This document shows, one piece after another, positions 1 to 37,129 of a DNA stretch of 37,129 bases. The position numbers were made by a program, and so were the translations under genes. Every line of letters begins with the position of its first letter. The first letter of the stretch is position 1. The stretch comes from a virus (lineage: Duplodnaviria > Heunggongvirae > Uroviricota > Caudoviricetes), in the IMG/VR virus record IMGVR_UViG_2872174743_000010, positions 1-37,129 of that record. The stretch is one strand, 5' to 3'. The notes beneath the pieces were generated by a model. That model was given only the letters and a program-made list of their open reading frames with translations. It ran no database searches and was not told the origin of the DNA.

Positions 1-375
<375 letters not shown>

Positions 376-547
376 CAGCCAGCTTAATCAGAACCAGCTT
401 ACGCAATGGATTACCCACTTTAATTTCCATTGCTTTTGCCATTAGTTTCATGCTCATATATAGAAACCTCGTCTGGTGCCGAACCTTCCTCCGGATATAA
501 TCTGTGATTCCCCAATCAACAGAACCAGAGGAGGTTCGGCATAAACA

Positions 548-970
548 TCAATGCACAACGACAGAATCGTCGGACGACCCACCACCGCTGAAATGTGCTT
601 TCCGGTAAACGGCCTGAACTGCGTCATCATGCGCATCAATTGCCGTACTCAACGCTTCCTGCGCCGCCAGTAATGCACGGCGTTCCAGGGTATCGAAGAT
701 ACAGAGTCGGTGACGCAGCTCACGCGGAAGAATTGCCAGAACCGCAGGGATCAGTTTCTGAATTTTTTCCCTTTGCGCTTTCGTTTCACCTTTCAACCAA
801 CGGTGATAGATATTCTGCTGATTGTTCCAGTCCTTGCCTGGTACCAGAGGCAATTCGCCGCCCCCCTGCCGCAGATATTCTTCAGTAATTGCGTTAGCGA
901 CCCACGCCTGCCCTTTTTCGGCTGCCAGGGCTAACAGCACTGATTCGATGTGCTCATGCCTGATTTTCAT
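548..970 (-). CDS. YdaT-like prophage protein (CII-like regulator family)
   Basis: 140 aa ORF starting MKIRHEHIE... and ending ...AVVH, resembling Rac YdaT; lies directly downstream of the Cro-like gene with a 17 bp overlap. Confidence 0.6.
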   Translation of the reverse strand: MKIRHEHIESVLLALAAEKGQAWVANAITEEYLRQGGGELPLVPGKDWNNQQNIYHRWLKGETKAQREKIQKLIPAVLAILPRELRHRLCIFDTLERRALLAAQEALSTAIDAHDDAVQAVYRKAHFSGGGSSDDSVVVH

Positions 971-1182
971 GAATCACCTTCCCAGGTCGTTTTGCCTTAC
1001 GATATTCGTCATAAACTTTGGGGTCGTACTGAAGTTCCCCGCCAGATGCCTCTTGCAGGCGCATCGCGCGACCTTCAGGAACCAGTTCCCCCCATGCAGC
1101 AATGCTTGCCAGCCTAACTCCTGCGGCATTGGCAATGCTTTGTTTTGCTGCCAAAAAACGCTATAGCATCAATTTTCAACAT
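954..1182 (-). pseudogene. dicC: DicC/Cro-like repressor, apparently frameshifted after about codon 15
   Basis: Track ORF 954..1154 encodes ...AAGVRLASIAAWGELVPEGRAMRLQEASGGELQYDPKVYDEY..., DicC-like. An ATG near 1182 with an AAGGAG Shine-Dalgarno opens a different frame encoding MLKIDAIAFFGSKTK (a DicC-like N-terminus) that stops after about 22 codons. Confidence 0.5.
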
Positions 1183-1189
1183 ATCGAGC

Positions 1190-1209
1190 TCCTTAGATTT
1201 TCCTAAGGA
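1190..1209. promoter_or_regulatory. Palindromic operator candidate in the divergent dicC/dicA control region
   Basis: TCCTTAGATTTTCCTAAGGA is a near-perfect palindrome between the divergent repressor genes; related CCTAAG/CTTAGG motifs recur near 1228 and downstream of dicA (about 1740 and 1775). Confidence 0.4.
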
Positions 1210-1258
1210 AACTAGATCGTAGAGAAACCTAAGTCAAGAAAAATTAGAATTCCCTAAT

Positions 1259-1666
1259 ATGAAAAACGAAACCTTCGGTGCTCGCCTCTTACATAGGCGT
1301 AAAAAATTAAAACTGTCTCAGGCCGCATTAGGTAAGCTGGTCAAAGTGGCTCACGTAACAATTTCTCAATGGGAAAGAGATGAAACACAGCCGGCGGGGA
1401 AAAGATTATTCGCACTGAGCCAAGCGCTTCAGTGCTCACCGACTTGGCTTCTTTTTGGGGATGAAGATAAACAACCAGGCGAACCGATCCCGGATAATCA
1501 GCCAGCCATTCTGACAGAAGATCAAAAAGAGTTACTTCAACTGTTCGACGCACTGCCTGAGTCAGAGCAAAAGGCCCTGTTGTCAGAGATGCGTGCTCGA
1601 GTTGAAAATTTCAACAAACTTTTTGAAGAACTACTCAAAGCTCGCAAAAGAAGCGCAAACAAATAA
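1259..1666 (+). CDS. dicA: DicA-like HTH (XRE family) repressor
   Basis: 135 aa; contains ...ISQWERDETQPAGKRLFALSQALQCSPTWLLFGDEDKQP...NFNKLFEELLKARKR, close to Qin DicA as remembered. Confidence 0.85.
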   Translation: MKNETFGARLLHRRKKLKLSQAALGKLVKVAHVTISQWERDETQPAGKRLFALSQALQCSPTWLLFGDEDKQPGEPIPDNQPAILTEDQKELLQLFDALPESEQKALLSEMRARVENFNKLFEELLKARKRSANK

Positions 1667-1868
1667 TCCCCTTTTTTCTCCACACCCTGTAATAAAAAGC
1701 ACAAACTTTCAAACACTTGTGTTTTTTACATCAAAAAAACTTAGGTTTTTATACATAAAATCTTAACCCAACACCTTAGGTTATTCTAAATTTCATTCAT
1801 CAAGACACCGCACGGTGTTCTCAGCAAACAGTTCCGCTACCCCGGCGTTAAGGGGAAATGAGGTCAGC

Positions 1869-2021
1869 ATGGATACTATCGATCTTGGCAACAACGAATC
1901 CCTAGTGTGTGGCGTGTTTCCCAATCAGGACGGCACATTCACCGCCATGACGTATACCAAAAGCAAAACGTTTAAAACCGAAGCTGGCGCACGTCGCTGG
2001 CTTGCCAAAAATACCAGCTAA
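1869..2021 (+). CDS. ydfA: YdfA-like small prophage protein (DUF1391-like)
   Basis: From the internal Met: MDTIDLGNNESLVCGVFPNQDGTFTAMTYTKSKTFKTEAGARRWLAKNTS, resembling YdfA, which follows dicA in Qin. Confidence 0.65.
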   Translation: MDTIDLGNNESLVCGVFPNQDGTFTAMTYTKSKTFKTEAGARRWLAKNTS

Positions 2022-2204
2022 TCCATTTATTGGATTAATTCAATATTCTCGCTGTAGAGGTATAGCCGAGGCCACCAAAGCCCGGAGGTGGTGAAATAAA
2101 ACCGGGCACAACACGAAGGCGCATTTCCGGTATTCATAAAGAGTCGGTCTTGTCTGTGAAATTTAAATGGTGGGAGTGCGCTTCCGGTTGTAAATAACGA
2201 CATT

Positions 2205-2264
2205 GCTGTGTGAAGTACCAGTTGGCGGCATCGGTTTAATTGCTGGCTGATGTCCGCCCTTTTT
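2205..2264 (+). ncRNA. dicF: DicF-like sRNA candidate ending in an intrinsic terminator
   Basis: ...AGTTGGCGGCATCGGTTTAATTGCTGGCTGATGTCCGCCC followed by TTTTT; the stem (GGCGG..CCGCCC) and T-run sit where DicF sits in Qin and align with the 3' two thirds of DicF as remembered. The 5' region differs. Confidence 0.4.
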
Positions 2265-2265
2265 A

Positions 2266-2420
2266 AAGTGAATTTTGTGATGCGGTGAATGCGGCTAAGC
2301 GCACGCGGCACAGTTAAAAGTCATGTTAGTCCTTATTGGTTTGGGTGGGAAAGCCGACTGTAATTGTTAACTGGTTAACGTCACCTGGAGGCACTAGGCA
2401 CCGCATCACAAAATTCACTT
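2266..2420. repeat. Perfect 22-bp inverted repeat pair (2266-2287 and 2399-2420) enclosing 111 bp
   Basis: AAGTGAATTTTGTGATGCGGTG and its exact reverse complement CACCGCATCACAAAATTCACTT, anchored to the codons of the overlapping antisense ORFs. Confidence 0.85.
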
Positions 2421-2442
2421 CGGTGATGAAAGGAAAGAGAAA

Positions 2443-2655
2443 ATGTTGAATGTAGCTATTGAAAACCAGAACGGGTGGAATTATAATGCACCTGCACCTC
2501 ATAAAACGGGCGCCGGGATTAGCACCCCGAAAGTTACTCGAGCGCATAACCGCGCTGAAGCGGTTTTTTTTATGCGTAATGCACAGCCACATTCAAATTA
2601 TGGTGAGGCGTGCGGGGCAGCCGCAAGGCTGGCCGGGTTCTCGAGTGACCGGTAG
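2443..2655 (+). CDS. Hypothetical small protein (70 aa)
   Basis: ATG preceded by AGGAAAGAGAAA; no recognisable motif; overlaps the 5' extension of the Rha ORF. Confidence 0.25.
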   Translation: MLNVAIENQNGWNYNAPAPHKTGAGISTPKVTRAHNRAEAVFFMRNAQPHSNYGEACGAAARLAGFSSDR

Positions 2656-2737
2656 TGCTAACCCTGTGCGTCTCACCACCCATGAGATTAGCACCTCTGC
2701 TGGTGAGTTAATTAACTTATCACTTGAGGATGTCATT

Positions 2738-3283
2738 ATGGCTACTACCCTTTCTCACCCTGACGTAACCATCGAAAATGGTCGCGCCGTCACTACTTCT
2801 ATTTCGATTGCTGAGTTTTTTGGCAAGCAGCATCACCATGTTGTTCAAAAAATAGAATCCCTCGAATGTTCTGAACTATTTTTAACCAGCAACTTTTCGC
2901 GGGTTAAATTCGAACACCGCGGCAATTCTTATAACGCCTACCAAATCACCAAAAACGGCTTCGTTTTCCTGGTGATGGGCTTCACGGGCAAAAAAGCCGC
3001 CACATTCAAGGAAGCCTACATTGCTGAGTTCGACCGCATGGAGGCCGAACTGCGCCAGAATAACACCCCACCTGCTGACAAGATGATTCCGGGTGATGGT
3101 CGCACTCTGGTTGTTCACTTCGACAAATTCGGCAATGTCGAATTCACCGAAACCGTTCCTGATGGCGCACTGGTCTGTACCCTGGAGACTTTCCGGTTTT
3201 ATCTGGAAAAACAGGGCTGGACTCTTGTAAACCGGGGCGCAATTAAAAACATGACCGTAGAGCAGTTGCTTTCCTTAAAATAA
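2738..3283 (+). CDS. Rha-family phage regulatory protein
   Basis: From the Met at 2738 (GAGGA upstream): MATTLSHPDVTIENGRAVTTSISIAEFFGKQHHHVVQKIESL...NAYQITKNGFVFLVMGFTGKKAA, the conserved Rha N-terminal domain. Confidence 0.8.
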   Translation: MATTLSHPDVTIENGRAVTTSISIAEFFGKQHHHVVQKIESLECSELFLTSNFSRVKFEHRGNSYNAYQITKNGFVFLVMGFTGKKAATFKEAYIAEFDRMEAELRQNNTPPADKMIPGDGRTLVVHFDKFGNVEFTETVPDGALVCTLETFRFYLEKQGWTLVNRGAIKNMTVEQLLSLK

Positions 3284-3406
3284 AAATGGAGCTATGGATA
3301 TGAACCCCATGCTTGATTATTGTTTTACACCTGCCCTCAGGCTGAGGTAGCCTGAGTTTAACGGACACTCCTTCCTGAAATAGAATGGCATCAGAAGGAG
3401 CTAATA

Positions 3407-3680
3407 ATGAGCAGAAAAAACCAACGTTACTCTAAAGAGTTCAAAGCCGAAGCTGTCAGAACGGTTCTTGAAAATCAACTTTCGATCAGTGAAGGCGCTT
3501 CCCGATTATCCCTTCCTGAAGGCACTTTAGGACAATGGGTTACCGCCGCCAGAAAAGGGCTCGGTACTCCTGGTTCCCGCACGGTGGCTGAACTGGAATC
3601 TGAAATTCTGCAACTGCGTAAGGCGTTAAATGAAGCTCGCCTTGAGCGATATATATTAAAAAAAGCAACAGCGTATTTTG
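3407..3680 (+). pseudogene. IS600 OrfA, truncated at the IS66-family insertion point
   Basis: MSRKNQRYSKEFKAEAVRTVLENQLSISEGASRLSLPEGTLGQWV...ILKKATAYF; contains the A-rich slippery run TTAAAAAAAG; reading continues into the IS66 inverted repeat (GTAAGCG at 3681). Confidence 0.8.
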
Positions 3681-3766
3681 GTAAGCGTAAACTGACCGCC
3701 GTATGTAGCCATTAAGCCTGTATTGGTAACGTAGGTGCCCACCTTTTCAACTAGTGGACACCTGTT

Positions 3767-4186
3767 ATGGAACAGAAAGCATTATCTGCAGAACCCCGCA
3801 GATCATTTTCAAATGAGTTTAAACTTCAAATGGTTAAACTGGCTTCACAACCAGGAGCCTCTGTTGCCCGTATTGTCCGGGAACACGATATCAATGATAA
3901 CCTGCTGTTCAAATGGCTCAGGCTCTGGCAGAACGAAGGGCGCATATCGCGGCGTCTTCCGGTAACAACCTCTTCTGACACTGGCGTTGAATTATTACCT
4001 GTGGAGATAACGCCGGATGAGCCGAAAGAACCGGTGGCTGCTCTTACTCCGTCTTTATCTACTCAGACTACAGTTAGTGCCAGCTCCTGCAAGGTGGAGT
4101 TCCGTCACGGTAACATGACGCTGGAAAATCCTTCACCAGAGCTGCTCACAGTGTTGATCCGTGAACTGACCGGGTGGGGACGATAA
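3767..4186 (+). CDS. tnpA: IS66-family accessory protein TnpA
   Basis: 139 aa with ...FSNEFKLQMVKLASQPGASVARIVREHDINDNLLFKWLR..., the IS66 orf1 pattern; stop overlaps the next gene. Confidence 0.85.
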   Translation: MEQKALSAEPRRSFSNEFKLQMVKLASQPGASVARIVREHDINDNLLFKWLRLWQNEGRISRRLPVTTSSDTGVELLPVEITPDEPKEPVAALTPSLSTQTTVSASSCKVEFRHGNMTLENPSPELLTVLIRELTGWGR

Positions 4187-4533
4187 TCTCACTCCCGTCA
4201 GGCACCCGCATCTGGCTCGTTGCTGGGATAACCGATATGCGTAAGTCTTTCAACGGGCTGGGTGAACAGGTACAGCATGTGCTGAATGATAATCCCTTCT
4301 CCGGTCACCTGTTCATCTTCCGTGGCCGACGGGGTGACATGATTAAAATCCTGTGGGCTGATGCTGATGGTCTGTGCCTGTTCACCAGACGCCTGGAGGA
4401 AGGCCAGTTTATCTGGCCTGCTGTGCGTGACGGCAAGGTATCCATTACCCGCTCGCAACTGGCAATGCTCCTCGATAAGCTGGACTGGCGTCAGCCAAAA
4501 ACATCCCGCCTTAACGCACTGACAATGTTGTAA
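4174..4533 (+). CDS. tnpB: IS66-family TnpB (orf2)
   Basis: GTG start overlapping the tnpA end; ...GTRIWLVAGITDMRKSFNGLGEQV...GHLFIFRGRRGDMIKILWADADGLCLFTRRLEEGQFIWP. Confidence 0.85.
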   Translation: MGTIISLPSGTRIWLVAGITDMRKSFNGLGEQVQHVLNDNPFSGHLFIFRGRRGDMIKILWADADGLCLFTRRLEEGQFIWPAVRDGKVSITRSQLAMLLDKLDWRQPKTSRLNALTML

Positions 4534-4563
4534 AAATGTCATGGCCGGATTATAAAAACGGCC

Positions 4564-6156
4564 ATGAATCAAAAATACCTCATTCGCATTGCAGAACTGG
4601 AATGCCAGCTCCGTCAGAAAGACCAGCAACTGAGTCTGGTTGAAGAGACGGAGGCCTTCCTGCGCTCTGCACTGGCCCGCGCCGAAGAAAAGATCGAAGA
4701 AGATGAACGGGAAATAGAACATCTGCGGGCTCAGATAGAAAAACTGCGCCGGATGCTGTTCGGTACCCGTTCTGAAAAACTGCGTCGTGAAGTTGAACAG
4801 GCTGAGGCCCTGCTGAAACAACGCGAACAGGACAGTGATCGTTACAGTGGGCGGGAAGACGATCCGCAGGTTCCCCGCCAGTTGCGACAGTCTCGTCATC
4901 GTCGCCCGTTACCGGAGCATCTGCCCCGCGAAATAAATCGCCTGGAGCCAGAAGAAAGCTGTTGCCCGGAGTGTGGCGGTGAGCTGGATTATCTGGGGGA
5001 AGTCAGCGCAGAACAACTGGAACTGGTGAGCAGCGCTCTGAAAGTGATCCGCACAGAACGGGTAAAAAAAGCCTGTACAAAATGTGACTGCATCGTTGAA
5101 GCACCGGCACCATCCCGTCCGATAGAGCGTGGTATCGCGGGCCCGGGGTTACTTGCCCGCGTGTTAACGGGAAAATACTGCGAACACCTGCCACTGTATC
5201 GTCAGAGTGAAATTTTTGCCCGTCAGGGTGTCGAACTGAGCCGTGCATTACTCTCCAACTGGGTTGACGCGTGCTGCCAGTTAATGACGCCGCTGAATGA
5301 TGCTCTGTACCGTTATGTGATGAACAGCCGCAAAGTTCACACTGATGACACACCAGTAAAAGTGCTGGCACCGGGCAGGAAGAAGGCGAAAACAGGATAT
5401 ATCTGGACGTATGTCCGGGATGACAGGAATGCCGGTTCGCCAGAGCCTCCGGCGGTCTGGTTCGCCTACTCACCGGACCATCAGGGTAAACATCCGGAGC
5501 AGCACCTTAGTCCCTTCCGGGGTATCCTGCAGGCAGATGCGTTTAATGGTTACGATCGGCTGTTCAGTGCCGAACGAGAAGGCGGCGCGTTGACGGAAGC
5601 AGGATGCTGGGCTCATGCGCGGCGCAAAGTCCACGATGTATATATCAGTACCAAAAGCGCGACAGCGGAAGAAGCCCTGAAACTAATCGGTGAGCTGTAC
5701 GCCATCGAGCACGAAATACGCGGGTTGCCGGTGTCTGAACGCCTGGCGGTCAGGCAAATGCAGAGTAAACCGCTACTGACTTCCCTGTATAAGCTGATGC
5801 AGGAGAAAGAACAGACGTTATCGAAAAAATGCCGTCTGAGAGATGCGTTCCGGTATATCAGGAAGCACTGGGTTGCGTTGTGCAACTTCAGTGATGATGG
5901 TCTGGCTGAGGCGGATAATAATGCCGCGGAAAGAGCGCTTCGTGCAGTCTGTCTCGGAAAGAAAAACTTTATGTTCTTCGGCAGCGATCACGGTGGAGAG
6001 CGTGGTGCGCTACTGTACGGGCTGATCGGCACCTGCCGACTGAACGGTATCGATCCGGAAGCGTATCTGCGCTATATCCTGAGCGTACTGCCGGAATGGC
6101 CTTCCAACCGTGTTGACGAACTCCTGCCATGGAACGTAGCACTCACCAATAAATAA
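4564..6156 (+). CDS. tnpC: IS66-family transposase TnpC
   Basis: 530 aa; coiled-coil N-terminus, CCPECGG zinc motif, DDTPVKVL, WAHARRK, ADNNAAERALR and [15 protein letters not shown] motifs, all characteristic of IS66 transposases. Confidence 0.9.
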   Translation: MNQKYLIRIAELECQLRQKDQQLSLVEETEAFLRSALARAEEKIEEDEREIEHLRAQIEKLRRMLFGTRSEKLRREVEQAEALLKQREQDSDRYSGREDDPQVPRQLRQSRHRRPLPEHLPREINRLEPEESCCPECGGELDYLGEVSAEQLELVSSALKVIRTERVKKACTKCDCIVEAPAPSRPIERGIAGPGLLARVLTGKYCEHLPLYRQSEIFARQGVELSRALLSNWVDACCQLMTPLNDALYRYVMNSRKVHTDDTPVKVLAPGRKKAKTGYIWTYVRDDRNAGSPEPPAVWFAYSPDHQGKHPEQHLSPFRGILQADAFNGYDRLFSAEREGGALTEAGCWAHARRKVHDVYISTKSATAEEALKLIGELYAIEHEIRGLPVSERLAVRQMQSKPLLTSLYKLMQEKEQTLSKKCRLRDAFRYIRKHWVALCNFSDDGLAEADNNAAERALRAVCLGKKNFMFFGSDHGGERGALLYGLIGTCRLNGIDPEAYLRYILSVLPEWPSNRVDELLPWNVALTNK

Positions 6157-6249
6157 GCGTCAATACGGTGCTCCGTTGACGCCTGATATGACTTTCCGTG
6201 TCAAACCGGAATCTCTAATTTTGACGATTTTCTTTTTAGGTTTAATTCC

Positions 6250-6435
6250 CTGAGGGCGACGTAGCAGTAAATCCGACGGTGAATCACGCTGATATTCGCG
6301 GGTTGGATACCGCATTACAGAGGTCCGTCATATGAGCCTGCCACTTTCTTACGTCGCGAATCAGCTTTGTTCCGCCGTCGCCAAGCGCTAACGTGGGTTA
6401 CTCTTGTACCGGGCTACGTCGCCTTCAGGGAACTG
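6250..6435 (-). ncRNA. Candidate structured non-coding RNA (bridge-RNA-like) in the IS110-family non-coding end
   Basis: Non-coding stretch just downstream of the transposase stop with nested complementarity: CCCTGAGGGCGACGTAGC (about 6248-6265) pairs 17 of 18 with GCTACGTCGCCTTCAGGG (about 6413-6430); GCTGATATTCGCG (about 6288-6300) pairs with CGCGAATCAGC (about 6355-6365); repeated TACGTCGC motifs. Strand and ends are inferred, not shown. Confidence 0.3.
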
Positions 6436-6449
6436 GTTATTCTCATTTT

Positions 6450-7577
6450 TTATTTGTGACATTGTGGTTGTTGTGCGACAGACATTGCTATTCGGCCCAT
6501 ATCCCAGATAAAACCCGCCAGCTCACGTGCAACAGCAACAATTGTAATATTGACATTCTTTCCTTTGGCCTGAAGTTTTCGATACCTCTTACAGAGCCTG
6601 AGTTGAGCATCCCATGCTCTGTCAATGACGGGGCGGGGTAAATTTTCCTGCCTTTTTTGTATTGCCGGACTGATGCGTGCCGGATGACGGTAACTCCACG
6701 CTGCCTCGACCAATAGCTTTCTGGCATAGCTGTTTCCGGCTTTGGTAATGCTGCCCTGATGTCTGCTTCCACCCGATGAATATTCTGATGGCGTGATACC
6801 AAACCATGACATCAGTTGTCGTGGATGTTCAAAACGGGTCAGATCACCCAGTTCAGAAATTAATCCAACCGCAGTAATAAACTGAATCCCTCGCATGGCT
6901 TGCAGCGCCTCTACTACCGGATACAGCCTCCATTCGGTAACGGCCTCCTTCAGGGCGGATTCCAGCCGTTCACATTGTGCCTGCCGGTCTTCTATTGTAC
7001 GACGGTGTTCGTCAAAAGCTAATTGTCGCCAGGGACTTTCGAATGAGTATTTGCTGAGCCAGCGTCGGTGTGCAGGGCCCCAATCTGCTCGCCCGACATA
7101 ATGGACCCCATGAACCAGAAGAAACGATTTCAGACGTTGCCTTGCATGCCGTAAATCATCGCGGGCAGATGCCCATGCCCGGGCCAAATCCCGGAATGCC
7201 TCATCTTCAATGCCGGGTACGTAGACAGCAGAAAGATCTCCTGCACGCAGTGAACGCACAAGTCTGATGGCATCACGGCGATCGGTTTTAACCCGCTCCC
7301 CCGGTTTTTTCGGGATAAGTGAGGGGGCGCAGACCATGCAGTCAAAACCGGATTTCACCAGCCGACGATAAAGTCCATAACCACAGGGCCCCGCTTCATA
7401 AACGATACTGACCTGCGATGACTTTGACCTGAGACGTTTACAAAGATTCTGAATATCAGTAGGTGATGTGCCAATTTTACCCATCAGTTCAACAGGTTCT
7501 GAATTGATAGCATAAGCGACAGTAATCGATTCTTTGTGAACATCTAACCCGACGTACAATGTGTTATTGTTGTTCAT
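6450..7577 (-). CDS. IS110-family transposase/recombinase (DEDD type)
   Basis: Start at the Met of MNNNNTLYVGLDVHKESITVAYA (GGAGG-like RBS upstream); N-terminal RuvC-like DEDD region and C-terminal ...GSITKAGNSYARKLLVEAAW... serine-bearing domain typical of IS110/IS1111 transposases. Confidence 0.85.
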   Translation of the reverse strand: MNNNNTLYVGLDVHKESITVAYAINSEPVELMGKIGTSPTDIQNLCKRLRSKSSQVSIVYEAGPCGYGLYRRLVKSGFDCMVCAPSLIPKKPGERVKTDRRDAIRLVRSLRAGDLSAVYVPGIEDEAFRDLARAWASARDDLRHARQRLKSFLLVHGVHYVGRADWGPAHRRWLSKYSFESPWRQLAFDEHRRTIEDRQAQCERLESALKEAVTEWRLYPVVEALQAMRGIQFITAVGLISELGDLTRFEHPRQLMSWFGITPSEYSSGGSRHQGSITKAGNSYARKLLVEAAWSYRHPARISPAIQKRQENLPRPVIDRAWDAQLRLCKRYRKLQAKGKNVNITIVAVARELAGFIWDMGRIAMSVAQQPQCHK

Positions 7578-7779
7578 GCTGGCCTCCGTGGTGGAAATAC
7601 CGGGGGGTAGCAACAGCTCACCCATGCGGCTCTGACAACGATGTTAACCCGCGTTAAATATCCCACGTTGGCCAGCATCTGTCTCACGGAAAGTCATACT
7701 GCCTTACGTATTTTGCACAGGAGTCGCTGATAAATACGCGTTAATCGAACAATGGCGACAACAATTTCCCATTGAAGCG

Positions 7780-8598
7780 ATGTGTCAGGTATTTGGTGTA
7801 TCCAGGAGCGGTTATTACAACTGGGTACAGCATGAACCCTCAGACAGAAAACAAAGTGATGAGCGGCTAAAACTGGAGATTAAGGTGGCACATATCCGCA
7901 CTCGCGAAACATATGGAACCCGGCGGCTCCAGACGGAGCTGGCAGAGAATGGCATCATCGTTGGTCGTGACCGACTGGCACGTCTTCGTAAGGAGCTAAG
8001 GCTACGCTGTAAGCAGAAACGCAAGTTCAGAGCGACTACGAACCCGAACCACAATCTGCCAGTTGCGCCAAATCTGCTGAACCAGACGTTCGCTCCTACA
8101 GCACCAAATCAGGTCTGGGTGGCGGACCTGACGTATGTTGCCACACAGGAGGGATGGTTGTACCTCGCTGGCATCAAAGATGTTTATACGTGCGAAATTG
8201 TCGGCTACGCCATGGGAGAGCGCATGACAAAAGAGCTGACAGGTAAAGCCCTGTTTATGGCGCTCAGGAGCCAGCGCCCACCTGCCGGGTTAATCCACCA
8301 CTCTGATCGAGGTTCACAGTACTGCGCATACGATTACCGGGTCATACAGGAGCAGTCTGGTCTGAAAACATCAATGTCGCGTAAAGGTAACTGTTACGAC
8401 AACGCTCCGATGGAAAGCTTCTGGGGAACGCTGAAAAATGAGAGCCTGAGCCACTATCGTTTTAATAACCGGGATGAAGCCATCTCAGTAATACGGGAAT
8501 ACATTGAGATTTTCTACAATCGTCAGCGTCGTCACTCTCGTCTGGGGAATATCTCCCCGGCAGCCTTCAGGGAAAAATATCATCAGATGGCTGCTTAA
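7780..8598 (+). CDS. IS600 OrfB (DDE catalytic part)
   Basis: MCQVFGVSRSGYYNWV...VWVADLTYV...HHSDRGSQYCA...NCYDNAPMESFWGTLKNE..., the IS3-family integrase core; the orfB frame is open upstream from about 7648, as expected for an OrfAB fusion. Confidence 0.85.
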   Translation: MCQVFGVSRSGYYNWVQHEPSDRKQSDERLKLEIKVAHIRTRETYGTRRLQTELAENGIIVGRDRLARLRKELRLRCKQKRKFRATTNPNHNLPVAPNLLNQTFAPTAPNQVWVADLTYVATQEGWLYLAGIKDVYTCEIVGYAMGERMTKELTGKALFMALRSQRPPAGLIHHSDRGSQYCAYDYRVIQEQSGLKTSMSRKGNCYDNAPMESFWGTLKNESLSHYRFNNRDEAISVIREYIEIFYNRQRRHSRLGNISPAAFREKYHQMAA

Positions 8599-8977
8599 AA
8601 AAAGAACAAATGGTAGTGTCCGCTATTGCCAGTACACCTCAGGCAGACCATCAGTCATACCGGGATTAAAAAATGGCTGTGGAGAATCAGAAAAATTCTC
8701 CAGCAAAAAGGTGACCCGGATTTAATACAATGTGATTACCATCTCTGCAATAAACAGTTTTTACCTGAAAAAGCTTTTACTGGCGAGCTTATTTATATGC
8801 ATGGAAACATGATTGCCAGAAAGAAACGAAAATATTGCGGTGCAGCTTGTGCCGAAAAAGACAAGATGGCACACGAACTTTAATTAACTGAATATTCGAA
8901 ACTGAATTTATGCCAGCAATGGGGTAATGCTGCCAACTTACTGATTTAGTGTATGATGGTGATTTTAAGGTGCTTGC

Positions 8978-9253
8978 GTGGCTTCCATTTCCATCAGATG
9001 TCCTTCCTGCTCCGCTACTGAAGGCGTGGTGCGTAACGGCAAAAGCACTGCCGGACATCAGCGCTATCTCTGCTCTCATTGCCGTAAAACATGGCAACTA
9101 CAGTTCACTTACACCGCCTCTCAGCCCGGTACGCACCAGAAAATCATTGATATGGCCATGAATGGCGTCGGATGTCGCGCCAGTGCACGCATTATGGGCG
9201 TTGACCTCAACACGGTTTTCCGTCACTTAAAAAACTCAGGCCGCAGTCGGTAA
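8978..9253 (+). CDS. insA: IS1 InsA
   Basis: [43 protein letters not shown]... Confidence 0.9.
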
Positions 9254-9279
9254 CCTCGCGCATACAACCGGGCAGTGAT

Positions 9280-9571
9280 GTGATTGTCTGCGCTGAAATG
9301 GACGAACAGTGGGGCTACGTCGGTGCTAAATCACGTCAGCGCTGGCTGTTTTACGCGTATGACAGGATACGGAGGACGGTTGTGGCGCACGTCTTCGGTG
9401 AACGCACTCTGGCCACACTGGAGCGTCTTCTGAGCCTGCTGTCGGCCTTTGAGGTCGTGGTATGGATGACGGATGGCTGGCCGCTGTATGAATCACGCCT
9501 GAAGGGAAAGCTGCACGTTATCAGCAAGCGTTACACTCAGCGCATTGAGCGACATAATCTGAATCTGAGAC
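9280..9571 (+). pseudogene. insB: IS1 InsB, 3'-truncated by the IS66-family insertion
   Basis: InsB frame reads ...[14 protein letters not shown] and then continues into IS66 DNA (RKRTA, stop), whereas the intact copy at 25340-25843 continues [13 protein letters not shown]... Confidence 0.75.
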
Positions 9572-9642
9572 GTAAGCGTACAGCCTGAACCGTCTGGTCA
9601 GAATCTGACGAATTAGACAAAGTGGTGTCCACCAAATAAGTA

Positions 9643-10044
9643 GTGGGAACCAAAGTGTCAGATATGCAGAAAAATGTGAATCCCGGCAGGCGAAAAGGCT
9701 GCCCTAATTATCCTCCCGAATTTAAACAGCAGCTCGTTGCTGCCTCCTGTGAACCCGGGATATCCATCTCAAAACTTGCTCTTGAAAATGGCATTAACGC
9801 CAATCTGTTGTTCAAATGGCGACAACAATGGCGCGAGGGAAAGCTGCTATTACCTTCTTCAGAGAGCCCCCAGCTACTTCCTGTGACTCTCGATGCAGCT
9901 GCCGAACAGCCAGAATCGCTCGCAGAGGATCCGGAAACCCTCAGTATCAGCTGTGAGGTAACGTTCCGGCACGGGACGCTCCGCTTCAATGGCAATGTCA
10001 GCGAAAAGCTCCTGACTCTGCTGATACAGGAACTGAAGCGATGA
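9643..10044 (+). CDS. tnpA: IS66-family TnpA (copy 2)
   Basis: ...PEFKQQLVAASCEPGISISKLALENGINANLLFKWRQQWREG...; start uncertain (GTG at 9643 or ATG at 9664). Confidence 0.8.
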   Translation: MGTKVSDMQKNVNPGRRKGCPNYPPEFKQQLVAASCEPGISISKLALENGINANLLFKWRQQWREGKLLLPSSESPQLLPVTLDAAAEQPESLAEDPETLSISCEVTFRHGTLRFNGNVSEKLLTLLIQELKR

Positions 10045-10388
10045 TCCCGTTACCTTCCGGGACCAAAATTTGGCTGGTTGCCGGTATCACCGATATGAGA
10101 AATGGCTTCAACGGCCTGGCGGCAAAGGTGCAGACGACGCTGAAAGACGATCCGATGTCAGGTCACGTTTTTATCTTCCGTGGGCGTAATGGCAGTCAGG
10201 TAAAGCTCCTCTGGTCTACCGGCGATGGACTGTGTCTGCTGACCAAACGGCTGGAGCGCGGCCGCTTCGCCTGGCCGTCAGCCCGGGATGGCAAAGTGTT
10301 CCTCACACCGGCACAGCTGGCGATGCTCCTTGAAGGTATCGACTGGCGGCAGCCTAAAAGACTGCTTACGTCCCTGACTATGTTGTAA
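10041..10388 (+). CDS. tnpB: IS66-family TnpB (copy 2)
   Basis: MIPLPSGTKIWLVAGITDMRNGFNGLAAKV...; ATG overlaps the tnpA stop (ATGA). Confidence 0.85.
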   Translation: MIPLPSGTKIWLVAGITDMRNGFNGLAAKVQTTLKDDPMSGHVFIFRGRNGSQVKLLWSTGDGLCLLTKRLERGRFAWPSARDGKVFLTPAQLAMLLEGIDWRQPKRLLTSLTML

Positions 10389-10436
10389 GCCTCTTTATCC
10401 TGGTCGACGCTGAATGAGCCTGGTAATATACCCGGT

Positions 10437-11975
10437 ATGAGCAGCTCACTTCCTGACGATATCAATGCACTGAAACGTCTCCTTGCCGAACAGGAGGCGC
10501 TGAACCGTGCCCTGCTGGAAAAGCTGAACGAGCGTGAACGCGAAATAGACCATCTGCAGGCACAGCTGGATAAGCTGCGCCGGATGAACTTCGGCAGCCG
10601 CTCCGAAAAAGTCTCCCGTCGTATCGCACAGATGGAAGCTGACCTGAAGGCACTTCAGAAAGAAAGTGATACCCTTACCGGTCGGGTTGACGACCCGGCC
10701 GTGCAGCGCCCGCTGCGTCAAACCCGCACCCGCAAACCGTTCCCCGAATCACTCCCCCGCGATGAAAAACGGCTGCTGCCGGCAGCGTCATGCTGCCCGG
10801 AATGTGGAGGCTCACTGAGCTATCCGGGTGAGGATGCCGCCGAACAGCTGGAGTTGATGCGCAGCGTCTTCCGGGTTATCCGGACTGTACGTGAAAAGCA
10901 TGCCTGTACTCAGTGCGATGCCATCGTGCAGGCCCCCGCGCCTTCACGGCCCATCGAGCGGGGTATCGCAGGACCGGGGCTGCTGGCCCGCGTGCTGATC
11001 TCAAAGTATGCAGAGCACACCCCGCTGTACCGTCAGTCTGAAATGTACGGCCGCCAGGGCGTGGAGCTGAGTCGTTCACTGCTGTCGGGCTGGGTGGATG
11101 CATGCTGCCGGCTACTGTCACCGCTGGAAGAAGCGCTTCAGGATTATGTGCTGACTGACGGTAAGCTCCATGCTGATGACACGCCTGTCCCGGTGCTGTT
11201 GCCAGGCAATAAGAAAACGAAGACCGGGCGGTTATGGACCTACGTTCGTGACGACCGTAACGCCGGGTCAACGCTGGCGCCGGCGGTGTGGTTCGCTTAC
11301 AGCCCGGACAGAAAAGGCATCCATCCGCAGACCCATCTTGCGGGGTTCAGTGGTGTACTGCAGGCGGATGCATACGCCGGGTTCAACGAGCTGTACCGGG
11401 ATGGCCGGATAACGGAAGCCGCCTGTTGGGCTCACGCCCGCCGTAAAATCCACGATGTGCACGTTCGCACCCCGTCAGCCCTGACGGAGGAAGCGCTGAA
11501 ACGGATCGGCGAACTGTACGCCATCGAGGCAGAGATAAGGGGAATGACGGCGGAGCAGCGCCTTGCCGAACGTCAGTTGAAAACGAAACCGCTGCTGAAA
11601 TCCCTGGAAAGCTGGCTGCGTGAAAAGATGAAAACCCTGTCGCGACACTCAGAACTGGCGAAAGCGTTCGCATACGCCCTGAACCAGTGGCCGGCGCTGA
11701 CGTACTATGCAGATGATGGCTGGGCTGAGGCGGACAATAACATCGCTGAAAATGCGTTGCGGATGGTCAGTCTGGGCCGCAAAAACTACCTGTTCTTCGG
11801 TTCGGATCATGGAGGAGAGCGGGGAGCGCTGCTGTACAGCCTGATCGGGACGTGCAAACTGAACGGAGTGGAGCCAGAAAGCTACCTCCGCTATGTACTT
11901 GACGTCATAGCCGACTGGCCGATAAACCGGGTCGGCGAACTGCTCCCCTGGCGCGTAGCACTGCCGACTGAATAA
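10437..11975 (+). CDS. tnpC: IS66-family transposase TnpC (copy 2)
   Basis: 512 aa with the same motif set as copy 1 ([48 protein letters not shown]), but clearly diverged from it. Confidence 0.9.
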
Positions 11976-12012
11976 CACATCCCCGTCAATACGGTTCTTG
12001 CTGCACGCTTAC

Positions 12013-12910
12013 CATTGACGGGCGTGGTCTGGCTGGCGAGATCAGCAAGGAAACGGGTAAATCCCTGCGTGATAACGCTGAATACGTTAATCCCTGGGCG
12101 TCTCTGCATCGTGTTCAGCAATTCCGCTTCTTTGGTATTCCAGGGCGTCAGGCTTACCGTGAACTGCGGTTGTTGGCTGGTCAGGCGGCAAGGCAGCAGG
12201 GTGACAAAAAAGCAGGTGCGCCGGTACTGGATAACCCGCGCCTTGATGCCATCCTGGCTGCTGCTGATGCTGGCTGTTTTGCCACCTACATTATGAGGCA
12301 GGGCGGCGTGCTGGTTCCTCGCAAATATCACTTGATCAGAACCGCTTATGAAATCAATGAAGAGCCGACCGCCTATGGCGATCACGGTATTCGTATTTAT
12401 GGCATCTGGTCACCCATTGCAGAAGGCAAGATCTGCACTCATGCAGTGAAGTGGAAAATGGTTCGTAAAGCCGTTGACGTTCAGGAGGCGGCAGCCGACC
12501 AGGGCGCTTGCGCCCCTTGGACTCGTGGCAATAACTGTCCCCTTGCTGAAAATTTGAACCAACAGGAGAAAGATAAATCAGCTGATGGGAACCCCAGAAC
12601 GGACATTACCAGCATGGATGACAAGGAGTTGCACGATTACCTGCACAGTATGAGCAAAAAAGAGCGCCGGGAACTGGCAGCAAGGTTACGCCTGGTGAAA
12701 CCGAAACGGCGTAAAGACTACAAACAGCGAATTACAGACCATCAGCGACTGCAGCTCGTGTATGAGCTGAAGTCCAGAGGATTTGATGGCAGCGAGAAAG
12801 AGGTCGATTTACTCCTTCGCGGAGGCAGTATTCCGTCAGGAGCAGGCCTGCGTATCTTCTATCGGAACCAGCGTTTGCAGGAAGATGATCAGTGGCGGAA
12901 CCTGTATTAA
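12013..12910 (+). pseudogene. Phage replication protein fragment (P2 gpA-like C-terminal part), 5'-truncated by IS66 copy 2
   Basis: The reading frame is open from the first base after the IS66 end with no start codon ([17 protein letters not shown]...[13 protein letters not shown]... to stop at 12910); position and orientation fit the end of the P2/186 early operon. Identity to gpA is by context, not by recognised motif. Confidence 0.4.
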
Positions 12911-13002
12911 TTACGCGGGTTAACAATTCGTGCTCTTAATAATACCAGGCATATCAGGCTGATGAACGTAAAAAAACGTTTTACATCAGTAAGATTATCA
13001 TA

Positions 13003-13022
13003 TACTGTAAATATAAACAGTG
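13003..13022 (+). promoter_or_regulatory. LexA (SOS) box overlapping a -10-like hexamer
   Basis: TACTGTAAATATAAACAGTG is CTGT-N8-ACAG with an AT-rich spacer, a near-consensus LexA operator; TATACT immediately overlaps it; about 40 nt upstream of the first gene of the pair. Confidence 0.6.
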
Positions 13023-13063
13023 GTTATGCATGCAGTATTGCGTGTGGTGTCATAGGAGGAAAG

Positions 13064-13252
13064 ATGCAGGACTATTTTTTGGAGTCTTTGAAGCTCCAGC
13101 GCATTGATTTTTTTCTTAAGCTTGTAGCGGCTAGTGAGTGTAGTGATGAAGAGAAGGGGCTGGCTCTGCAGTGGGTTTCTGAATTGACTGATGAACTCAT
13201 GGCAAAAATCAGAACCCACGAATACAACCGCTCAATGGATGTCATCAGCTGA
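13064..13252 (+). CDS. Small protein, first gene of the LexA-controlled pair (possible Tum-like antirepressor part)
   Basis: 62 aa from the Met preceded by AGGAGG: MQDYFLESLKLQRIDFFLKLVAASECSDEEKGLALQWVSELTDELMAKIRTHEYNRSMDVIS; no motif recognised. Confidence 0.45.
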   Translation: MQDYFLESLKLQRIDFFLKLVAASECSDEEKGLALQWVSELTDELMAKIRTHEYNRSMDVIS

Positions 13253-13262
13253 GGTGACTTTT

Positions 13263-13496
13263 ATGCGCATTGAAATAATGATCGATAAAGAGCAGAAGAT
13301 TAGCCAGTCTACCCTGGACGCTCTTGAATCCGAGCTTTACCGCAATCTGCGCCCTCTGTATCCCAAAACGGTAATTCGTATCCGCAAAGGTAGCTCTAAC
13401 GGTGTGGAACTTACCGGATTGCAACTGGACGAAGAAAGAAAACAAGTGATGAAAATTATGCAGAAGGTGTGGGAAGACGACAGCTGGCTGCATTAA
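13263..13496 (+). CDS. DinI-like protein
   Basis: MRIEIMIDKEQKISQSTLDALESELYRNLRPLYPKTVIRIRKGSSNGVELTGLQLDEERKQVMKIMQKVWEDDSWLH, with the DinI pattern (MRIE..., ...WEDD.W); GAGGTGA upstream. Confidence 0.75.
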   Translation: MRIEIMIDKEQKISQSTLDALESELYRNLRPLYPKTVIRIRKGSSNGVELTGLQLDEERKQVMKIMQKVWEDDSWLH

Positions 13497-13631
13497 GAAA
13501 CGTTGCTGGCGTCTGAACTAGCTTCTGGCGTCAGCAAGGTTGAACAACGAGCCCTTGCGAGGCGTTAGCTCTGTAGTGCATGTCTATGCCGCATGAGATC
13601 GCATGATCGTTTGAGGATCGTTTTTGCTAAG

Positions 13632-13656
13632 GCCCGCCAGAACTGGCGGGCTTTTG
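13632..13656 (+). terminator. Intrinsic terminator candidate after the DinI-like gene
   Basis: GCCCGCCAG-AA-CTGGCGGGC followed by TTTTGCG. Confidence 0.5.
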
Positions 13657-13700
13657 CGTAGATCATGCAGGTGCATGAAAACCACTACATAAAGCGGGCA

Positions 13701-13719
13701 GGCGTGGCGGGGATACGAT
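13701..13719. other. cos-like site (19 nt)
   Basis: GGCGTGGCGGGGATACGAT; the first 13 nt and last 2 match the cohesive-end sequence of 186 as remembered (GGCGTGGCGGGGAAAGCAT), about 16 of 19; lies between the early and late blocks. Confidence 0.35.
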
Positions 13720-13788
13720 TGCGCGCTAGGTATAAGTGTGTAAAATAATTCCAAAATAAATCATCACTAATGAAGTGAGAGGGTAATA

Positions 13789-15438
13789 ATGTTAGTCAAG
13801 AAAAATAAAAATTATAGTTTATATTTTTTAATTACAAATAATCAACAGATATCTGATTCTGGTAATTATATAAAAATAGTCCCATCAAGAAGCGATTGGA
13901 ATGATTTTGGATATTTGAGTAGAGTCGAAATATCTATTTTTAATAAAAAAGAGTGTAAGGATATAATTTCACTGAATGGTTATATTGGTTTTTTGAATTC
14001 AGAGGAGGAACGAAATGGAAAAGCAGAACTGATAAGGCGAGTGAAAAAAAAGGAAGAATCTAATTTAAAGGATGAGGGGTTTAATGATTATTTTGTCATG
14101 CTTCAGGATATGAATAATTATCGAAGACTAGTAAGATTTTTTGGGGTGAATGAATCCAAATATATATTAAATTTCATTAATGATGTTGTTTCTAAGAAAA
14201 GTGACGCTAGTGCAGAGAATTTGAGGAAAAAAGCAATCTCTTCTGATATCTTTAATAAATCTTTCATTAGAGAGTCTGAGTCGTATTTTACTTTCAAAAA
14301 TGCAGGAACAGTTCTTTCCGGTATTCAATATGAGGAGTTGGGTAATTTATCACAGCACATCAAGATTAGCTATTCGAATAAAGTTAATGAAGAAGATGTA
14401 TCTTATGTTTTTAATTTTGATCACGAGCATGATTTACCAAAAAGAATTTCCATAATTATAGGCGAGAATGGTGTAGGAAAAAGCCAAACGCTTAGAGAAA
14501 TCGCATTGGCTGCGATTAAAGGAAAGGATAATTTGGTGGCTGTAGTTGATTCTAACGGTGTGAGCATTGAAGAACGAATTCAAATTAGTAGGCTCATTGC
14601 TTTTTCTCCAACAAATGAAAGTAAGTGTTCATTTCCAACCGATAAAAGAATAAAATCATTGATATGGTACAAAAGATTGACTTTAAATCGTGAATCAAAA
14701 TCCAAATTAAACTTGAATGATTTAATAGTGCAACTAGCGAGGAGTAACGACGCTATCGGCTATAATCAAAGGTGGAATATATTTGTTGATGCACTGAGTG
14801 TTCTAAATAGTAACAACGATTTAGTAATCAAATGTGGCGGTGAAAATTCACCATTTGTTAAATTAAATGAGCTTAATTCTCGAGGCGAAGAATCTAGACT
14901 ATCATTATATTCTGAAATTATTCTCTCTGGCGAGCCTTTGAGGCTTATTGAAAATAAATGTTACCCTTTGAGTAGTGGGGAAATATCGTTTATTAAGTTT
15001 TGTGTACAAGTTTGTTTGTATATTGAGAATGGGACTCTTCTATTAATAGATGAGCCAGAAACACATCTCCATCCTTCATTTATTAATAAATTTATGGCAT
15101 TGCTTGATAATTTATTAGAAAAGACAGGCTCTTCAGCTATCATAGCAACGCATTCGGTTTATCTTGTTCGGGAGGTTTTTAAGGAGCAAGTGACAATACT
15201 CAGAAGACGAGATGATGGGGTAATTGTTAGCGAAAAACCGAGATTGAGTACTTTTGGGGCGAATATAGGAAATATCTCATATTTTGTTTTCGGTGAGAGT
15301 GAACCAACTCAAATTTTAAATAAAGTAAAAAACAATATAATTGCAAAGAATATGTCTTGGGATGATGTTGAATCTAAATATAGCGAGGACTTATCACTTA
15401 ATGTATTAACTGCGTTGAGAAATGAAATGGGCAATTGA
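13789..15438 (+). CDS. ABC-type ATPase (AAA_21/AAA_15-like), Septu PtuA-like, with a ~215 aa N-terminal extension
   Basis: 549 aa; Walker A GENGVGKS (aa 225-232, nt 14461-14484), signature-like YPLSSGE (about aa 393-399), Walker B LLLIDEPE (aa 417-424), H-loop-like IIATHS (about aa 451-456); very AT-rich; GAGAGGG RBS. Confidence 0.7.
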   Translation: MLVKKNKNYSLYFLITNNQQISDSGNYIKIVPSRSDWNDFGYLSRVEISIFNKKECKDIISLNGYIGFLNSEEERNGKAELIRRVKKKEESNLKDEGFNDYFVMLQDMNNYRRLVRFFGVNESKYILNFINDVVSKKSDASAENLRKKAISSDIFNKSFIRESESYFTFKNAGTVLSGIQYEELGNLSQHIKISYSNKVNEEDVSYVFNFDHEHDLPKRISIIIGENGVGKSQTLREIALAAIKGKDNLVAVVDSNGVSIEERIQISRLIAFSPTNESKCSFPTDKRIKSLIWYKRLTLNRESKSKLNLNDLIVQLARSNDAIGYNQRWNIFVDALSVLNSNNDLVIKCGGENSPFVKLNELNSRGEESRLSLYSEIILSGEPLRLIENKCYPLSSGEISFIKFCVQVCLYIENGTLLLIDEPETHLHPSFINKFMALLDNLLEKTGSSAIIATHSVYLVREVFKEQVTILRRRDDGVIVSEKPRLSTFGANIGNISYFVFGESEPTQILNKVKNNIIAKNMSWDDVESKYSEDLSLNVLTALRNEMGN

Positions 15439-16303
15439 AATGAATAAATTAAAAAGACCTGTTTTTAAAGATTATTCTGCATTTAAAAAACTATCTGCAA
15501 ATAAGAGATTAAAACATCATTCTGTTCTGAATGGACAGGATACATTTATACTTAATGCATATAGATCGTACATAAAGAATAAAGGGTATCTTAATGTCAA
15601 TTCTTGTGGCGTATTGAGTAACAATATTGCTGAAGCTTTGAGATATTATTATAACAATCCCGCAAAGTGTTTATCTATAATTGATGATATAAGAGCAGCT
15701 AATTCTAACTCTCTATGTCCAATGTGTGGTTCAATGCATAGCGGGACTTTGGATCATGTTTTACCCAAGGAAAACTATCCAGAATTTTCTTTATTCACTA
15801 AGAATTTGGTTCCTGCTTGCAAATGTAATACTTTCAAAAGTACTACTATAGCTAATTCTGCAGGCCATCGGATGCTGCATCCATATTTTGATAATATATT
15901 AAAACAAAGATTAATATGTGCTAATTTTTCTAAATTAGGGCGAACACCTACAATTGATGTAAAAATCATAATTGACCCAATGTCACCAGAATATAACAAT
16001 GTTAAGTATCATCTTGATAATGTTGTTATCAAGAATAATATTAAGGGGTATTTGTCTGAACAATGGGAGTCGTTTTACTTATATCCTGAGCTTGTTATTA
16101 GAGGACTGAATAAGAGTCTTTCTACTTATAGCGATGTATATGAGTTGTTGACTCGCGAGTTGTTGCTGTTGGATGAAAAACATAAAGGTAAAAATAATTG
16201 GAATTCGGTTTTTGTAGCTGGGTTAATTCGACCTGATGTGATTAGGTGGATACTCTGTGAATTACATTTAGGTAACAGAAGTCCAGACGGTCGTCTCATA
16301 TGA
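15422..16303 (+). CDS. HNH endonuclease, Septu PtuB-like
   Basis: 293 aa; HNH core CPMCGSMHSGTLDHVLPKENYPEFSLFTKNLVPACKCN (aa 99-136); start overlaps the upstream stop by 17 nt (a second in-frame ATG sits 1 nt after the stop). Confidence 0.7.
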   Translation: MKWAIEMNKLKRPVFKDYSAFKKLSANKRLKHHSVLNGQDTFILNAYRSYIKNKGYLNVNSCGVLSNNIAEALRYYYNNPAKCLSIIDDIRAANSNSLCPMCGSMHSGTLDHVLPKENYPEFSLFTKNLVPACKCNTFKSTTIANSAGHRMLHPYFDNILKQRLICANFSKLGRTPTIDVKIIIDPMSPEYNNVKYHLDNVVIKNNIKGYLSEQWESFYLYPELVIRGLNKSLSTYSDVYELLTRELLLLDEKHKGKNNWNSVFVAGLIRPDVIRWILCELHLGNRSPDGRLI

Positions 16304-16410
16304 TTTTTTGCATCTTCAGCGTGTATCTGCACGCTGAAGAAATTCATAAAAACTGCTGCCTATTAATAAATTTTTTTAGCTGAGTTAAAGAACCTCATTT
16401 AGTGATTACG

Positions 16411-17445
16411 TTAAGTAGCTAGTTTATAACTATCAAATTTAACAATGTTATCACTTACCAATTTATTTATTTCCATCATTCTTTTTTGTAACGGTATTAA
16501 CTCGTTACGTACAAACACCAGGCTCGCCTTCTCCACATCCCCAAACCCCCCGACATTATTAGGCATAATCCCCATCATTTGCGGTGGCACACGATGCGCC
16601 GCCATCATGTCATCCCGGCTCACGTTCTTGATGTTCAGAAACTCATCCTTCGCCGCGACTTCTGACAACGGGATGATCTGAAGCCCGTCCTTTTTGCCGT
16701 TAGGCGAGTACATAAACAGATTGCGGAAGTTACCTGGTCCTTTGGCGCTTTTCATCGCATTGCGGAGGTTGTTCACATCCTCCTGGTTTTGCGCGGCATC
16801 GGTCATGTACATGATGAAGCCTGCATGACTGCCGTTAATGTAATACTATCGGCGGAACAGCGTGGCGGACTCGTTGAGCAGGGCTGACGGAATGGCAGAA
16901 AGGTAACCTGGCAGGCCGTAGATCTCTTGGTTGATGTCCGGTTCCATCAGATGAAAGATGCTTCCTTTCGTGAACTGATACGGCTGCGTGGTCATGCCGT
17001 ATTGCACAAACCAGTAGGTATCCAGGTCTAATCCGCGTCGGGTGTATTTTGCCAGAGCAGGCTCAAGAGCGATGACCTCTCCGAACCGGTTTGTGCGTTT
17101 CTCCAGGTAAGCGTTACCAAATACCAGATAATCCTGCACAAAACGTGAAAAAGCCTGCTGGCTGAGCAGCGGGTGAGGGATGTAGGTACTGATCAGAATG
17201 TTGCATTTCACCGCAATTGGTGAACTGTGATGCACGGCGGCGCGGAAGGTGCGCGCCAGTCCGTCAAAACTCACTGGCGGCTCATACCAGCGATCTGTCT
17301 GTACGCATTCCACATAGTCCAGTAGTTCACGGCGGTCCAGAACCGGAACGGGATCGCCGAAGCTGAATGCTTCGGCTGAAGTCTGGTTTTTATGCTGGGT
17401 CTGTTTCGTCGCCGCAGCGCGGTTCTTCTTACTCTTTCCCATCAA
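16411..17445 (-). pseudogene. Q: Portal protein (P2 gpQ-like) interrupted by an in-frame TAG
   Basis: Track ORFs 16846..17445 and 16411..16812 are in the same frame; protein reads ...ATLFRR-stop-YYINGSHAGFIMYMTDAAQ...; the TAG is at 16846-16848 on the minus strand. Confidence 0.8.
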
Positions 17446-19208
17446 AAAATCTCCACAATATTGCTGGTATTGGCGGACTCGCCCTGCAGCGGTTCGTTAA
17501 ACAGTGCGTGCATTGTTGCCCAGGCCAGATCGGCATGGCTGGCTTCTTCGCTGCGGCTGGCTTCATAGGTCGGGCGGTTGCCGCTGGCGGTGGTGGCGCG
17601 ACGGATTGCCATGAATGACTGCGCAATGTCGGTGTGCCCGGCGTCAAACTCAAGACGGCGGTGGCTGATAATGTCGTAGGCCTTGAGTACCAGGGCGTTT
17701 TTAACGTTGGGGTTGTAGACAAACTCCCGGACGGCAGGAAAAAACGCTTTCACGTTCTCGTAAACCCCGTGACCAACGCCGGTTGAGTCGATGCCGATAT
17801 AGGTCACGTTGTACTGTTCAGTCAGTTTTTTGATGGCGTAAGCCTGGGCGCGAAAGTCCATTCCGCGCCACTGGTGACGCTCAAGAATGCGGAACTTACC
17901 GCCTGGCACGGCTGGCGGTGCCACCACCACGCATCCGGCGCTGTCGCCGTTCTGCGTACCTTTTGCCGGGTCATAACCGATCCACACTTCGCGCCAGCCA
18001 AACGGGCGCAGGGCCAGTGCATGAAAGTCGGTCCAGACTTCCCAGCTGTCCACCATGCACGCCTGCAATTCGCTGAGCGGGAACACGGACGCGAGATCGT
18101 CCACGAACTCGCACATCAGCAGGTTCTGGTATTCGTCAGGGCTGTACTCCATGCGCAACTGGTCAAGGTCGAACAGGTTACAGGCGCCGCGCACCGCATC
18201 TTCCACGGTGACTATCTGGCGGTATTGCCCGTCTGCGCACAGCAGGCCGGGGGCCAGATTGCTGTGGGACAGGTCGATGTCCACCTTGTCAGCTTTGTTG
18301 CGCCCACGGTTGAACAGCGCACCGGACCAGAACGGATAAGCACTGTGGGTCAGACTGGATGGTGTGGAAAAATAGGTCTGCCGCCATTTCTTGTGAATAG
18401 CCATACCAGAAGCCACTTTGCGTAGCTCCTGAAATTTCGGTATCCAGAAATATTCATCCAGATACAGGTTACCGTGATAACTCTGGGCAGTGCGGGCATT
18501 GGTGCCGAGGAAATACAGTGTGGCCCCGTTGGGAAGCACCATCGGATCGCCTTTCAGCTCCACCTCCACTTCTTTGGCAAAGTCGATGATGTACTGTTTG
18601 AAGACGTGGGCCTGTGCCTTACTGGCAGAAAGGAAAATCTGGTTACGTCCGGTAAGCAGGGCGTCAATCAGGGCTTCACGGGCAAAATAGAAGGTCGCGC
18701 CGATCTGGCGTGACTTCAGCAGGTTGCGGATGCGGTTGGTTTTTCCGGCTTCCCACCAGTGGCGCTGGTAGTTGAACATGGAGGAATGGAAATTTTTTTC
18801 CAGCTTCTCAATCTGGTCATCGGTGAAAACATTCTTTTCAGGCTGACGGCGTGGGCCTTTGTTGCGGTTGGCGACGTTAGGGTTTAAGTCGGCTTCGTTG
18901 CCGCCATTGTTAAACTTGCCGATCCGCGCGTGGCGCTCAGACTGGCGCGCCAGCAGGTCAATATCTTTGAAATCTTTCCCTTCTTTGTGCTCCTTCATGA
19001 TGAGCTGGCAGTAGCGTGCGGCGGTGGTGAGCTGCATCTGATCCAGAGGCCCATAGTCACCCCACTTGTCGCGTTTTTTCCAGCTGTAAACGGTTGCAAC
19101 TTTCTCGCCCAGCATTTCAGCAATGCGGGCTACGCGGTATCCCTGAAAGTACAGCAGCATGGCCTGCCGACGGGGATCGAGATCTGCGGGTGTCAGTGTG
19201 GTGTTCAT
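17442..19208 (-). CDS. P: Terminase large (ATPase) subunit, P2 gpP-like
   Basis: 588 aa; collinear with P2 gpP as remembered; start overlaps the portal gene. Confidence 0.9.
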   Translation of the reverse strand: MNTTLTPADLDPRRQAMLLYFQGYRVARIAEMLGEKVATVYSWKKRDKWGDYGPLDQMQLTTAARYCQLIMKEHKEGKDFKDIDLLARQSERHARIGKFNNGGNEADLNPNVANRNKGPRRQPEKNVFTDDQIEKLEKNFHSSMFNYQRHWWEAGKTNRIRNLLKSRQIGATFYFAREALIDALLTGRNQIFLSASKAQAHVFKQYIIDFAKEVEVELKGDPMVLPNGATLYFLGTNARTAQSYHGNLYLDEYFWIPKFQELRKVASGMAIHKKWRQTYFSTPSSLTHSAYPFWSGALFNRGRNKADKVDIDLSHSNLAPGLLCADGQYRQIVTVEDAVRGACNLFDLDQLRMEYSPDEYQNLLMCEFVDDLASVFPLSELQACMVDSWEVWTDFHALALRPFGWREVWIGYDPAKGTQNGDSAGCVVVAPPAVPGGKFRILERHQWRGMDFRAQAYAIKKLTEQYNVTYIGIDSTGVGHGVYENVKAFFPAVREFVYNPNVKNALVLKAYDIISHRRLEFDAGHTDIAQSFMAIRRATTASGNRPTYEASRSEEASHADLAWATMHALFNEPLQGESANTSNIVEIF

Positions 19209-19254
19209 GGCACAAACCTACAGCCTTGAATGAAGGCTTTCCCCGCCTGCGGTT

Positions 19255-19272
19255 TGTGTGGTTGTCGGTACA
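19255..19272. promoter_or_regulatory. TGT-N12-ACA element in the divergent P/O promoter region (Ogr/B-type late activator site)
   Basis: TGTGTGGTTGTCGGTACA in the 142-bp spacer between the divergent terminase and scaffold genes. Confidence 0.4.
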
Positions 19273-19350
19273 AATACCGCGCATTGTTTCACTGCCCCTA
19301 TCACCGCAACCATAAGGCTCCAGTAAGTTTTTTCTAACGGAGCACGGCTC

Positions 19351-20184
19351 ATGACAGTGAAAGCAAAGCGTTTTCGCATCGGGGTGGAAGGTGCCACCAC
19401 CGACGGACGCGAAATCCAGCGTGAATGGCTGGAACAGATGGCAGCCAGCTATAACCCGGCGGTGTATACCGCGCTGATTAACCTTGAGCACATCAAGTCT
19501 TATCTGCCGGACAGCACCTTTAACCGCTACGGCAAGGTGACGGCGCTGTTTGCTGAAGAAATCACGGAAGGTCCGCTGGCAGGCAAGATGGCGCTGTATG
19601 CTGACGTTGAGCCAACGGAGTCCCTGGTGGAACTGGTGAAAAAAGGCCAGAAATTATTCACCTCTATGGAAGTCAGCCCGAAGTTCGCTGATACGGGCAA
19701 AGCCTACCTGGTCGGCCTGGCTGCCACTGATGACCCTGCCAGTCTGGGCACTGAAATGCTGACATTCAGCGCCAGTGCAGCCCATAACCCGCTGGCAAAC
19801 CGCAAGCAGAATCCCGCCAATCTCTTTACCGCCGCAGAGGAAACGGTGATCGAACTGGAAGAAGTCCAGGACGACAAACCGTCCCTGTTTGCCCGCGTCA
19901 CGGCGCTGTTTACCAAAAAAGAGCAGTCCGATGACGCCCGGTTCTCTGATGTGCATAAGGCCGTGGAGCTGGTCGCCACTGAGCAGCAGAACCTGAGCGC
20001 ACGCACCGAAAAATCCCTGTCTGAGCAGGAAGAACGCCTGTCTGAGCTGGAGACTGCCCTGCAGGCACAGCAAACCGCCTTTAACGAACTGGTGGACAAG
20101 CTGAGTCATGAAGACAGCCGCCAGGACTACCGCCAGCGTGCAACAGGCGGTAACGCCCCCGCTGACACTCTGACCAATTGCTGA
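19351..20184 (+). CDS. O: Capsid scaffolding protein, P2 gpO-like
   Basis: 277 aa, MTVKAKRFRIGVEGATTDGREIQREWL..., acidic coiled-coil C-terminus; synteny P-O-N. Confidence 0.85.
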   Translation: MTVKAKRFRIGVEGATTDGREIQREWLEQMAASYNPAVYTALINLEHIKSYLPDSTFNRYGKVTALFAEEITEGPLAGKMALYADVEPTESLVELVKKGQKLFTSMEVSPKFADTGKAYLVGLAATDDPASLGTEMLTFSASAAHNPLANRKQNPANLFTAAEETVIELEEVQDDKPSLFARVTALFTKKEQSDDARFSDVHKAVELVATEQQNLSARTEKSLSEQEERLSELETALQAQQTAFNELVDKLSHEDSRQDYRQRATGGNAPADTLTNC

Positions 20185-20200
20185 TGGAGCACAAAACCTG

Positions 20201-21259
20201 ATGAAGAAGAATACCCGCTTTGCTTTTAACGCTTACCTGCAGCAACTGGCGCGTCTGAACGGTGTGGCAGTTGAAGAACTGTCCAGCAAGTTCACCGTAG
20301 AGCCGTCCGTGCAGCAGACGCTGGAAGACCAGATCCAGCAGTCCGCCGCTTTCCTGACTCTGATTAACGTCACGCCAGTGACTGAGCAGTCCGGTCAGCT
20401 GCTGGGGTTGGGAGTTGGCAGCACCATTGCCGGAACCACTGATACCACTGCGAAAGAGCGTGAACCTGTCGATCCGACGCTGATGGTCGATGTGGAATAT
20501 AAATGCGAGCAGACCAACTTTGACACGGTGCTGACCTACGCGAAGCTGGACCTGTGGGCGAAGTTTCAGGATTTTCAGGTGCGTATCCGTGACGCCATCG
20601 TGAAACGTCAGGCACTGGACCGCATCATGATCGGCTTTAATGGCGTGAAGCGTGCGAAAACCTCCAACCGTAGCGAAAACCCGCTGCTGCAGGATGTGAA
20701 TAAAGGCTGGCTGCAGAAAATCCGTGAGGATGCACCGGATCACGTCATGGGCAGCACCACCACGGGCGGTGAAACCACACCGGGCGCAGTGAAAGTCGGG
20801 AAAGGTGGCGAATATGCCAACCTGGACGCCGTGGTGATGGATGCCGTCAATGAGCTTATCGACGTGGTCTACCAGGACGATGACGATCTGGTGGTGATTT
20901 GCGGTCGTGAACTGCTGTCTGACAAGTATTTCCCGCTGGTCAACAAAGAGCAGGAAAACAGTGAAAAACTGGCTGCCGATATGATCATCAGTCAGAAACG
21001 CATGGGTGGCCTGCAGGCCGTGCGTGCGCCGTTCTTCCCGCCGAATGCGCTGCTGATCACCCGTCTGGATAACCTGTCCATCTACTGGCAGGAAGACACC
21101 CGCCGCCGTTCAGTTATCGACAACCCGAAACGTGACCGGATTGAAAACTTTGAATCCGTTAACGAAGCCTATGTGGTTGAGGACTACCGCTGCGCCGCAC
21201 TGGTGGAAAACATCCAGATTAGTGATTTCAGCGCCGCCGCAGCCGAAACCGGAGCGTAA
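20201..21259 (+). CDS. N: Major capsid protein, P2 gpN-like
   Basis: 352 aa; ...TRFAFNAYLQQLARLNGV...KFTVEPSVQQTL...IMIGFNGVKRAKTS...VKVGKGGEYANLDAVVMDA..., highly similar to P2 N as remembered. Confidence 0.9.
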   Translation: MKKNTRFAFNAYLQQLARLNGVAVEELSSKFTVEPSVQQTLEDQIQQSAAFLTLINVTPVTEQSGQLLGLGVGSTIAGTTDTTAKEREPVDPTLMVDVEYKCEQTNFDTVLTYAKLDLWAKFQDFQVRIRDAIVKRQALDRIMIGFNGVKRAKTSNRSENPLLQDVNKGWLQKIREDAPDHVMGSTTTGGETTPGAVKVGKGGEYANLDAVVMDAVNELIDVVYQDDDDLVVICGRELLSDKYFPLVNKEQENSEKLAADMIISQKRMGGLQAVRAPFFPPNALLITRLDNLSIYWQEDTRRRSVIDNPKRDRIENFESVNEAYVVEDYRCAALVENIQISDFSAAAAETGA

Positions 21260-21262
21260 TCC

Positions 21263-21913
21263 ATGAGCCTGAGTCCCGCACGGCAGCATCGCCTGCGCGT
21301 TCAGGCTGAACAGGCCGCCCGTGAGGGTGGCAGTGTTCGCCACGCATCGGGCTATGACCTGATGCTGCTGCAACTGGCGGAAGACCGCCGCCGTCTCAAG
21401 GGCGTTCAGTCCACGGTCAAAAAAGCGGAAATCAAAGTGGAGCTGCTGCCGAAGTACGCCGCCTGGGCGGAGGGTGTCCTGGCTGCCGGAGGCGCTCAAC
21501 AGGATGACGTGCTGATGTACGTGATGTTGTGGCGCATTGATGCCGGAGATTATGCCGGGGCGCTGGAGATCTGGCGTCATGCCCTGCGTCATGGATGGGT
21601 GATGCCGCTGGGCAACCGCAACGTGCAGACCGTGCTGACAGAGGAAATGGCAGATGCAGCGCAGAGCGCAATGCTTGCCGCCACCGGCTTTGATGCCGAT
21701 CTGTTGCTGCAGACGCTGGAGCTGACAGACGGTCTGGATATGCCGGACCAGTCACGGGCACGTCTGCATAAAGCGATTGGCGCGGTCCTGAGTGAAAGCA
21801 ATCCGGCTTCCGCCCTTAATCATCTCAACCATGCGTTACAGCTCGATCCCCGCTGTGGCGTGAAAAAAGACAAACAGCAGCTGGAGCGCAGACTGCGCAA
21901 TGACAGCCGCTGA
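21263..21913 (+). CDS. M: Terminase small (endonuclease) subunit, P2 gpM-like
   Basis: 216 aa directly after N; synteny and size. Confidence 0.75.
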   Translation: MSLSPARQHRLRVQAEQAAREGGSVRHASGYDLMLLQLAEDRRRLKGVQSTVKKAEIKVELLPKYAAWAEGVLAAGGAQQDDVLMYVMLWRIDAGDYAGALEIWRHALRHGWVMPLGNRNVQTVLTEEMADAAQSAMLAATGFDADLLLQTLELTDGLDMPDQSRARLHKAIGAVLSESNPASALNHLNHALQLDPRCGVKKDKQQLERRLRNDSR

Positions 21914-22008
21914 CAGAACGTGCCCCCGCGCACGGGCGGCACGGGGTGGCGAAAGGCACAGCCACATCAAAACCCCGTCCACCGCCCTTTATTTCAGGAG
22001 AAAGCAGC

Positions 22009-22455
22009 ATGAAGTTTGTTGCGCCAGAACAGGCACCGGAACAGGCGGAAATCATTAGAAATACGCCGTTCTGGCCTGATGTGGACCTGTCGGAGTTTCG
22101 CAGTGTCATGCGCACTGACGGCACGGTGACGCAGCCGCGTTTAAAGTAGGTTGCACTGTCGGCAATTTCGGAGGTTAACGCAGAGCTGTATGAATTTCGC
22201 AGACGCCAGCAGATGCTGGGGTATGCGTCGGAACAGCTGGACGGGAAAAGTGAGCGCATTCAGCACTATTTCAACGCGGTTTACTGCTGGGCTCGCGCCA
22301 TGCTCAACGAACGTTTCCAGGACTATGACGCCACGGCATCCGGTGCGAAGCGGGGCGAAGAACTGGCGGAAGCAAGCGGTGATTTGTGGCGTGACGCCCG
22401 CTGGGCCATCAGCCGGGTGCAGGACGCGCCGCACTGCACAGTGGAGCTTATCTGA
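22009..22455 (+). pseudogene. L: Head completion protein (P2 gpL-like) interrupted by an in-frame TAG
   Basis: MKFVAPEQAPEQAEIIRNTPFWPDVDL...TQPRLK-stop(TAG 22147-22149)-VALSAISEVNAELYEFRRRQQMLGYASEQ...; the two parts share one frame and together align with gpL. Confidence 0.75.
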
Positions 22456-22658
22456 TGAAAGTGCGTGCGCATCAGTATGACACGGTGGACGCGCTTTGCT
22501 GGCGTCATTACGGGCGCACGCAGGGTGTCACGGAGCAGGTACTGAAGGCAAATCCGGGGCTTGCCGAATACGGCCCCTTTGTACCTCACGGGCTGCAGGT
22601 GGAGCTGCCGGACATTCCGACCACCACCACCGTGCAGACCGTCCAGCTATGGGACTGA
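22455..22658 (+). CDS. X: Tail protein X (P2 gpX-like)
   Basis: 67 aa, MKVRAHQYDTVDALCWRHYGRT...; ATG overlaps the gpL stop. Confidence 0.8.
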   Translation: MKVRAHQYDTVDALCWRHYGRTQGVTEQVLKANPGLAEYGPFVPHGLQVELPDIPTTTTVQTVQLWD

Positions 22659-22661
22659 ATT

Positions 22662-22877
22662 ATGACGCTTGAGCGAATCAGCGCCTTTATCACGTATTGC
22701 ATCGCCGTCGTGCTGGCCTGGCTGGGCGATTTGTCCATCAAGGATGCCTCAACGCTGGGCGGCCTGATGATTGGTGTGCTGATGCTGGCTATCAACTGGT
22801 ACTACAAACACAAAGCCTACCAGCTTCTGCGCGACGGGCAGATCTCGCGGGAGGACTATGAATCCATCAATCGTTAA
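22662..22877 (+). CDS. Holin (small, two predicted TM helices)
   Basis: 71 aa, hydrophobic segments ISAFITYCIAVVLAWLG and LGGLMIGVLMLAINWYY, charged C-terminus; immediately upstream of the endolysin. Confidence 0.6.
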   Translation: MTLERISAFITYCIAVVLAWLGDLSIKDASTLGGLMIGVLMLAINWYYKHKAYQLLRDGQISREDYESINR

Positions 22878-23370
22878 ACGCTGCCTTGTCGGGGCCGTGC
22901 TGGCTATTGCTGCCACGCTGCCGGGTTTTCAGCAGCTTCACACCTCCGTGGAGGGACTGAAACTGATTGCCGATTACGAAGGTTGTCGTCTGCAGCCGTA
23001 TCAGTGCAGCGCGGGTGTCTGGACCGACGGTATTGGTAATACGTCGGGCGTCATTCCCGGCAAAACCATTACGGAGCGACAGGCAGCAGAAGGGCTGATC
23101 TCCAACGTGCTGCGTGTGGAGCGGGCGCTTGAAAGGTGTGTGAAGCAACAGCCGCCGCAGAAGGTGTATGACGCTGCGGTGTCGTTTGCCTTCAACGTGG
23201 GTACGGGCAATGCCTGCAGTTCCACGCTGGTGAAATTGCTCAATCAGCGGCGCTGGGCGGATGCGTGCCGACAGTTGCCGCGCTGGGTTTATGTGAAAGG
23301 TGTTTTTAATCAGGGGCTGGATAACCGCCGTGCGCGGGAGATGGCCTGGTGTTTACAGGGAGCAAACTGA
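22858..23370 (+). CDS. Endolysin (lysozyme), probably with an N-terminal signal-anchor-release segment
   Basis: 170 aa; N-terminal KRCLVGAVLAIAATLPGF followed by a lysozyme-like domain (...EGCRLQPYQCSAGVWTDGIGNT...). Confidence 0.8.
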   Translation: MNPSIVKRCLVGAVLAIAATLPGFQQLHTSVEGLKLIADYEGCRLQPYQCSAGVWTDGIGNTSGVIPGKTITERQAAEGLISNVLRVERALERCVKQQPPQKVYDAAVSFAFNVGTGNACSSTLVKLLNQRRWADACRQLPRWVYVKGVFNQGLDNRRAREMAWCLQGAN

Positions 23371-23371
23371 A

Positions 23372-23749
23372 ATGAAAAAGAAATTAATCAGCGGGCTGTT
23401 TCTGATGTTATGGATGGCGCTGTTAATCGCAGCAATAGTGTATCCGCAGGGGATTTTTCCGGTACTGGCAGCGTCCGGCGTTTGGGTAGCCTGTTTACTG
23501 ACATGGGCGGTAATTCCGGTAGCACTGGCTTCGTTAATTAAGAATGGCCCGCTCTGGCAGGAGTTGAGGGCATCTTTACTGAAGACAATTACCCGAAAAG
23601 AAAACGTATTTATCAGCTGGGTGATACGATTGCTGATTGTCGTCAGTCTCGCCTGGACGGGGTGGGCCATTACCCTGGTCTTTTATCTGCTGACCGTTAT
23701 TGCCTTCTGGATCACCCGTAATCAGATGGCGCAACAGGTAGCCGCATGA
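23372..23749 (+). CDS. LysA-like membrane protein
   Basis: From the Met at 23372: MKKKLISGLFLMLWMALLIAAIVYP..., with several TM segments; sits in the P2 lysA position. Confidence 0.5.
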   Translation: MKKKLISGLFLMLWMALLIAAIVYPQGIFPVLAASGVWVACLLTWAVIPVALASLIKNGPLWQELRASLLKTITRKENVFISWVIRLLIVVSLAWTGWAITLVFYLLTVIAFWITRNQMAQQVAA

Positions 23750-24174
23750 ACCGGTTGCTGCTGGTTGTGCTGGCGTTATTATTGGCGGCGCTGGGCTGGC
23801 AGACGTGGCGGCTGGCTGATGCCAGCCAGACCATCAGCACGCAGGCAGACGAGCTGCAGAGCAAAAGCCAGGCACTGGCAAAGAGCAACAGCCAGCTTAT
23901 CAGCCTGTCCATTCTGACTGAAACCAATAACCGGGAGCAGGCGCGGCTCTATGCCGAAGCAGAACAGACCAGTGTACTGCTGAGACAACGACAACGCCGG
24001 ATTGAGGAACTGAAACGTGAGAACGAGGATTTACGTCGCTGGGCTGATACTCCTTTGCCTGCTGACATTATCCGGCTGCGGGAACGTCCGGCACTCACCG
24101 GAGGTGCAGCTTACCGTCAGTGGTTGTCCGCGAGTGACGCCGTGTCGGCTGGAGCAGGCAGCGCCGCGCACTAA
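23746..24174 (+). CDS. LysB-like inner-membrane spanin
   Basis: 142 aa, N-terminal TM (LLLVVLALLLAALGW) then coiled-coil; P2 lysB position. Confidence 0.65.
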   Translation: MNRLLLVVLALLLAALGWQTWRLADASQTISTQADELQSKSQALAKSNSQLISLSILTETNNREQARLYAEAEQTSVLLRQRQRRIEELKRENEDLRRWADTPLPADIIRLRERPALTGGAAYRQWLSASDAVSAGAGSAAH

Positions 24175-24307
24175 CGGTGATCTGAATGCGTTGCTGGATG
24201 AAACGGAGGCCGCCTGGGCGGTCTGTGCAGACAAAGTGGACATGATTATTGCGTGTCAGGAGCGAAATAGTGAACAAACCACAATCCCTGCGCCACGCCC
24301 TCAATAA
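24017..24307 (+). CDS. LysC-like outer-membrane spanin lipoprotein, embedded out of frame in lysB
   Basis: Lipobox LTLSGC followed by a proline-rich short protein; overlapping +1 frame within and beyond lysB, as in P2 lysC. Confidence 0.55.
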   Translation: MRTRIYVAGLILLCLLTLSGCGNVRHSPEVQLTVSGCPRVTPCRLEQAAPRTNGDLNALLDETEAAWAVCADKVDMIIACQERNSEQTTIPAPRPQ

Positions 24308-24701
24308 AGCAGTGCCTTATGTCCGTAATAACCCGGACAAACTGCATCTGTTTGTGGATAACGGTTCGCTGGTTGCCTCCGGGGCTAGCTCCATGTCATG
24401 GGAGTACCGCTACACCCTGAACGTGGTGATTGAAGATTTCAGCGGCGACCAGAATCTGCTGATGGCCCCGGTTTTGCTGTGGCTGCGGGATAACCAGCCC
24501 GATGCGATCAATAACCCGGCGTTACGGGAAAAGCTATTCACCTTTGAGGTGGATATTCTGCGCAACGATGTCTGTGATATCAGCCTTAACCTGCAACTGA
24601 CGGAGCGTGTGCTGGTCAGCACTGACGGCAGTGTGTCGAACGTTGAAGCGGTAGCGGAACCTGATGAACCTGAAGAAATGTGGACGGTGAAACGTGGCTG
24701 A
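24270..24701 (+). CDS. R: Tail completion protein R (P2 gpR-like)
   Basis: ...LHLFVDNGSLVASGASSMSWEYRYTLNVVIEDFSGDQNLLMAPVLLWLRDNQPD...; GTG start 7 nt after AGGAG. Confidence 0.75.
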   Translation: MNKPQSLRHALNKAVPYVRNNPDKLHLFVDNGSLVASGASSMSWEYRYTLNVVIEDFSGDQNLLMAPVLLWLRDNQPDAINNPALREKLFTFEVDILRNDVCDISLNLQLTERVLVSTDGSVSNVEAVAEPDEPEEMWTVKRG

Positions 24702-25095
24702 ATTGCAGAAGGTGGACGACTGGCTGAGTGCATTATTGGCGAATCTGGAGCCAGCCGCAAGAAGCCGCATGATGCGCCAGCTGGCGCAGGAACTGCGCCG
24801 GACACAGCAGCAGAACATCAGGATGCAGCGCAATCCAGATGGCAGCAGTTATGAGCCGCGCAGGGTAACAGCACGCAGCAAAAAGGGGCGCATCAAACGT
24901 CAGATGTTTACAAAGCTGCGCACCACAAAATACCTGAAAACTGCAGCCAGCGCCGATTCTGCCAGCGTACAGTTTGAAGGTAGGGTGCAGCGCATTGCCC
25001 GTATTCACCATTACGGCTTGAGTGATCGCGTCAGTCGAAAAGGTATTTATACCATCTATGCGAAAAGGCAGTTATTAGGTTTTAATGTCCGGTAA
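24694..25095 (+). pseudogene. S: Tail completion protein S (P2 gpS-like), C-terminus cut by IS1
   Basis: 133 aa frame runs into the IS1 left end (stop supplied by GGTAATGC); P2 gpS is longer as remembered. Confidence 0.65.
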
Positions 25096-25145
25096 TGCTG
25101 CCAACTTACTGATTTAGTGTATGATGGTGATTTTAAGGTGCTTGC

Positions 25146-25421
25146 GTGGCTTCCATTTCCATCAGATGTCCTTCCTGCTCCGCTATTGAAGGCGTGGTGC
25201 GTAACGGCAAAAGCACTGCCGGACATCAGCGCTATCTCTGCTCTCATTGCCGTAAAACATGGCAACTACAGTTCACTTACACCGCCTCTCAGCCCGGTAC
25301 GCACCAGAAAATCATTGATATGGCCATGAATGGCGTCGGATGTCGCGCCAGTGCACGCATTATGGGCGTTGGCCTCAACACGGTTTTACGTCACTTAAAA
25401 AACTCAGGCCGCAGTCGGTAA
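25146..25421 (+). CDS. insA: IS1 InsA
   Basis: [43 protein letters not shown]... Confidence 0.9.
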
Positions 25422-25843
25422 CCTCGCGCATACAACCGGGCAGTGATGTGATTGTCTGCGCTGAAATGGACGAACAGTGGGGCTACGTCGGTGCTAAATC
25501 ACGTCAGCGCTGGCTGTTTTACGCGTATGACAGGATACGGAGGACGGTTGTGGCGCACGTCTTCGGTGAACGCACTCTGGCCACACTGGAGCGTCTTCTG
25601 AGCCTGCTGTCGGCCTTTGAGGTCGTGGTATGGATGACGGATGGCTGGCCGCTGTATGAATCACGCCTGAAGGGAAAGCTGCACGTTATCAGCAAGCGTT
25701 ACACTCAGCGCATTGAGCGACATAATCTGAATCTGAGACAACATCTGGCAAGGCTGGGACGGAAGTCACTGTCGTTCTCAAAATCGGTGGAGCTGCATGA
25801 CAAGGTCATCGGGCATTATCTGAACATAAAACACTATCAGTAA
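25340..25843 (+). CDS. insB: IS1 InsB frame (expressed as InsAB' by frameshifting)
   Basis: ...[45 protein letters not shown]...HYLNIKHYQ; full-length, unlike the copy at 9280. Confidence 0.85.
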
Positions 25844-25858
25844 GTTGGCAGCATTACC

Positions 25859-26390
25859 ATGCAGCCCTCACAATATAGTTAAAAGCGACATTTCGTGGGC
25901 GTGTTTCATTCGCACCTGCAGGTTTAGTCGTTGCCGCAACAACACCACCCTCTGTAATAGCCGGGTTGGGAATTGGGTAATTATCGAAGTCAATGGCCGG
26001 AGACAGGGGCGTGATTTGTTTTAAAATCGTGGTGCCTGTAAAACTTTCCAGAGTCTGGTCGTTAGTTCGTGAAGTCCAGATTCCCCAATAGTGGTTATGA
26101 CTGACAATCGCACCGTCCTGAAGCGTTAATAATCCCCTTCCGTTATCCACTCCACGTCCGTCATCCCAGCCACGAATAAACTCACCGCGTAAATCAGGCA
26201 ATTTATTTGTCGGGTAAGCCTTTGCCAGTTCCGGGTATTCTTCAGCAGAAAAAGCCGCACCATTGCATTTCAGCCAGCCTGTCGGCGGAGTGGCTGAAGG
26301 CCACGGAACAGGCACACCAACAGGTAATGCAGAGCCTTCTCCCAAACCAACGTTTAAGAAAATGCAGAGATAATGGCTAACTGGCATCAT
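25859..26390 (-). pseudogene. Orphan tail-fibre variable C-terminal segment (tail-collar-type), cut at its 3' end by IS1
   Basis: ...GWLKCNGAAFSAEEYPELAKAYPTNKLPDLRGEFIRGWDDGRGVD..., a phage tail-collar/fibre-tip motif; frame enters the IS1 right end; 5' end abuts the invertase crossover site. Confidence 0.6.
26337..26362. promoter_or_regulatory. Candidate Pin/Gin-type recombination crossover site
   Basis: TTCTCCCAAACCAACGTTTAAGAAAA shows the TTC...AAACC-NN-GGTTT...GAA dyad pattern of hix/gix/pix sites; lies inside the fibre segment about 55 bp upstream of pin; no second copy found. Confidence 0.45.
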
Positions 26391-26417
26391 CCCCGGTTTT
26401 TATTCAGGGGATTGATC

Positions 26418-26984
26418 ATGCTTATTGGCTATGTACGCGTGTCAACAAATGACCAGAACACCGATTTGCAACGTAATGCACTGAACTGCGCGGGATGTGA
26501 GCGGATTTTTGAGGATAAAATCAGTGGCACTAAGCCCGACAGACCGGGGCTTAAAAAACTGCTCAGGACACTATCGGCAGGAGACACGCTGGTTGTCTGG
26601 AAGCTGGACAGACTGGGACGCAGTATGCGGCATCTTGTTACGCTGATAGAAGAGTTGCGCCAGCGTGGTGTGAATTTCCGAAGCCTGACTGACAGTATTG
26701 ATACCAGTACCCCAATGGGCCGTTTCTTTTTTCACGTCATGGGGGCTCTGGCTGAAATGGAACGTGAACTGATAGTTGAACGTACCAGAGCAGGGCTGGC
26801 TGCAGCTCGTGCCAAAGGCAGAGTAGGTGGACTCCGTCCTAAGTTGACCACCGAACAGTGGGCACAGATTGGACGTTTACTCGAGGCCGGAGAATCAAGA
26901 CAGCGTATTGCACTGATTTTTGATGTGGGCGTTTCTACCATTTATAGAAAATTTCCGGCGAATGAGAGCAATGAATCGCCCTGA
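26418..26984 (+). CDS. pin: Serine DNA invertase (Pin/Gin/Hin/Cin family)
   Basis: MLIGYVRVSTNDQNTDLQRNAL...GDTLVVWKLDRLGRSMRHL...GALAEMERELIVERT..., near-identical in pattern to e14 Pin as remembered; C-terminal HTH. Confidence 0.9.
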   Translation: MLIGYVRVSTNDQNTDLQRNALNCAGCERIFEDKISGTKPDRPGLKKLLRTLSAGDTLVVWKLDRLGRSMRHLVTLIEELRQRGVNFRSLTDSIDTSTPMGRFFFHVMGALAEMERELIVERTRAGLAAARAKGRVGGLRPKLTTEQWAQIGRLLEAGESRQRIALIFDVGVSTIYRKFPANESNESP

Positions 26985-27032
26985 GTCAGTATTATTTTGA
27001 TTTTTCCTGTAAGCGGACAAATACCGTCATTT

Positions 27033-27050
27033 TGTGTGAATAACGACACA
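27033..27050. promoter_or_regulatory. TGT-N12-ACA element upstream of FI (Ogr/B-type late promoter activator site)
   Basis: TGTGTGAATAACGACACA about 80-95 bp upstream of the FI start codon. Confidence 0.4.
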
Positions 27051-27126
27051 ACTGCGCTTAGCTGTTTGTCAGGCACAATCACTTCAACATAGGGCGAAGC
27101 CTAATCCAATCAGGAGGTTCGCCACT

Positions 27127-28299
27127 ATGGCTCAGGATTACCACCACGGGGTGCGCGTTGTTGAAGTCAACGAAGGCACCCGATCCATTACCACGGTGAG
27201 CACCGCCATCGTGGGTATGGTCTGCACGGGCGATGATGCCGATGCAAAAATGTTTCCTCTTAATAAACCTGTGCTGATCACTGATGTGCTGACCGCCAGC
27301 GGTAAAGCGGGTGAGTCTGGCACGCTGGCCCGTTCGCTGGATGCCATCGCTGACCAGGCAAAACCCGTGACCGTTGTTGTGCGTGTGCCGCAGGGTGAAA
27401 CGGAAGAAGAAACCACAACCAATATCATTGGCGCAGTGACCGCCGAGGGTAAAAAAACAGGTATGAAAGCCCTGTTATCTGCCCAGTCACAGCTCGGCGT
27501 TAAACCGCGCATTCTCGGCGTGCCAGGTCACGACACGAAGGCGGTAGCTACTGAGTTGCTGAGCGTGGCGCAAAGCCTGCGTGGATTTGCTTACCTGTCA
27601 GCGTATGGTTGCAAGACGGTGCAGGAAGCAATCACTTACCGTGAAAACTTCAGTCAGCGTGAAGGAATGCTGATCTGGCCCGACTTTACTGGCTGGGACA
27701 CGGTGCTGAATGCCGAAGCAACGGCTTATGCCACCGCCCGTGCGCTCGGTCTGCGCGCTAAAATTGATGAGCAGACCGGATGGCACAAAAGCCTGTCCAA
27801 CGTGGGCGTGAACGGTGTCACCGGAATTTCTGCTGATGTGTTCTGGGATCTGCAGAACCCGGCAACCGATGCAGGTCTGCTTAACCAGAACGATATCACC
27901 ACGCTTATCCGCAAAGACGGTTTCCGCTTCTGGGGTTCCCGCTGTCTGAGCGATGATCCGCTCTTTGCCTTCGAAAACTACACCCGCACGGCGCAGGTGC
28001 TGATGGACACGATGGCAGAAGCGCACATGTGGGCGGTGGACAAACCGCTGAACCCGTCGCTGGCCCGCGACATTATCGAAGGTATCCGCGCCAAAATGCG
28101 TAGCCTGGTCAGTCAGGGCTATCTCATTGGTGGTGATTGCTGGCTGGACGAGTCGGTGAACGATAAAGACACGCTGAAAGCCGGGAAACTCACCATCGAT
28201 TACGACTACACGCCAGTGCCGCCACTTGAAAACCTGATGCTGCGTCAGCGCATCACCGATCAGTACCTGGTGAATTTCTCCAGCCAGGTCAGCGCGTAA
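27127..28299 (+). CDS. FI: Tail sheath protein (P2 gpFI-like)
   Basis: 390 aa, [32 protein letters not shown]...; GGAGG RBS. Confidence 0.9.
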
Positions 28300-28308
28300 G
28301 GGGACAAC

Positions 28309-28824
28309 ATGGCTTTACCACGCAAATTAAAACACCTGAACCTGTTTAACGACGGGAACAACTGGCAGGGGATCGTTGAGTCGCTGACGCTGCCGAAATT
28401 CACCCGCAAATATGAGAAGTATCGCGGCGGCGGTATGCCCGGAGCGGTGGATGTGGATCTGGGACTGGATGACAGTGCACTGGATACAGAATTTTCCATT
28501 GGTGGTACTGAACTGCTGCTGTTTAAGCAGATGGGCAAAGCCACGGTGGATGGCATCCAGCTGCGCTTTACCGGCTCTATTCAGCGTGATGATACCGGGG
28601 AAGTGCAGGCCGTGGAGCTTGTGGTGCGTGGACGTCACAAAGAAGTAGATTCCGGCGAGTGGAAGACGGGCGAAAGCAACACTACCAAAGTGACCAGTAC
28701 CAACAGCTACGCGAAGCTGACCATCAATGGTGAGGTGCTCTATGAAGTGGACCTGATCAACATGGTGGAAATTGTGGACGGTGTGGACCTGATGGAAGCG
28801 CACCGCAACGCCCTCGGCCTCTGA
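28309..28824 (+). CDS. FII: Tail tube protein (P2 gpFII-like)
   Basis: 171 aa, MALPRKLKHLNLFNDGNNWQGIVESLTLPKFT... Confidence 0.9.
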   Translation: MALPRKLKHLNLFNDGNNWQGIVESLTLPKFTRKYEKYRGGGMPGAVDVDLGLDDSALDTEFSIGGTELLLFKQMGKATVDGIQLRFTGSIQRDDTGEVQAVELVVRGRHKEVDSGEWKTGESNTTKVTSTNSYAKLTINGEVLYEVDLINMVEIVDGVDLMEAHRNALGL

Positions 28825-28878
28825 TGTATCTGAACGGCGCGGAATGCCGCGCCAGAACCTAATTTACAGGACAACAAA

Positions 28879-29181
28879 ATGAGCGATAAGCAGACTGAAA
28901 AGACCATTCAACTGGATACTCCCATCATGCGCGGTAAAACAGAAATTACCGAAATTGTGTTGCGTAAACCGCAGTCCGGTGCGCTGCGCGGCACACGCCT
29001 GCAGGCCATTATGGATATGGATGTGAACGCGATGATGACCGTGATCCCCCGCATCTCCAGTCCGGCACTGACTGCACAGGAAATTGCAGAGATGGACCCG
29101 GCAGATCTCACTGCCATGTCGGTTGAGGTTGTCACTTTTTTGTTGAAGAAGTCGGTGCTTGCCGGTTTACCGACAGCCTGA
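28879..29181 (+). CDS. E: Tail assembly chaperone gpE
   Basis: 100 aa, MSDKQTEKTIQLDTPIMRGKTEITEIVLRKPQSGALRGTRLQ... Confidence 0.8.
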   Translation: MSDKQTEKTIQLDTPIMRGKTEITEIVLRKPQSGALRGTRLQAIMDMDVNAMMTVIPRISSPALTAQEIAEMDPADLTAMSVEVVTFLLKKSVLAGLPTA

Positions 29182-29315
29182 CGGTTGACGATCTGGTGGC
29201 TGATATCGCCACCATCTTTCACTGGCCGCCATCCGTTACTGACGTTATGCCGCTGACCGAAGTGCTGGAATGGCGGGATAAAGCGATTCAGAGAAGCGGG
29301 GCCAGCCATGAGTGA
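28879..29315 (+). CDS. gpE+E' fusion via programmed -1 frameshift at T TTT TTG (about 29136-29142)
   Basis: Slippery heptamer TTTTTTG near the end of E; the -1 frame then reads VEEVGACRFTDSLTVDDLVADIATIFHWPPSVTDVMPLTEVLEWRDKAIQRSGASHE and stops overlapping the T start, as in P2 E/E'. Confidence 0.6.
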
Positions 29316-32300
29316 CAATAACCTGCGTCTGCAGGTGATTCTTAATGCGGTTGACAAACTCACCCGCCCATTTCGATCCGCGCAGGCCAGTTCAAGAGAA
29401 CTGGCTGCTGCTGTCAAAAAATCCCGCGATGCAATAAAGCAGCTTGATCAGGCCGGGAGCAGTCTGGACAGCTTCCGAAAGCTGCAGGCAGAAAATCAGA
29501 AATTAGGCGACAGGCTGAACTATGCCCGCCAGCGTGCAAATTTGCTCAGTCAGGAACTGGGAGCGATGGGGCCGCCTTCGCAACGTCAGGTTGTTGCTCT
29601 GGGCCGTCAACGGCTGGCTGTTCAGCGCCTGGAAGAACGCCAGAAAAAGCTGCAGCAGCAGACGGCGCTTGTGCGTGCAGAACTTTATCGTGCTGGTATT
29701 TCAGCTAATGATGGCGCCAGTGCGACGGCCCGCATTACCCGTGAAACGATGCGTTATAACAGGCAGCTTTCTGAGCAGGAAGCGAGGTTACGACGTGTCG
29801 GGGAGCAACAGCGAAAAATGCACGCCGCCCGGGGGGCTTACGCCAGGCGTCTTGAGGTAAGGGATCGTATTGCAGGTGCCGGAGCCACCACCACGGCTGC
29901 AGGGCTGGCAATGGGCGCACCAGTGATGGCGGCAGTAAAAAGCTATACCAGCATGGAAGATGCCATGAAAGGTGTGGCAAAGCAGGTCAATGGTCTGCGT
30001 GACGATAATGGCAACCGCACTGCGCGTTTTTACGAAATGCAGGGTGCCATCAAGGCTGCCAGCGAACAGTTGCCGATGGAAAACGGTGCTGTGGACTTCG
30101 CCGCACTGGTTGAAGGTGGTGCGCGCATGAACGTCGCAAACCCTGACGACAGCTGGGAAGACCAGAAACGTGACCTGCTGGCCTTCGCCAGCACGGCGGC
30201 AAAGGCGGCAACAGCCTTTGAACTGCCAGCGGATGAACTGTCAGAAAGTCTGGGGAAAATCGCCCAGCTCTACAAAATCCCTACCCGCAATATTGAGCAG
30301 CTCGGTGATGCGCTGAACTATCTGGATGATAACGCCATGTCGAAAGGGGCGGACATCATTGATGTCATGCAACGCCTGGGCGGTGTGGCTGACCGTCTGG
30401 ATTATCGTAAAGCGGCGGCGCTGGGTTCCACCTTCCTGACACTCGGCGCTGCGCCTGAGGTTGCAGCCAGTGCAGCAAACGCGATGGTGCGTGAATTGTC
30501 CATTGCCACCATGCAAAGCAAGAGTTTCTTTGAAGGGATGAATCTGCTGAAACTCAATCCAGAAGTGATTGAAAAGCAGATGACGAAGGATGCGATGGGA
30601 ACTATCCAGCGGGTGCTGGAGAAGGTGAATGCGCTGCCACAGGATAAGCGCCTGTCTGCCATGACCATGTTGTTTGGTAAAGAGTTTGGCGATGACGCAG
30701 CGAAACTGGCAAACAACCTGCCGGAACTTCAGCGCCAGTTAAAACTGACTGCGGGCAATGATGCGCTCGGTTCCATGCAGAAAGAATCCGACATCAACAA
30801 GGATTCACTTTCTGCTCAGTGGTTGCTGGTCAAAACCGGAGCACAGAACACCTTCAGCAGCCTGGGGGAAACGCTGCGCCAGCCGCTGATGGATATTCTG
30901 TACACGGTGAAAAGCGTCACGGGGGCGTTGCGTCGCTGGGTGGAAGCTAACCCGGAACTGACGGGCACTCTGATGAAAGTAGCCGCTGTGGTAGCTGCCG
31001 TTACCGTGGGCCTCGGCACCTTAGAGGTGGCGCTGGCTGCAGTGCTGGGGCCGCTGGCAGTCATCCGTCTGGGATTCTCTGTGCTGGGTATCAAAACGTT
31101 ACCTTCCGTTACGGCAGCAGTAACCCGAACCAGCAACGCGTTGTCCTGGCTGGCTGGCGCACCACTGGCACTGCTGCGACGCGGGCTTGCTTCATCGGGC
31201 AACGCTGCAGGTTTACTTACTGCGCCGTTGTCGTCTTTGCGCCGCACGGCATCACTGACGGGAAATGTCCTGAAAACTGTAGCAGGTGCGCCGGTTGCAC
31301 TTTTGCGGGTCTGGATTATCCGGTTTACGTGCGGTTGCTGTGATGTTTATGAATCCACTGGCGGTACTACGCGGCGGACTGGCTGCCACAGGCACGGTGC
31401 TGCGTATGCTCGCATCCGGTCCACTGGCGATGCTGCGCGTTGCCCTGTATGCCGTCTCTGGTCTGTTAGGTGCTCTGCTCAGTCTGATAGGTCTTGTGGT
31501 TACTGCACTGGCGGGTGTGGCGCTGGTTGTCTGGAAATACTGGCAGCCCATCACCACATTTCTCGGTGGCGTGGTGGAAGGATTCAAAGCGGCGGCAGGT
31601 CCTGTCAGTGCCGCGTTCGAACCGCTTAAGCCTGTGTTCCAGTGGATTGGCGACAAAGTACAGGCGCTGTGGGGCTGGTTTACTGATCTGCTGACGCCCG
31701 TTAAGTCGACCTCTGCCGAACTGCAGAGTGCAGCGGCAATGGGGCGACGATTCGGGGAGGCTCTGGCGGAAGGGCTGAATATGGTCATGCATCCGCTGGA
31801 CTCCCTGAAATCCGGCGTTTCCTGGTTGCTGGAGAAACTTGGCATTGTCAGTAAAGAGGCCGCAAAGGCGAAACTGCCGGAAAGCGTGACGCGTCAGCAA
31901 CCTGCGACGGTGAATGCAGACGGTAAAGTGATGATGCCATCGGGTGGTTTTCCGTCATGGGGATATGGCTTTGCGGGGATGTATGACAGCGGCGGGTATA
32001 TCCCGCGCGGGCAGTTTGGCATCGTCGGTGAAAACGGGCCGGAAATTGTTAACGGCCCGGCAAATGTGACCAGCCGGAGAAATACAGCTGCACTGGCTGC
32101 CGTTGTTGCCGGAATGATGGGTGTTGCTGCTACGCCAGCAGAGCTTCCACCGTTGCACCCTTTGGCACTTCCCGCGAAAGGCGGTGAAGCGATGGTGAGT
32201 CGTGCAGCCACTGTGCCGCCCGTTCAACGGATTGAGGCACCGATGCAGATCATCATTCAAACGCAGCCAGGACAAAGTGCGCAGGATATTGCGCGGAAGG

Positions 32301-32386
32301 TGGCCCGCCAGCTTGATGAACGTGAACGCAGGCTGAAGGCAAAAGCCAGGAGTAACTACAGCGATCAGGGGGGATACGACGCATGA
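29308..32386 (+). pseudogene. T: Tail tape measure protein (P2 gpT-like), frameshifted near 31309
   Basis: Frame 1 (29308 onward) and frame 2 (ORF 31286..32386) together give one collinear tape-measure protein with repeated ...PLA.LR.G... motifs; the frames switch at a G-run (TTGCGGGTCTGG) around 31306-31312. Confidence 0.7.
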
Positions 32387-32868
32387 TGATGGTGCTGGGA
32401 TTGTACGTGTTTATGCTGCGCACCGTGCCGTATCAGGAGCTGCAGTATCAACGCAGCTGGCGACATGCGGCAAACAGCCGGGTAAACCGACGCCCGTCAA
32501 CGCAGTTTCTGGGACCGGACAACGACATGCTGACGCTTTCTGGTGTTCTTATGCCGGAGGTAACGGGCGGCAGGCTGTCGTTGCTGGCTCTGGAGCAGAT
32601 GGCAGAACAGGGAAAAGCATGGCCCCTGATTGAAGGCAGCGGCACGATTTACGGCATGTATGTGATTGAGGGACTGAATCAGACTAAAACGGAGTTTTTC
32701 CGCGACGGTATGCCGCGCCGGATTGAGTTCACCCTGTCGCTAAAACGCGTGGATGAATCCCTGTCCGATATGTTCGGTGATCTCAGTGCGCAACTGAATA
32801 ATCTGCAGGGAACGGCAACATCTGCCTTAAGCGATATCAGTAAAACGGTGGGAGGGCTGCTGTCGTGA
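32383..32868 (+). CDS. U: Tail protein U (P2 gpU-like)
   Basis: 161 aa; start overlaps the T stop; synteny T-U-D. Confidence 0.8.
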   Translation: MMMVLGLYVFMLRTVPYQELQYQRSWRHAANSRVNRRPSTQFLGPDNDMLTLSGVLMPEVTGGRLSLLALEQMAEQGKAWPLIEGSGTIYGMYVIEGLNQTKTEFFRDGMPRRIEFTLSLKRVDESLSDMFGDLSAQLNNLQGTATSALSDISKTVGGLLS

Positions 32869-33965
32869 ATTTCAGCTCTGAACTGCTTAACAAAGGCAAC
32901 AAAACTCCGGCATTCAGCATCAGTATTGAAGGCAGGGATATCACCACTGTGCTGGACAACCGCCTGATGGGGCTGACGCTGACGGATAACCGGGGCTTTG
33001 AGGCGGACCAGCTTGATCTGGAGCTGGACGACGCCGATGGAAAAATCGTGCTGCCGCGCCGTGGGGCTGTCATTACGCTGGCGCTGGGCTGGAAGGGACA
33101 GCCGCTTTTCCCGAAAGGGGCATTCACGGTGGACGAGATTGAACACACTGGCGCACCGGATCGCCTGACTATCCGGGCGCGAAGTGCTGATTTTCGTGAA
33201 ACGCTGAATACCCGCCGTGAAAAGTCGTGGCACAAGACCACCGTTGGGGAAGTGGTGAAGGAAATAGCTGCGCGGCACAAACTGAAGATGGCATTGGGTG
33301 AAGACTTGTCGGATAAACTCGTGGAGCATATAGACCAGACTAATGAGAGTGACGGCAGTTTTTTGATGCGGCTGGCGCGCCAGTACGGTGCTATTGCGTC
33401 GGTGAAAAATGGCAATCTGTTATTCATCCGGCAGGGGCAGGGTAAAAGCGCCAGCGGTAAACCACTACCGGTGATCACTATCACACGCAAGGACGGCGAC
33501 AGTCACCGCTTTACCCTGGCAGATCGCGGAGCTTACACGGGCGTCATTGCCAGCTGGTTGCATACCCGCGAACCCGCGAAGAAAGAAAGCACCACTGTGA
33601 AGCGTAAGCGCAGGACTAAGAAGCAGAAGAAAGAGCCGGAAGCGAAGCAGGGCGATTACCTGGTGGGTACGGATGAAAACGTGCTGGTACTTAATCGCAC
33701 TTATGCCAACCGGAGCAACGCCGAACGGGCAGCGAAAATGCAGTGGGAACGCCTGCAACGCGGCGTTGCATCATTCTCGCTACAACTGGCGGAAGGGCGG
33801 GCAGATCTCTACACAGAAATGCCTGTGAAGGTCAGTGGCTTTAAACAGCCGATAGATGATGCGGAATGGACCATTACGACTCTGACGCATACTGTCAGCC
33901 CGGATAACGGTTTTACGACCAGTCTGGAGCTTGAAGTGAGGATTGATGATTTCGAAATGGAATGA
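32865..33965 (+). CDS. D: Tail/late-control protein D (P2 gpD-like)
   Basis: 366 aa, ...DITTVLDNRLMGLTLTDNRGFEADQLDLELDDADGKIVLPRRGAVITLALGWKG... Confidence 0.85.
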   Translation: MNFSSELLNKGNKTPAFSISIEGRDITTVLDNRLMGLTLTDNRGFEADQLDLELDDADGKIVLPRRGAVITLALGWKGQPLFPKGAFTVDEIEHTGAPDRLTIRARSADFRETLNTRREKSWHKTTVGEVVKEIAARHKLKMALGEDLSDKLVEHIDQTNESDGSFLMRLARQYGAIASVKNGNLLFIRQGQGKSASGKPLPVITITRKDGDSHRFTLADRGAYTGVIASWLHTREPAKKESTTVKRKRRTKKQKKEPEAKQGDYLVGTDENVLVLNRTYANRSNAERAAKMQWERLQRGVASFSLQLAEGRADLYTEMPVKVSGFKQPIDDAEWTITTLTHTVSPDNGFTTSLELEVRIDDFEME

Positions 33966-34055
33966 TTCTTCGCAATGGAGAACTTTTAAGTTTGCAAAAT
34001 GGAATAATGCGGTATCATTATTGTGAATTTAGCAAAAATGGGGAGAACTCGAAAA

Positions 34056-34274
34056 ATGATGATTTGCCCACTGTGTGGAAGTGCCGCCCATACTCGCAGC
34101 AGTTTTCAGGTATCTTCATTGACCAAAGAGCGTTACAACCAGTGCCAGAACATTAACTGCAGCCATACTTTTGTTACCCATGAAACTTTTGTTCGTTCGA
34201 TTGCAACGCCAAAAGAGTCAAATCCGGTTCAGCCGCATCCAATGAAATCAGGACAGGTGGCGCTCTCTCTTTGA
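34056..34274 (+). CDS. ogr: Ogr-family zinc-finger late transcription activator
   Basis: MMICPLCGSAAHTRSSFQVSSLTKERYNQCQNINCSHTFVTHE..., the C-x2-C...C-x4-C pattern of P2 Ogr; GGGGAGAA RBS; the first of two adjacent ATGs is chosen. Confidence 0.8.
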   Translation: MMICPLCGSAAHTRSSFQVSSLTKERYNQCQNINCSHTFVTHETFVRSIATPKESNPVQPHPMKSGQVALSL

Positions 34275-34350
34275 CGCTGCCGCCATTTTGTCGCCATCGT
34301 TAAAAAACAGTGCTTCTAACATCATGATTTTAAAAGGCATAAATTTCAGA

Positions 34351-34397
34351 CAACAAAAAACCCATCAACCTTGAACCGAAATGGCGGGGTTGATGGG
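34351..34397 (-). terminator. Intrinsic terminator candidate on the minus strand (downstream of ybjL)
   Basis: CCCATCAACC ... GGTTGATGGG stem with a 17-nt loop; on the minus strand it is followed by TTTTTTGTTG. Confidence 0.45.
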
Positions 34398-34509
34398 CTC
34401 CACAAAATGGGGACATCAAAGAAAAGCAGTGGCACTAATTAAGACTGATGCCCTGCGGAAAAGTTCTGCGGTTGTGCAAAAAAATTTCATTTTCAGGGCA
34501 ACTTCAGTT

Positions 34510-36195
34510 TTATCCTAATCCTGGCCATACCATGACGATGATTGTCCCTGCCAGCGTCAGCAGGACGTTGGCGATTGCGTAGGTGCCCGCATAGCCCAGC
34601 GCAGGGATGTTACTGCGAGCTGTATCACTGATGATCTCCATTGCCGGCGCGCAGGTGCGTGCGCCCATCATTGCGCCGAACAACAGTGCGCGGTTCATTC
34701 GCAATACATAAGCACCGAACAAGAAACAGATAACCACGGGCACAAGACTGACAATTAATCCGGCAATCAACATCTGACCGCCAATCGCGGCCAGGCCGTT
34801 ATTAATACCGCTACCGGCGCTCAGACCAACGCCTGCCATAAACACCATCAAGCCGAACTCTTTCACCATGCTTAATGCACCTTGCGGAATGTAACCGAAG
34901 GTCGGGTGGTTAGCACGCATAAAGCCCAGCATAATTCCGGCGAATAACAACCCGGCAGCGTTCCCCATGCCGAAACTGAATGTGCTGAACTGGAAGGTGA
35001 TCATCCCGATCATCAGCCCAATAACAAAGAAGGCGCAAAATGCCAGCAGGTCAGTGACCTGGCTGTGAATCGAGATAAAGCCGATGCGATCGGCAATGGT
35101 TTTTACGCGACGGGCATCACCGCTGACTTGTAAAACGTCACCTTTGTTAAGCACGACGTTGTCATCTATCGGCATCTCAATCTGGCTACGAATGACGCGG
35201 TTAAGGAAGCAACCGTGATCGGTCAACTTCAGTTGTGCGAGACGTTTACCTACAGCGTTATGGTTTTTAACGACCACTTCTTCAGTGACGATACGCATGT
35301 CGAGAAGGTCACGATCGAAAACTTCTTTACCGTTACGGAAGCTGGGATCGAGTCGGGCATGGGCGTCGGGATAGCCTACCAACGCTATTTCATCGCCCAT
35401 TTGTAGCACGGCATCACCGTCTGGATTTGCCAGAATCCCGTTACGTCGAATACGTTCAATGTAGCAGCCGGTTTGTCGATAAATACCCAGTTCACGCAGA
35501 TTTTTGCCGTCGGTCCAGGCCACCAGCTCCGGGCCGACGCGATAGGCGCGGATCACCGGTAAATAAACCTTACGGTTGGCATCAGTGTCCAGGCCACGTT
35601 CGCGGGCGATTTGCTGGGCGCTGGTCTGTAAGTCCTGATGCTGCAATTTCGGCAAGTAACGCGCACCAACAATCAAACTCACCAGACCGATTAAATAGGT
35701 TAAGGCATACCCGAGGCTCAGATTATCCAGTGCCAGTGAGAGCTGCCTGCTTTCCATGCCGGAATGACGCAGTGTATCGCCAGCACCGACCAGAACCGGT
35801 GTCGACGTCATAGAGCCTGCTAACATACCGGCCGTCAGGCCAATATCCCAGCCAAACAGCTTACCTAACCCTAAGGCGATCACCAGCGCACTGCCAACCA
35901 TCACCAGTGCTAACATTAGGTAATTTTTCCCATCGCGAAAAAAAATGGAAAAAAAGTTCGGTCCGGCTTCGACCCCGACGCAGAAAATAAACAGCATAAA
36001 GCCAAGATTAAGCGCATCGGTGTTAATGCTGAAATGTTGTTGGCCTAATAACAGCGATACGACTAAAACGCCAATGGAATTACCCAGTTGGATCGAACCA
36101 AGTCGTAACTTTCCGAGACATAGCCCAAGCGCGAGGACCACAAATAATAACAGAATGTAATTCCCATTTAACAATTCGGCGACGTTTATATTCAC
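34510..36195 (-). CDS. ybjL: Putative transporter YbjL (AAE-family duplicated permease with TrkA_C domains)
   Basis: 561 aa, [44 protein letters not shown]..., matches E. coli YbjL as remembered. Confidence 0.9.
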
Positions 36196-36464
36196 GGAGG
36201 CTAACTTCTTGTTTACTAGTAAGCTGTTGAAAGAAATGGTAATTTACGATAATGTTTTTTACCAGAATTCAGGGCGCAGATTCATTCAGCGCACCTAAAC
36301 GATAGTAAAGTAACAATGTATTTTACTAGTGTAATCACATTAGGTATCAACGGCTATATGAATTGCGTTGGCCTATATTAGCATGGAATGCGAAGCGGCT
36401 TTATCTTACTGAACGCCACACTGGCGAAAAATGTGTTCGATAGACGCAGTGTCAGGAGGAACGA

Positions 36465-36842
36465 GTGAAACATAAACAACGTTGGGCAGGGGCAATCTGC
36501 TGTTTTGTCCTCTTCATTGTGGTGTGCCTTTTTCTGGCGACGTACATGAAAGGCGCTTTTCGGGCTGCCGGGCATCCTGAAATCGGCTTGCTGTTTTTCA
36601 TTCTTCCTGGAGCAGTTGCCAGTTTCTTTTCACAGCGTAGAGAAGTCCTGAAACCTCTATTTGGCGCAATGCTGGCGGCACCCTGTTCAATGCTCATTAT
36701 GCGGCTGTTTTTTTCACCGACGCGCTCATTCTGGCAAGAGCTGGCATGGTTACTAAGCGCGGTGTTCTGGTGTGCGCTGGGGGCACTGTGTTTCTTATTT
36801 ATCAGTAGTTTGTTTAAACCACAGCACAGAAAAAATCAGTAA
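36465..36842 (+). CDS. ybjM: Inner membrane protein YbjM
   Basis: 125 aa, strongly hydrophobic (four predicted TM helices); located between ybjL and grxA as in E. coli. Confidence 0.85.
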   Translation: MKHKQRWAGAICCFVLFIVVCLFLATYMKGAFRAAGHPEIGLLFFILPGAVASFFSQRREVLKPLFGAMLAAPCSMLIMRLFFSPTRSFWQELAWLLSAVFWCALGALCFLFISSLFKPQHRKNQ

Positions 36843-36871
36843 AGCCCTCAACGCGAGGGCTTGTCAGACGA

Positions 36872-37129
36872 TCAGGCGTCCAGATTTTCTTTCACCCATG
36901 CAGCAAAATCGGTATAGCCGCCGATATGTTGCTGATCGACAAAAATCTGCGGCACGGTTTCTACGGGTTTACCTGCCTTTTGTGGTAGATCTTCTTTAGT
37001 GATCCCTTCCGCACGAATATCTACATACTGATACTGAAAATCATCGCGTTCATTGCTCAATTTCTCAGCCAGATCTTTTGCACGCACACAGTAAGGGCAA
37101 CCCGAACGACCAAAAATAACGGTTTGCAT
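36872..37129 (-). CDS. grxA: Glutaredoxin 1
   Basis: MQTVIFGRSGCPYCVRAKDLAEKL... with the CPYC active site; starts at the last base of the window. Confidence 0.95.
   Translation of the reverse strand: MQTVIFGRSGCPYCVRAKDLAEKLSNERDDFQYQYVDIRAEGITKEDLPQKAGKPVETVPQIFVDQQHIGGYTDFAAWVKENLDA

Follow-up and report, generated by a model that had tools for sequence, protein, structure and literature searches.

Organization of the slot between cos and the portal gene

The window, by which we mean the whole stretch of 37,129 nucleotides analyzed, contains two adjacent genes on the same strand, one for an ABC-type ATPase (gene 1) and one for an HNH protein (gene 2). An ORF check returned the two coupled reading frames of the original prediction, at 13789..15438 (549 aa) and 15422..16303 (293 aa), both on the plus strand. 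Gene 2 either starts at 15422, giving a 17-nt overlap with gene 1, or at 15440, leaving a 1-nt spacer after the stop codon of gene 1, which ends at 15438. The start at 15440 is the RefSeq start of gene 2 and corresponds to the MNK start in most homologues; residue numbers below refer to the resulting 287-aa protein unless stated otherwise. The pair had been described as lying in a sharply AT-rich island. Indeed, GC content is 0.316-0.338 across 14001-16500, and rises to 0.44-0.54 on the left side and 0.53-0.59 on the right. Coordinates of all features are listed in Table 1.

Table 1. Features of the two-gene cassette and its borders, in window coordinates
Feature	Position	Strand	Evidence or remarks
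cos site, cohesive-end 19-mer GGCGTGGCGGGGATACGAT; left edge of the slot	13701..13719	.	16/19 identical to annotated phage 186 cos
Variable cargo segment, AT-rich (GC ~0.32), from cos to the 3' end of the portal gene	13730..16425	.	Break in homology to prophages whose cargo is different
Gene 1, PtuA-like ABC-type ATPase, 549 aa	13789..15438	+	PADLOC PDC-M01A; phrog_8066
Family-specific domain at the N terminus of gene 1 (~190 aa), first beta-rich and then helical	13789..14358	+	PDC-M01A matches
ABC ATPase catalytic motifs of gene 1: Walker A 14461-14484, signature LSSGE 14968-14982, Walker B/D-loop 15037-15060, H-loop 15145-15156	14461..15156	+	Translation
Gene 2, PtuB-like HNH nuclease, 287 aa	15440..16303	+	PADLOC PDC-M01B; phrog_18937; alternative ATG at 15422 gives 293 aa
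HNH (beta-beta-alpha-metal) core of gene 2: C93-x2-C96, D105-H106, N122, C127-x-C129-N130, H147 (287-aa numbering)	15716..15883	+	Alignment
Hairpin formed by a perfect 11-bp inverted repeat; gene 2 and the portal gene converge on it	16313..16340	.	Sequence reading
Portal gene (gpQ/W homologue), right border of the slot	16411..17445	-	Nonsense TAG at 16846-16848

The cassette was found where it had been predicted, between the cos-like site (13701-13719) and the portal gene, which ends at 16411; the gene order is gpA fragment, DinI-like gene, cos, cassette, portal. The 7 bases following cos (TGCGCGC) are also identical to phage 186, and the cos site is conserved in related E. coli prophages with differing cargo. 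Homology to prophages with other cargo ends at 13727-13731 and restarts at 16426-16484. Relative to an intact E. coli orthologue, the portal gene has been inactivated by a change from a lysine codon to a stop codon.

Comparison of the slot in related prophages, as the original prediction had proposed, showed that its cargo varies, with HIRAN or DUF262 cargo in related E. coli prophages. The conserved flank occurs in 1224 E. coli records, 3 of which carry the cassette, and a 186-like prophage of Citrobacter has an ATPase-HNH pair in this slot. We concluded that the slot is the gpA-gpQ hotspot of P2-like phages defined in earlier studies (PMC9122126, PMC9519451). The location had been equated with the tin/old position; this is correct as to the hotspot, but cos separates them, with tin and old of P2 on its gpA side and the cassette on its portal side. 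The cassette is here the leftmost segment of the packaged genome, adjoining cos, a placement that could matter for cargo exchange between P2-like phages.

The slot contains no reverse transcriptase gene, no Rfam RNA, and no further ORF with homologues. With adjacent, co-oriented genes, the ATPase gene first, and neither a reverse transcriptase nor a noncoding RNA, the cassette has the layout of type I Septu. A promoter and terminator scan of 13200-16500 found sites no more often than in shuffled sequence, and none upstream of gene 1. A weak TTGCGC-16-TAAAAT sequence, spotted by eye, overlaps cos; we make no claim that it is a promoter. The hairpin downstream of gene 2 has no T-run on either strand and, to judge from its sequence, is possibly a transcription stop.

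Gene 1 and its N-terminal domain

All four ATPase motifs that had been reported for gene 1 (GENGVGKS, LSSGE, LLLIDEPE, and ATHS) are present in its translation, and K231 is correctly numbered as the Walker A lysine. Alignments for gene 1 and gene 2 comprised 48 to 49 homologues with 37-82% identity; in the 49-sequence alignment of gene 1, residues of the Walker A, signature, Walker B, and H-loop motifs are invariant or nearly so. A Pfam check proposed with the original prediction gave matches above threshold to AAA_21 (3e-16; 60.8 bits, cutoff 27) and AAA_15 (1e-8; 35.3 bits, cutoff 32.1).

A published table of P2-hotspot cargo labels this system "NLR-like", with a domain string that includes NB-ARC (Table S5B of Rousset et al. 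2022, PMC9122126), which would make gene 1 a STAND NTPase sensor and gene 2 its nuclease effector. Pfam models for NACHT, nSTAND3, and nSTAND_NTPase5 do match gene 1 below threshold (E = 0.007-0.015). However, these matches span the P-loop only (residues ~214-262), and that to NACHT scores 16.6 bits against a cutoff of 26.7. STAND NTPases lack the signature motif, the Walker B motif with D-loop, and the H-loop, all of which are invariant in gene 1, whereas the AAA_21 and AAA_15 matches exceed their thresholds. A fold search with the gene 1 model likewise returned only ABC ATPases (PtuA, Rad50, and ABC transporters). The ABC motifs and the fold search largely refute the STAND reading, which we consider extremely unlikely, and the published label is corrected to a PtuA/PtuB-type ABC ATPase and HNH pair.

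The family of the ATPase is indicated by more specific profiles. In PADLOC, the best match of gene 1 is PDC-M01A (3.2e-55, residues 27-539 of 549), followed by the full-length PtuA model PDLC00282 (1e-31, residues 32-535) and many other PtuA models. Searches of the PDB by sequence and profile gave generic ABC-ATPase matches (UvrA, EF3, and AriA), with PtuA at E = 0.0017 to 0.0004, and were uninformative for family placement. PtuA chains account for all of the best 38 Foldseek matches of the AlphaFold model (pLDDT, 79.9), with E values of 3e-9 to 5e-7; TM-scores are low (0.25-0.38), and Rad50 and ABC transporters follow close behind. We concluded that gene 1 is a relative of PtuA in particular, by a modest margin over Rad50 and ABC transporters.

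Upstream of the ATPase motifs, gene 1 has an N-terminal domain that had zero matches in Pfam. Only PDC-M01A models in PADLOC matched it, and no profile outside the ATPase family did. The domain is present in 150 cluster representatives, mostly at the N terminus of proteins of ~530-580 aa, and a WNDFG motif is conserved in it among gene 1 homologues. Some family members bear an extra AbiJ_NTD3 or DUF4062 domain. We propose that the N-terminal domain could be a sensor or regulatory module. That it is a previously undescribed module for phage sensing or substrate selection seems rather unlikely; if it is, the trigger, oligomeric state, or nucleic acid target would be unlike those of canonical PtuAB.

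Gene 2 and conservation of the pair

The HNH core that had been described for gene 2 (CPMCGS...LDHVLP...NLVPACKCN) is present at 15716-15829, and H112, named previously as the HNH histidine, is correct in 293-aa numbering and equals H106 in 287-aa numbering. All HNH and cysteine core residues are invariant in 48 homologues. Gene 2 matches phrog_10378, annotated as an HNH endonuclease (2.7e-22), and its best match in PADLOC is PDC-M01B (1.2e-33, residues 8-270 of 293); with the HNH core alone, the 25 PADLOC matches listed are all PDC-M01B. The Pfam HNH models, a check proposed with the original prediction, gave no match for gene 2 itself, and matched 4 of 48 relatives at E values of at least 0.0015.

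Profiles gave no significant evidence that gene 2 resembles PtuB. The PtuB model TIGR02646 gave a non-significant match (E = 0.075; cutoff, 52 bits), sequence profiles matched only 4 of 48 family members of gene 2, marginally (E of 0.015 or worse), and an HMM search of the PDB returned no solved PtuB. Two PDB sequence matches were set aside, S100-A9 as spurious and the HNH protein 4h9d as marginal (E = 0.11). In the AlphaFold model (pLDDT, 88.8), the whole predicted fold of gene 2 matches PtuB, beyond the HNH core. A Foldseek search with gene 2 was weak (E = 0.45). The Septu-like reading stood for gene 1, on PtuA models and fold matches. For gene 2, where no PtuB model reached significance by sequence, it stood by predicted fold, and the PtuB half of the assignment rests on this predicted structure.

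In 77 of 79 fetched loci from many phyla, the ATPase gene is directly followed by a co-oriented gene 2 homologue; the other 2 are truncated by contig ends, and the pair is thus kept in 77/77 informative loci. Relatives of the pair occupy prophage hotspots, integrative elements, and restriction-system neighborhoods. In integrative elements, they border integrases and have HipA, ScoMcrA-HNH, or RES toxin genes in their vicinity.

The position of the HNH gene next to cos, portal, and terminase genes raises the alternative that it has no role in defense and instead helps terminase in packaging (as happens in HK97-like cos phages), acts as a homing endonuclease, or belongs to a selfish addiction module. 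Terminase-adjacent HNH proteins aid cos cleavage in some phages. However, the cassette is missing from 1221 of the 1224 E. coli records with the conserved flank, and in phages P2 and 186 just ~170 bp separate cos from the portal gene. Homologues occur in integrative elements and defense neighborhoods without any terminase, the HNH gene is in every case paired with the ABC ATPase gene, and the likeness of gene 2 to PtuB covers its entire predicted fold. Non-defense roles of this kind have a very slim chance of accounting for the cassette.

It had also been argued that both genes, unlike most of the prophage, are intact. This was overstated: 13 of 17 other prophage genes in 12013-25090 are also intact. 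Intactness alone tells little about selection, because an intact E. coli prophage matches the whole prophage stretch at 99.6% identity. We therefore rejected intactness as evidence of selection in a prophage diverged by merely 0.4% from an intact relative, and used dN/dS instead. Against the Citrobacter orthologue, which is 79% identical, dN/dS is ~0.09 for gene 1 and ~0.11 for gene 2, ratios that are approximate because dS is near saturation. Within the limits of this sequence comparison, purifying selection is shown to act on both genes. The accessory module stays intact inside a decayed, Shigella-type prophage.

Relationship to known systems and a possible mechanism

PADLOC PDC-M01 (Payne et al. 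2024 preprint, 10.1101/2024.01.29.577857) provides the best, near-full-length matches for both proteins, with no structural difference. Both of its models are matched by adjacent genes, which places the cassette in the PDC-M01 family at the level of profiles. PDC systems are candidates obtained by "guilt by embedding" in BREX, DISARM, or type I restriction loci (10.1101/2024.01.29.577857). Since PDC-M01 is a candidate found in this way, membership supplies a name and no demonstrated function. In a study of the Bacillus cereus group, the pairs that PADLOC names PDC-M01 are called Septu by DefenseFinder.

The origin of PDC candidates inside such loci would also fit a pair that acts only as an accessory to restriction, BREX, or DISARM systems and is here an orphan, inactive alone. 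Gene 1 partially matches TIGR04435, a "restriction system-associated AAA family ATPase" (1.3e-20; 73.6 bits, cutoff 300), and a type III restriction system adjoins the Variovorax homologue. Against this, the pairs in the window, E. coli, Citrobacter, and Salmonella stand alone, between cos and portal or beside an integrase, with no restriction genes; what is conserved at all 77 informative loci is the pair itself; and Septu, its structural relative, functions as a stand-alone pair. We consider dependence on a restriction system very unlikely.

Type I Septu, represented by E. coli PtuAB (PDB 8ee4, 8ee7, and 8eea) and Septu EcB88, is likewise a two-gene operon with the ABC ATPase gene upstream of the HNH gene, complete ATPase motifs, carriage on mobile elements, and no reverse transcriptase. 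The spacing between the HNH histidine and asparagine is 16 residues in both (H106/N122 here, H75/N91 in PtuB of Septu EcB88). Other dimensions differ. The Walker A lysine is K231 here and K43 in Septu EcB88, canonical PtuA lacking the N-terminal domain of ~188-190 aa; Walker A and Walker B are 190 residues apart, compared with 273 in canonical PtuA; and gene 2 is larger than Septu PtuB (287 aa versus 210-234 aa). Sequence similarity is low: the match to PtuA (8ee4), at E = 0.0017, is confined to the C-terminal part, and an HMM search did not detect PtuB. Since the architecture of gene 1 is unlike that of canonical PtuA, its oligomeric state, trigger, and target may differ.

The PtuA-PtuB effectors of type I-A retrons (Ec78, Eco7, and Ec83) are set apart from the cassette by their reverse transcriptase and noncoding RNA, which are absent from the slot. 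The NCBIfam PtuA equivalog scores 41 bits with gene 1, against a cutoff of 500, and retron PtuA is extended N-terminally by a short helix that binds reverse transcriptase, in contrast to the domain of ~190 aa in gene 1. P2 old, Gabija GajA, and PARIS AriA belong to the same broad ABC ATPase clade, and gene 1 has weak matches to AriA, OLD, and ATPase-Toprim models. Old, like tin, shares the hotspot with the cassette from the other side of cos. In OLD, Gabija, and PARIS, the nuclease part is Toprim or DUF4435, whereas here it is a separate HNH protein with a predicted PtuB fold. Membership in OLD, Gabija, or PARIS was rejected, as gene 2 has no Toprim match; OLD/PARIS-type, packaging-helper HNH, and NLR-like readings were all rejected.

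Taken as a distant PDC-M01/Septu-type system that pairs a PtuA-like ABC ATPase with a PtuB-like HNH nuclease, the assignment of the two genes is largely right. We consider it likely that 13789-16303 is a two-gene anti-phage module of Septu type, from a divergent branch, carried as accessory cargo by a defective 186-like prophage. We infer a defense function for the ATPase and HNH pair. In the literature on the PDC-M01/system #155 family, we found no experimental report and no demonstrated defense activity.

Characterized Septu and retron-associated PtuAB serve as models for a mechanism (PMC13096335, PMC12819146). By analogy, the gene 1 ATPase would oligomerize and keep the HNH subunit in an inactive complex. 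Infection might lift this restraint, either via a phage protein or via an altered nucleotide state, and the freed HNH subunit would then cleave nucleic acid. Published targets of PtuAB are tRNA-Tyr in vivo, with DNA nicking observed in vitro (PMC13096335, PMC12819146). Cleavage would halt phage replication, at the price of growth arrest at high multiplicity of infection. In the PDC-M01 branch, the N-terminal domain of ~190 aa would be the likeliest site of trigger recognition or regulation. This structurally distinct Septu branch, with its extra domain, is a candidate for experiment.

The hotspot, the family (PDC-M01 in PADLOC, Septu in DefenseFinder), and the exact sequence pair (P2-hotspot system #155) are all already published. 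System #155 (Rousset et al. 2022, Table S5B, PMC9122126) occupies the same slot and has an identical gene 2; residue 125 of gene 1 is N in system #155 and in a UPEC strain, and Y in the window. There are 12 occurrences of system #155 among the P2-like loci analyzed in that study, and it is absent from the systems evaluated there (PMC9122126). The exact gene 1 protein is recorded in very many assemblies, with 1221 index blocks listing it.

The ATPase and HNH nuclease genes

The original prediction, a reading of motifs in the sequence, was that two coupled genes on one strand form an AT-rich island encoding a Septu-like ATPase and an HNH nuclease. Both open reading frames were located as described (see the table), and GC content is 0.32 to 0.34 across 14001-16500, compared with 0.53 to 0.59 in the phage genes to the right. 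With gene 1 ending at 15438, two starts are possible for gene 2: 15440, which is the RefSeq choice for E. coli orthologues and the point where most homologues open with MNK, or 15422, which gives a 17-nt overlap with gene 1. The two genes are translationally close whichever start applies. Every quoted ATPase and HNH motif was found where expected, and the catalytic motifs vary little or not at all across alignments of 49 gene 1 and 48 gene 2 homologues (37 to 82% identity to the window proteins).

Gene 1 scored above the Pfam thresholds for AAA_21 and AAA_15. Its best PADLOC models were those of PDC-M01A, the ATPase component of the candidate defence family PDC-M01 (3e-55, over almost the entire protein); PtuA models came next, including PDLC00282 (1e-31, residues 32-535). 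When the AlphaFold model of gene 1 (pLDDT, 79.9) was compared with the PDB using Foldseek, each of the best 38 matches was a chain of PtuA, belonging to Septu or to a type I-A retron (E values, 3e-9 to 5e-7); Rad50 and ABC transporters ranked after them. TM-scores were low (0.25 to 0.38), as expected for a protein with variable inserts. Gene 2, like its whole family, had no significant match in Pfam or NCBIfam, but it matched PDC-M01B, the HNH models of the same candidate family in PADLOC, at 1e-33 and, at 2.7e-22, a PHROG that carries the annotation HNH endonuclease. Its catalytic His and Asn (H106 and N122) are 16 residues apart, the same spacing as that of H75 and N91 in Septu EcB88 PtuB, a protein that has been mutated experimentally.

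Relatives of gene 1 were collected at 79 loci, which span Proteobacteria, Bacteroidota, Verrucomicrobiota, Actinomycetota, Myxococcota, and further groups. In 77 of these, the next gene downstream, in the same orientation, is a gene 2 relative; the remaining 2 end at a contig edge. A Citrobacter prophage carries an orthologue with 79% identity in this slot; measured against it, dN/dS was 0.09 (gene 1) and 0.11 (gene 2), values that are approximate because dS is near saturation. Among more distant pairs, some are carried by integrative and conjugative elements, where they adjoin an integrase and have HipA, ScoMcrA-type HNH, or RES toxin genes in the vicinity; one adjoins a type III restriction system.

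Relationship to Septu and the published record

In stand-alone Septu, the PtuA Walker motifs and the PtuB HNH motif are both required; upon infection the system cuts tRNA-Tyr in the variable loop, and growth slows when the multiplicity of infection is high (PMC13096335). In vitro, PtuAB complexes nick DNA, and in stand-alone Septu this activity drops with rising ATP (PMC12819146). By analogy, the gene 1 ATPase and the HNH subunit would assemble into a restrained complex, infection would release or activate it, and the ensuing nucleic acid cleavage would stop phage replication. Three differences may alter the details of this mechanism. The first is an N-terminal domain of ~190 aa in gene 1, which shifts the Walker A lysine to position 231, from 43 in characterised Septu. 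Walker A and Walker B lie 190 residues apart instead of 273, and the HNH partner exceeds solved PtuBs by 50 to 75 residues.

The N-terminal domain had no Pfam match, and in PADLOC only the PDC-M01A models recognise it. Of the 150 cluster representatives that contain it, most are proteins of ~530 to 580 aa with the domain at the N terminus, and we suggest that it is a sensing or regulatory part. It is unlikely to define a mechanistically distinct Septu branch; if it did, an experiment would be worthwhile. A few rare gene 1 relatives, such as P0299 (812 aa) and P0341 (705 aa), carry an extra AbiJ_NTD3 or DUF4062 ahead of the family N-terminal domain, a pattern suggesting that this ATPase family exchanges its sensor domains as modules.

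PDC-M01 is one of 145 candidates, as opposed to validated systems, from the "guilt by embedding" of the PADLOC authors. In a survey of the Bacillus cereus group, pairs called PDC-M01 by PADLOC are Septu according to DefenseFinder. Most decisively, P2-hotspot system #155 comprises the same sequences as the cassette (Rousset et al. 2022, Table S5B, PMC9122126); it is missing from the table of evaluated systems in that study. Hence, the cassette, its family, and its slot have already been published. We make two additions to this record. The NLR-like label given to the cassette in Table S5B is unsupported, since gene 1 has an invariant ABC signature and H-loop and its fold matches are ABC ATPases; and the pair is predicted, from structure models, to be structurally homologous to PtuA/PtuB, with an N-terminal domain that sets it apart. 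We judged the Septu-like reading correct. We concluded that the cassette is real, ordinary for its slot, and already known.

The cargo slot

Of the 19 nt annotated as cos in phage 186, 16 are matched by GGCGTGGCGGGGATACGAT at 13701-13719, and the TGCGCGC that directly follows matches too. Homology to E. coli prophages with other cargo stops at ~13730 and restarts at ~16426-16484, which defines the cargo as the 2.7 kb from cos to the portal stop codon; in phages 186 and P2, cos and the portal gene are only about 170 bp apart. The cassette had been assigned to the tin/old position. It does sit in the same gpA-gpQ hotspot (PMC9122126, PMC9519451, PMC13586616), but on the portal side of cos, since P2 tin and old lie on the opposite side. 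Comparison of this slot in related prophages bore out the expectation of variable cargo: others hold a hypothetical gene and HIRAN pair or a DUF262 protein, and among complete E. coli records the conserved flank is present in 1224, 3 of which have the cassette.

Between the DinI-like gene and cos, at 13633-13658, 3′ of the former and 5′ of the latter, is a GC-rich hairpin followed by TTTT (GCCCGCCAG-aac-CTGGCGGGC-TTTTG). By its sequence it looks like an intrinsic terminator and would insulate the cassette from upstream transcription; it was absent from the output of a consensus terminator scan.

State and origin of the prophage

The region 12013-25090 is 99.6% identical to, and 18 nt shorter than, its counterpart in the intact P2/186-like prophage of E. 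coli UPEC-245U, in which the gene order is integrase, CI, CII, Fil, Dam, replication endonuclease, DinI-like gene, AAA ATPase, HNH endonuclease, portal, terminase, and capsid genes. The prophage in the window is defective. Four of its genes are disrupted (see the table), the baseplate and most tail-fibre genes are absent, and IS1 occupies the deletion site. We concluded that it cannot produce particles.

Cassette genes and disrupted prophage genes in the window
Feature	Position	Strand	Remarks
Gene 1 ORF	13789..15438	+	549 aa
Gene 2 ORF	15422..16303	+	293 aa from the 15422 start
Replication gene	12013		Truncated by IS66-family element ending near 12012
Portal gene	16846-16848		Nonsense codon, K-to-stop relative to UPEC-245U
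Head-completion gene	22009-22452		In-frame stop relative to UPEC-245U
Virion morphogenesis gene	24694-25089		Truncated relative to UPEC-245U

The cassette genes had been described as intact, unlike most of the prophage. Both are intact, but of the 17 further genes in 12013-25090, 13 are intact as well, and with only 0.4% divergence from the intact relative, the integrity of the cassette is weak evidence by itself.

Insertion sequences lie at 3767-6156, 6450-7625, 7780-8598, 9643-11975, and 25146-25843, comprising two IS66-family elements, an IS110-family transposase, an IS3-type rve transposase, and IS1. The IS66 copy at 9643-11975 has HTH_Tnp_1, TnpB_IS66, and DDE_Tnp_IS66 ORFs. Such a dense IS load is typical of Shigella genomes. 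The identical gene 1 protein is recorded in very many assemblies (1221 index blocks), CP000036.1 among them, and the gene 2 product is 100% identical to a protein named as coming from Shigella dysenteriae. Together with the IS load, these records suggest a Shigella origin of the window. At several loci with the identical ATPase, the portal gene is likewise called as two pieces.

At 25859-26353, a tail-fibre C-terminal fragment, inverted relative to the UPEC-245U prophage, adjoins an intact serine recombinase (a Cin/Gin-like invertase, 26418-26984); the two are probably left over from an invertible tail-fibre switch. At 1259-3283, upstream of the IS cluster, are an HTH_3 repressor-like ORF and a Rha/Ash-family regulator, which may belong to another prophage remnant, since they do not match the left arm of the UPEC-245U prophage.

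Follow-up and report, generated by a model that had tools for sequence, protein, structure and literature searches.

A conserved domain precedes the ATPase core in a Septu-like ATPase-HNH nuclease gene pair of a P2-like prophage and in lambda Ea59

Among the closest described systems are Septu (PDB 8EE4/8EE7/8EEA) and the PtuAB modules of type I-A retrons (Ec78/Eco7, Ec83), in which two genes encode an ABC-type ATPase, PtuA, and a Zn-finger HNH nuclease, PtuB. PtuB joins an HNH domain to a C-terminal domain of three helices, and the latter is clamped by the C-terminal extensions of two PtuA subunits in a nine-helix bundle (PMC12819146, PMC12673091). An N-terminal extension is absent from stand-alone Septu PtuA, and that of retron PtuA is 63 residues long and docks the reverse transcriptase and RNA, so the premise of the original prediction that PtuA normally has no long N-terminus agrees with the literature (PMC12819146, PMC12673091). 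A coiled-coil insertion in PtuA makes the PtuA-PtuA contacts that join PtuA dimers (PMC12673091). PDC-M01 is an unpublished PADLOC candidate system whose calls overlap Septu calls (PMC11811056).

The DNA analysed here, referred to as the window, is the whole 37,129-nt stretch of IMG/VR record IMGVR_UViG_2872174743_000010 (Caudoviricetes). The ATPase gene (13789..15438, + strand, 549 aa) was identified as an open reading frame encoding an ABC-type, Septu PtuA-like member of the PADLOC PDC-M01A / lambda Ea59 family. Its start is credible because a ribosome-binding site (GAGAGGG, 13777..13783, + strand, read from the sequence) lies 5 nt 5' of the ATG, the same 549-aa CDS is called by PGAP in a 99.7% identical E. 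coli locus, and homologues align from about residue 10; a true start far downstream, which would have removed the unusual N-terminus, is thus not what was found. These homologues are 540-570 aa long and come from Enterobacterales, Xanthomonadales, Burkholderiales and Hyphomicrobiales, with full-length members 42-53% identical to the window protein. The HNH nuclease gene (15440..16303, + strand, 287 aa; PADLOC PDC-M01B / lambda Ea31 family, PtuB-like) is adjacent and co-oriented, its ATG at 15440 lying 1 nt beyond the ATPase stop codon (15436-15438). A length of 293 aa with a start at 15422 had been given for this protein; the start was moved to 15440 because the MNK... N-terminus it yields is conserved family-wide.

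The ABC-type ATPase core was placed at residues ~189-480 (14353..15228, + strand) from its motifs and from AF2 secondary structure. As originally described, Walker A begins at residue 225 (GENGVGKS, residues 225-232, nt 14461-14484, + strand); it is followed by the ABC signature (LSSGE, residues 394-398, nt 14968-14982, + strand), Walker B (LLLIDE, residues 417-422, nt 15037-15054, + strand) and an H-loop (THS) assigned by motif position to residues 454-456. Pfam matches to AAA_21/AAA_15 cover residues 221-460, with none upstream of 221. The AF2 model of the whole protein has a mean pLDDT of 79 and a pTM of 0.75, and most of the N-terminal part lies at pLDDT 80-90. When this model was compared with the PDB using Foldseek, PtuA structures ranked best. 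At the sequence level, weak matches to PtuA run collinearly from Walker B to the C-terminus, with residues 314-441 of PtuA 8ee4 aligned to ATPase residues 415-548. The C-terminal end is modelled as a three-helix element (residues 508-548, 15310..15432, + strand; AF2 helices 508-519, 524-531 and 537-548), which, judging from the model, is likely to be the docking site for the HNH protein.

In the HNH protein, a helical region of ~87 aa that did not figure in the original description precedes the Zn-finger HNH catalytic core (residues 88-150, 15701..15889, + strand), which was delimited by invariant columns in 33 homologues and by motif positions (C93-x2-C96, D105-H106, N122, C127-x-C129 and H147). 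The ~140 residues previously noted after the core were counted as ~137 (residues 151-287, 15890..16300, + strand). They form a beta-hairpin and a helical bundle, the bundle lying near the C-terminus (residues 185-277, pLDDT >90 in the model), and carry an invariant NNWNS..F..G motif. Searched alone against PADLOC, these 137 residues match PDC-M01B models only. The best fold matches of the whole protein are solved PtuB chains, over 177-185 aligned residues. On the basis of these matches and the known helical C-terminal domain of PtuB, the tail is probably an enlarged PtuB-type docking domain; the proposal that it is a new sensor or regulatory domain was accordingly set aside in favour of docking as its most likely role.

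Septu and retron PtuAB provide the best structural matches for both window proteins, and the predicted models share with them the C-terminal three-helix element of the ATPase and the helical C-terminal domain of the nuclease. Several differences separate the pair from these systems. Unlike in PtuA, Walker A of the window ATPase stands at residue 225, behind a domain of 188 residues. Unlike PtuA, the window ATPase has no coiled-coil insertion in its AF2 model, which is a prediction and not an experimental structure; every helix between Walker A and the signature is at most 10 residues long. Unlike PtuB (210-234 aa), the window nuclease is 287 aa, 50-70 residues longer; helices are added at its N-terminus, and its C-terminal domain is larger. 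The curated NCBIfam cut-offs were not reached by either protein, the ATPase scoring 41.1 bits against a cut-off of 500 for NF041760 (PtuA) and the nuclease 13.1 bits against a cut-off of 52.15 for TIGR02646 (HNH).

Membership of several other described systems was considered and rejected. The neighbours of the cassette are a DinI-like gene and the portal gene gpQ, with no reverse transcriptase gene, and a search of positions 13200-16500 against Rfam gave no match at E <= 1; an association with type I-A retrons was discarded on these two grounds. The model TIGR04435, 'restriction system-associated AAA family ATPase', resembles the window ATPase in length (568 positions) and in Walker B placement, and some relatives of the window ATPase do sit within type I restriction-modification (R-M) operons; however, the match scores 73.6 bits against a cut-off of 300, is restricted to residues 392-506, and there are no R-M genes near the window cassette. 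OLD, Gabija GajA and PARIS AriA likewise have a defence-type AAA_15/AAA_21 head, and P2 old occupies the same prophage hotspot as the window pair. Their models match only the ATPase core of the window protein, and their nuclease is a Toprim or DUF4435 domain, as partner or fused, whereas that of the window is a separate HNH protein; membership of OLD, PARIS or Gabija was rejected because the partner is HNH and not Toprim.

PADLOC models assigned both proteins to PDC-M01. The ATPase matched PDLC04242 (PDC-M01A) with E = 3.2e-55 (residues 27-539 against profile positions 31-551 of 566), two more PDC-M01A models aligned to it end to end, and the nuclease matched PDLC04270 (PDC-M01B) with E = 1.2e-33 (residues 8-270 against profile positions 3-263 of 280); in the ranking, PDC-M01 models came first and Septu PtuA models next. 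Among phage protein families, the ATPase belongs to PHROG 8066 (E = 9e-211) and the nuclease to PHROG 18937, both labelled unknown function.

A translated search of phage genomes extended the family to phage lambda. Lambda Ea59 aligns collinearly to the window ATPase over residues 21-549 (E = 2e-19), and lambda Ea31 to the window nuclease over the HNH core (E = 2e-15). Ea59 itself matches PDC-M01A (4e-201) and one PADLOC PtuA model (5e-184), and Ea31 matches PDC-M01B (6e-113); that one PADLOC 'PtuA' model is built on lambda-Ea59-like proteins. These alignments and the PDC-M01 scores place the window cassette, as a divergent member, in the lambda ea59-ea31 family. The two pairs share gene order and the overlapping or abutting of the genes (a 4-nt overlap between the adjacent ea59 and ea31), and in both pairs each protein is covered along its whole length by PDC-M01 models. 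Ea59 (525 aa) has in common with the window ATPase a WND[FY] N-terminal domain, a compact ABC ATPase in which Walker A and the signature are spaced by 169 residues in both proteins, and a C-terminal helical element; Ea31 (296 aa) and the window nuclease both begin with a helical stretch of ~90 aa, continue with a Zn-HNH core and end in a C-terminal part of ~130 aa. The pairs differ in sequence (ATPase identity ~24%, HNH-core identity 37%), in their best sub-models (PDLC04235/PDLC04256 for lambda, PDLC04242/PDLC04270 for the window), in the length of the N-terminal domain, which is ~30 residues longer in the window ATPase, and in location, the lambda b region for ea59/ea31 and the P2 hotspot for the window pair.

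The N-terminal domain of the window ATPase was assigned to residues 1-188 (13789..14352, + strand) from the AF2 model and from conservation in 31 and 97 family members. The model gives it a mixed alpha/beta fold of six strands and then six helices (residues 1-177). It also places a beta-hairpin (190-209) in the stretch of residues ~190-224 that runs into Walker A, and this hairpin appears in the model to be the element with which ABC-type ATPase domains usually begin. Because residues from ~190 onwards are counted with the ATPase domain, the extra domain spans ~1-188 and not 1-215, so that the extension of ~215 residues originally proposed stands as a large extra domain and is shortened to ~188. 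The description of this part as Lys/Asn-rich was borne out (K 9.8% and N 11.2%, against 6.6% and 8.7% elsewhere in the protein), and the richness is partly due to the 29% GC content of the stretch. Domain charge is variable, with pI values from 4.5 to 9.3 and a median of 5.5.

Conservation in this region is concentrated in discrete positions. Among homologues 42-53% identical to the window ATPase, P32, N38, D39, F40, G67, Y111, R112, D132, S158, F159, R161, N171, G178 and E182 are invariant. In 97 members whose domain is 21-35% identical to that of the window, conserved positions comprise W37, N38, D39, F40, Y111, R112, G119, L127, D132, F155, F159, R161, F167, A172, L176, G178 and E182, with W37, N38, D39 and F40 each conserved at 81-92%. 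Judged by this pattern, the region is a genuine domain, retained across Gamma- and Alphaproteobacteria. Its sequence changes more quickly than that of the ATPase core (identity 35%, core 49%).

The distribution of the domain was determined by searching its profile against 1.84 billion representative proteins, which returned 262 cluster representatives. Among the best 150 of the 262, the domain is confined to this ATPase family; nearly all of these chains are 530-580 aa with the domain N-terminal, or are shorter and fragment-like. Exceptions carry an added N-terminal part, namely DUF4062 in P0306 and P0323 and AbiJ_NTD3 in P0302; the HNH partner is still the next gene in P0323, which lies within a type I R-M operon, and in P0302. 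In 95 representatives of 500-600 aa, Walker A falls between residues 150 and 260. Searched alone, the window domain matches PDC-M01A models only within PADLOC, and also PHROG 8066. It matches the Ea59-type model at profile positions 7-138 (E = 8e-7), and hhalign of the domain against Ea59 (E = 8e-4) aligns the D-x-W-N-D-[FY] and I-G-F motifs; the elements common to the two proteins are WND[FY], IGF, D132, R161 and G178. By these profile matches the domain is a hallmark of the catalogued, uncharacterised family PDC-M01A / PHROG 8066, lambda Ea59 included. The suggestion that the extensions distinguish this cassette from described Septu variants was for this reason abandoned, the N-terminal domain being family-wide and already contained in PDC-M01A, in a PADLOC PtuA model and in PHROG 8066: the odd architecture is a family trait present in database models and not a local novelty.

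No known domain could be assigned to these residues. Sequence and profile searches of the domain alone against Pfam, NCBIfam and the PDB returned nothing credible (THO7 and S100-type noise, E >= 0.1), in keeping with the earlier remark that this part carries no recognised motif. No solved structure for the ATPase family was detectable by sequence, and Foldseek with the whole ATPase against PDB and viral structures retrieved ABC ATPases only, the N-terminal domain being swamped. A reading as a PD-(D/E)xK nuclease was rejected, the alignment having no conserved acidic-x-Lys in the strand after D39.

By analogy with PtuAB, we infer that the N-terminal domain packs onto the ATPase and contributes to regulation and/or to a higher-order assembly that would replace the PtuA coiled coil. 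A more specific and tentative proposal is that it is an undescribed ligand- or protein-sensing domain, one that may determine which trigger activates a Septu-like lineage devoid of the coiled coil. Were this so, it would provide a first function for lambda ea59/ea31, as an ATPase-controlled HNH nuclease in phage-phage conflict. It is also possible, if doubtful, that the domain is purely a scaffold for assembly or oligomerisation, standing in for the coiled coil in the formation of PtuA-like tetramers or hexamers and taking no part in infection sensing. Consistent with a scaffold, the stretch from Walker A to the signature is modelled with no long helix and has the same length as in Ea59, and the coiled coil is the element that mediates PtuA-PtuA contacts (PMC12673091); the whole-chain pTM suggests a domain packed on the ATPase and not tethered to it, and several conserved positions are aromatic or hydrophobic (W37, F40, F155, F159, F167 and L176). 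However, the conserved polar residues N38, D39, Y111, R112, D132, R161 and E182 resemble a binding site more than a generic interface, and the faster divergence of the domain relative to the core also argues against a scaffold-only role.

The setting of the cassette in the window was determined by comparison with related prophages. From position 12013 on, the window shares 99.6% identity with a P2-like prophage that is intact in E. coli UPEC-245U. The cassette occupies the slot between the DinI-like gene and the portal gene gpQ. This slot is the gpA-gpQ hotspot, home to old and tin in P2 itself and known as a site of numerous defence systems (PMC9122126). It has a GC content of 29-34%, against 46-50% in the flanks, and is present in 3 of 5426 complete E. 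coli genomes, the adjacent backbone being present in 1219. Within the window, an IS66-family element interrupts gpA at 12013, and a nonsense codon in the portal gene stands where the UPEC-245U relative has Lys; judging from these lesions, the prophage is dead or decayed. Both cassette ORFs are intact. A terminator-like hairpin (GCCCGCCAG..CTGGCGGGC followed by TTTT; 13632..13655, + strand) was read from the sequence after the DinI-like gene, having been missed by the consensus scan because it has just 4 T; it would shield the cassette from phage transcription arriving from upstream.

The order ATPase-HNH was also found in lambda and in six other loci, and the HNH partner stands behind the ATPase in an integrative and conjugative element (ICE), a genomic island, a defence island and a type I R-M operon. 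The ICE copy lies at the element's edge beside a RES toxin, the island copy is integrase-flanked and lies beside HipA (toxin-antitoxin) genes, and the defence island also contains GmrSD and Eco57I-type genes. HNH partners elsewhere are 287-297 aa when called in full, with two shorter calls of 244 and 275 aa. It is unlikely that the module serves phage lytic growth, by degrading host or competitor DNA or by excluding co-infecting phages, in place of defending the host. The homologous lambda pair does lie between int and ea47, in the non-essential b region. Transcription from pL gives rise to the 'ea' proteins of lambda early in the lytic cycle, and an endonuclease of the lambda b region, 'Ben', is said to have been purified in 1982 by Benchimol et al.; both points would suit such a role. 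Against it stand the non-phage, defence-island-type settings just described (GmrSD, Eco57I-type and type I R-M genes, the RES toxin in the ICE, and HipA), the intactness of the cassette ORFs in a dead prophage with a portal nonsense codon and a gpA cut by an IS, and the terminator-like hairpin between the cassette and the upstream phage genes. That the long N-terminus is an annotation artefact, from a wrong start or from two fused genes, is scarcely credible: the unusual position of Walker A and nothing else speaks for it, against a continuous ORF with a ribosome-binding site at its first ATG, the same Walker A range in the 95 representatives, a confident AF2 model of the N-terminal part, and N-terminal residues invariant across proteobacterial classes, which refute it.

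The reading that we consider probable as a whole is that of a Septu-type ATPase-nuclease module (PDC-M01), acquired as hotspot cargo, with docking through its C-terminal regions and regulation or assembly through the N-terminal domain of the ATPase. The gene pair is an intact module with a probable anti-phage role, by analogy with the solved systems. The two genes would form an autonomous, translationally coupled unit of the Septu type, acquired horizontally and lodged, as cargo of low GC content, at the gpA-gpQ defence hotspot of a prophage of the P2 type. As in solved PtuAB complexes, the ATPase subunits may pair through their ABC heads, and the helical C-terminal domain of a single HNH subunit would then be held between their C-terminal three-helix elements. 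Cutting of nucleic acid (DNA or tRNA) by the HNH protein would be gated by nucleotide state together with a phage cue, so that phage growth stops; this part, in which the nuclease most likely limits phage growth, draws on homology and genomic context. The N-terminal domain would take over regulation or assembly, comparable to the short N-terminal extension with which retron PtuA docks its regulator.

These assignments allow the name Septu-like PDC-M01 module to be given to gene pairs of this architecture that carry the generic annotation 'AAA family ATPase / HNH endonuclease'. The main value of the locus lies in its link to lambda ea59/ea31 and in a defined, testable and uncharacterised domain. 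Lambda is the best-studied temperate phage, and no described function was found for the member it carries; the literature that mentions ea59/ea31 treats both genes as non-essential only. Literature on PDC-M01, Septu subtypes and ea59/ea31 in defence yielded no characterisation, and no experimental anti-phage test of PDC-M01 or of lambda Ea59/Ea31 was found. Owing to the lambda member, the conserved N-terminal domain and the apparent absence of the coiled coil, the family is tractable for studying how Septu-type nucleases are switched on, and both the genetics of lambda and a small set of conserved residues can serve as handles. On the downstream side of the cassette, between the convergent HNH and portal genes, a 10-bp inverted repeat (CTTCAGCGTG/CACGCTGAAG, 16314..16339) without a T-run was observed. 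Related phages carry other cargo in the same slot, either a HIRAN-domain pair or a Hypoth_Ymh protein.

In some relatives of the window ATPase, an additional domain is fused ahead of the N-terminal domain (residues 1-188 of the window protein), as encoded at comparison loci L007 (3770-6788), L008 (3168-6186) and L009 (4001-7311). The fused front domain is DUF4062 in relatives P0306 and P0323 and AbiJ_NTD3 in relative P0302, and the HNH partner is retained at all three loci. P0323, a DUF4062 form, is located within a type I restriction-modification operon, with hsdM on one side and hsdS/hsdR on the other. P0001, the representative of the ATPase cluster at 90% identity, is 537 aa long and has a differing C-terminal end (…SEDIIT), which suggests that frameshifted or truncated copies of the ATPase circulate among the 230 member sequences of this cluster.

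Phage lambda ea59 and ea31 (lambda 24509-26973; 2986-5450 of the lambda locus, L010) form a PDC-M01/Septu-like ATPase-HNH pair, and PDLC00282, a PADLOC "PtuA" model, is essentially an Ea59 model. No description of ea59/ea31 function was found in the open literature.

In the window, the cassette is preceded by a 292 bp intergenic region (13497-13788) holding a terminator-like hairpin (13632-13655), and a consensus scan of the interval between this hairpin and the ATPase ATG returned no sigma-70-type promoter. The slot between the DinI-like and portal genes carries other cargo in two P2-like phages (L011, 5373-7024; L012, 5307-6458): one has a hypothetical protein and a HIRAN-domain protein there, the other a Hypoth_Ymh-domain protein.

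The P2-type portal gene gpQ (16411-17445, minus strand) is broken into two pieces of 199 aa and 133 aa by an in-frame stop at 16846-16848, a position encoding Lys in the 99.6% identical UPEC-245U prophage of E. coli (…ATLFRR* versus …ATLFRRK…). The window prophage is also incomplete, and its likeness to the intact P2-like prophage starts at 12013, within the replication gene gpA, of which a C-terminal fragment remains at about 12170-12910. Among proteins, the top match carries the name Shigella dysenteriae, which suggests that the DNA may come from a Shigella-like genome. Left of position 12013 (3300-12013) lies a cluster of IS66-family and IS110-like IS elements, including an IS66-family element with tnpA/tnpB/tnpC (9643-11975) and a second element of that family (4564-6156).

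Follow-up and report, generated by a model that had tools for sequence, protein, structure and literature searches.

Two amber codons in the head genes of a P2/186-type prophage remnant very probably reflect ordinary stepwise decay in Shigella

Introduction

The genes Q and L of bacteriophage P2, which encode the portal and a head-completion protein, were genetically defined through conditional-lethal amber mutants. Like the DNA described here, these classical mutants carry single-base TAG codons in the portal and head-completion genes; unlike it, the laboratory ambers lie in an otherwise intact genome and are grown on suppressor hosts, whereas the present genome is irreparably deleted and its stops are natural, of different ages and fixed in wild Shigella lineages. 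Cryptic and defective prophages, and reductive evolution driven by insertion sequences (IS), are also known in Shigella and E. coli. Reductive evolution has been described for the group comprising Sb227 and S. flexneri 6 (PMC8767353). The cryptic prophages of Shigella and E. coli share with the element studied here vertical inheritance, nested pseudogenising point mutations, IS insertions and deletions, and near-neutral substitution, and we find no essential difference between them and it.

Here we analyse a stretch of 37,129 nucleotides (hereafter the window) in which two head genes are each interrupted by an in-frame TAG, a pattern for which the original prediction had offered both prophage decay and dependence on an amber-suppressor host. 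The window very probably holds a defective P2/186-type prophage remnant that lies at the rcdA (ybjK)/ybjL site of a Shigella chromosome and has decayed in ordinary, stepwise fashion.

Results

A P2/186-type remnant beside ybjL

Pfam families and their order identify the stretch between about 12.0 and 34.3 kb as a P2/186-type (Peduoviridae) prophage remnant. Families follow one another in P2 order through the head genes (Phage_portal, Terminase_6, Phage_GPO_N, Phage_cap_P2, Phage_term_smal and Phage_GPL), the lysis and tail genes (tail_X, holin, lysozyme, LysA/B/C, GpR and tail_S) and the right arm (invertase, sheath, tube, E, tape measure, GpU, GPD and Ogr_Delta). The head, lysis and tail genes and the flanking host genes were placed as follows.

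16411–17442, minus strand: portal pseudogene, homologue of P2 Q and 186 W (translation, comparison with the intact relative L001, alignment with P2 and 186)
17442–19208, minus strand: terminase P, open
19351–20184: scaffold O, open
20201–21259: major capsid N, open
21263–21913: small terminase M, open
22009–22455, plus strand: head-completion pseudogene, homologue of P2 L and 186 Q (translation, comparison with L001, alignment with P2 and 186)
22455–25095, plus strand: X, holin, lysozyme, LysA, LysB/LysC and R, all open (Pfam, open reading frames)
24694–25095, plus strand: truncated S
26418–26984, plus strand: invertase
27127–28299, plus strand: sheath FI
28309–28824, plus strand: tube FII
28879–29181, plus strand: E
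29308–32386, plus strand: tape-measure pseudogene, homologue of P2 T (extra G, frameshift relative to L001)
32383–32868, plus strand: U
32865–33965, plus strand: D
34056–34274, plus strand: zinc-finger late activator of the Ogr/Delta type, intact, last prophage gene on the right
34510–36195, minus strand: host gene ybjL (Pfam Asp-Al_Ex/TrkA_C)
36465–36842, plus strand: host gene ybjM (Pfam YbjM)

Within the E. coli collection, the complete relative nearest to the window is L001, an intact prophage that lies between rcdA and ybjL in strain UPEC-245U/190328 (NZ_CP049845.1). It shares the gene order of the window, with 99.6% nucleotide identity over 12013–25090 and 99.8% over 26337–32267, and carries the same accessory pair of ATPase and HNH genes. 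A second intact relative (L012, strain Z1322HEC0003), which is 94–97% identical, was used as outgroup, and the phages P2 (AF063097) and 186 (U32222) provided distant relatives whose portal and head-completion genes (P2 Q and L, 186 W and Q) align over their full lengths. In the window ogr is followed by ybjL and ybjM, and in both intact relatives the integrase adjoins rcdA (ybjK), which places the window in the same chromosomal neighbourhood as its relatives. An A/T-rich stretch at 34280–34500, between ogr and ybjL, probably contains the right attachment site; the left prophage junction of the window has been lost through IS rearrangement.

One-step amber codons in the portal and head-completion genes

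The portal gene runs on the minus strand from an ATG at 17442 to a stop at 16411–16413 and translates into a P2 Q-type protein of 343 codons, in which NESATLFRR is followed by a TAG and then by YYINGSHAG. This TAG, at 16846–16848 (plus-strand 'cta'), is the only internal stop of the gene, and translation of the minus strand bears out its earlier placement in frame. Window position 16848 is A, against T in both intact relatives, so that a minus-strand AAG codon (Lys199) has become TAG. Protein alignment places lysine at the same position in P2 Q and 186 W as well, within the invariant motif NESATLFRRKYY. The resulting K199* change splits the gene into an N-terminal fragment of 198 aa and a C-terminal open reading frame of 133 aa (16411–16812). 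Given established knowledge of P2 morphogenesis, truncation at residue 198 of 343 is expected to cost the C-terminal half of the protein and, with it, a working portal ring and DNA packaging.

In the head-completion gene, TVTQPRLK precedes and VALSAIS follows a TAG at 22147–22149, again the only internal stop and, as translation confirms, in the frame that had been proposed. Here the window has T at 22147 where both intact relatives have C, turning CAG (Gln47) into TAG; the corresponding residue is Glu in P2 L and Asn in 186 Q. The gene had been described as otherwise full length, but it also lacks 18 bp in frame near 22229, removing six residues, LAEVPA, that are conserved as LADVPA in P2 and 186. 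An L protein cut at residue 46 of 154 is expected to be unable to complete heads. Since X and the lysis genes follow L in the P2 O operon, one might further speculate that the amber codon in L lowers their expression through polarity.

The intact relatives carry AAG and CAG at the two positions and, like P2 and 186, run on to normal gene ends, from which it follows that both TAGs are one-step nonsense mutations. Comparison with related prophages thus upholds the view that neither site is a natural gene end, although the proposed derivation of both stops from Gln or Glu codons holds for L (CAG) and fails for the portal, where the ancestral codon is AAG.

Further lesions across the element

The two nonsense codons are accompanied by a frameshift, an in-frame deletion, two IS insertions and large deletions, and these lesions, along with the lack of an early region, set the window apart from L001, in which every gene is open. 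The tape-measure gene constitutes a third inactivated structural gene, absent from the original prediction. An extra G at 31305–31307 (GG to GGG) causes a +1 frameshift and a premature stop at 31627–31629, giving a product of 773 aa as against 1025 aa in the intact gene. A substitution at 31485, downstream of the frameshift, corresponds to Pro to Leu in the correct T frame. Two regions of IS-associated loss and the replaced early region comprise the following features.

25091–25858, plus strand: IS1 copy (blastn against L001; Pfam InsA and DDE_Tnp_IS1)
9572–12012, plus strand: IS66-family element in replication gene A (blastn against L001; ISEc8-like hits)
1–9571, no strand assigned: early-region replacement, lambdoid fragments with an IS pile (Pfam, open reading frame list, blastn)
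1–339: IS3-family orfA
548–970: YdaT, lambdoid-prophage fragment (Pfam)
1259–1666: HTH repressor, lambdoid-prophage fragment (Pfam)
2459–3283: Rha/Ash, lambdoid-prophage fragment (Pfam)
about 3407–6156: IS66-family copy
6450–7625: IS110-family copy
7780–8598: IS3-family orfB
8923–9571: partial IS1

The IS1 copy stands in for the last 47 bp of S, leaving 133 aa as against 147 aa in L001, and for the genes of DUF5677, V, W, J, I and the constant part of H. Relative to L001, the baseplate and tail-fibre genes have lost about 6 kb, including most of H and the tail-fibre assembly genes, and the IS1 abuts a flipped fragment of the invertase-controlled invertible tail-fibre segment (25859–26353). On the left, homology to L001 begins at window position 12013 (L001 position 15714), within the replication endonuclease gene, and gene A is represented by a C-terminal remnant only (12013–12910). 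IS66-type Pfam families were found for the corresponding element in the Shigella copies L002 and L007. By blastn, the integrase, CI, CII and dam region of L001 had no match in the window. The accumulation of IS elements together with lambdoid fragments in 1–12012 points to an IS-mediated rearrangement that joined two prophage remnants.

These lesions bear directly on the possibility that the element is a suppressor-dependent phage, in which a host amber-suppressor tRNA would read both TAGs and which would be viable in suppressor hosts only. Such a reading, which we regard as very improbable, accounts for the fact that both premature stops are TAG and that both fall in essential head genes. Suppression would nonetheless rescue nothing here: the element has no V, W, J or I, and it has lost most of H, the integrase and immunity genes and half of A, while T is frameshifted and a conserved six-residue segment is missing from L. 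Because of these other lesions and missing essential genes, reading through both ambers would give no viable phage. Likewise, given the essential genes that are missing, the remnant would be unable to form phage particles, a conclusion drawn from gene content. The tRNA genes of the host cannot alter the verdict that the element is dead.

Nested distribution of the lesions among Shigella copies

Window positions 6846–27442 are 100% identical to the Shigella chromosome CP026834.1 (L007), which is closely related to Sb227-type Shigella chromosomes. CP000036.1 (L003) corresponds to S. boydii serotype 4 Sb227 (PMC8767353). Our literature search returned nothing specific on CP026834, nor any account of this prophage from S. 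boydii.

The portal TAG is present in all ten Shigella chromosomes (L002–L011), S. boydii Sb227 included, and the L TAG in five of them. Group A (L003, L004, L005, L009 and L011) retains an intact L of 154 aa, with CAG and the 18 bp in place; group B (L002, L006, L007, L008 and L010) combines the L TAG with loss of the 18 bp and with an IS66-family element in A, so that deletion and amber co-occur in all five. This nesting, with one stop in ten of ten copies and the other in half of them, identifies the process as stepwise, vertically inherited decay. The portal amber is the first among the point lesions, and the L amber arose later in one sub-lineage; the two therefore differ in age.

The IS1-linked deletions have different end points in groups A and B. 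In L011, which has no such deletion and also keeps a flank of TetR-family, MFS and hydrolase genes, IS1 lies beside S while DUF5677 and V are still there, indicating that insertion of IS1 preceded the deletions. One other Shigella genome has a third, independent CAG to TAG change, located in its remnant of gene A (window-equivalent 12500), which again exemplifies amber as the most frequent stop reachable in one step.

The same truncated products recur widely. In the public assembly collection, 1377 blocks contain the exact 198-aa portal fragment, and the ten longest of these places are all chromosomes; the exact 46-aa L fragment is present in 351 blocks. The 773-aa T product appeared in 32 blocks, one of them a Logan assembly of a single sequencing run, and is thus on record in the fewest assemblies of the three, although block counts require exact protein identity and long products such as this one are undercounted. 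An exact-match scan additionally detected the portal TAG in two short IMG/VR contigs; a 42-mer spanning the portal amber had no exact match among the GTDB species representatives.

These counts make it exceedingly improbable that the stops are base-calling errors of one assembly. Several 1-bp differences among the Shigella assemblies do fall in homopolymer runs and are perhaps long-read errors, which lends such an artefact some plausibility, but both stops are substitutions rather than homopolymer indels, identical truncated products recur in the 1377 and 351 blocks, many complete chromosomes among them, and the two IMG/VR contigs share the portal TAG. Their presence in Logan assemblies of individual sequencing runs likewise shows that the stops are not the errors of a single assembly.

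Homopolymer differences of this kind recur among the Shigella assemblies (L004, L008, L010 and others) at window-equivalent positions 16551 (C-run), 16377 (T-run), and 16352 and 15122 (A-runs), and could stem from errors in long reads. We had considered 1-bp deletions past the portal amber (16551 and others) as continued decay of the gene, and dropped them as candidates since homopolymer runs surround them and unrelated assemblies show the same changes.

Near-neutral substitution and the chance expectation for amber codons

With changes polarised by L012, the lineage of the window has accumulated 26 derived coding substitutions, of which 15 are non-synonymous, 2 are nonsense and 9 are synonymous. 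Relative to a neutral N:S ratio of 2.5–3.3, the observed 17 N to 9 S corresponds to an omega of about 0.6–0.8, based on small counts. Late genes across the 11 Shigella copies show 30 N to 15 S, and P, O, N and M have several derived non-synonymous changes though still open. This pattern indicates relaxed selection on the phage genes, with near-neutral substitution.

Enumeration of all single-base changes in these genes gave a stop-creating share of 3.2–3.7%, and hence an expectation of 0.83–0.97 nonsense changes among 26 coding substitutions, with a probability of 0.20–0.25 for two or more. TAG is the commonest one-step stop here (43–53% of such stops), and the probability that both stops are TAG, given two nonsense changes, is 0.19–0.28. 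Two ambers lie within the neutral expectation for 26 substitutions and need no special explanation.

The same calculation weakens the case for suppressor dependence, to which the tRNA content, codon usage and history of the element also speak. Among the 26 genes that the window retains, not one ends in TAG, a point in favour of suppressor dependence. Yet in the intact relative L001 TAG ends 3 of 43 prophage genes (about 7%), a usage at which 0 of 26 is unremarkable, and the window contains nothing that corresponds to the regions in which those three genes lie, which accounts for the absence. ARAGORN predicted no tRNA gene, suppressor or otherwise, in the 37-kb window, and the two ambers arose at different times. 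Common amber suppressors insert Gln, Ser, Tyr or Leu; the residue lost at the portal stop is an invariant Lys. As its damage extends well beyond the two stops, and as these have no single origin, the element does not qualify as a suppressor-dependent phage. The proposed likeness to amber mutants, or dependence on a suppressor host, accordingly finds no support in view of the other lesions, the different ages of the stops and their occurrence in more than 1000 natural-isolate assemblies.

Programmed readthrough or recoding of TAG in this phage lineage would be the other way to give the two codons a function, and it is close to inconceivable. The host is an enterobacterium with the standard genetic code. 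Apart from the presence of two in-frame TAGs, nothing speaks in its favour, and there are just two of them; in the intact close relatives each of the two sites is a sense codon, TAG is a true terminator in the same three L001 genes, and the window encodes no suppressor tRNA.

An intact ATPase and HNH pair amid the decay

Between DinI and the portal gene, a position occupied in P2 by non-essential accessory genes, lie two intact genes.

13789–15438, plus strand: AAA_15/AAA_21 ATPase, intact (Pfam, PADLOC)
15422–16303, plus strand: HNH nuclease, intact (PADLOC)

PADLOC matched the pair to PDC-M01A (3e-55), PtuA (1e-31) and PDC-M01B (1e-33), which makes it a candidate anti-phage defence pair. Septu (PtuA ATPase and PtuB HNH) and PDC-M01 likewise consist of an AAA_15/21 ATPase followed by an HNH nuclease; the best matches, however, belong to a candidate system (PDC) rather than a validated one, and a defence role here is putative. 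In our literature search, mentions of PDC-M01 came from two genome surveys only. Across the Shigella copies the pair has 0 N to 3 S derived changes, compared with 30 N to 15 S in the late genes (Fisher p = 0.047), which is weak evidence that it is still under selection while the surrounding phage decays.

This contrast raises the possibility of selected domestication, whereby the portal knock-out immobilised the prophage to the benefit of the host, the remnant was kept for its useful pair, and the stops are adaptive. Several observations would fit: the portal amber is common to all Shigella copies examined and to more than 1000 assembly blocks, and the defence-like pair, with its matches to PDC-M01A/B and PtuA, is intact and has only synonymous changes. 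The contrast nevertheless depends on three substitutions, no selection is required for a change to become fixed in a clonal, bottlenecked Shigella lineage, and the ATPase of L004 is shortened, though this may be a homopolymer error; we therefore consider adaptive stops unlikely. A portal amber that came early and immobilised the element, with the remnant since retained for the pair under purifying selection as a defence, is a similarly doubtful prospect. If true, it would make the element a domesticated, defence-carrying prophage relic and not pure junk.

Discussion

Ordinary prophage decay, the first explanation offered for the two stops, is well supported by the deletion in L, the frameshift in T, the loss beside IS1, the IS66-family insertion, the missing early region and the near-neutral substitution. 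In the sequence of events that we propose, lesions accumulated one by one once the element was no longer selected as a phage. In an ancestor that the window has in common with S. boydii Sb227, a change of A to T made TAG of the portal Lys199 codon AAG, and a later C to T change in one sub-lineage converted the L Gln47 codon CAG into TAG. The same sub-lineage lost the 18 bp of L and acquired the IS66-family insertion in A. A +1 frameshift arose in the tape-measure gene and is recorded in fewer assemblies, while deletions adjacent to IS1 took out the baseplate and tail-fibre genes, and an IS-mediated rearrangement the early region.

The genes P, O, N, M, X, R, FI, FII, U and D and the lysis genes are still open, and could be read as having retained function; open late genes are equally expected for a young remnant with about 0.2–0.4% divergence. 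Taken together, the findings describe a textbook case of a defective prophage, one more example from a Shigella genome that is rich in IS and undergoing reductive evolution. Annotation should treat its portal, L, T, S and A genes as pseudogenes of a defective P2/186-type prophage, and the element should be counted neither as an inducible phage nor as evidence for natural amber suppression. Beyond correct annotation its importance is little, the intact candidate defence pair amid the decay being a mildly interesting by-product.

The nested lesions could be used as lineage markers in the Shigella cluster containing S. boydii Sb227. Individual copies also carry variants of their own, including a 4-bp deletion (ATTT) in the 3' part of the portal gene of L010 (window-equivalent 16469) and, in L006, a 12-bp deletion in dinI (13271) and a 21-bp insertion in the scaffold gene (20048).

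Follow-up and report, generated by a model that had tools for sequence, protein, structure and literature searches.

A defective P2-like prophage at ybjL of a Shigella chromosome in which an IS1-associated deletion very probably froze a Pin-type tail-fibre switch

In the G-gin and C-cin switches of phages Mu and P1, a constant fibre N-terminus is combined with alternative C-termini and their chaperones through 26-bp crossover sites that have a 2-bp core. The Gin, Hin, Cin and Pin enzymes act only where two inverted sites share a supercoiled molecule with an enhancer in cis, and this Fis-bound recombinational enhancer normally lies in the 5′ part of the invertase gene. The 37,129-nucleotide stretch of viral DNA analysed here (the window) encodes a recombinase of the same family (E=2.5e-91 to the Gin structure 3UJ3 over residues 1-184, 184 residues in all), and its ancestral switch would have followed the same logic; Mu and P1, however, carry complete, functional switches in other phage backgrounds, whereas the window holds a single-site remnant. 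The P segment of e14 (stfP-tfaP-tfaE-stfE-pinE), likewise part of a defective prophage, resembles the locus in its invertase (155 of 185 amino acids, or 84%, identical between the window's Pin and K-12 PinE), in its pin-proximal site (1 of 26 nt different) and in its layout of cassette ORF, site and divergent pin gene, with the leader and the Collar half of StfE shared with the cassette in the window. In contrast to the window, which has lost one of the sites, one of the cassettes and the two tfa genes and whose host element is P2-like rather than e14, the e14 segment has kept both sites, its cassettes and its tfa genes and still inverts (PMC12529663). PinQ of Qin and PinR of Rac in K-12 offer a further likeness, as intact serine invertases in defective prophages unable to use a fibre switch of their own. 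PinQ, which is 38% identical to PinE, is reported to act in trans on the e14 segment (PMC12529663), whereas action in trans of the Shigella Pin is a candidate only.

We conclude that the window very probably contains a defective P2-like prophage, located at ybjL of a Shigella chromosome, in which an IS1-associated deletion of 5,984 bp froze a Pin-type fibre switch (Table 1). The gene order of P2-like phages (Peduoviridae; Q-P / O-N-M-L-X-Y-K-lysABC-R-S-V-W-J-I-H-G-FI-FII-E-T-U-D-ogr) is kept on both sides of the gap, while V-W-J-I-H-G (tfa) is absent, and the prophage is a remnant of a P2-like member, not a complete one. Absence of this block between S and FI had been noticed in the first-pass annotation, which proposed a comparison with intact P2-like prophages carrying invertases, and that comparison supports it. 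Three intact relatives were used: those of Escherichia coli UPEC-245U (CP049845.1) and E. coli ATCC 8739, and the classified P2-like phage pro483 (NC_028943.1). Their order is the predicted one, S-(cargo)-V-W-J-I-H-tfa-tfa′-cassette′-invertase-FI, and it matches the window on both sides of the gap. All three differ from the window in keeping S, the cargo gene, V, W, J, I, an H that is complete and includes the distal site, as well as the second cassette and the two tfa genes, with IS1 unannotated in the stretches compared; in ATCC 8739 and pro483 the Collar cassette is pin-proximal, in the same orientation as in the window.

The UPEC-245U prophage is intact, 99.6-99.8% identical and integrated at the same ybjL site (ybjL flank, 99.7%), and it allowed the loss to be delimited to the base. 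Identity is 99.6% across window positions 12018-25090 and 99.84% across 26337-31875, and exactly 5,984 bp present in UPEC-245U are absent in between, beginning at codon 133 of S and reaching as far as the point where the tfa gene adjoining the retained cassette starts. The lost block starts with the 3′ end of S and a DUF5677 cargo gene, runs through V, W, J and I to the constant part of H, which carries the second site, and also takes in the gp53-like cassette and the two tfa genes. The relatives carry their second crossover site within H, where the constant part meets the variable one (UPEC-245U 17700-17725; ATCC 8739 10624-10649). Because the distal site and the constant part of H are both inside the deleted block, the window is left with one site and without a constant fibre part. 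In an invertible fibre switch, the constant N-terminal part is encoded outside the segment, which itself holds two alternative C-terminal cassettes and a tfa gene for each of them; these are all present in ATCC 8739, UPEC-245U and pro483, compared with one cassette, no constant part and no tfa gene in the window.

Table 1. Features around the deletion, in window coordinates
Feature	Position	Strand	Evidence
P2 gpR tail completion gene, intact	24249..24701	+	PF06891 E=1.2e-46; collinear with UPEC-245U, 99.6%
Truncated gpS gene (virion morphogenesis)	24694..25095	+	PF05069, TIGR01635; compared with the 147-aa S of UPEC-245U
IS1, complete 768-bp copy	25091-25858	+	Insertion-sequence anatomy, domains
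Retained alternative tail-fibre cassette ORF, StfE-like	25854..26390	-	PF07484 Phage Tail Collar domain
Single pix-type crossover site, 26 bp, two 12-bp half-sites around a 2-bp core at 26349-26350	26337..26362		TTCTCCCAAACC AA CGTTTAAGAAAA
Pin-type serine DNA invertase gene, 188 aa, intact	26418..26984	+	Resolvase and HTH_7 domains
Tail sheath gene FI, resumption point of the P2 late tail operon	27127..28299	+	Phage_sheath domains; collinear with UPEC-245U, 99.84%

The element that occupies the gap has the length (~768 bp) and inverted repeats (~23 bp) of the IS1 family. Its 23-bp terminal inverted repeats are exact (25091-25113 and 25836-25858), its genes insA (25146-25421) and insB′ (25340-25843) are intact, and a profile search identified the Zn_ribbon_InsA, HTH_Tnp_IS1 and DDE_Tnp_IS1 domains. 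The two frames are joined by an A6C frameshift motif (AAAAAAC) in the insA/insB′ overlap, and a 232-aa insA-insB′ fusion product is called in sister loci. On its left, IS1 truncates S after 132 of the 147 native codons, removing the last 15, so that the protein ends in ...LLGFNV followed by R and a stop from IS1; on its right, the stop codon of the cassette is broken after its first base, giving TGG TAA with one added Trp and the TAA inside IS1. A simple IS1 insertion directly duplicates about 9 bp of target on both sides. Here the 9-bp flanks differ (TTAATGTCC versus ATGCAGCCC), as first described when S was seen to be cut without target duplication, and the 40-bp flanks, searched for a cryptic duplication, hold none of 6 bp or more, their longest common string being 5 bp. 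Adjacent deletion and IS1 x IS1 recombination would each be expected to leave no duplication, so its absence argues against a simple insertion and not against the identity of the element as IS1.

Both of these routes leave one IS1 without target duplication, and the sequence here cannot separate them. We slightly favour one IS1 insertion, which would have been followed by an IS1-mediated adjacent deletion (intramolecular transposition), since this takes fewer events than two same-orientation IS1 copies and homologous recombination. The second route, in which two direct copies, one in S and the other at the cassette/tfa boundary, recombined in place of a one-step adjacent deletion, is a credible alternative that we hold tentatively, at somewhat under an even chance. 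It predicts the lack of a target duplication equally well, sister E. coli prophages have acquired single, independent IS1 insertions close to either end of the block (at an S-V hotspot and between the two tfa genes), and the window has a second, truncated IS1 in the same orientation at 8923-9571; yet it needs three events as opposed to two, and IS1 at one exact junction only was not seen in the index blocks sampled (24 of 345 for truncated S and 24 of 46 for the cassette) or in 5,426 E. coli genomes. Those same blocks yielded no intermediate with only one junction and no single IS1 with a target duplication, all contexts being already deleted, and for this reason the adjacent-deletion route is put forward as an inferred one.

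The two junctions are widespread. Both of them, around a full IS1 on one contig, occur in at least eight independent Shigella assemblies with identical junction sequences in all eight, and seven of these are contigs of 4.3-4.8 Mb; complete genomes carrying both junctions include CP026805.1, CP026840.1, CP026828.1, CP026823.1 and PSSQ01000001.1. Junction-specific proteins are found in many NCBI assemblies (truncated S in 345 index blocks, the Trp-ended cassette in 46) under the record names Shigella dysenteriae or MULTISPECIES Shigella, and a search of 5,426 complete E. coli genomes returned no match spanning either junction. This recurrence marks a deletion that is fixed in a Shigella lineage, not an artefact. 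IS1 is highly repeated and often breaks or mis-joins short-read assemblies, and contigs with truncated S are mostly 5-20 kb, but a collapse or mis-join at IS1 is extremely unlikely to have produced the same pair of junctions on single contigs in eight independent assemblies, seven of them of megabase length. That an IS1-mediated rearrangement carried the block to another part of the chromosome, so that it was not lost, is also very unlikely. Relocation would be compatible with the missing target duplication and with the high rates of IS-linked rearrangement reported for Shigella genomes (PMC8072062), but a single prophage is collinear with both IS1 flanks in their native orientation, several extra steps would be required, and a distant site would still give no fibre gene at the locus. 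The geometry rules out relocation by a single IS1 x IS1 inversion, since the block would then still be at its original place, reversed and with an IS1 copy on either side.

The crossover site left beside pin (TTNTCNNAAACCNNNGTTTNNGANAA) has no other match in the window when up to 3 mismatches are allowed (0 expected by chance), in agreement with the single gix/pix-like site first reported at this position. A looser consensus scan allowing 2 mismatches gave 4 matches in total, a number reached in 4 of 100 shuffles; two are the real site read on both strands, and the other two, at 1730 and 12858, are weak and at chance level (the latter agrees at 14 of 26 positions and is in direct orientation). 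Neither the exact site at up to 3 mismatches nor the loose consensus at 2 mismatches thus revealed a second crossover site beyond chance level in the 37-kb window. The site is identical to the pin-proximal site of UPEC-245U, differs from that of ATCC 8739, as from that of e14, at 1 of 26 nt, and includes CCTTCTCCCAAACCAA, the inverted repeat that PMC12529663 gives for e14.

Where Gin, Hin, Cin and Pin require two inverted 26-bp sites, the window has one, compared with two in the intact relatives. Judged from the established mechanism of these invertases, a locus with one site could not invert, and with no constant part of H, no baseplate genes and no tfa gene it would make no fibre, which suggests that the switch is dead and frozen in cis. 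The first-pass annotation had described the switch as apparently locked, with one site, no constant fibre part and an intact invertase, and had named a second site with a constant fibre gene nearby as a finding that would overturn this; neither is present within the 37-kb window, and the description holds with the qualification that it applies in cis only.

The orientation of the remnant preserves an event older than the deletion. Window positions 25859-26353 match UPEC-245U 18203-17709 in reverse at 99.6%, and the inverted sites of UPEC-245U (17700-17725 and 19554-19579) have the inner half-site GGTTTGGGAGAA in common. When the 1,854-bp segment of UPEC-245U was flipped in silico, window positions 25859-27100 differed at 2 of 1,242 positions, compared with 363 without the flip, and the flanks of IS1 fell 5,984 bp apart on the flipped sequence. 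The remnant is therefore the exact crossover product of the UPEC-245U arrangement, which establishes a past inversion, and since the window is the flipped isoform, the switch inverted before the deletion froze the locus. In the ancestor, the constant 5′ part of H would have ended in a 26-bp crossover site. Beyond it there would have been 1,854 bp of invertible DNA holding two alternative C-terminal cassettes (Collar and gp53-like), each with its own tfa chaperone gene, and a second, inverted crossover site with the invertase gene adjoining. At the time of the deletion, the Collar cassette would have been next to pin in the 'off' orientation, and the IS1-associated event would then have removed everything from the last 15 codons of S through both tfa genes.

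The minus-strand ORF directly to the right of IS1 was initially taken for an orphan C-terminal fibre segment; its position and strand agree with that description, but it is not a ragged fragment: the ORF is the alternative cassette in full, and it has an ATG leader of its own on the pin-proximal side. Besides the crossover site, it comprises a 13-aa leader and a receptor-binding C-terminal part with the Collar domain, and it is identical at 163 of 164 amino acids to the C-terminus of H in UPEC-245U and at 108 of 168 to K-12 StfE, with which the leader is kept in common (MMPVSHYLCIFLNVGLGEG versus MPFACYFFIFINVGLGEG). The invertase gene after it was correctly recognised as intact, with full length and both domains (PF00239, E=3.7e-53; PF02796, E=1.5e-13), although its start is the ATG at 26418 and not the upstream in-frame ATG at 26373. 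Pin has the features of the Gin/Hin/Cin/Pin group, namely a resolvase domain with the YVRVS serine, a C-terminal HTH and close similarity to characterised invertases; the catalytic Ser9 (in MLIGYVRVST) aligns to position 9 of Gin 3UJ3, which is Ala in that structure. None of the NCBIfam models reached its cut-off on Pin. The gene differs from its UPEC-245U counterpart at 1 of 567 nt, and its first 200 nt match e14 pinE, which inverts experimentally (PMC12529663), at 174 positions (82-94% per 50-nt block), which is at most suggestive of a retained enhancer. A promoter scan around the site, pin and the end of IS1 gave 3 matches compared with 1.6 expected, which is chance level, and a possible hybrid promoter towards pin, with its -35 in the right end of IS1 (25845) and its -10 in the flank, was not taken as evidence.

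Survival of an intact pin alongside disrupted S, Q, L and T could suggest that the remnant was kept because it is useful, with Pin acting in trans on segments of other prophages and/or the StfE-like ORF encoding a protein of the surface or of exclusion. The cassette forms a complete ORF with a leader conserved with K-12 StfE, the repeat CCTTCTCCCAAACCAA is also found in the window site, and in K-12 the PinQ of one cryptic prophage inverts the e14 P segment, a leader-fused chimera blocking T2 adsorption (PMC12529663). We consider such a benefit unlikely, as no PADLOC defence-family model matched pin or the cassette, an intact 567-bp gene is expected by chance at the divergence of at most 0.1% between sister loci, and the K-12 blocker is an inverted chimera with a StfP-type end, the StfE-type arrangement kept here being the non-protective one (PMC12529663). 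With sister loci this similar, an intact pin says nothing for or against selection; most likely it persists because the lineage is recent and nearly clonal and the gene presents a small target, though it may retain a role in trans. Modelled on the PinQ/StfE2 system of E. coli K-12, a reading of the single-site remnant as a domesticated module, in which Pin would flip segments of other prophages in trans, or the lone site and distant pix-like sites would give large chromosomal inversions, and in which the frozen StfE-like ORF would be an envelope protein affecting phage adsorption, appears quite improbable.

The frozen switch is set in a prophage with other losses. Homology to UPEC-245U begins inside gene A (window position 12013), so the arm from the integrase to gene A is gone; portal, L and T are split, S, Q, L and T are disrupted, and copies of IS600, IS110, IS66 and IS1 are piled up to the left. 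Given these several other defects, the locked switch is one detail of a general decay. IS1 is the most abundant insertion sequence in Shigella, whose chromosomes hold 229-348 IS copies with IS1 dominant, and insertion sequences are tied there to deletions (PMC7373316). The event is ordinary insertion-sequence-driven prophage decay: as in IS1-mediated adjacent deletions and the IS-driven reduction of Shigella genomes, a single IS1 without target duplication replaces neighbouring genes, here in one more instance inside a prophage. Its significance beyond annotation is small. The near-identical intact relative lets the loss be reconstructed exactly, making this a cleanly resolved case of IS1-linked decay in which a 'fossil' of site-specific inversion was preserved by a later deletion, and the intact invertase, with a lone site at its side, is a candidate driver of inversion in trans or of secondary-site rearrangement in these strains. 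In many Shigella assemblies, the proteins annotated as a 178-aa 'phage tail protein' and a 133-aa 'virion morphogenesis protein' are junction products of the deletion.

Comparison of the window with intact invertase-carrying P2-like prophages (E. coli ATCC 8739, E. coli UPEC-245U/190328, and the classified P2-like phage Peduovirus pro483) confirmed the observation in the first-pass annotation that IS1 has replaced the V, W, J, I, H and G block, and supported its interpretation of a locked fibre switch. To this we add the exact extent of the deletion, a fossil inversion, the fixed state of the deletion in a Shigella lineage, and decay in the rest of the prophage; the kinds involved, namely IS1 deletions, Pin-type fibre switches of P2-like prophages, and intact invertases in defective prophages, are all well known. 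All three comparators carry the missing genes in the order R-S-(cargo)-V-W-J-I-H-tfa, followed on the other strand by tfa' and a fibre cassette, and then by invertase-FI. The UPEC-245U prophage (L002) is nearly the same element as that in the window, with 99.6% identity across window positions 12018-25090, 99.84% across 26337-31875, and the same chromosomal flank on the ybjL side (99.7%). Window 25859-26353 matches L002 in reverse (18203-17709), and the Collar cassette is fused to H in L002, whereas in the window it lies beside pin on the other strand. After in silico inversion of the 1,854-bp segment delimited by the midpoints of the two L002 crossover sites, window 25859-27100 showed 2 mismatches in 1,242 positions, compared with 363 against the unflipped arrangement. 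The IS1 flanks map to positions 13091 and 19076 of flipped L002, a precise loss of 5,984 bp that took the last 15 codons of S, the DUF5677 cargo gene, V, W, J and I, the constant part of H with the distal site, the gp53-like alternative cassette, and both tfa genes.

Features at the deletion junction, in place of the left arm, and in related prophages
Feature	Location	Strand	Description
IS66-family element	window 3767-6156		in place of prophage left arm
IS110/ISSso6-like element	window 6450-7625	minus	in place of prophage left arm
IS3/IS600 orfB	window 7780-8598		in place of prophage left arm
Gene S, truncated	window, starts 24694		PF05069, TIGR01635
IS1, complete copy	window 25091-25858		768 bp; 23-bp ends are exact inverted repeats
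Fibre cassette ORF	window 25854-26390	minus	Phage Tail Collar domain; directly right of IS1
Crossover site	window 26337-26362		TTCTCCCAAACC-AA-CGTTTAAGAAAA; near 5' end of cassette ORF
Invertase gene pin	window, starts ATG 26418		188 aa; full Resolvase and HTH_7 domains
Distal crossover site	L002 17700-17725		TTCTCACATACC-TT-GGTTTGGGAGAA; within H, where constant and variable parts join
Proximal crossover site	L002 19554-19579		adjoins invertase; identical to window site
IS1 insertion, E. coli strain 64 P2-like prophage	L024 7378-8075
IS1 insertion, E. coli CFSAN051542 P2-like prophage	L025 6056-6753

The IS1 copy at the junction has full-length Pfam matches for insA and insB' and, on sequence inspection, an AAAAAAC frameshift motif in their frame overlap. 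It interrupts S after codon 132 of 147, the product ending ...LLGFNV-R-stop within the element, and abuts the cassette ORF after the first base of that ORF's stop codon, with one Trp added and a TAA stop supplied within the IS1 end. The nine flanking bases are TTAATGTCC and ATGCAGCCC; string comparison of the two 40-bp flanks found at most 5 bp in common, and the element therefore lacks a target duplication, as had been claimed, with not even a cryptic one present. A sigma-70-like match (25845-25874, plus strand; -35 TTGGCA in the IS1 right end, -10 CACAAT in the flank) would direct transcription toward pin, antisense to the cassette ORF, although it is a consensus match only, and a promoter scan of the region around the site, pin and the IS1 end found 3 matches with 1.6 expected, which is chance level.

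The minus-strand fibre segment was described as carrying one gix/pix-like site, and this site is indeed the sole occurrence in the window at up to 3 mismatches (0 expected by chance), a loose consensus scan adding just two weak matches (1730 and 12858). It differs by 1 base from the e14 pin-proximal site and contains the e14 repeat CCTTCTCCCAAACCAA, as quoted in PMC12529663. The two L002 sites are in inverted orientation with the inner half-site in common, and the window site is their exact crossover product, in which the proximal site's pin-side half is joined to the segment end adjoining the distal site in L002. This shows that, in the lineage of this prophage, the switch inverted before the DNA was lost.

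The invertase, whose start was set by comparison with annotated relatives, is intact as first described: it matches Gin (PDB 3UJ3) with E=2.5e-91 over residues 1-184, retains Ser9, is 84% identical to K-12 PinE, and differs from the L002 gene at 1 of 567 nucleotides. These likenesses, together with the near-identical e14 site, justify the name "Pin-type". The eight sister loci show no substitution in pin, and the single gap, in one locus, comes from an assembly that has ten gaps in 20 kb; since sister divergence is at most 0.1% overall, a gene of 567 bp would be expected to stay intact by chance alone, and its integrity is no evidence of selection. Gin, Hin, Cin and Pin invertases require two inverted sites and an enhancer in cis, so that a locus with a single site should be unable to invert, and with no H constant part, baseplate or tfa genes no fibre could be built. 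From this established mechanism it follows that the switch would be frozen and functionless for the phage.

One can imagine that Pin has been kept for action in trans, that the frozen StfE-like protein is expressed, or both, because the cassette ORF joins a pin-proximal leader (MMPVSHYLCIFLNVGLGEG), of the same kind as in the K-12 e14 chimera, to a StfE-type Collar half. PinQ, from the cryptic Qin prophage, is reported to act in trans to invert the e14 P segment, and a chimeric ORF of pin-proximal leader and StfP C-terminus is reported to block T2 adsorption (PMC12529663). We consider such retained function very improbable: in K-12 it is the StfE-type arrangement that fails to protect (PMC12529663), promoter matches are at chance level, and PADLOC defence models gave no match for pin or the cassette.

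The 5,984-bp loss is probably IS1-associated, and two classical routes fit: IS1-mediated adjacent deletion, or homologous recombination between two direct IS1 copies. Nothing in the sequence alone separates them. A single IS1 insertion followed by adjacent deletion is slightly favoured because fewer events would be needed, while recombination between two copies, which calls for more, is a credible though somewhat less probable alternative. Sister prophages of E. coli carry independent single IS1 insertions, one in the S-V cargo hotspot and another between the tfa genes, and IS1 therefore often lands in this region; the prophage with IS1 between the tfa genes, inside the invertible segment, itself lacks most structural genes. 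No intermediate toward the deletion was found in 5,426 complete E. coli genomes or among the junction-protein matches listed. That one IS1 x IS1 inversion moved the block elsewhere was rejected on geometry, as the IS1 flanks stay collinear in native orientation. The S-V slot, which falls inside the deleted stretch, behaves as a variable hotspot; it holds a Sll1717-family P-loop ATPase in ATCC 8739 (L001 5526-7037) and a DUF5677 protein in UPEC-245U (L002 13142-14161).

Exact look-ups of the two junction-specific proteins found them in many public assemblies, the 133-aa truncated S being indexed in 345 blocks and the 178-aa cassette ending in Trp in 46; in the source records these proteins are named Shigella dysenteriae or MULTISPECIES Shigella, and neither junction occurs in the 5,426 complete E. 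coli genomes. Both junctions surround a full IS1 on one contig in at least eight independent assemblies (seven contigs of 4.3-4.8 Mb), and an assembly artefact at IS1 is therefore ruled out. The site and cassette ORF are the same as in the window in 7 of 8 assemblies, CP026842.1 having one gap in the cassette ORF, and CP026805.1 equals the window across 20.4 kb except for one gap. The junction is thus a fixed deletion in a Shigella lineage.

Decay extends well beyond this locus. The window is homologous to L002 only from 12013 onward, a point within replication gene A; the left arm (integrase, CI, cII, dam, and the remaining 5' part of A) is absent, with an IS pile, truncated IS1 included, in its place. 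Beyond the pile, 548-3283 holds pieces of another prophage, of lambdoid or Rac-like type (YdaT, HTH repressor, Rha/Ash). Portal gene Q (16411-17445) is split into 133-aa and 199-aa ORFs, and tape-measure gene T (29308-32386) into 773 aa and a remainder, although some of the sister Shigella assemblies have an unbroken T of 1,025 aa. The sister loci also have a split head-completion gene L, with the corresponding 80-aa piece at window 22213-22455; part of the variation among sister assemblies may reflect indel errors in them. The wider decay fits the IS expansion published for Shigella, where IS1 is more common than any other IS and where pseudogenes and deletions have been linked to IS (PMC7373316).

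A second IS1 copy at 8923-9571, in the same orientation as the junction copy and 99.5% identical to it, retains only the first 649 of 768 bp and gives way to an IS66-family element (9643-11975). A gene pair at 13789-16303, located between A and the portal gene and also annotated in the intact UPEC-245U relative, encodes a 549-aa AAA-ATPase and a 293-aa HNH-endonuclease; it matches the PADLOC candidate system PDC-M01A/B (E=3e-55 and 1e-33) and has a weaker match to Septu PtuA.
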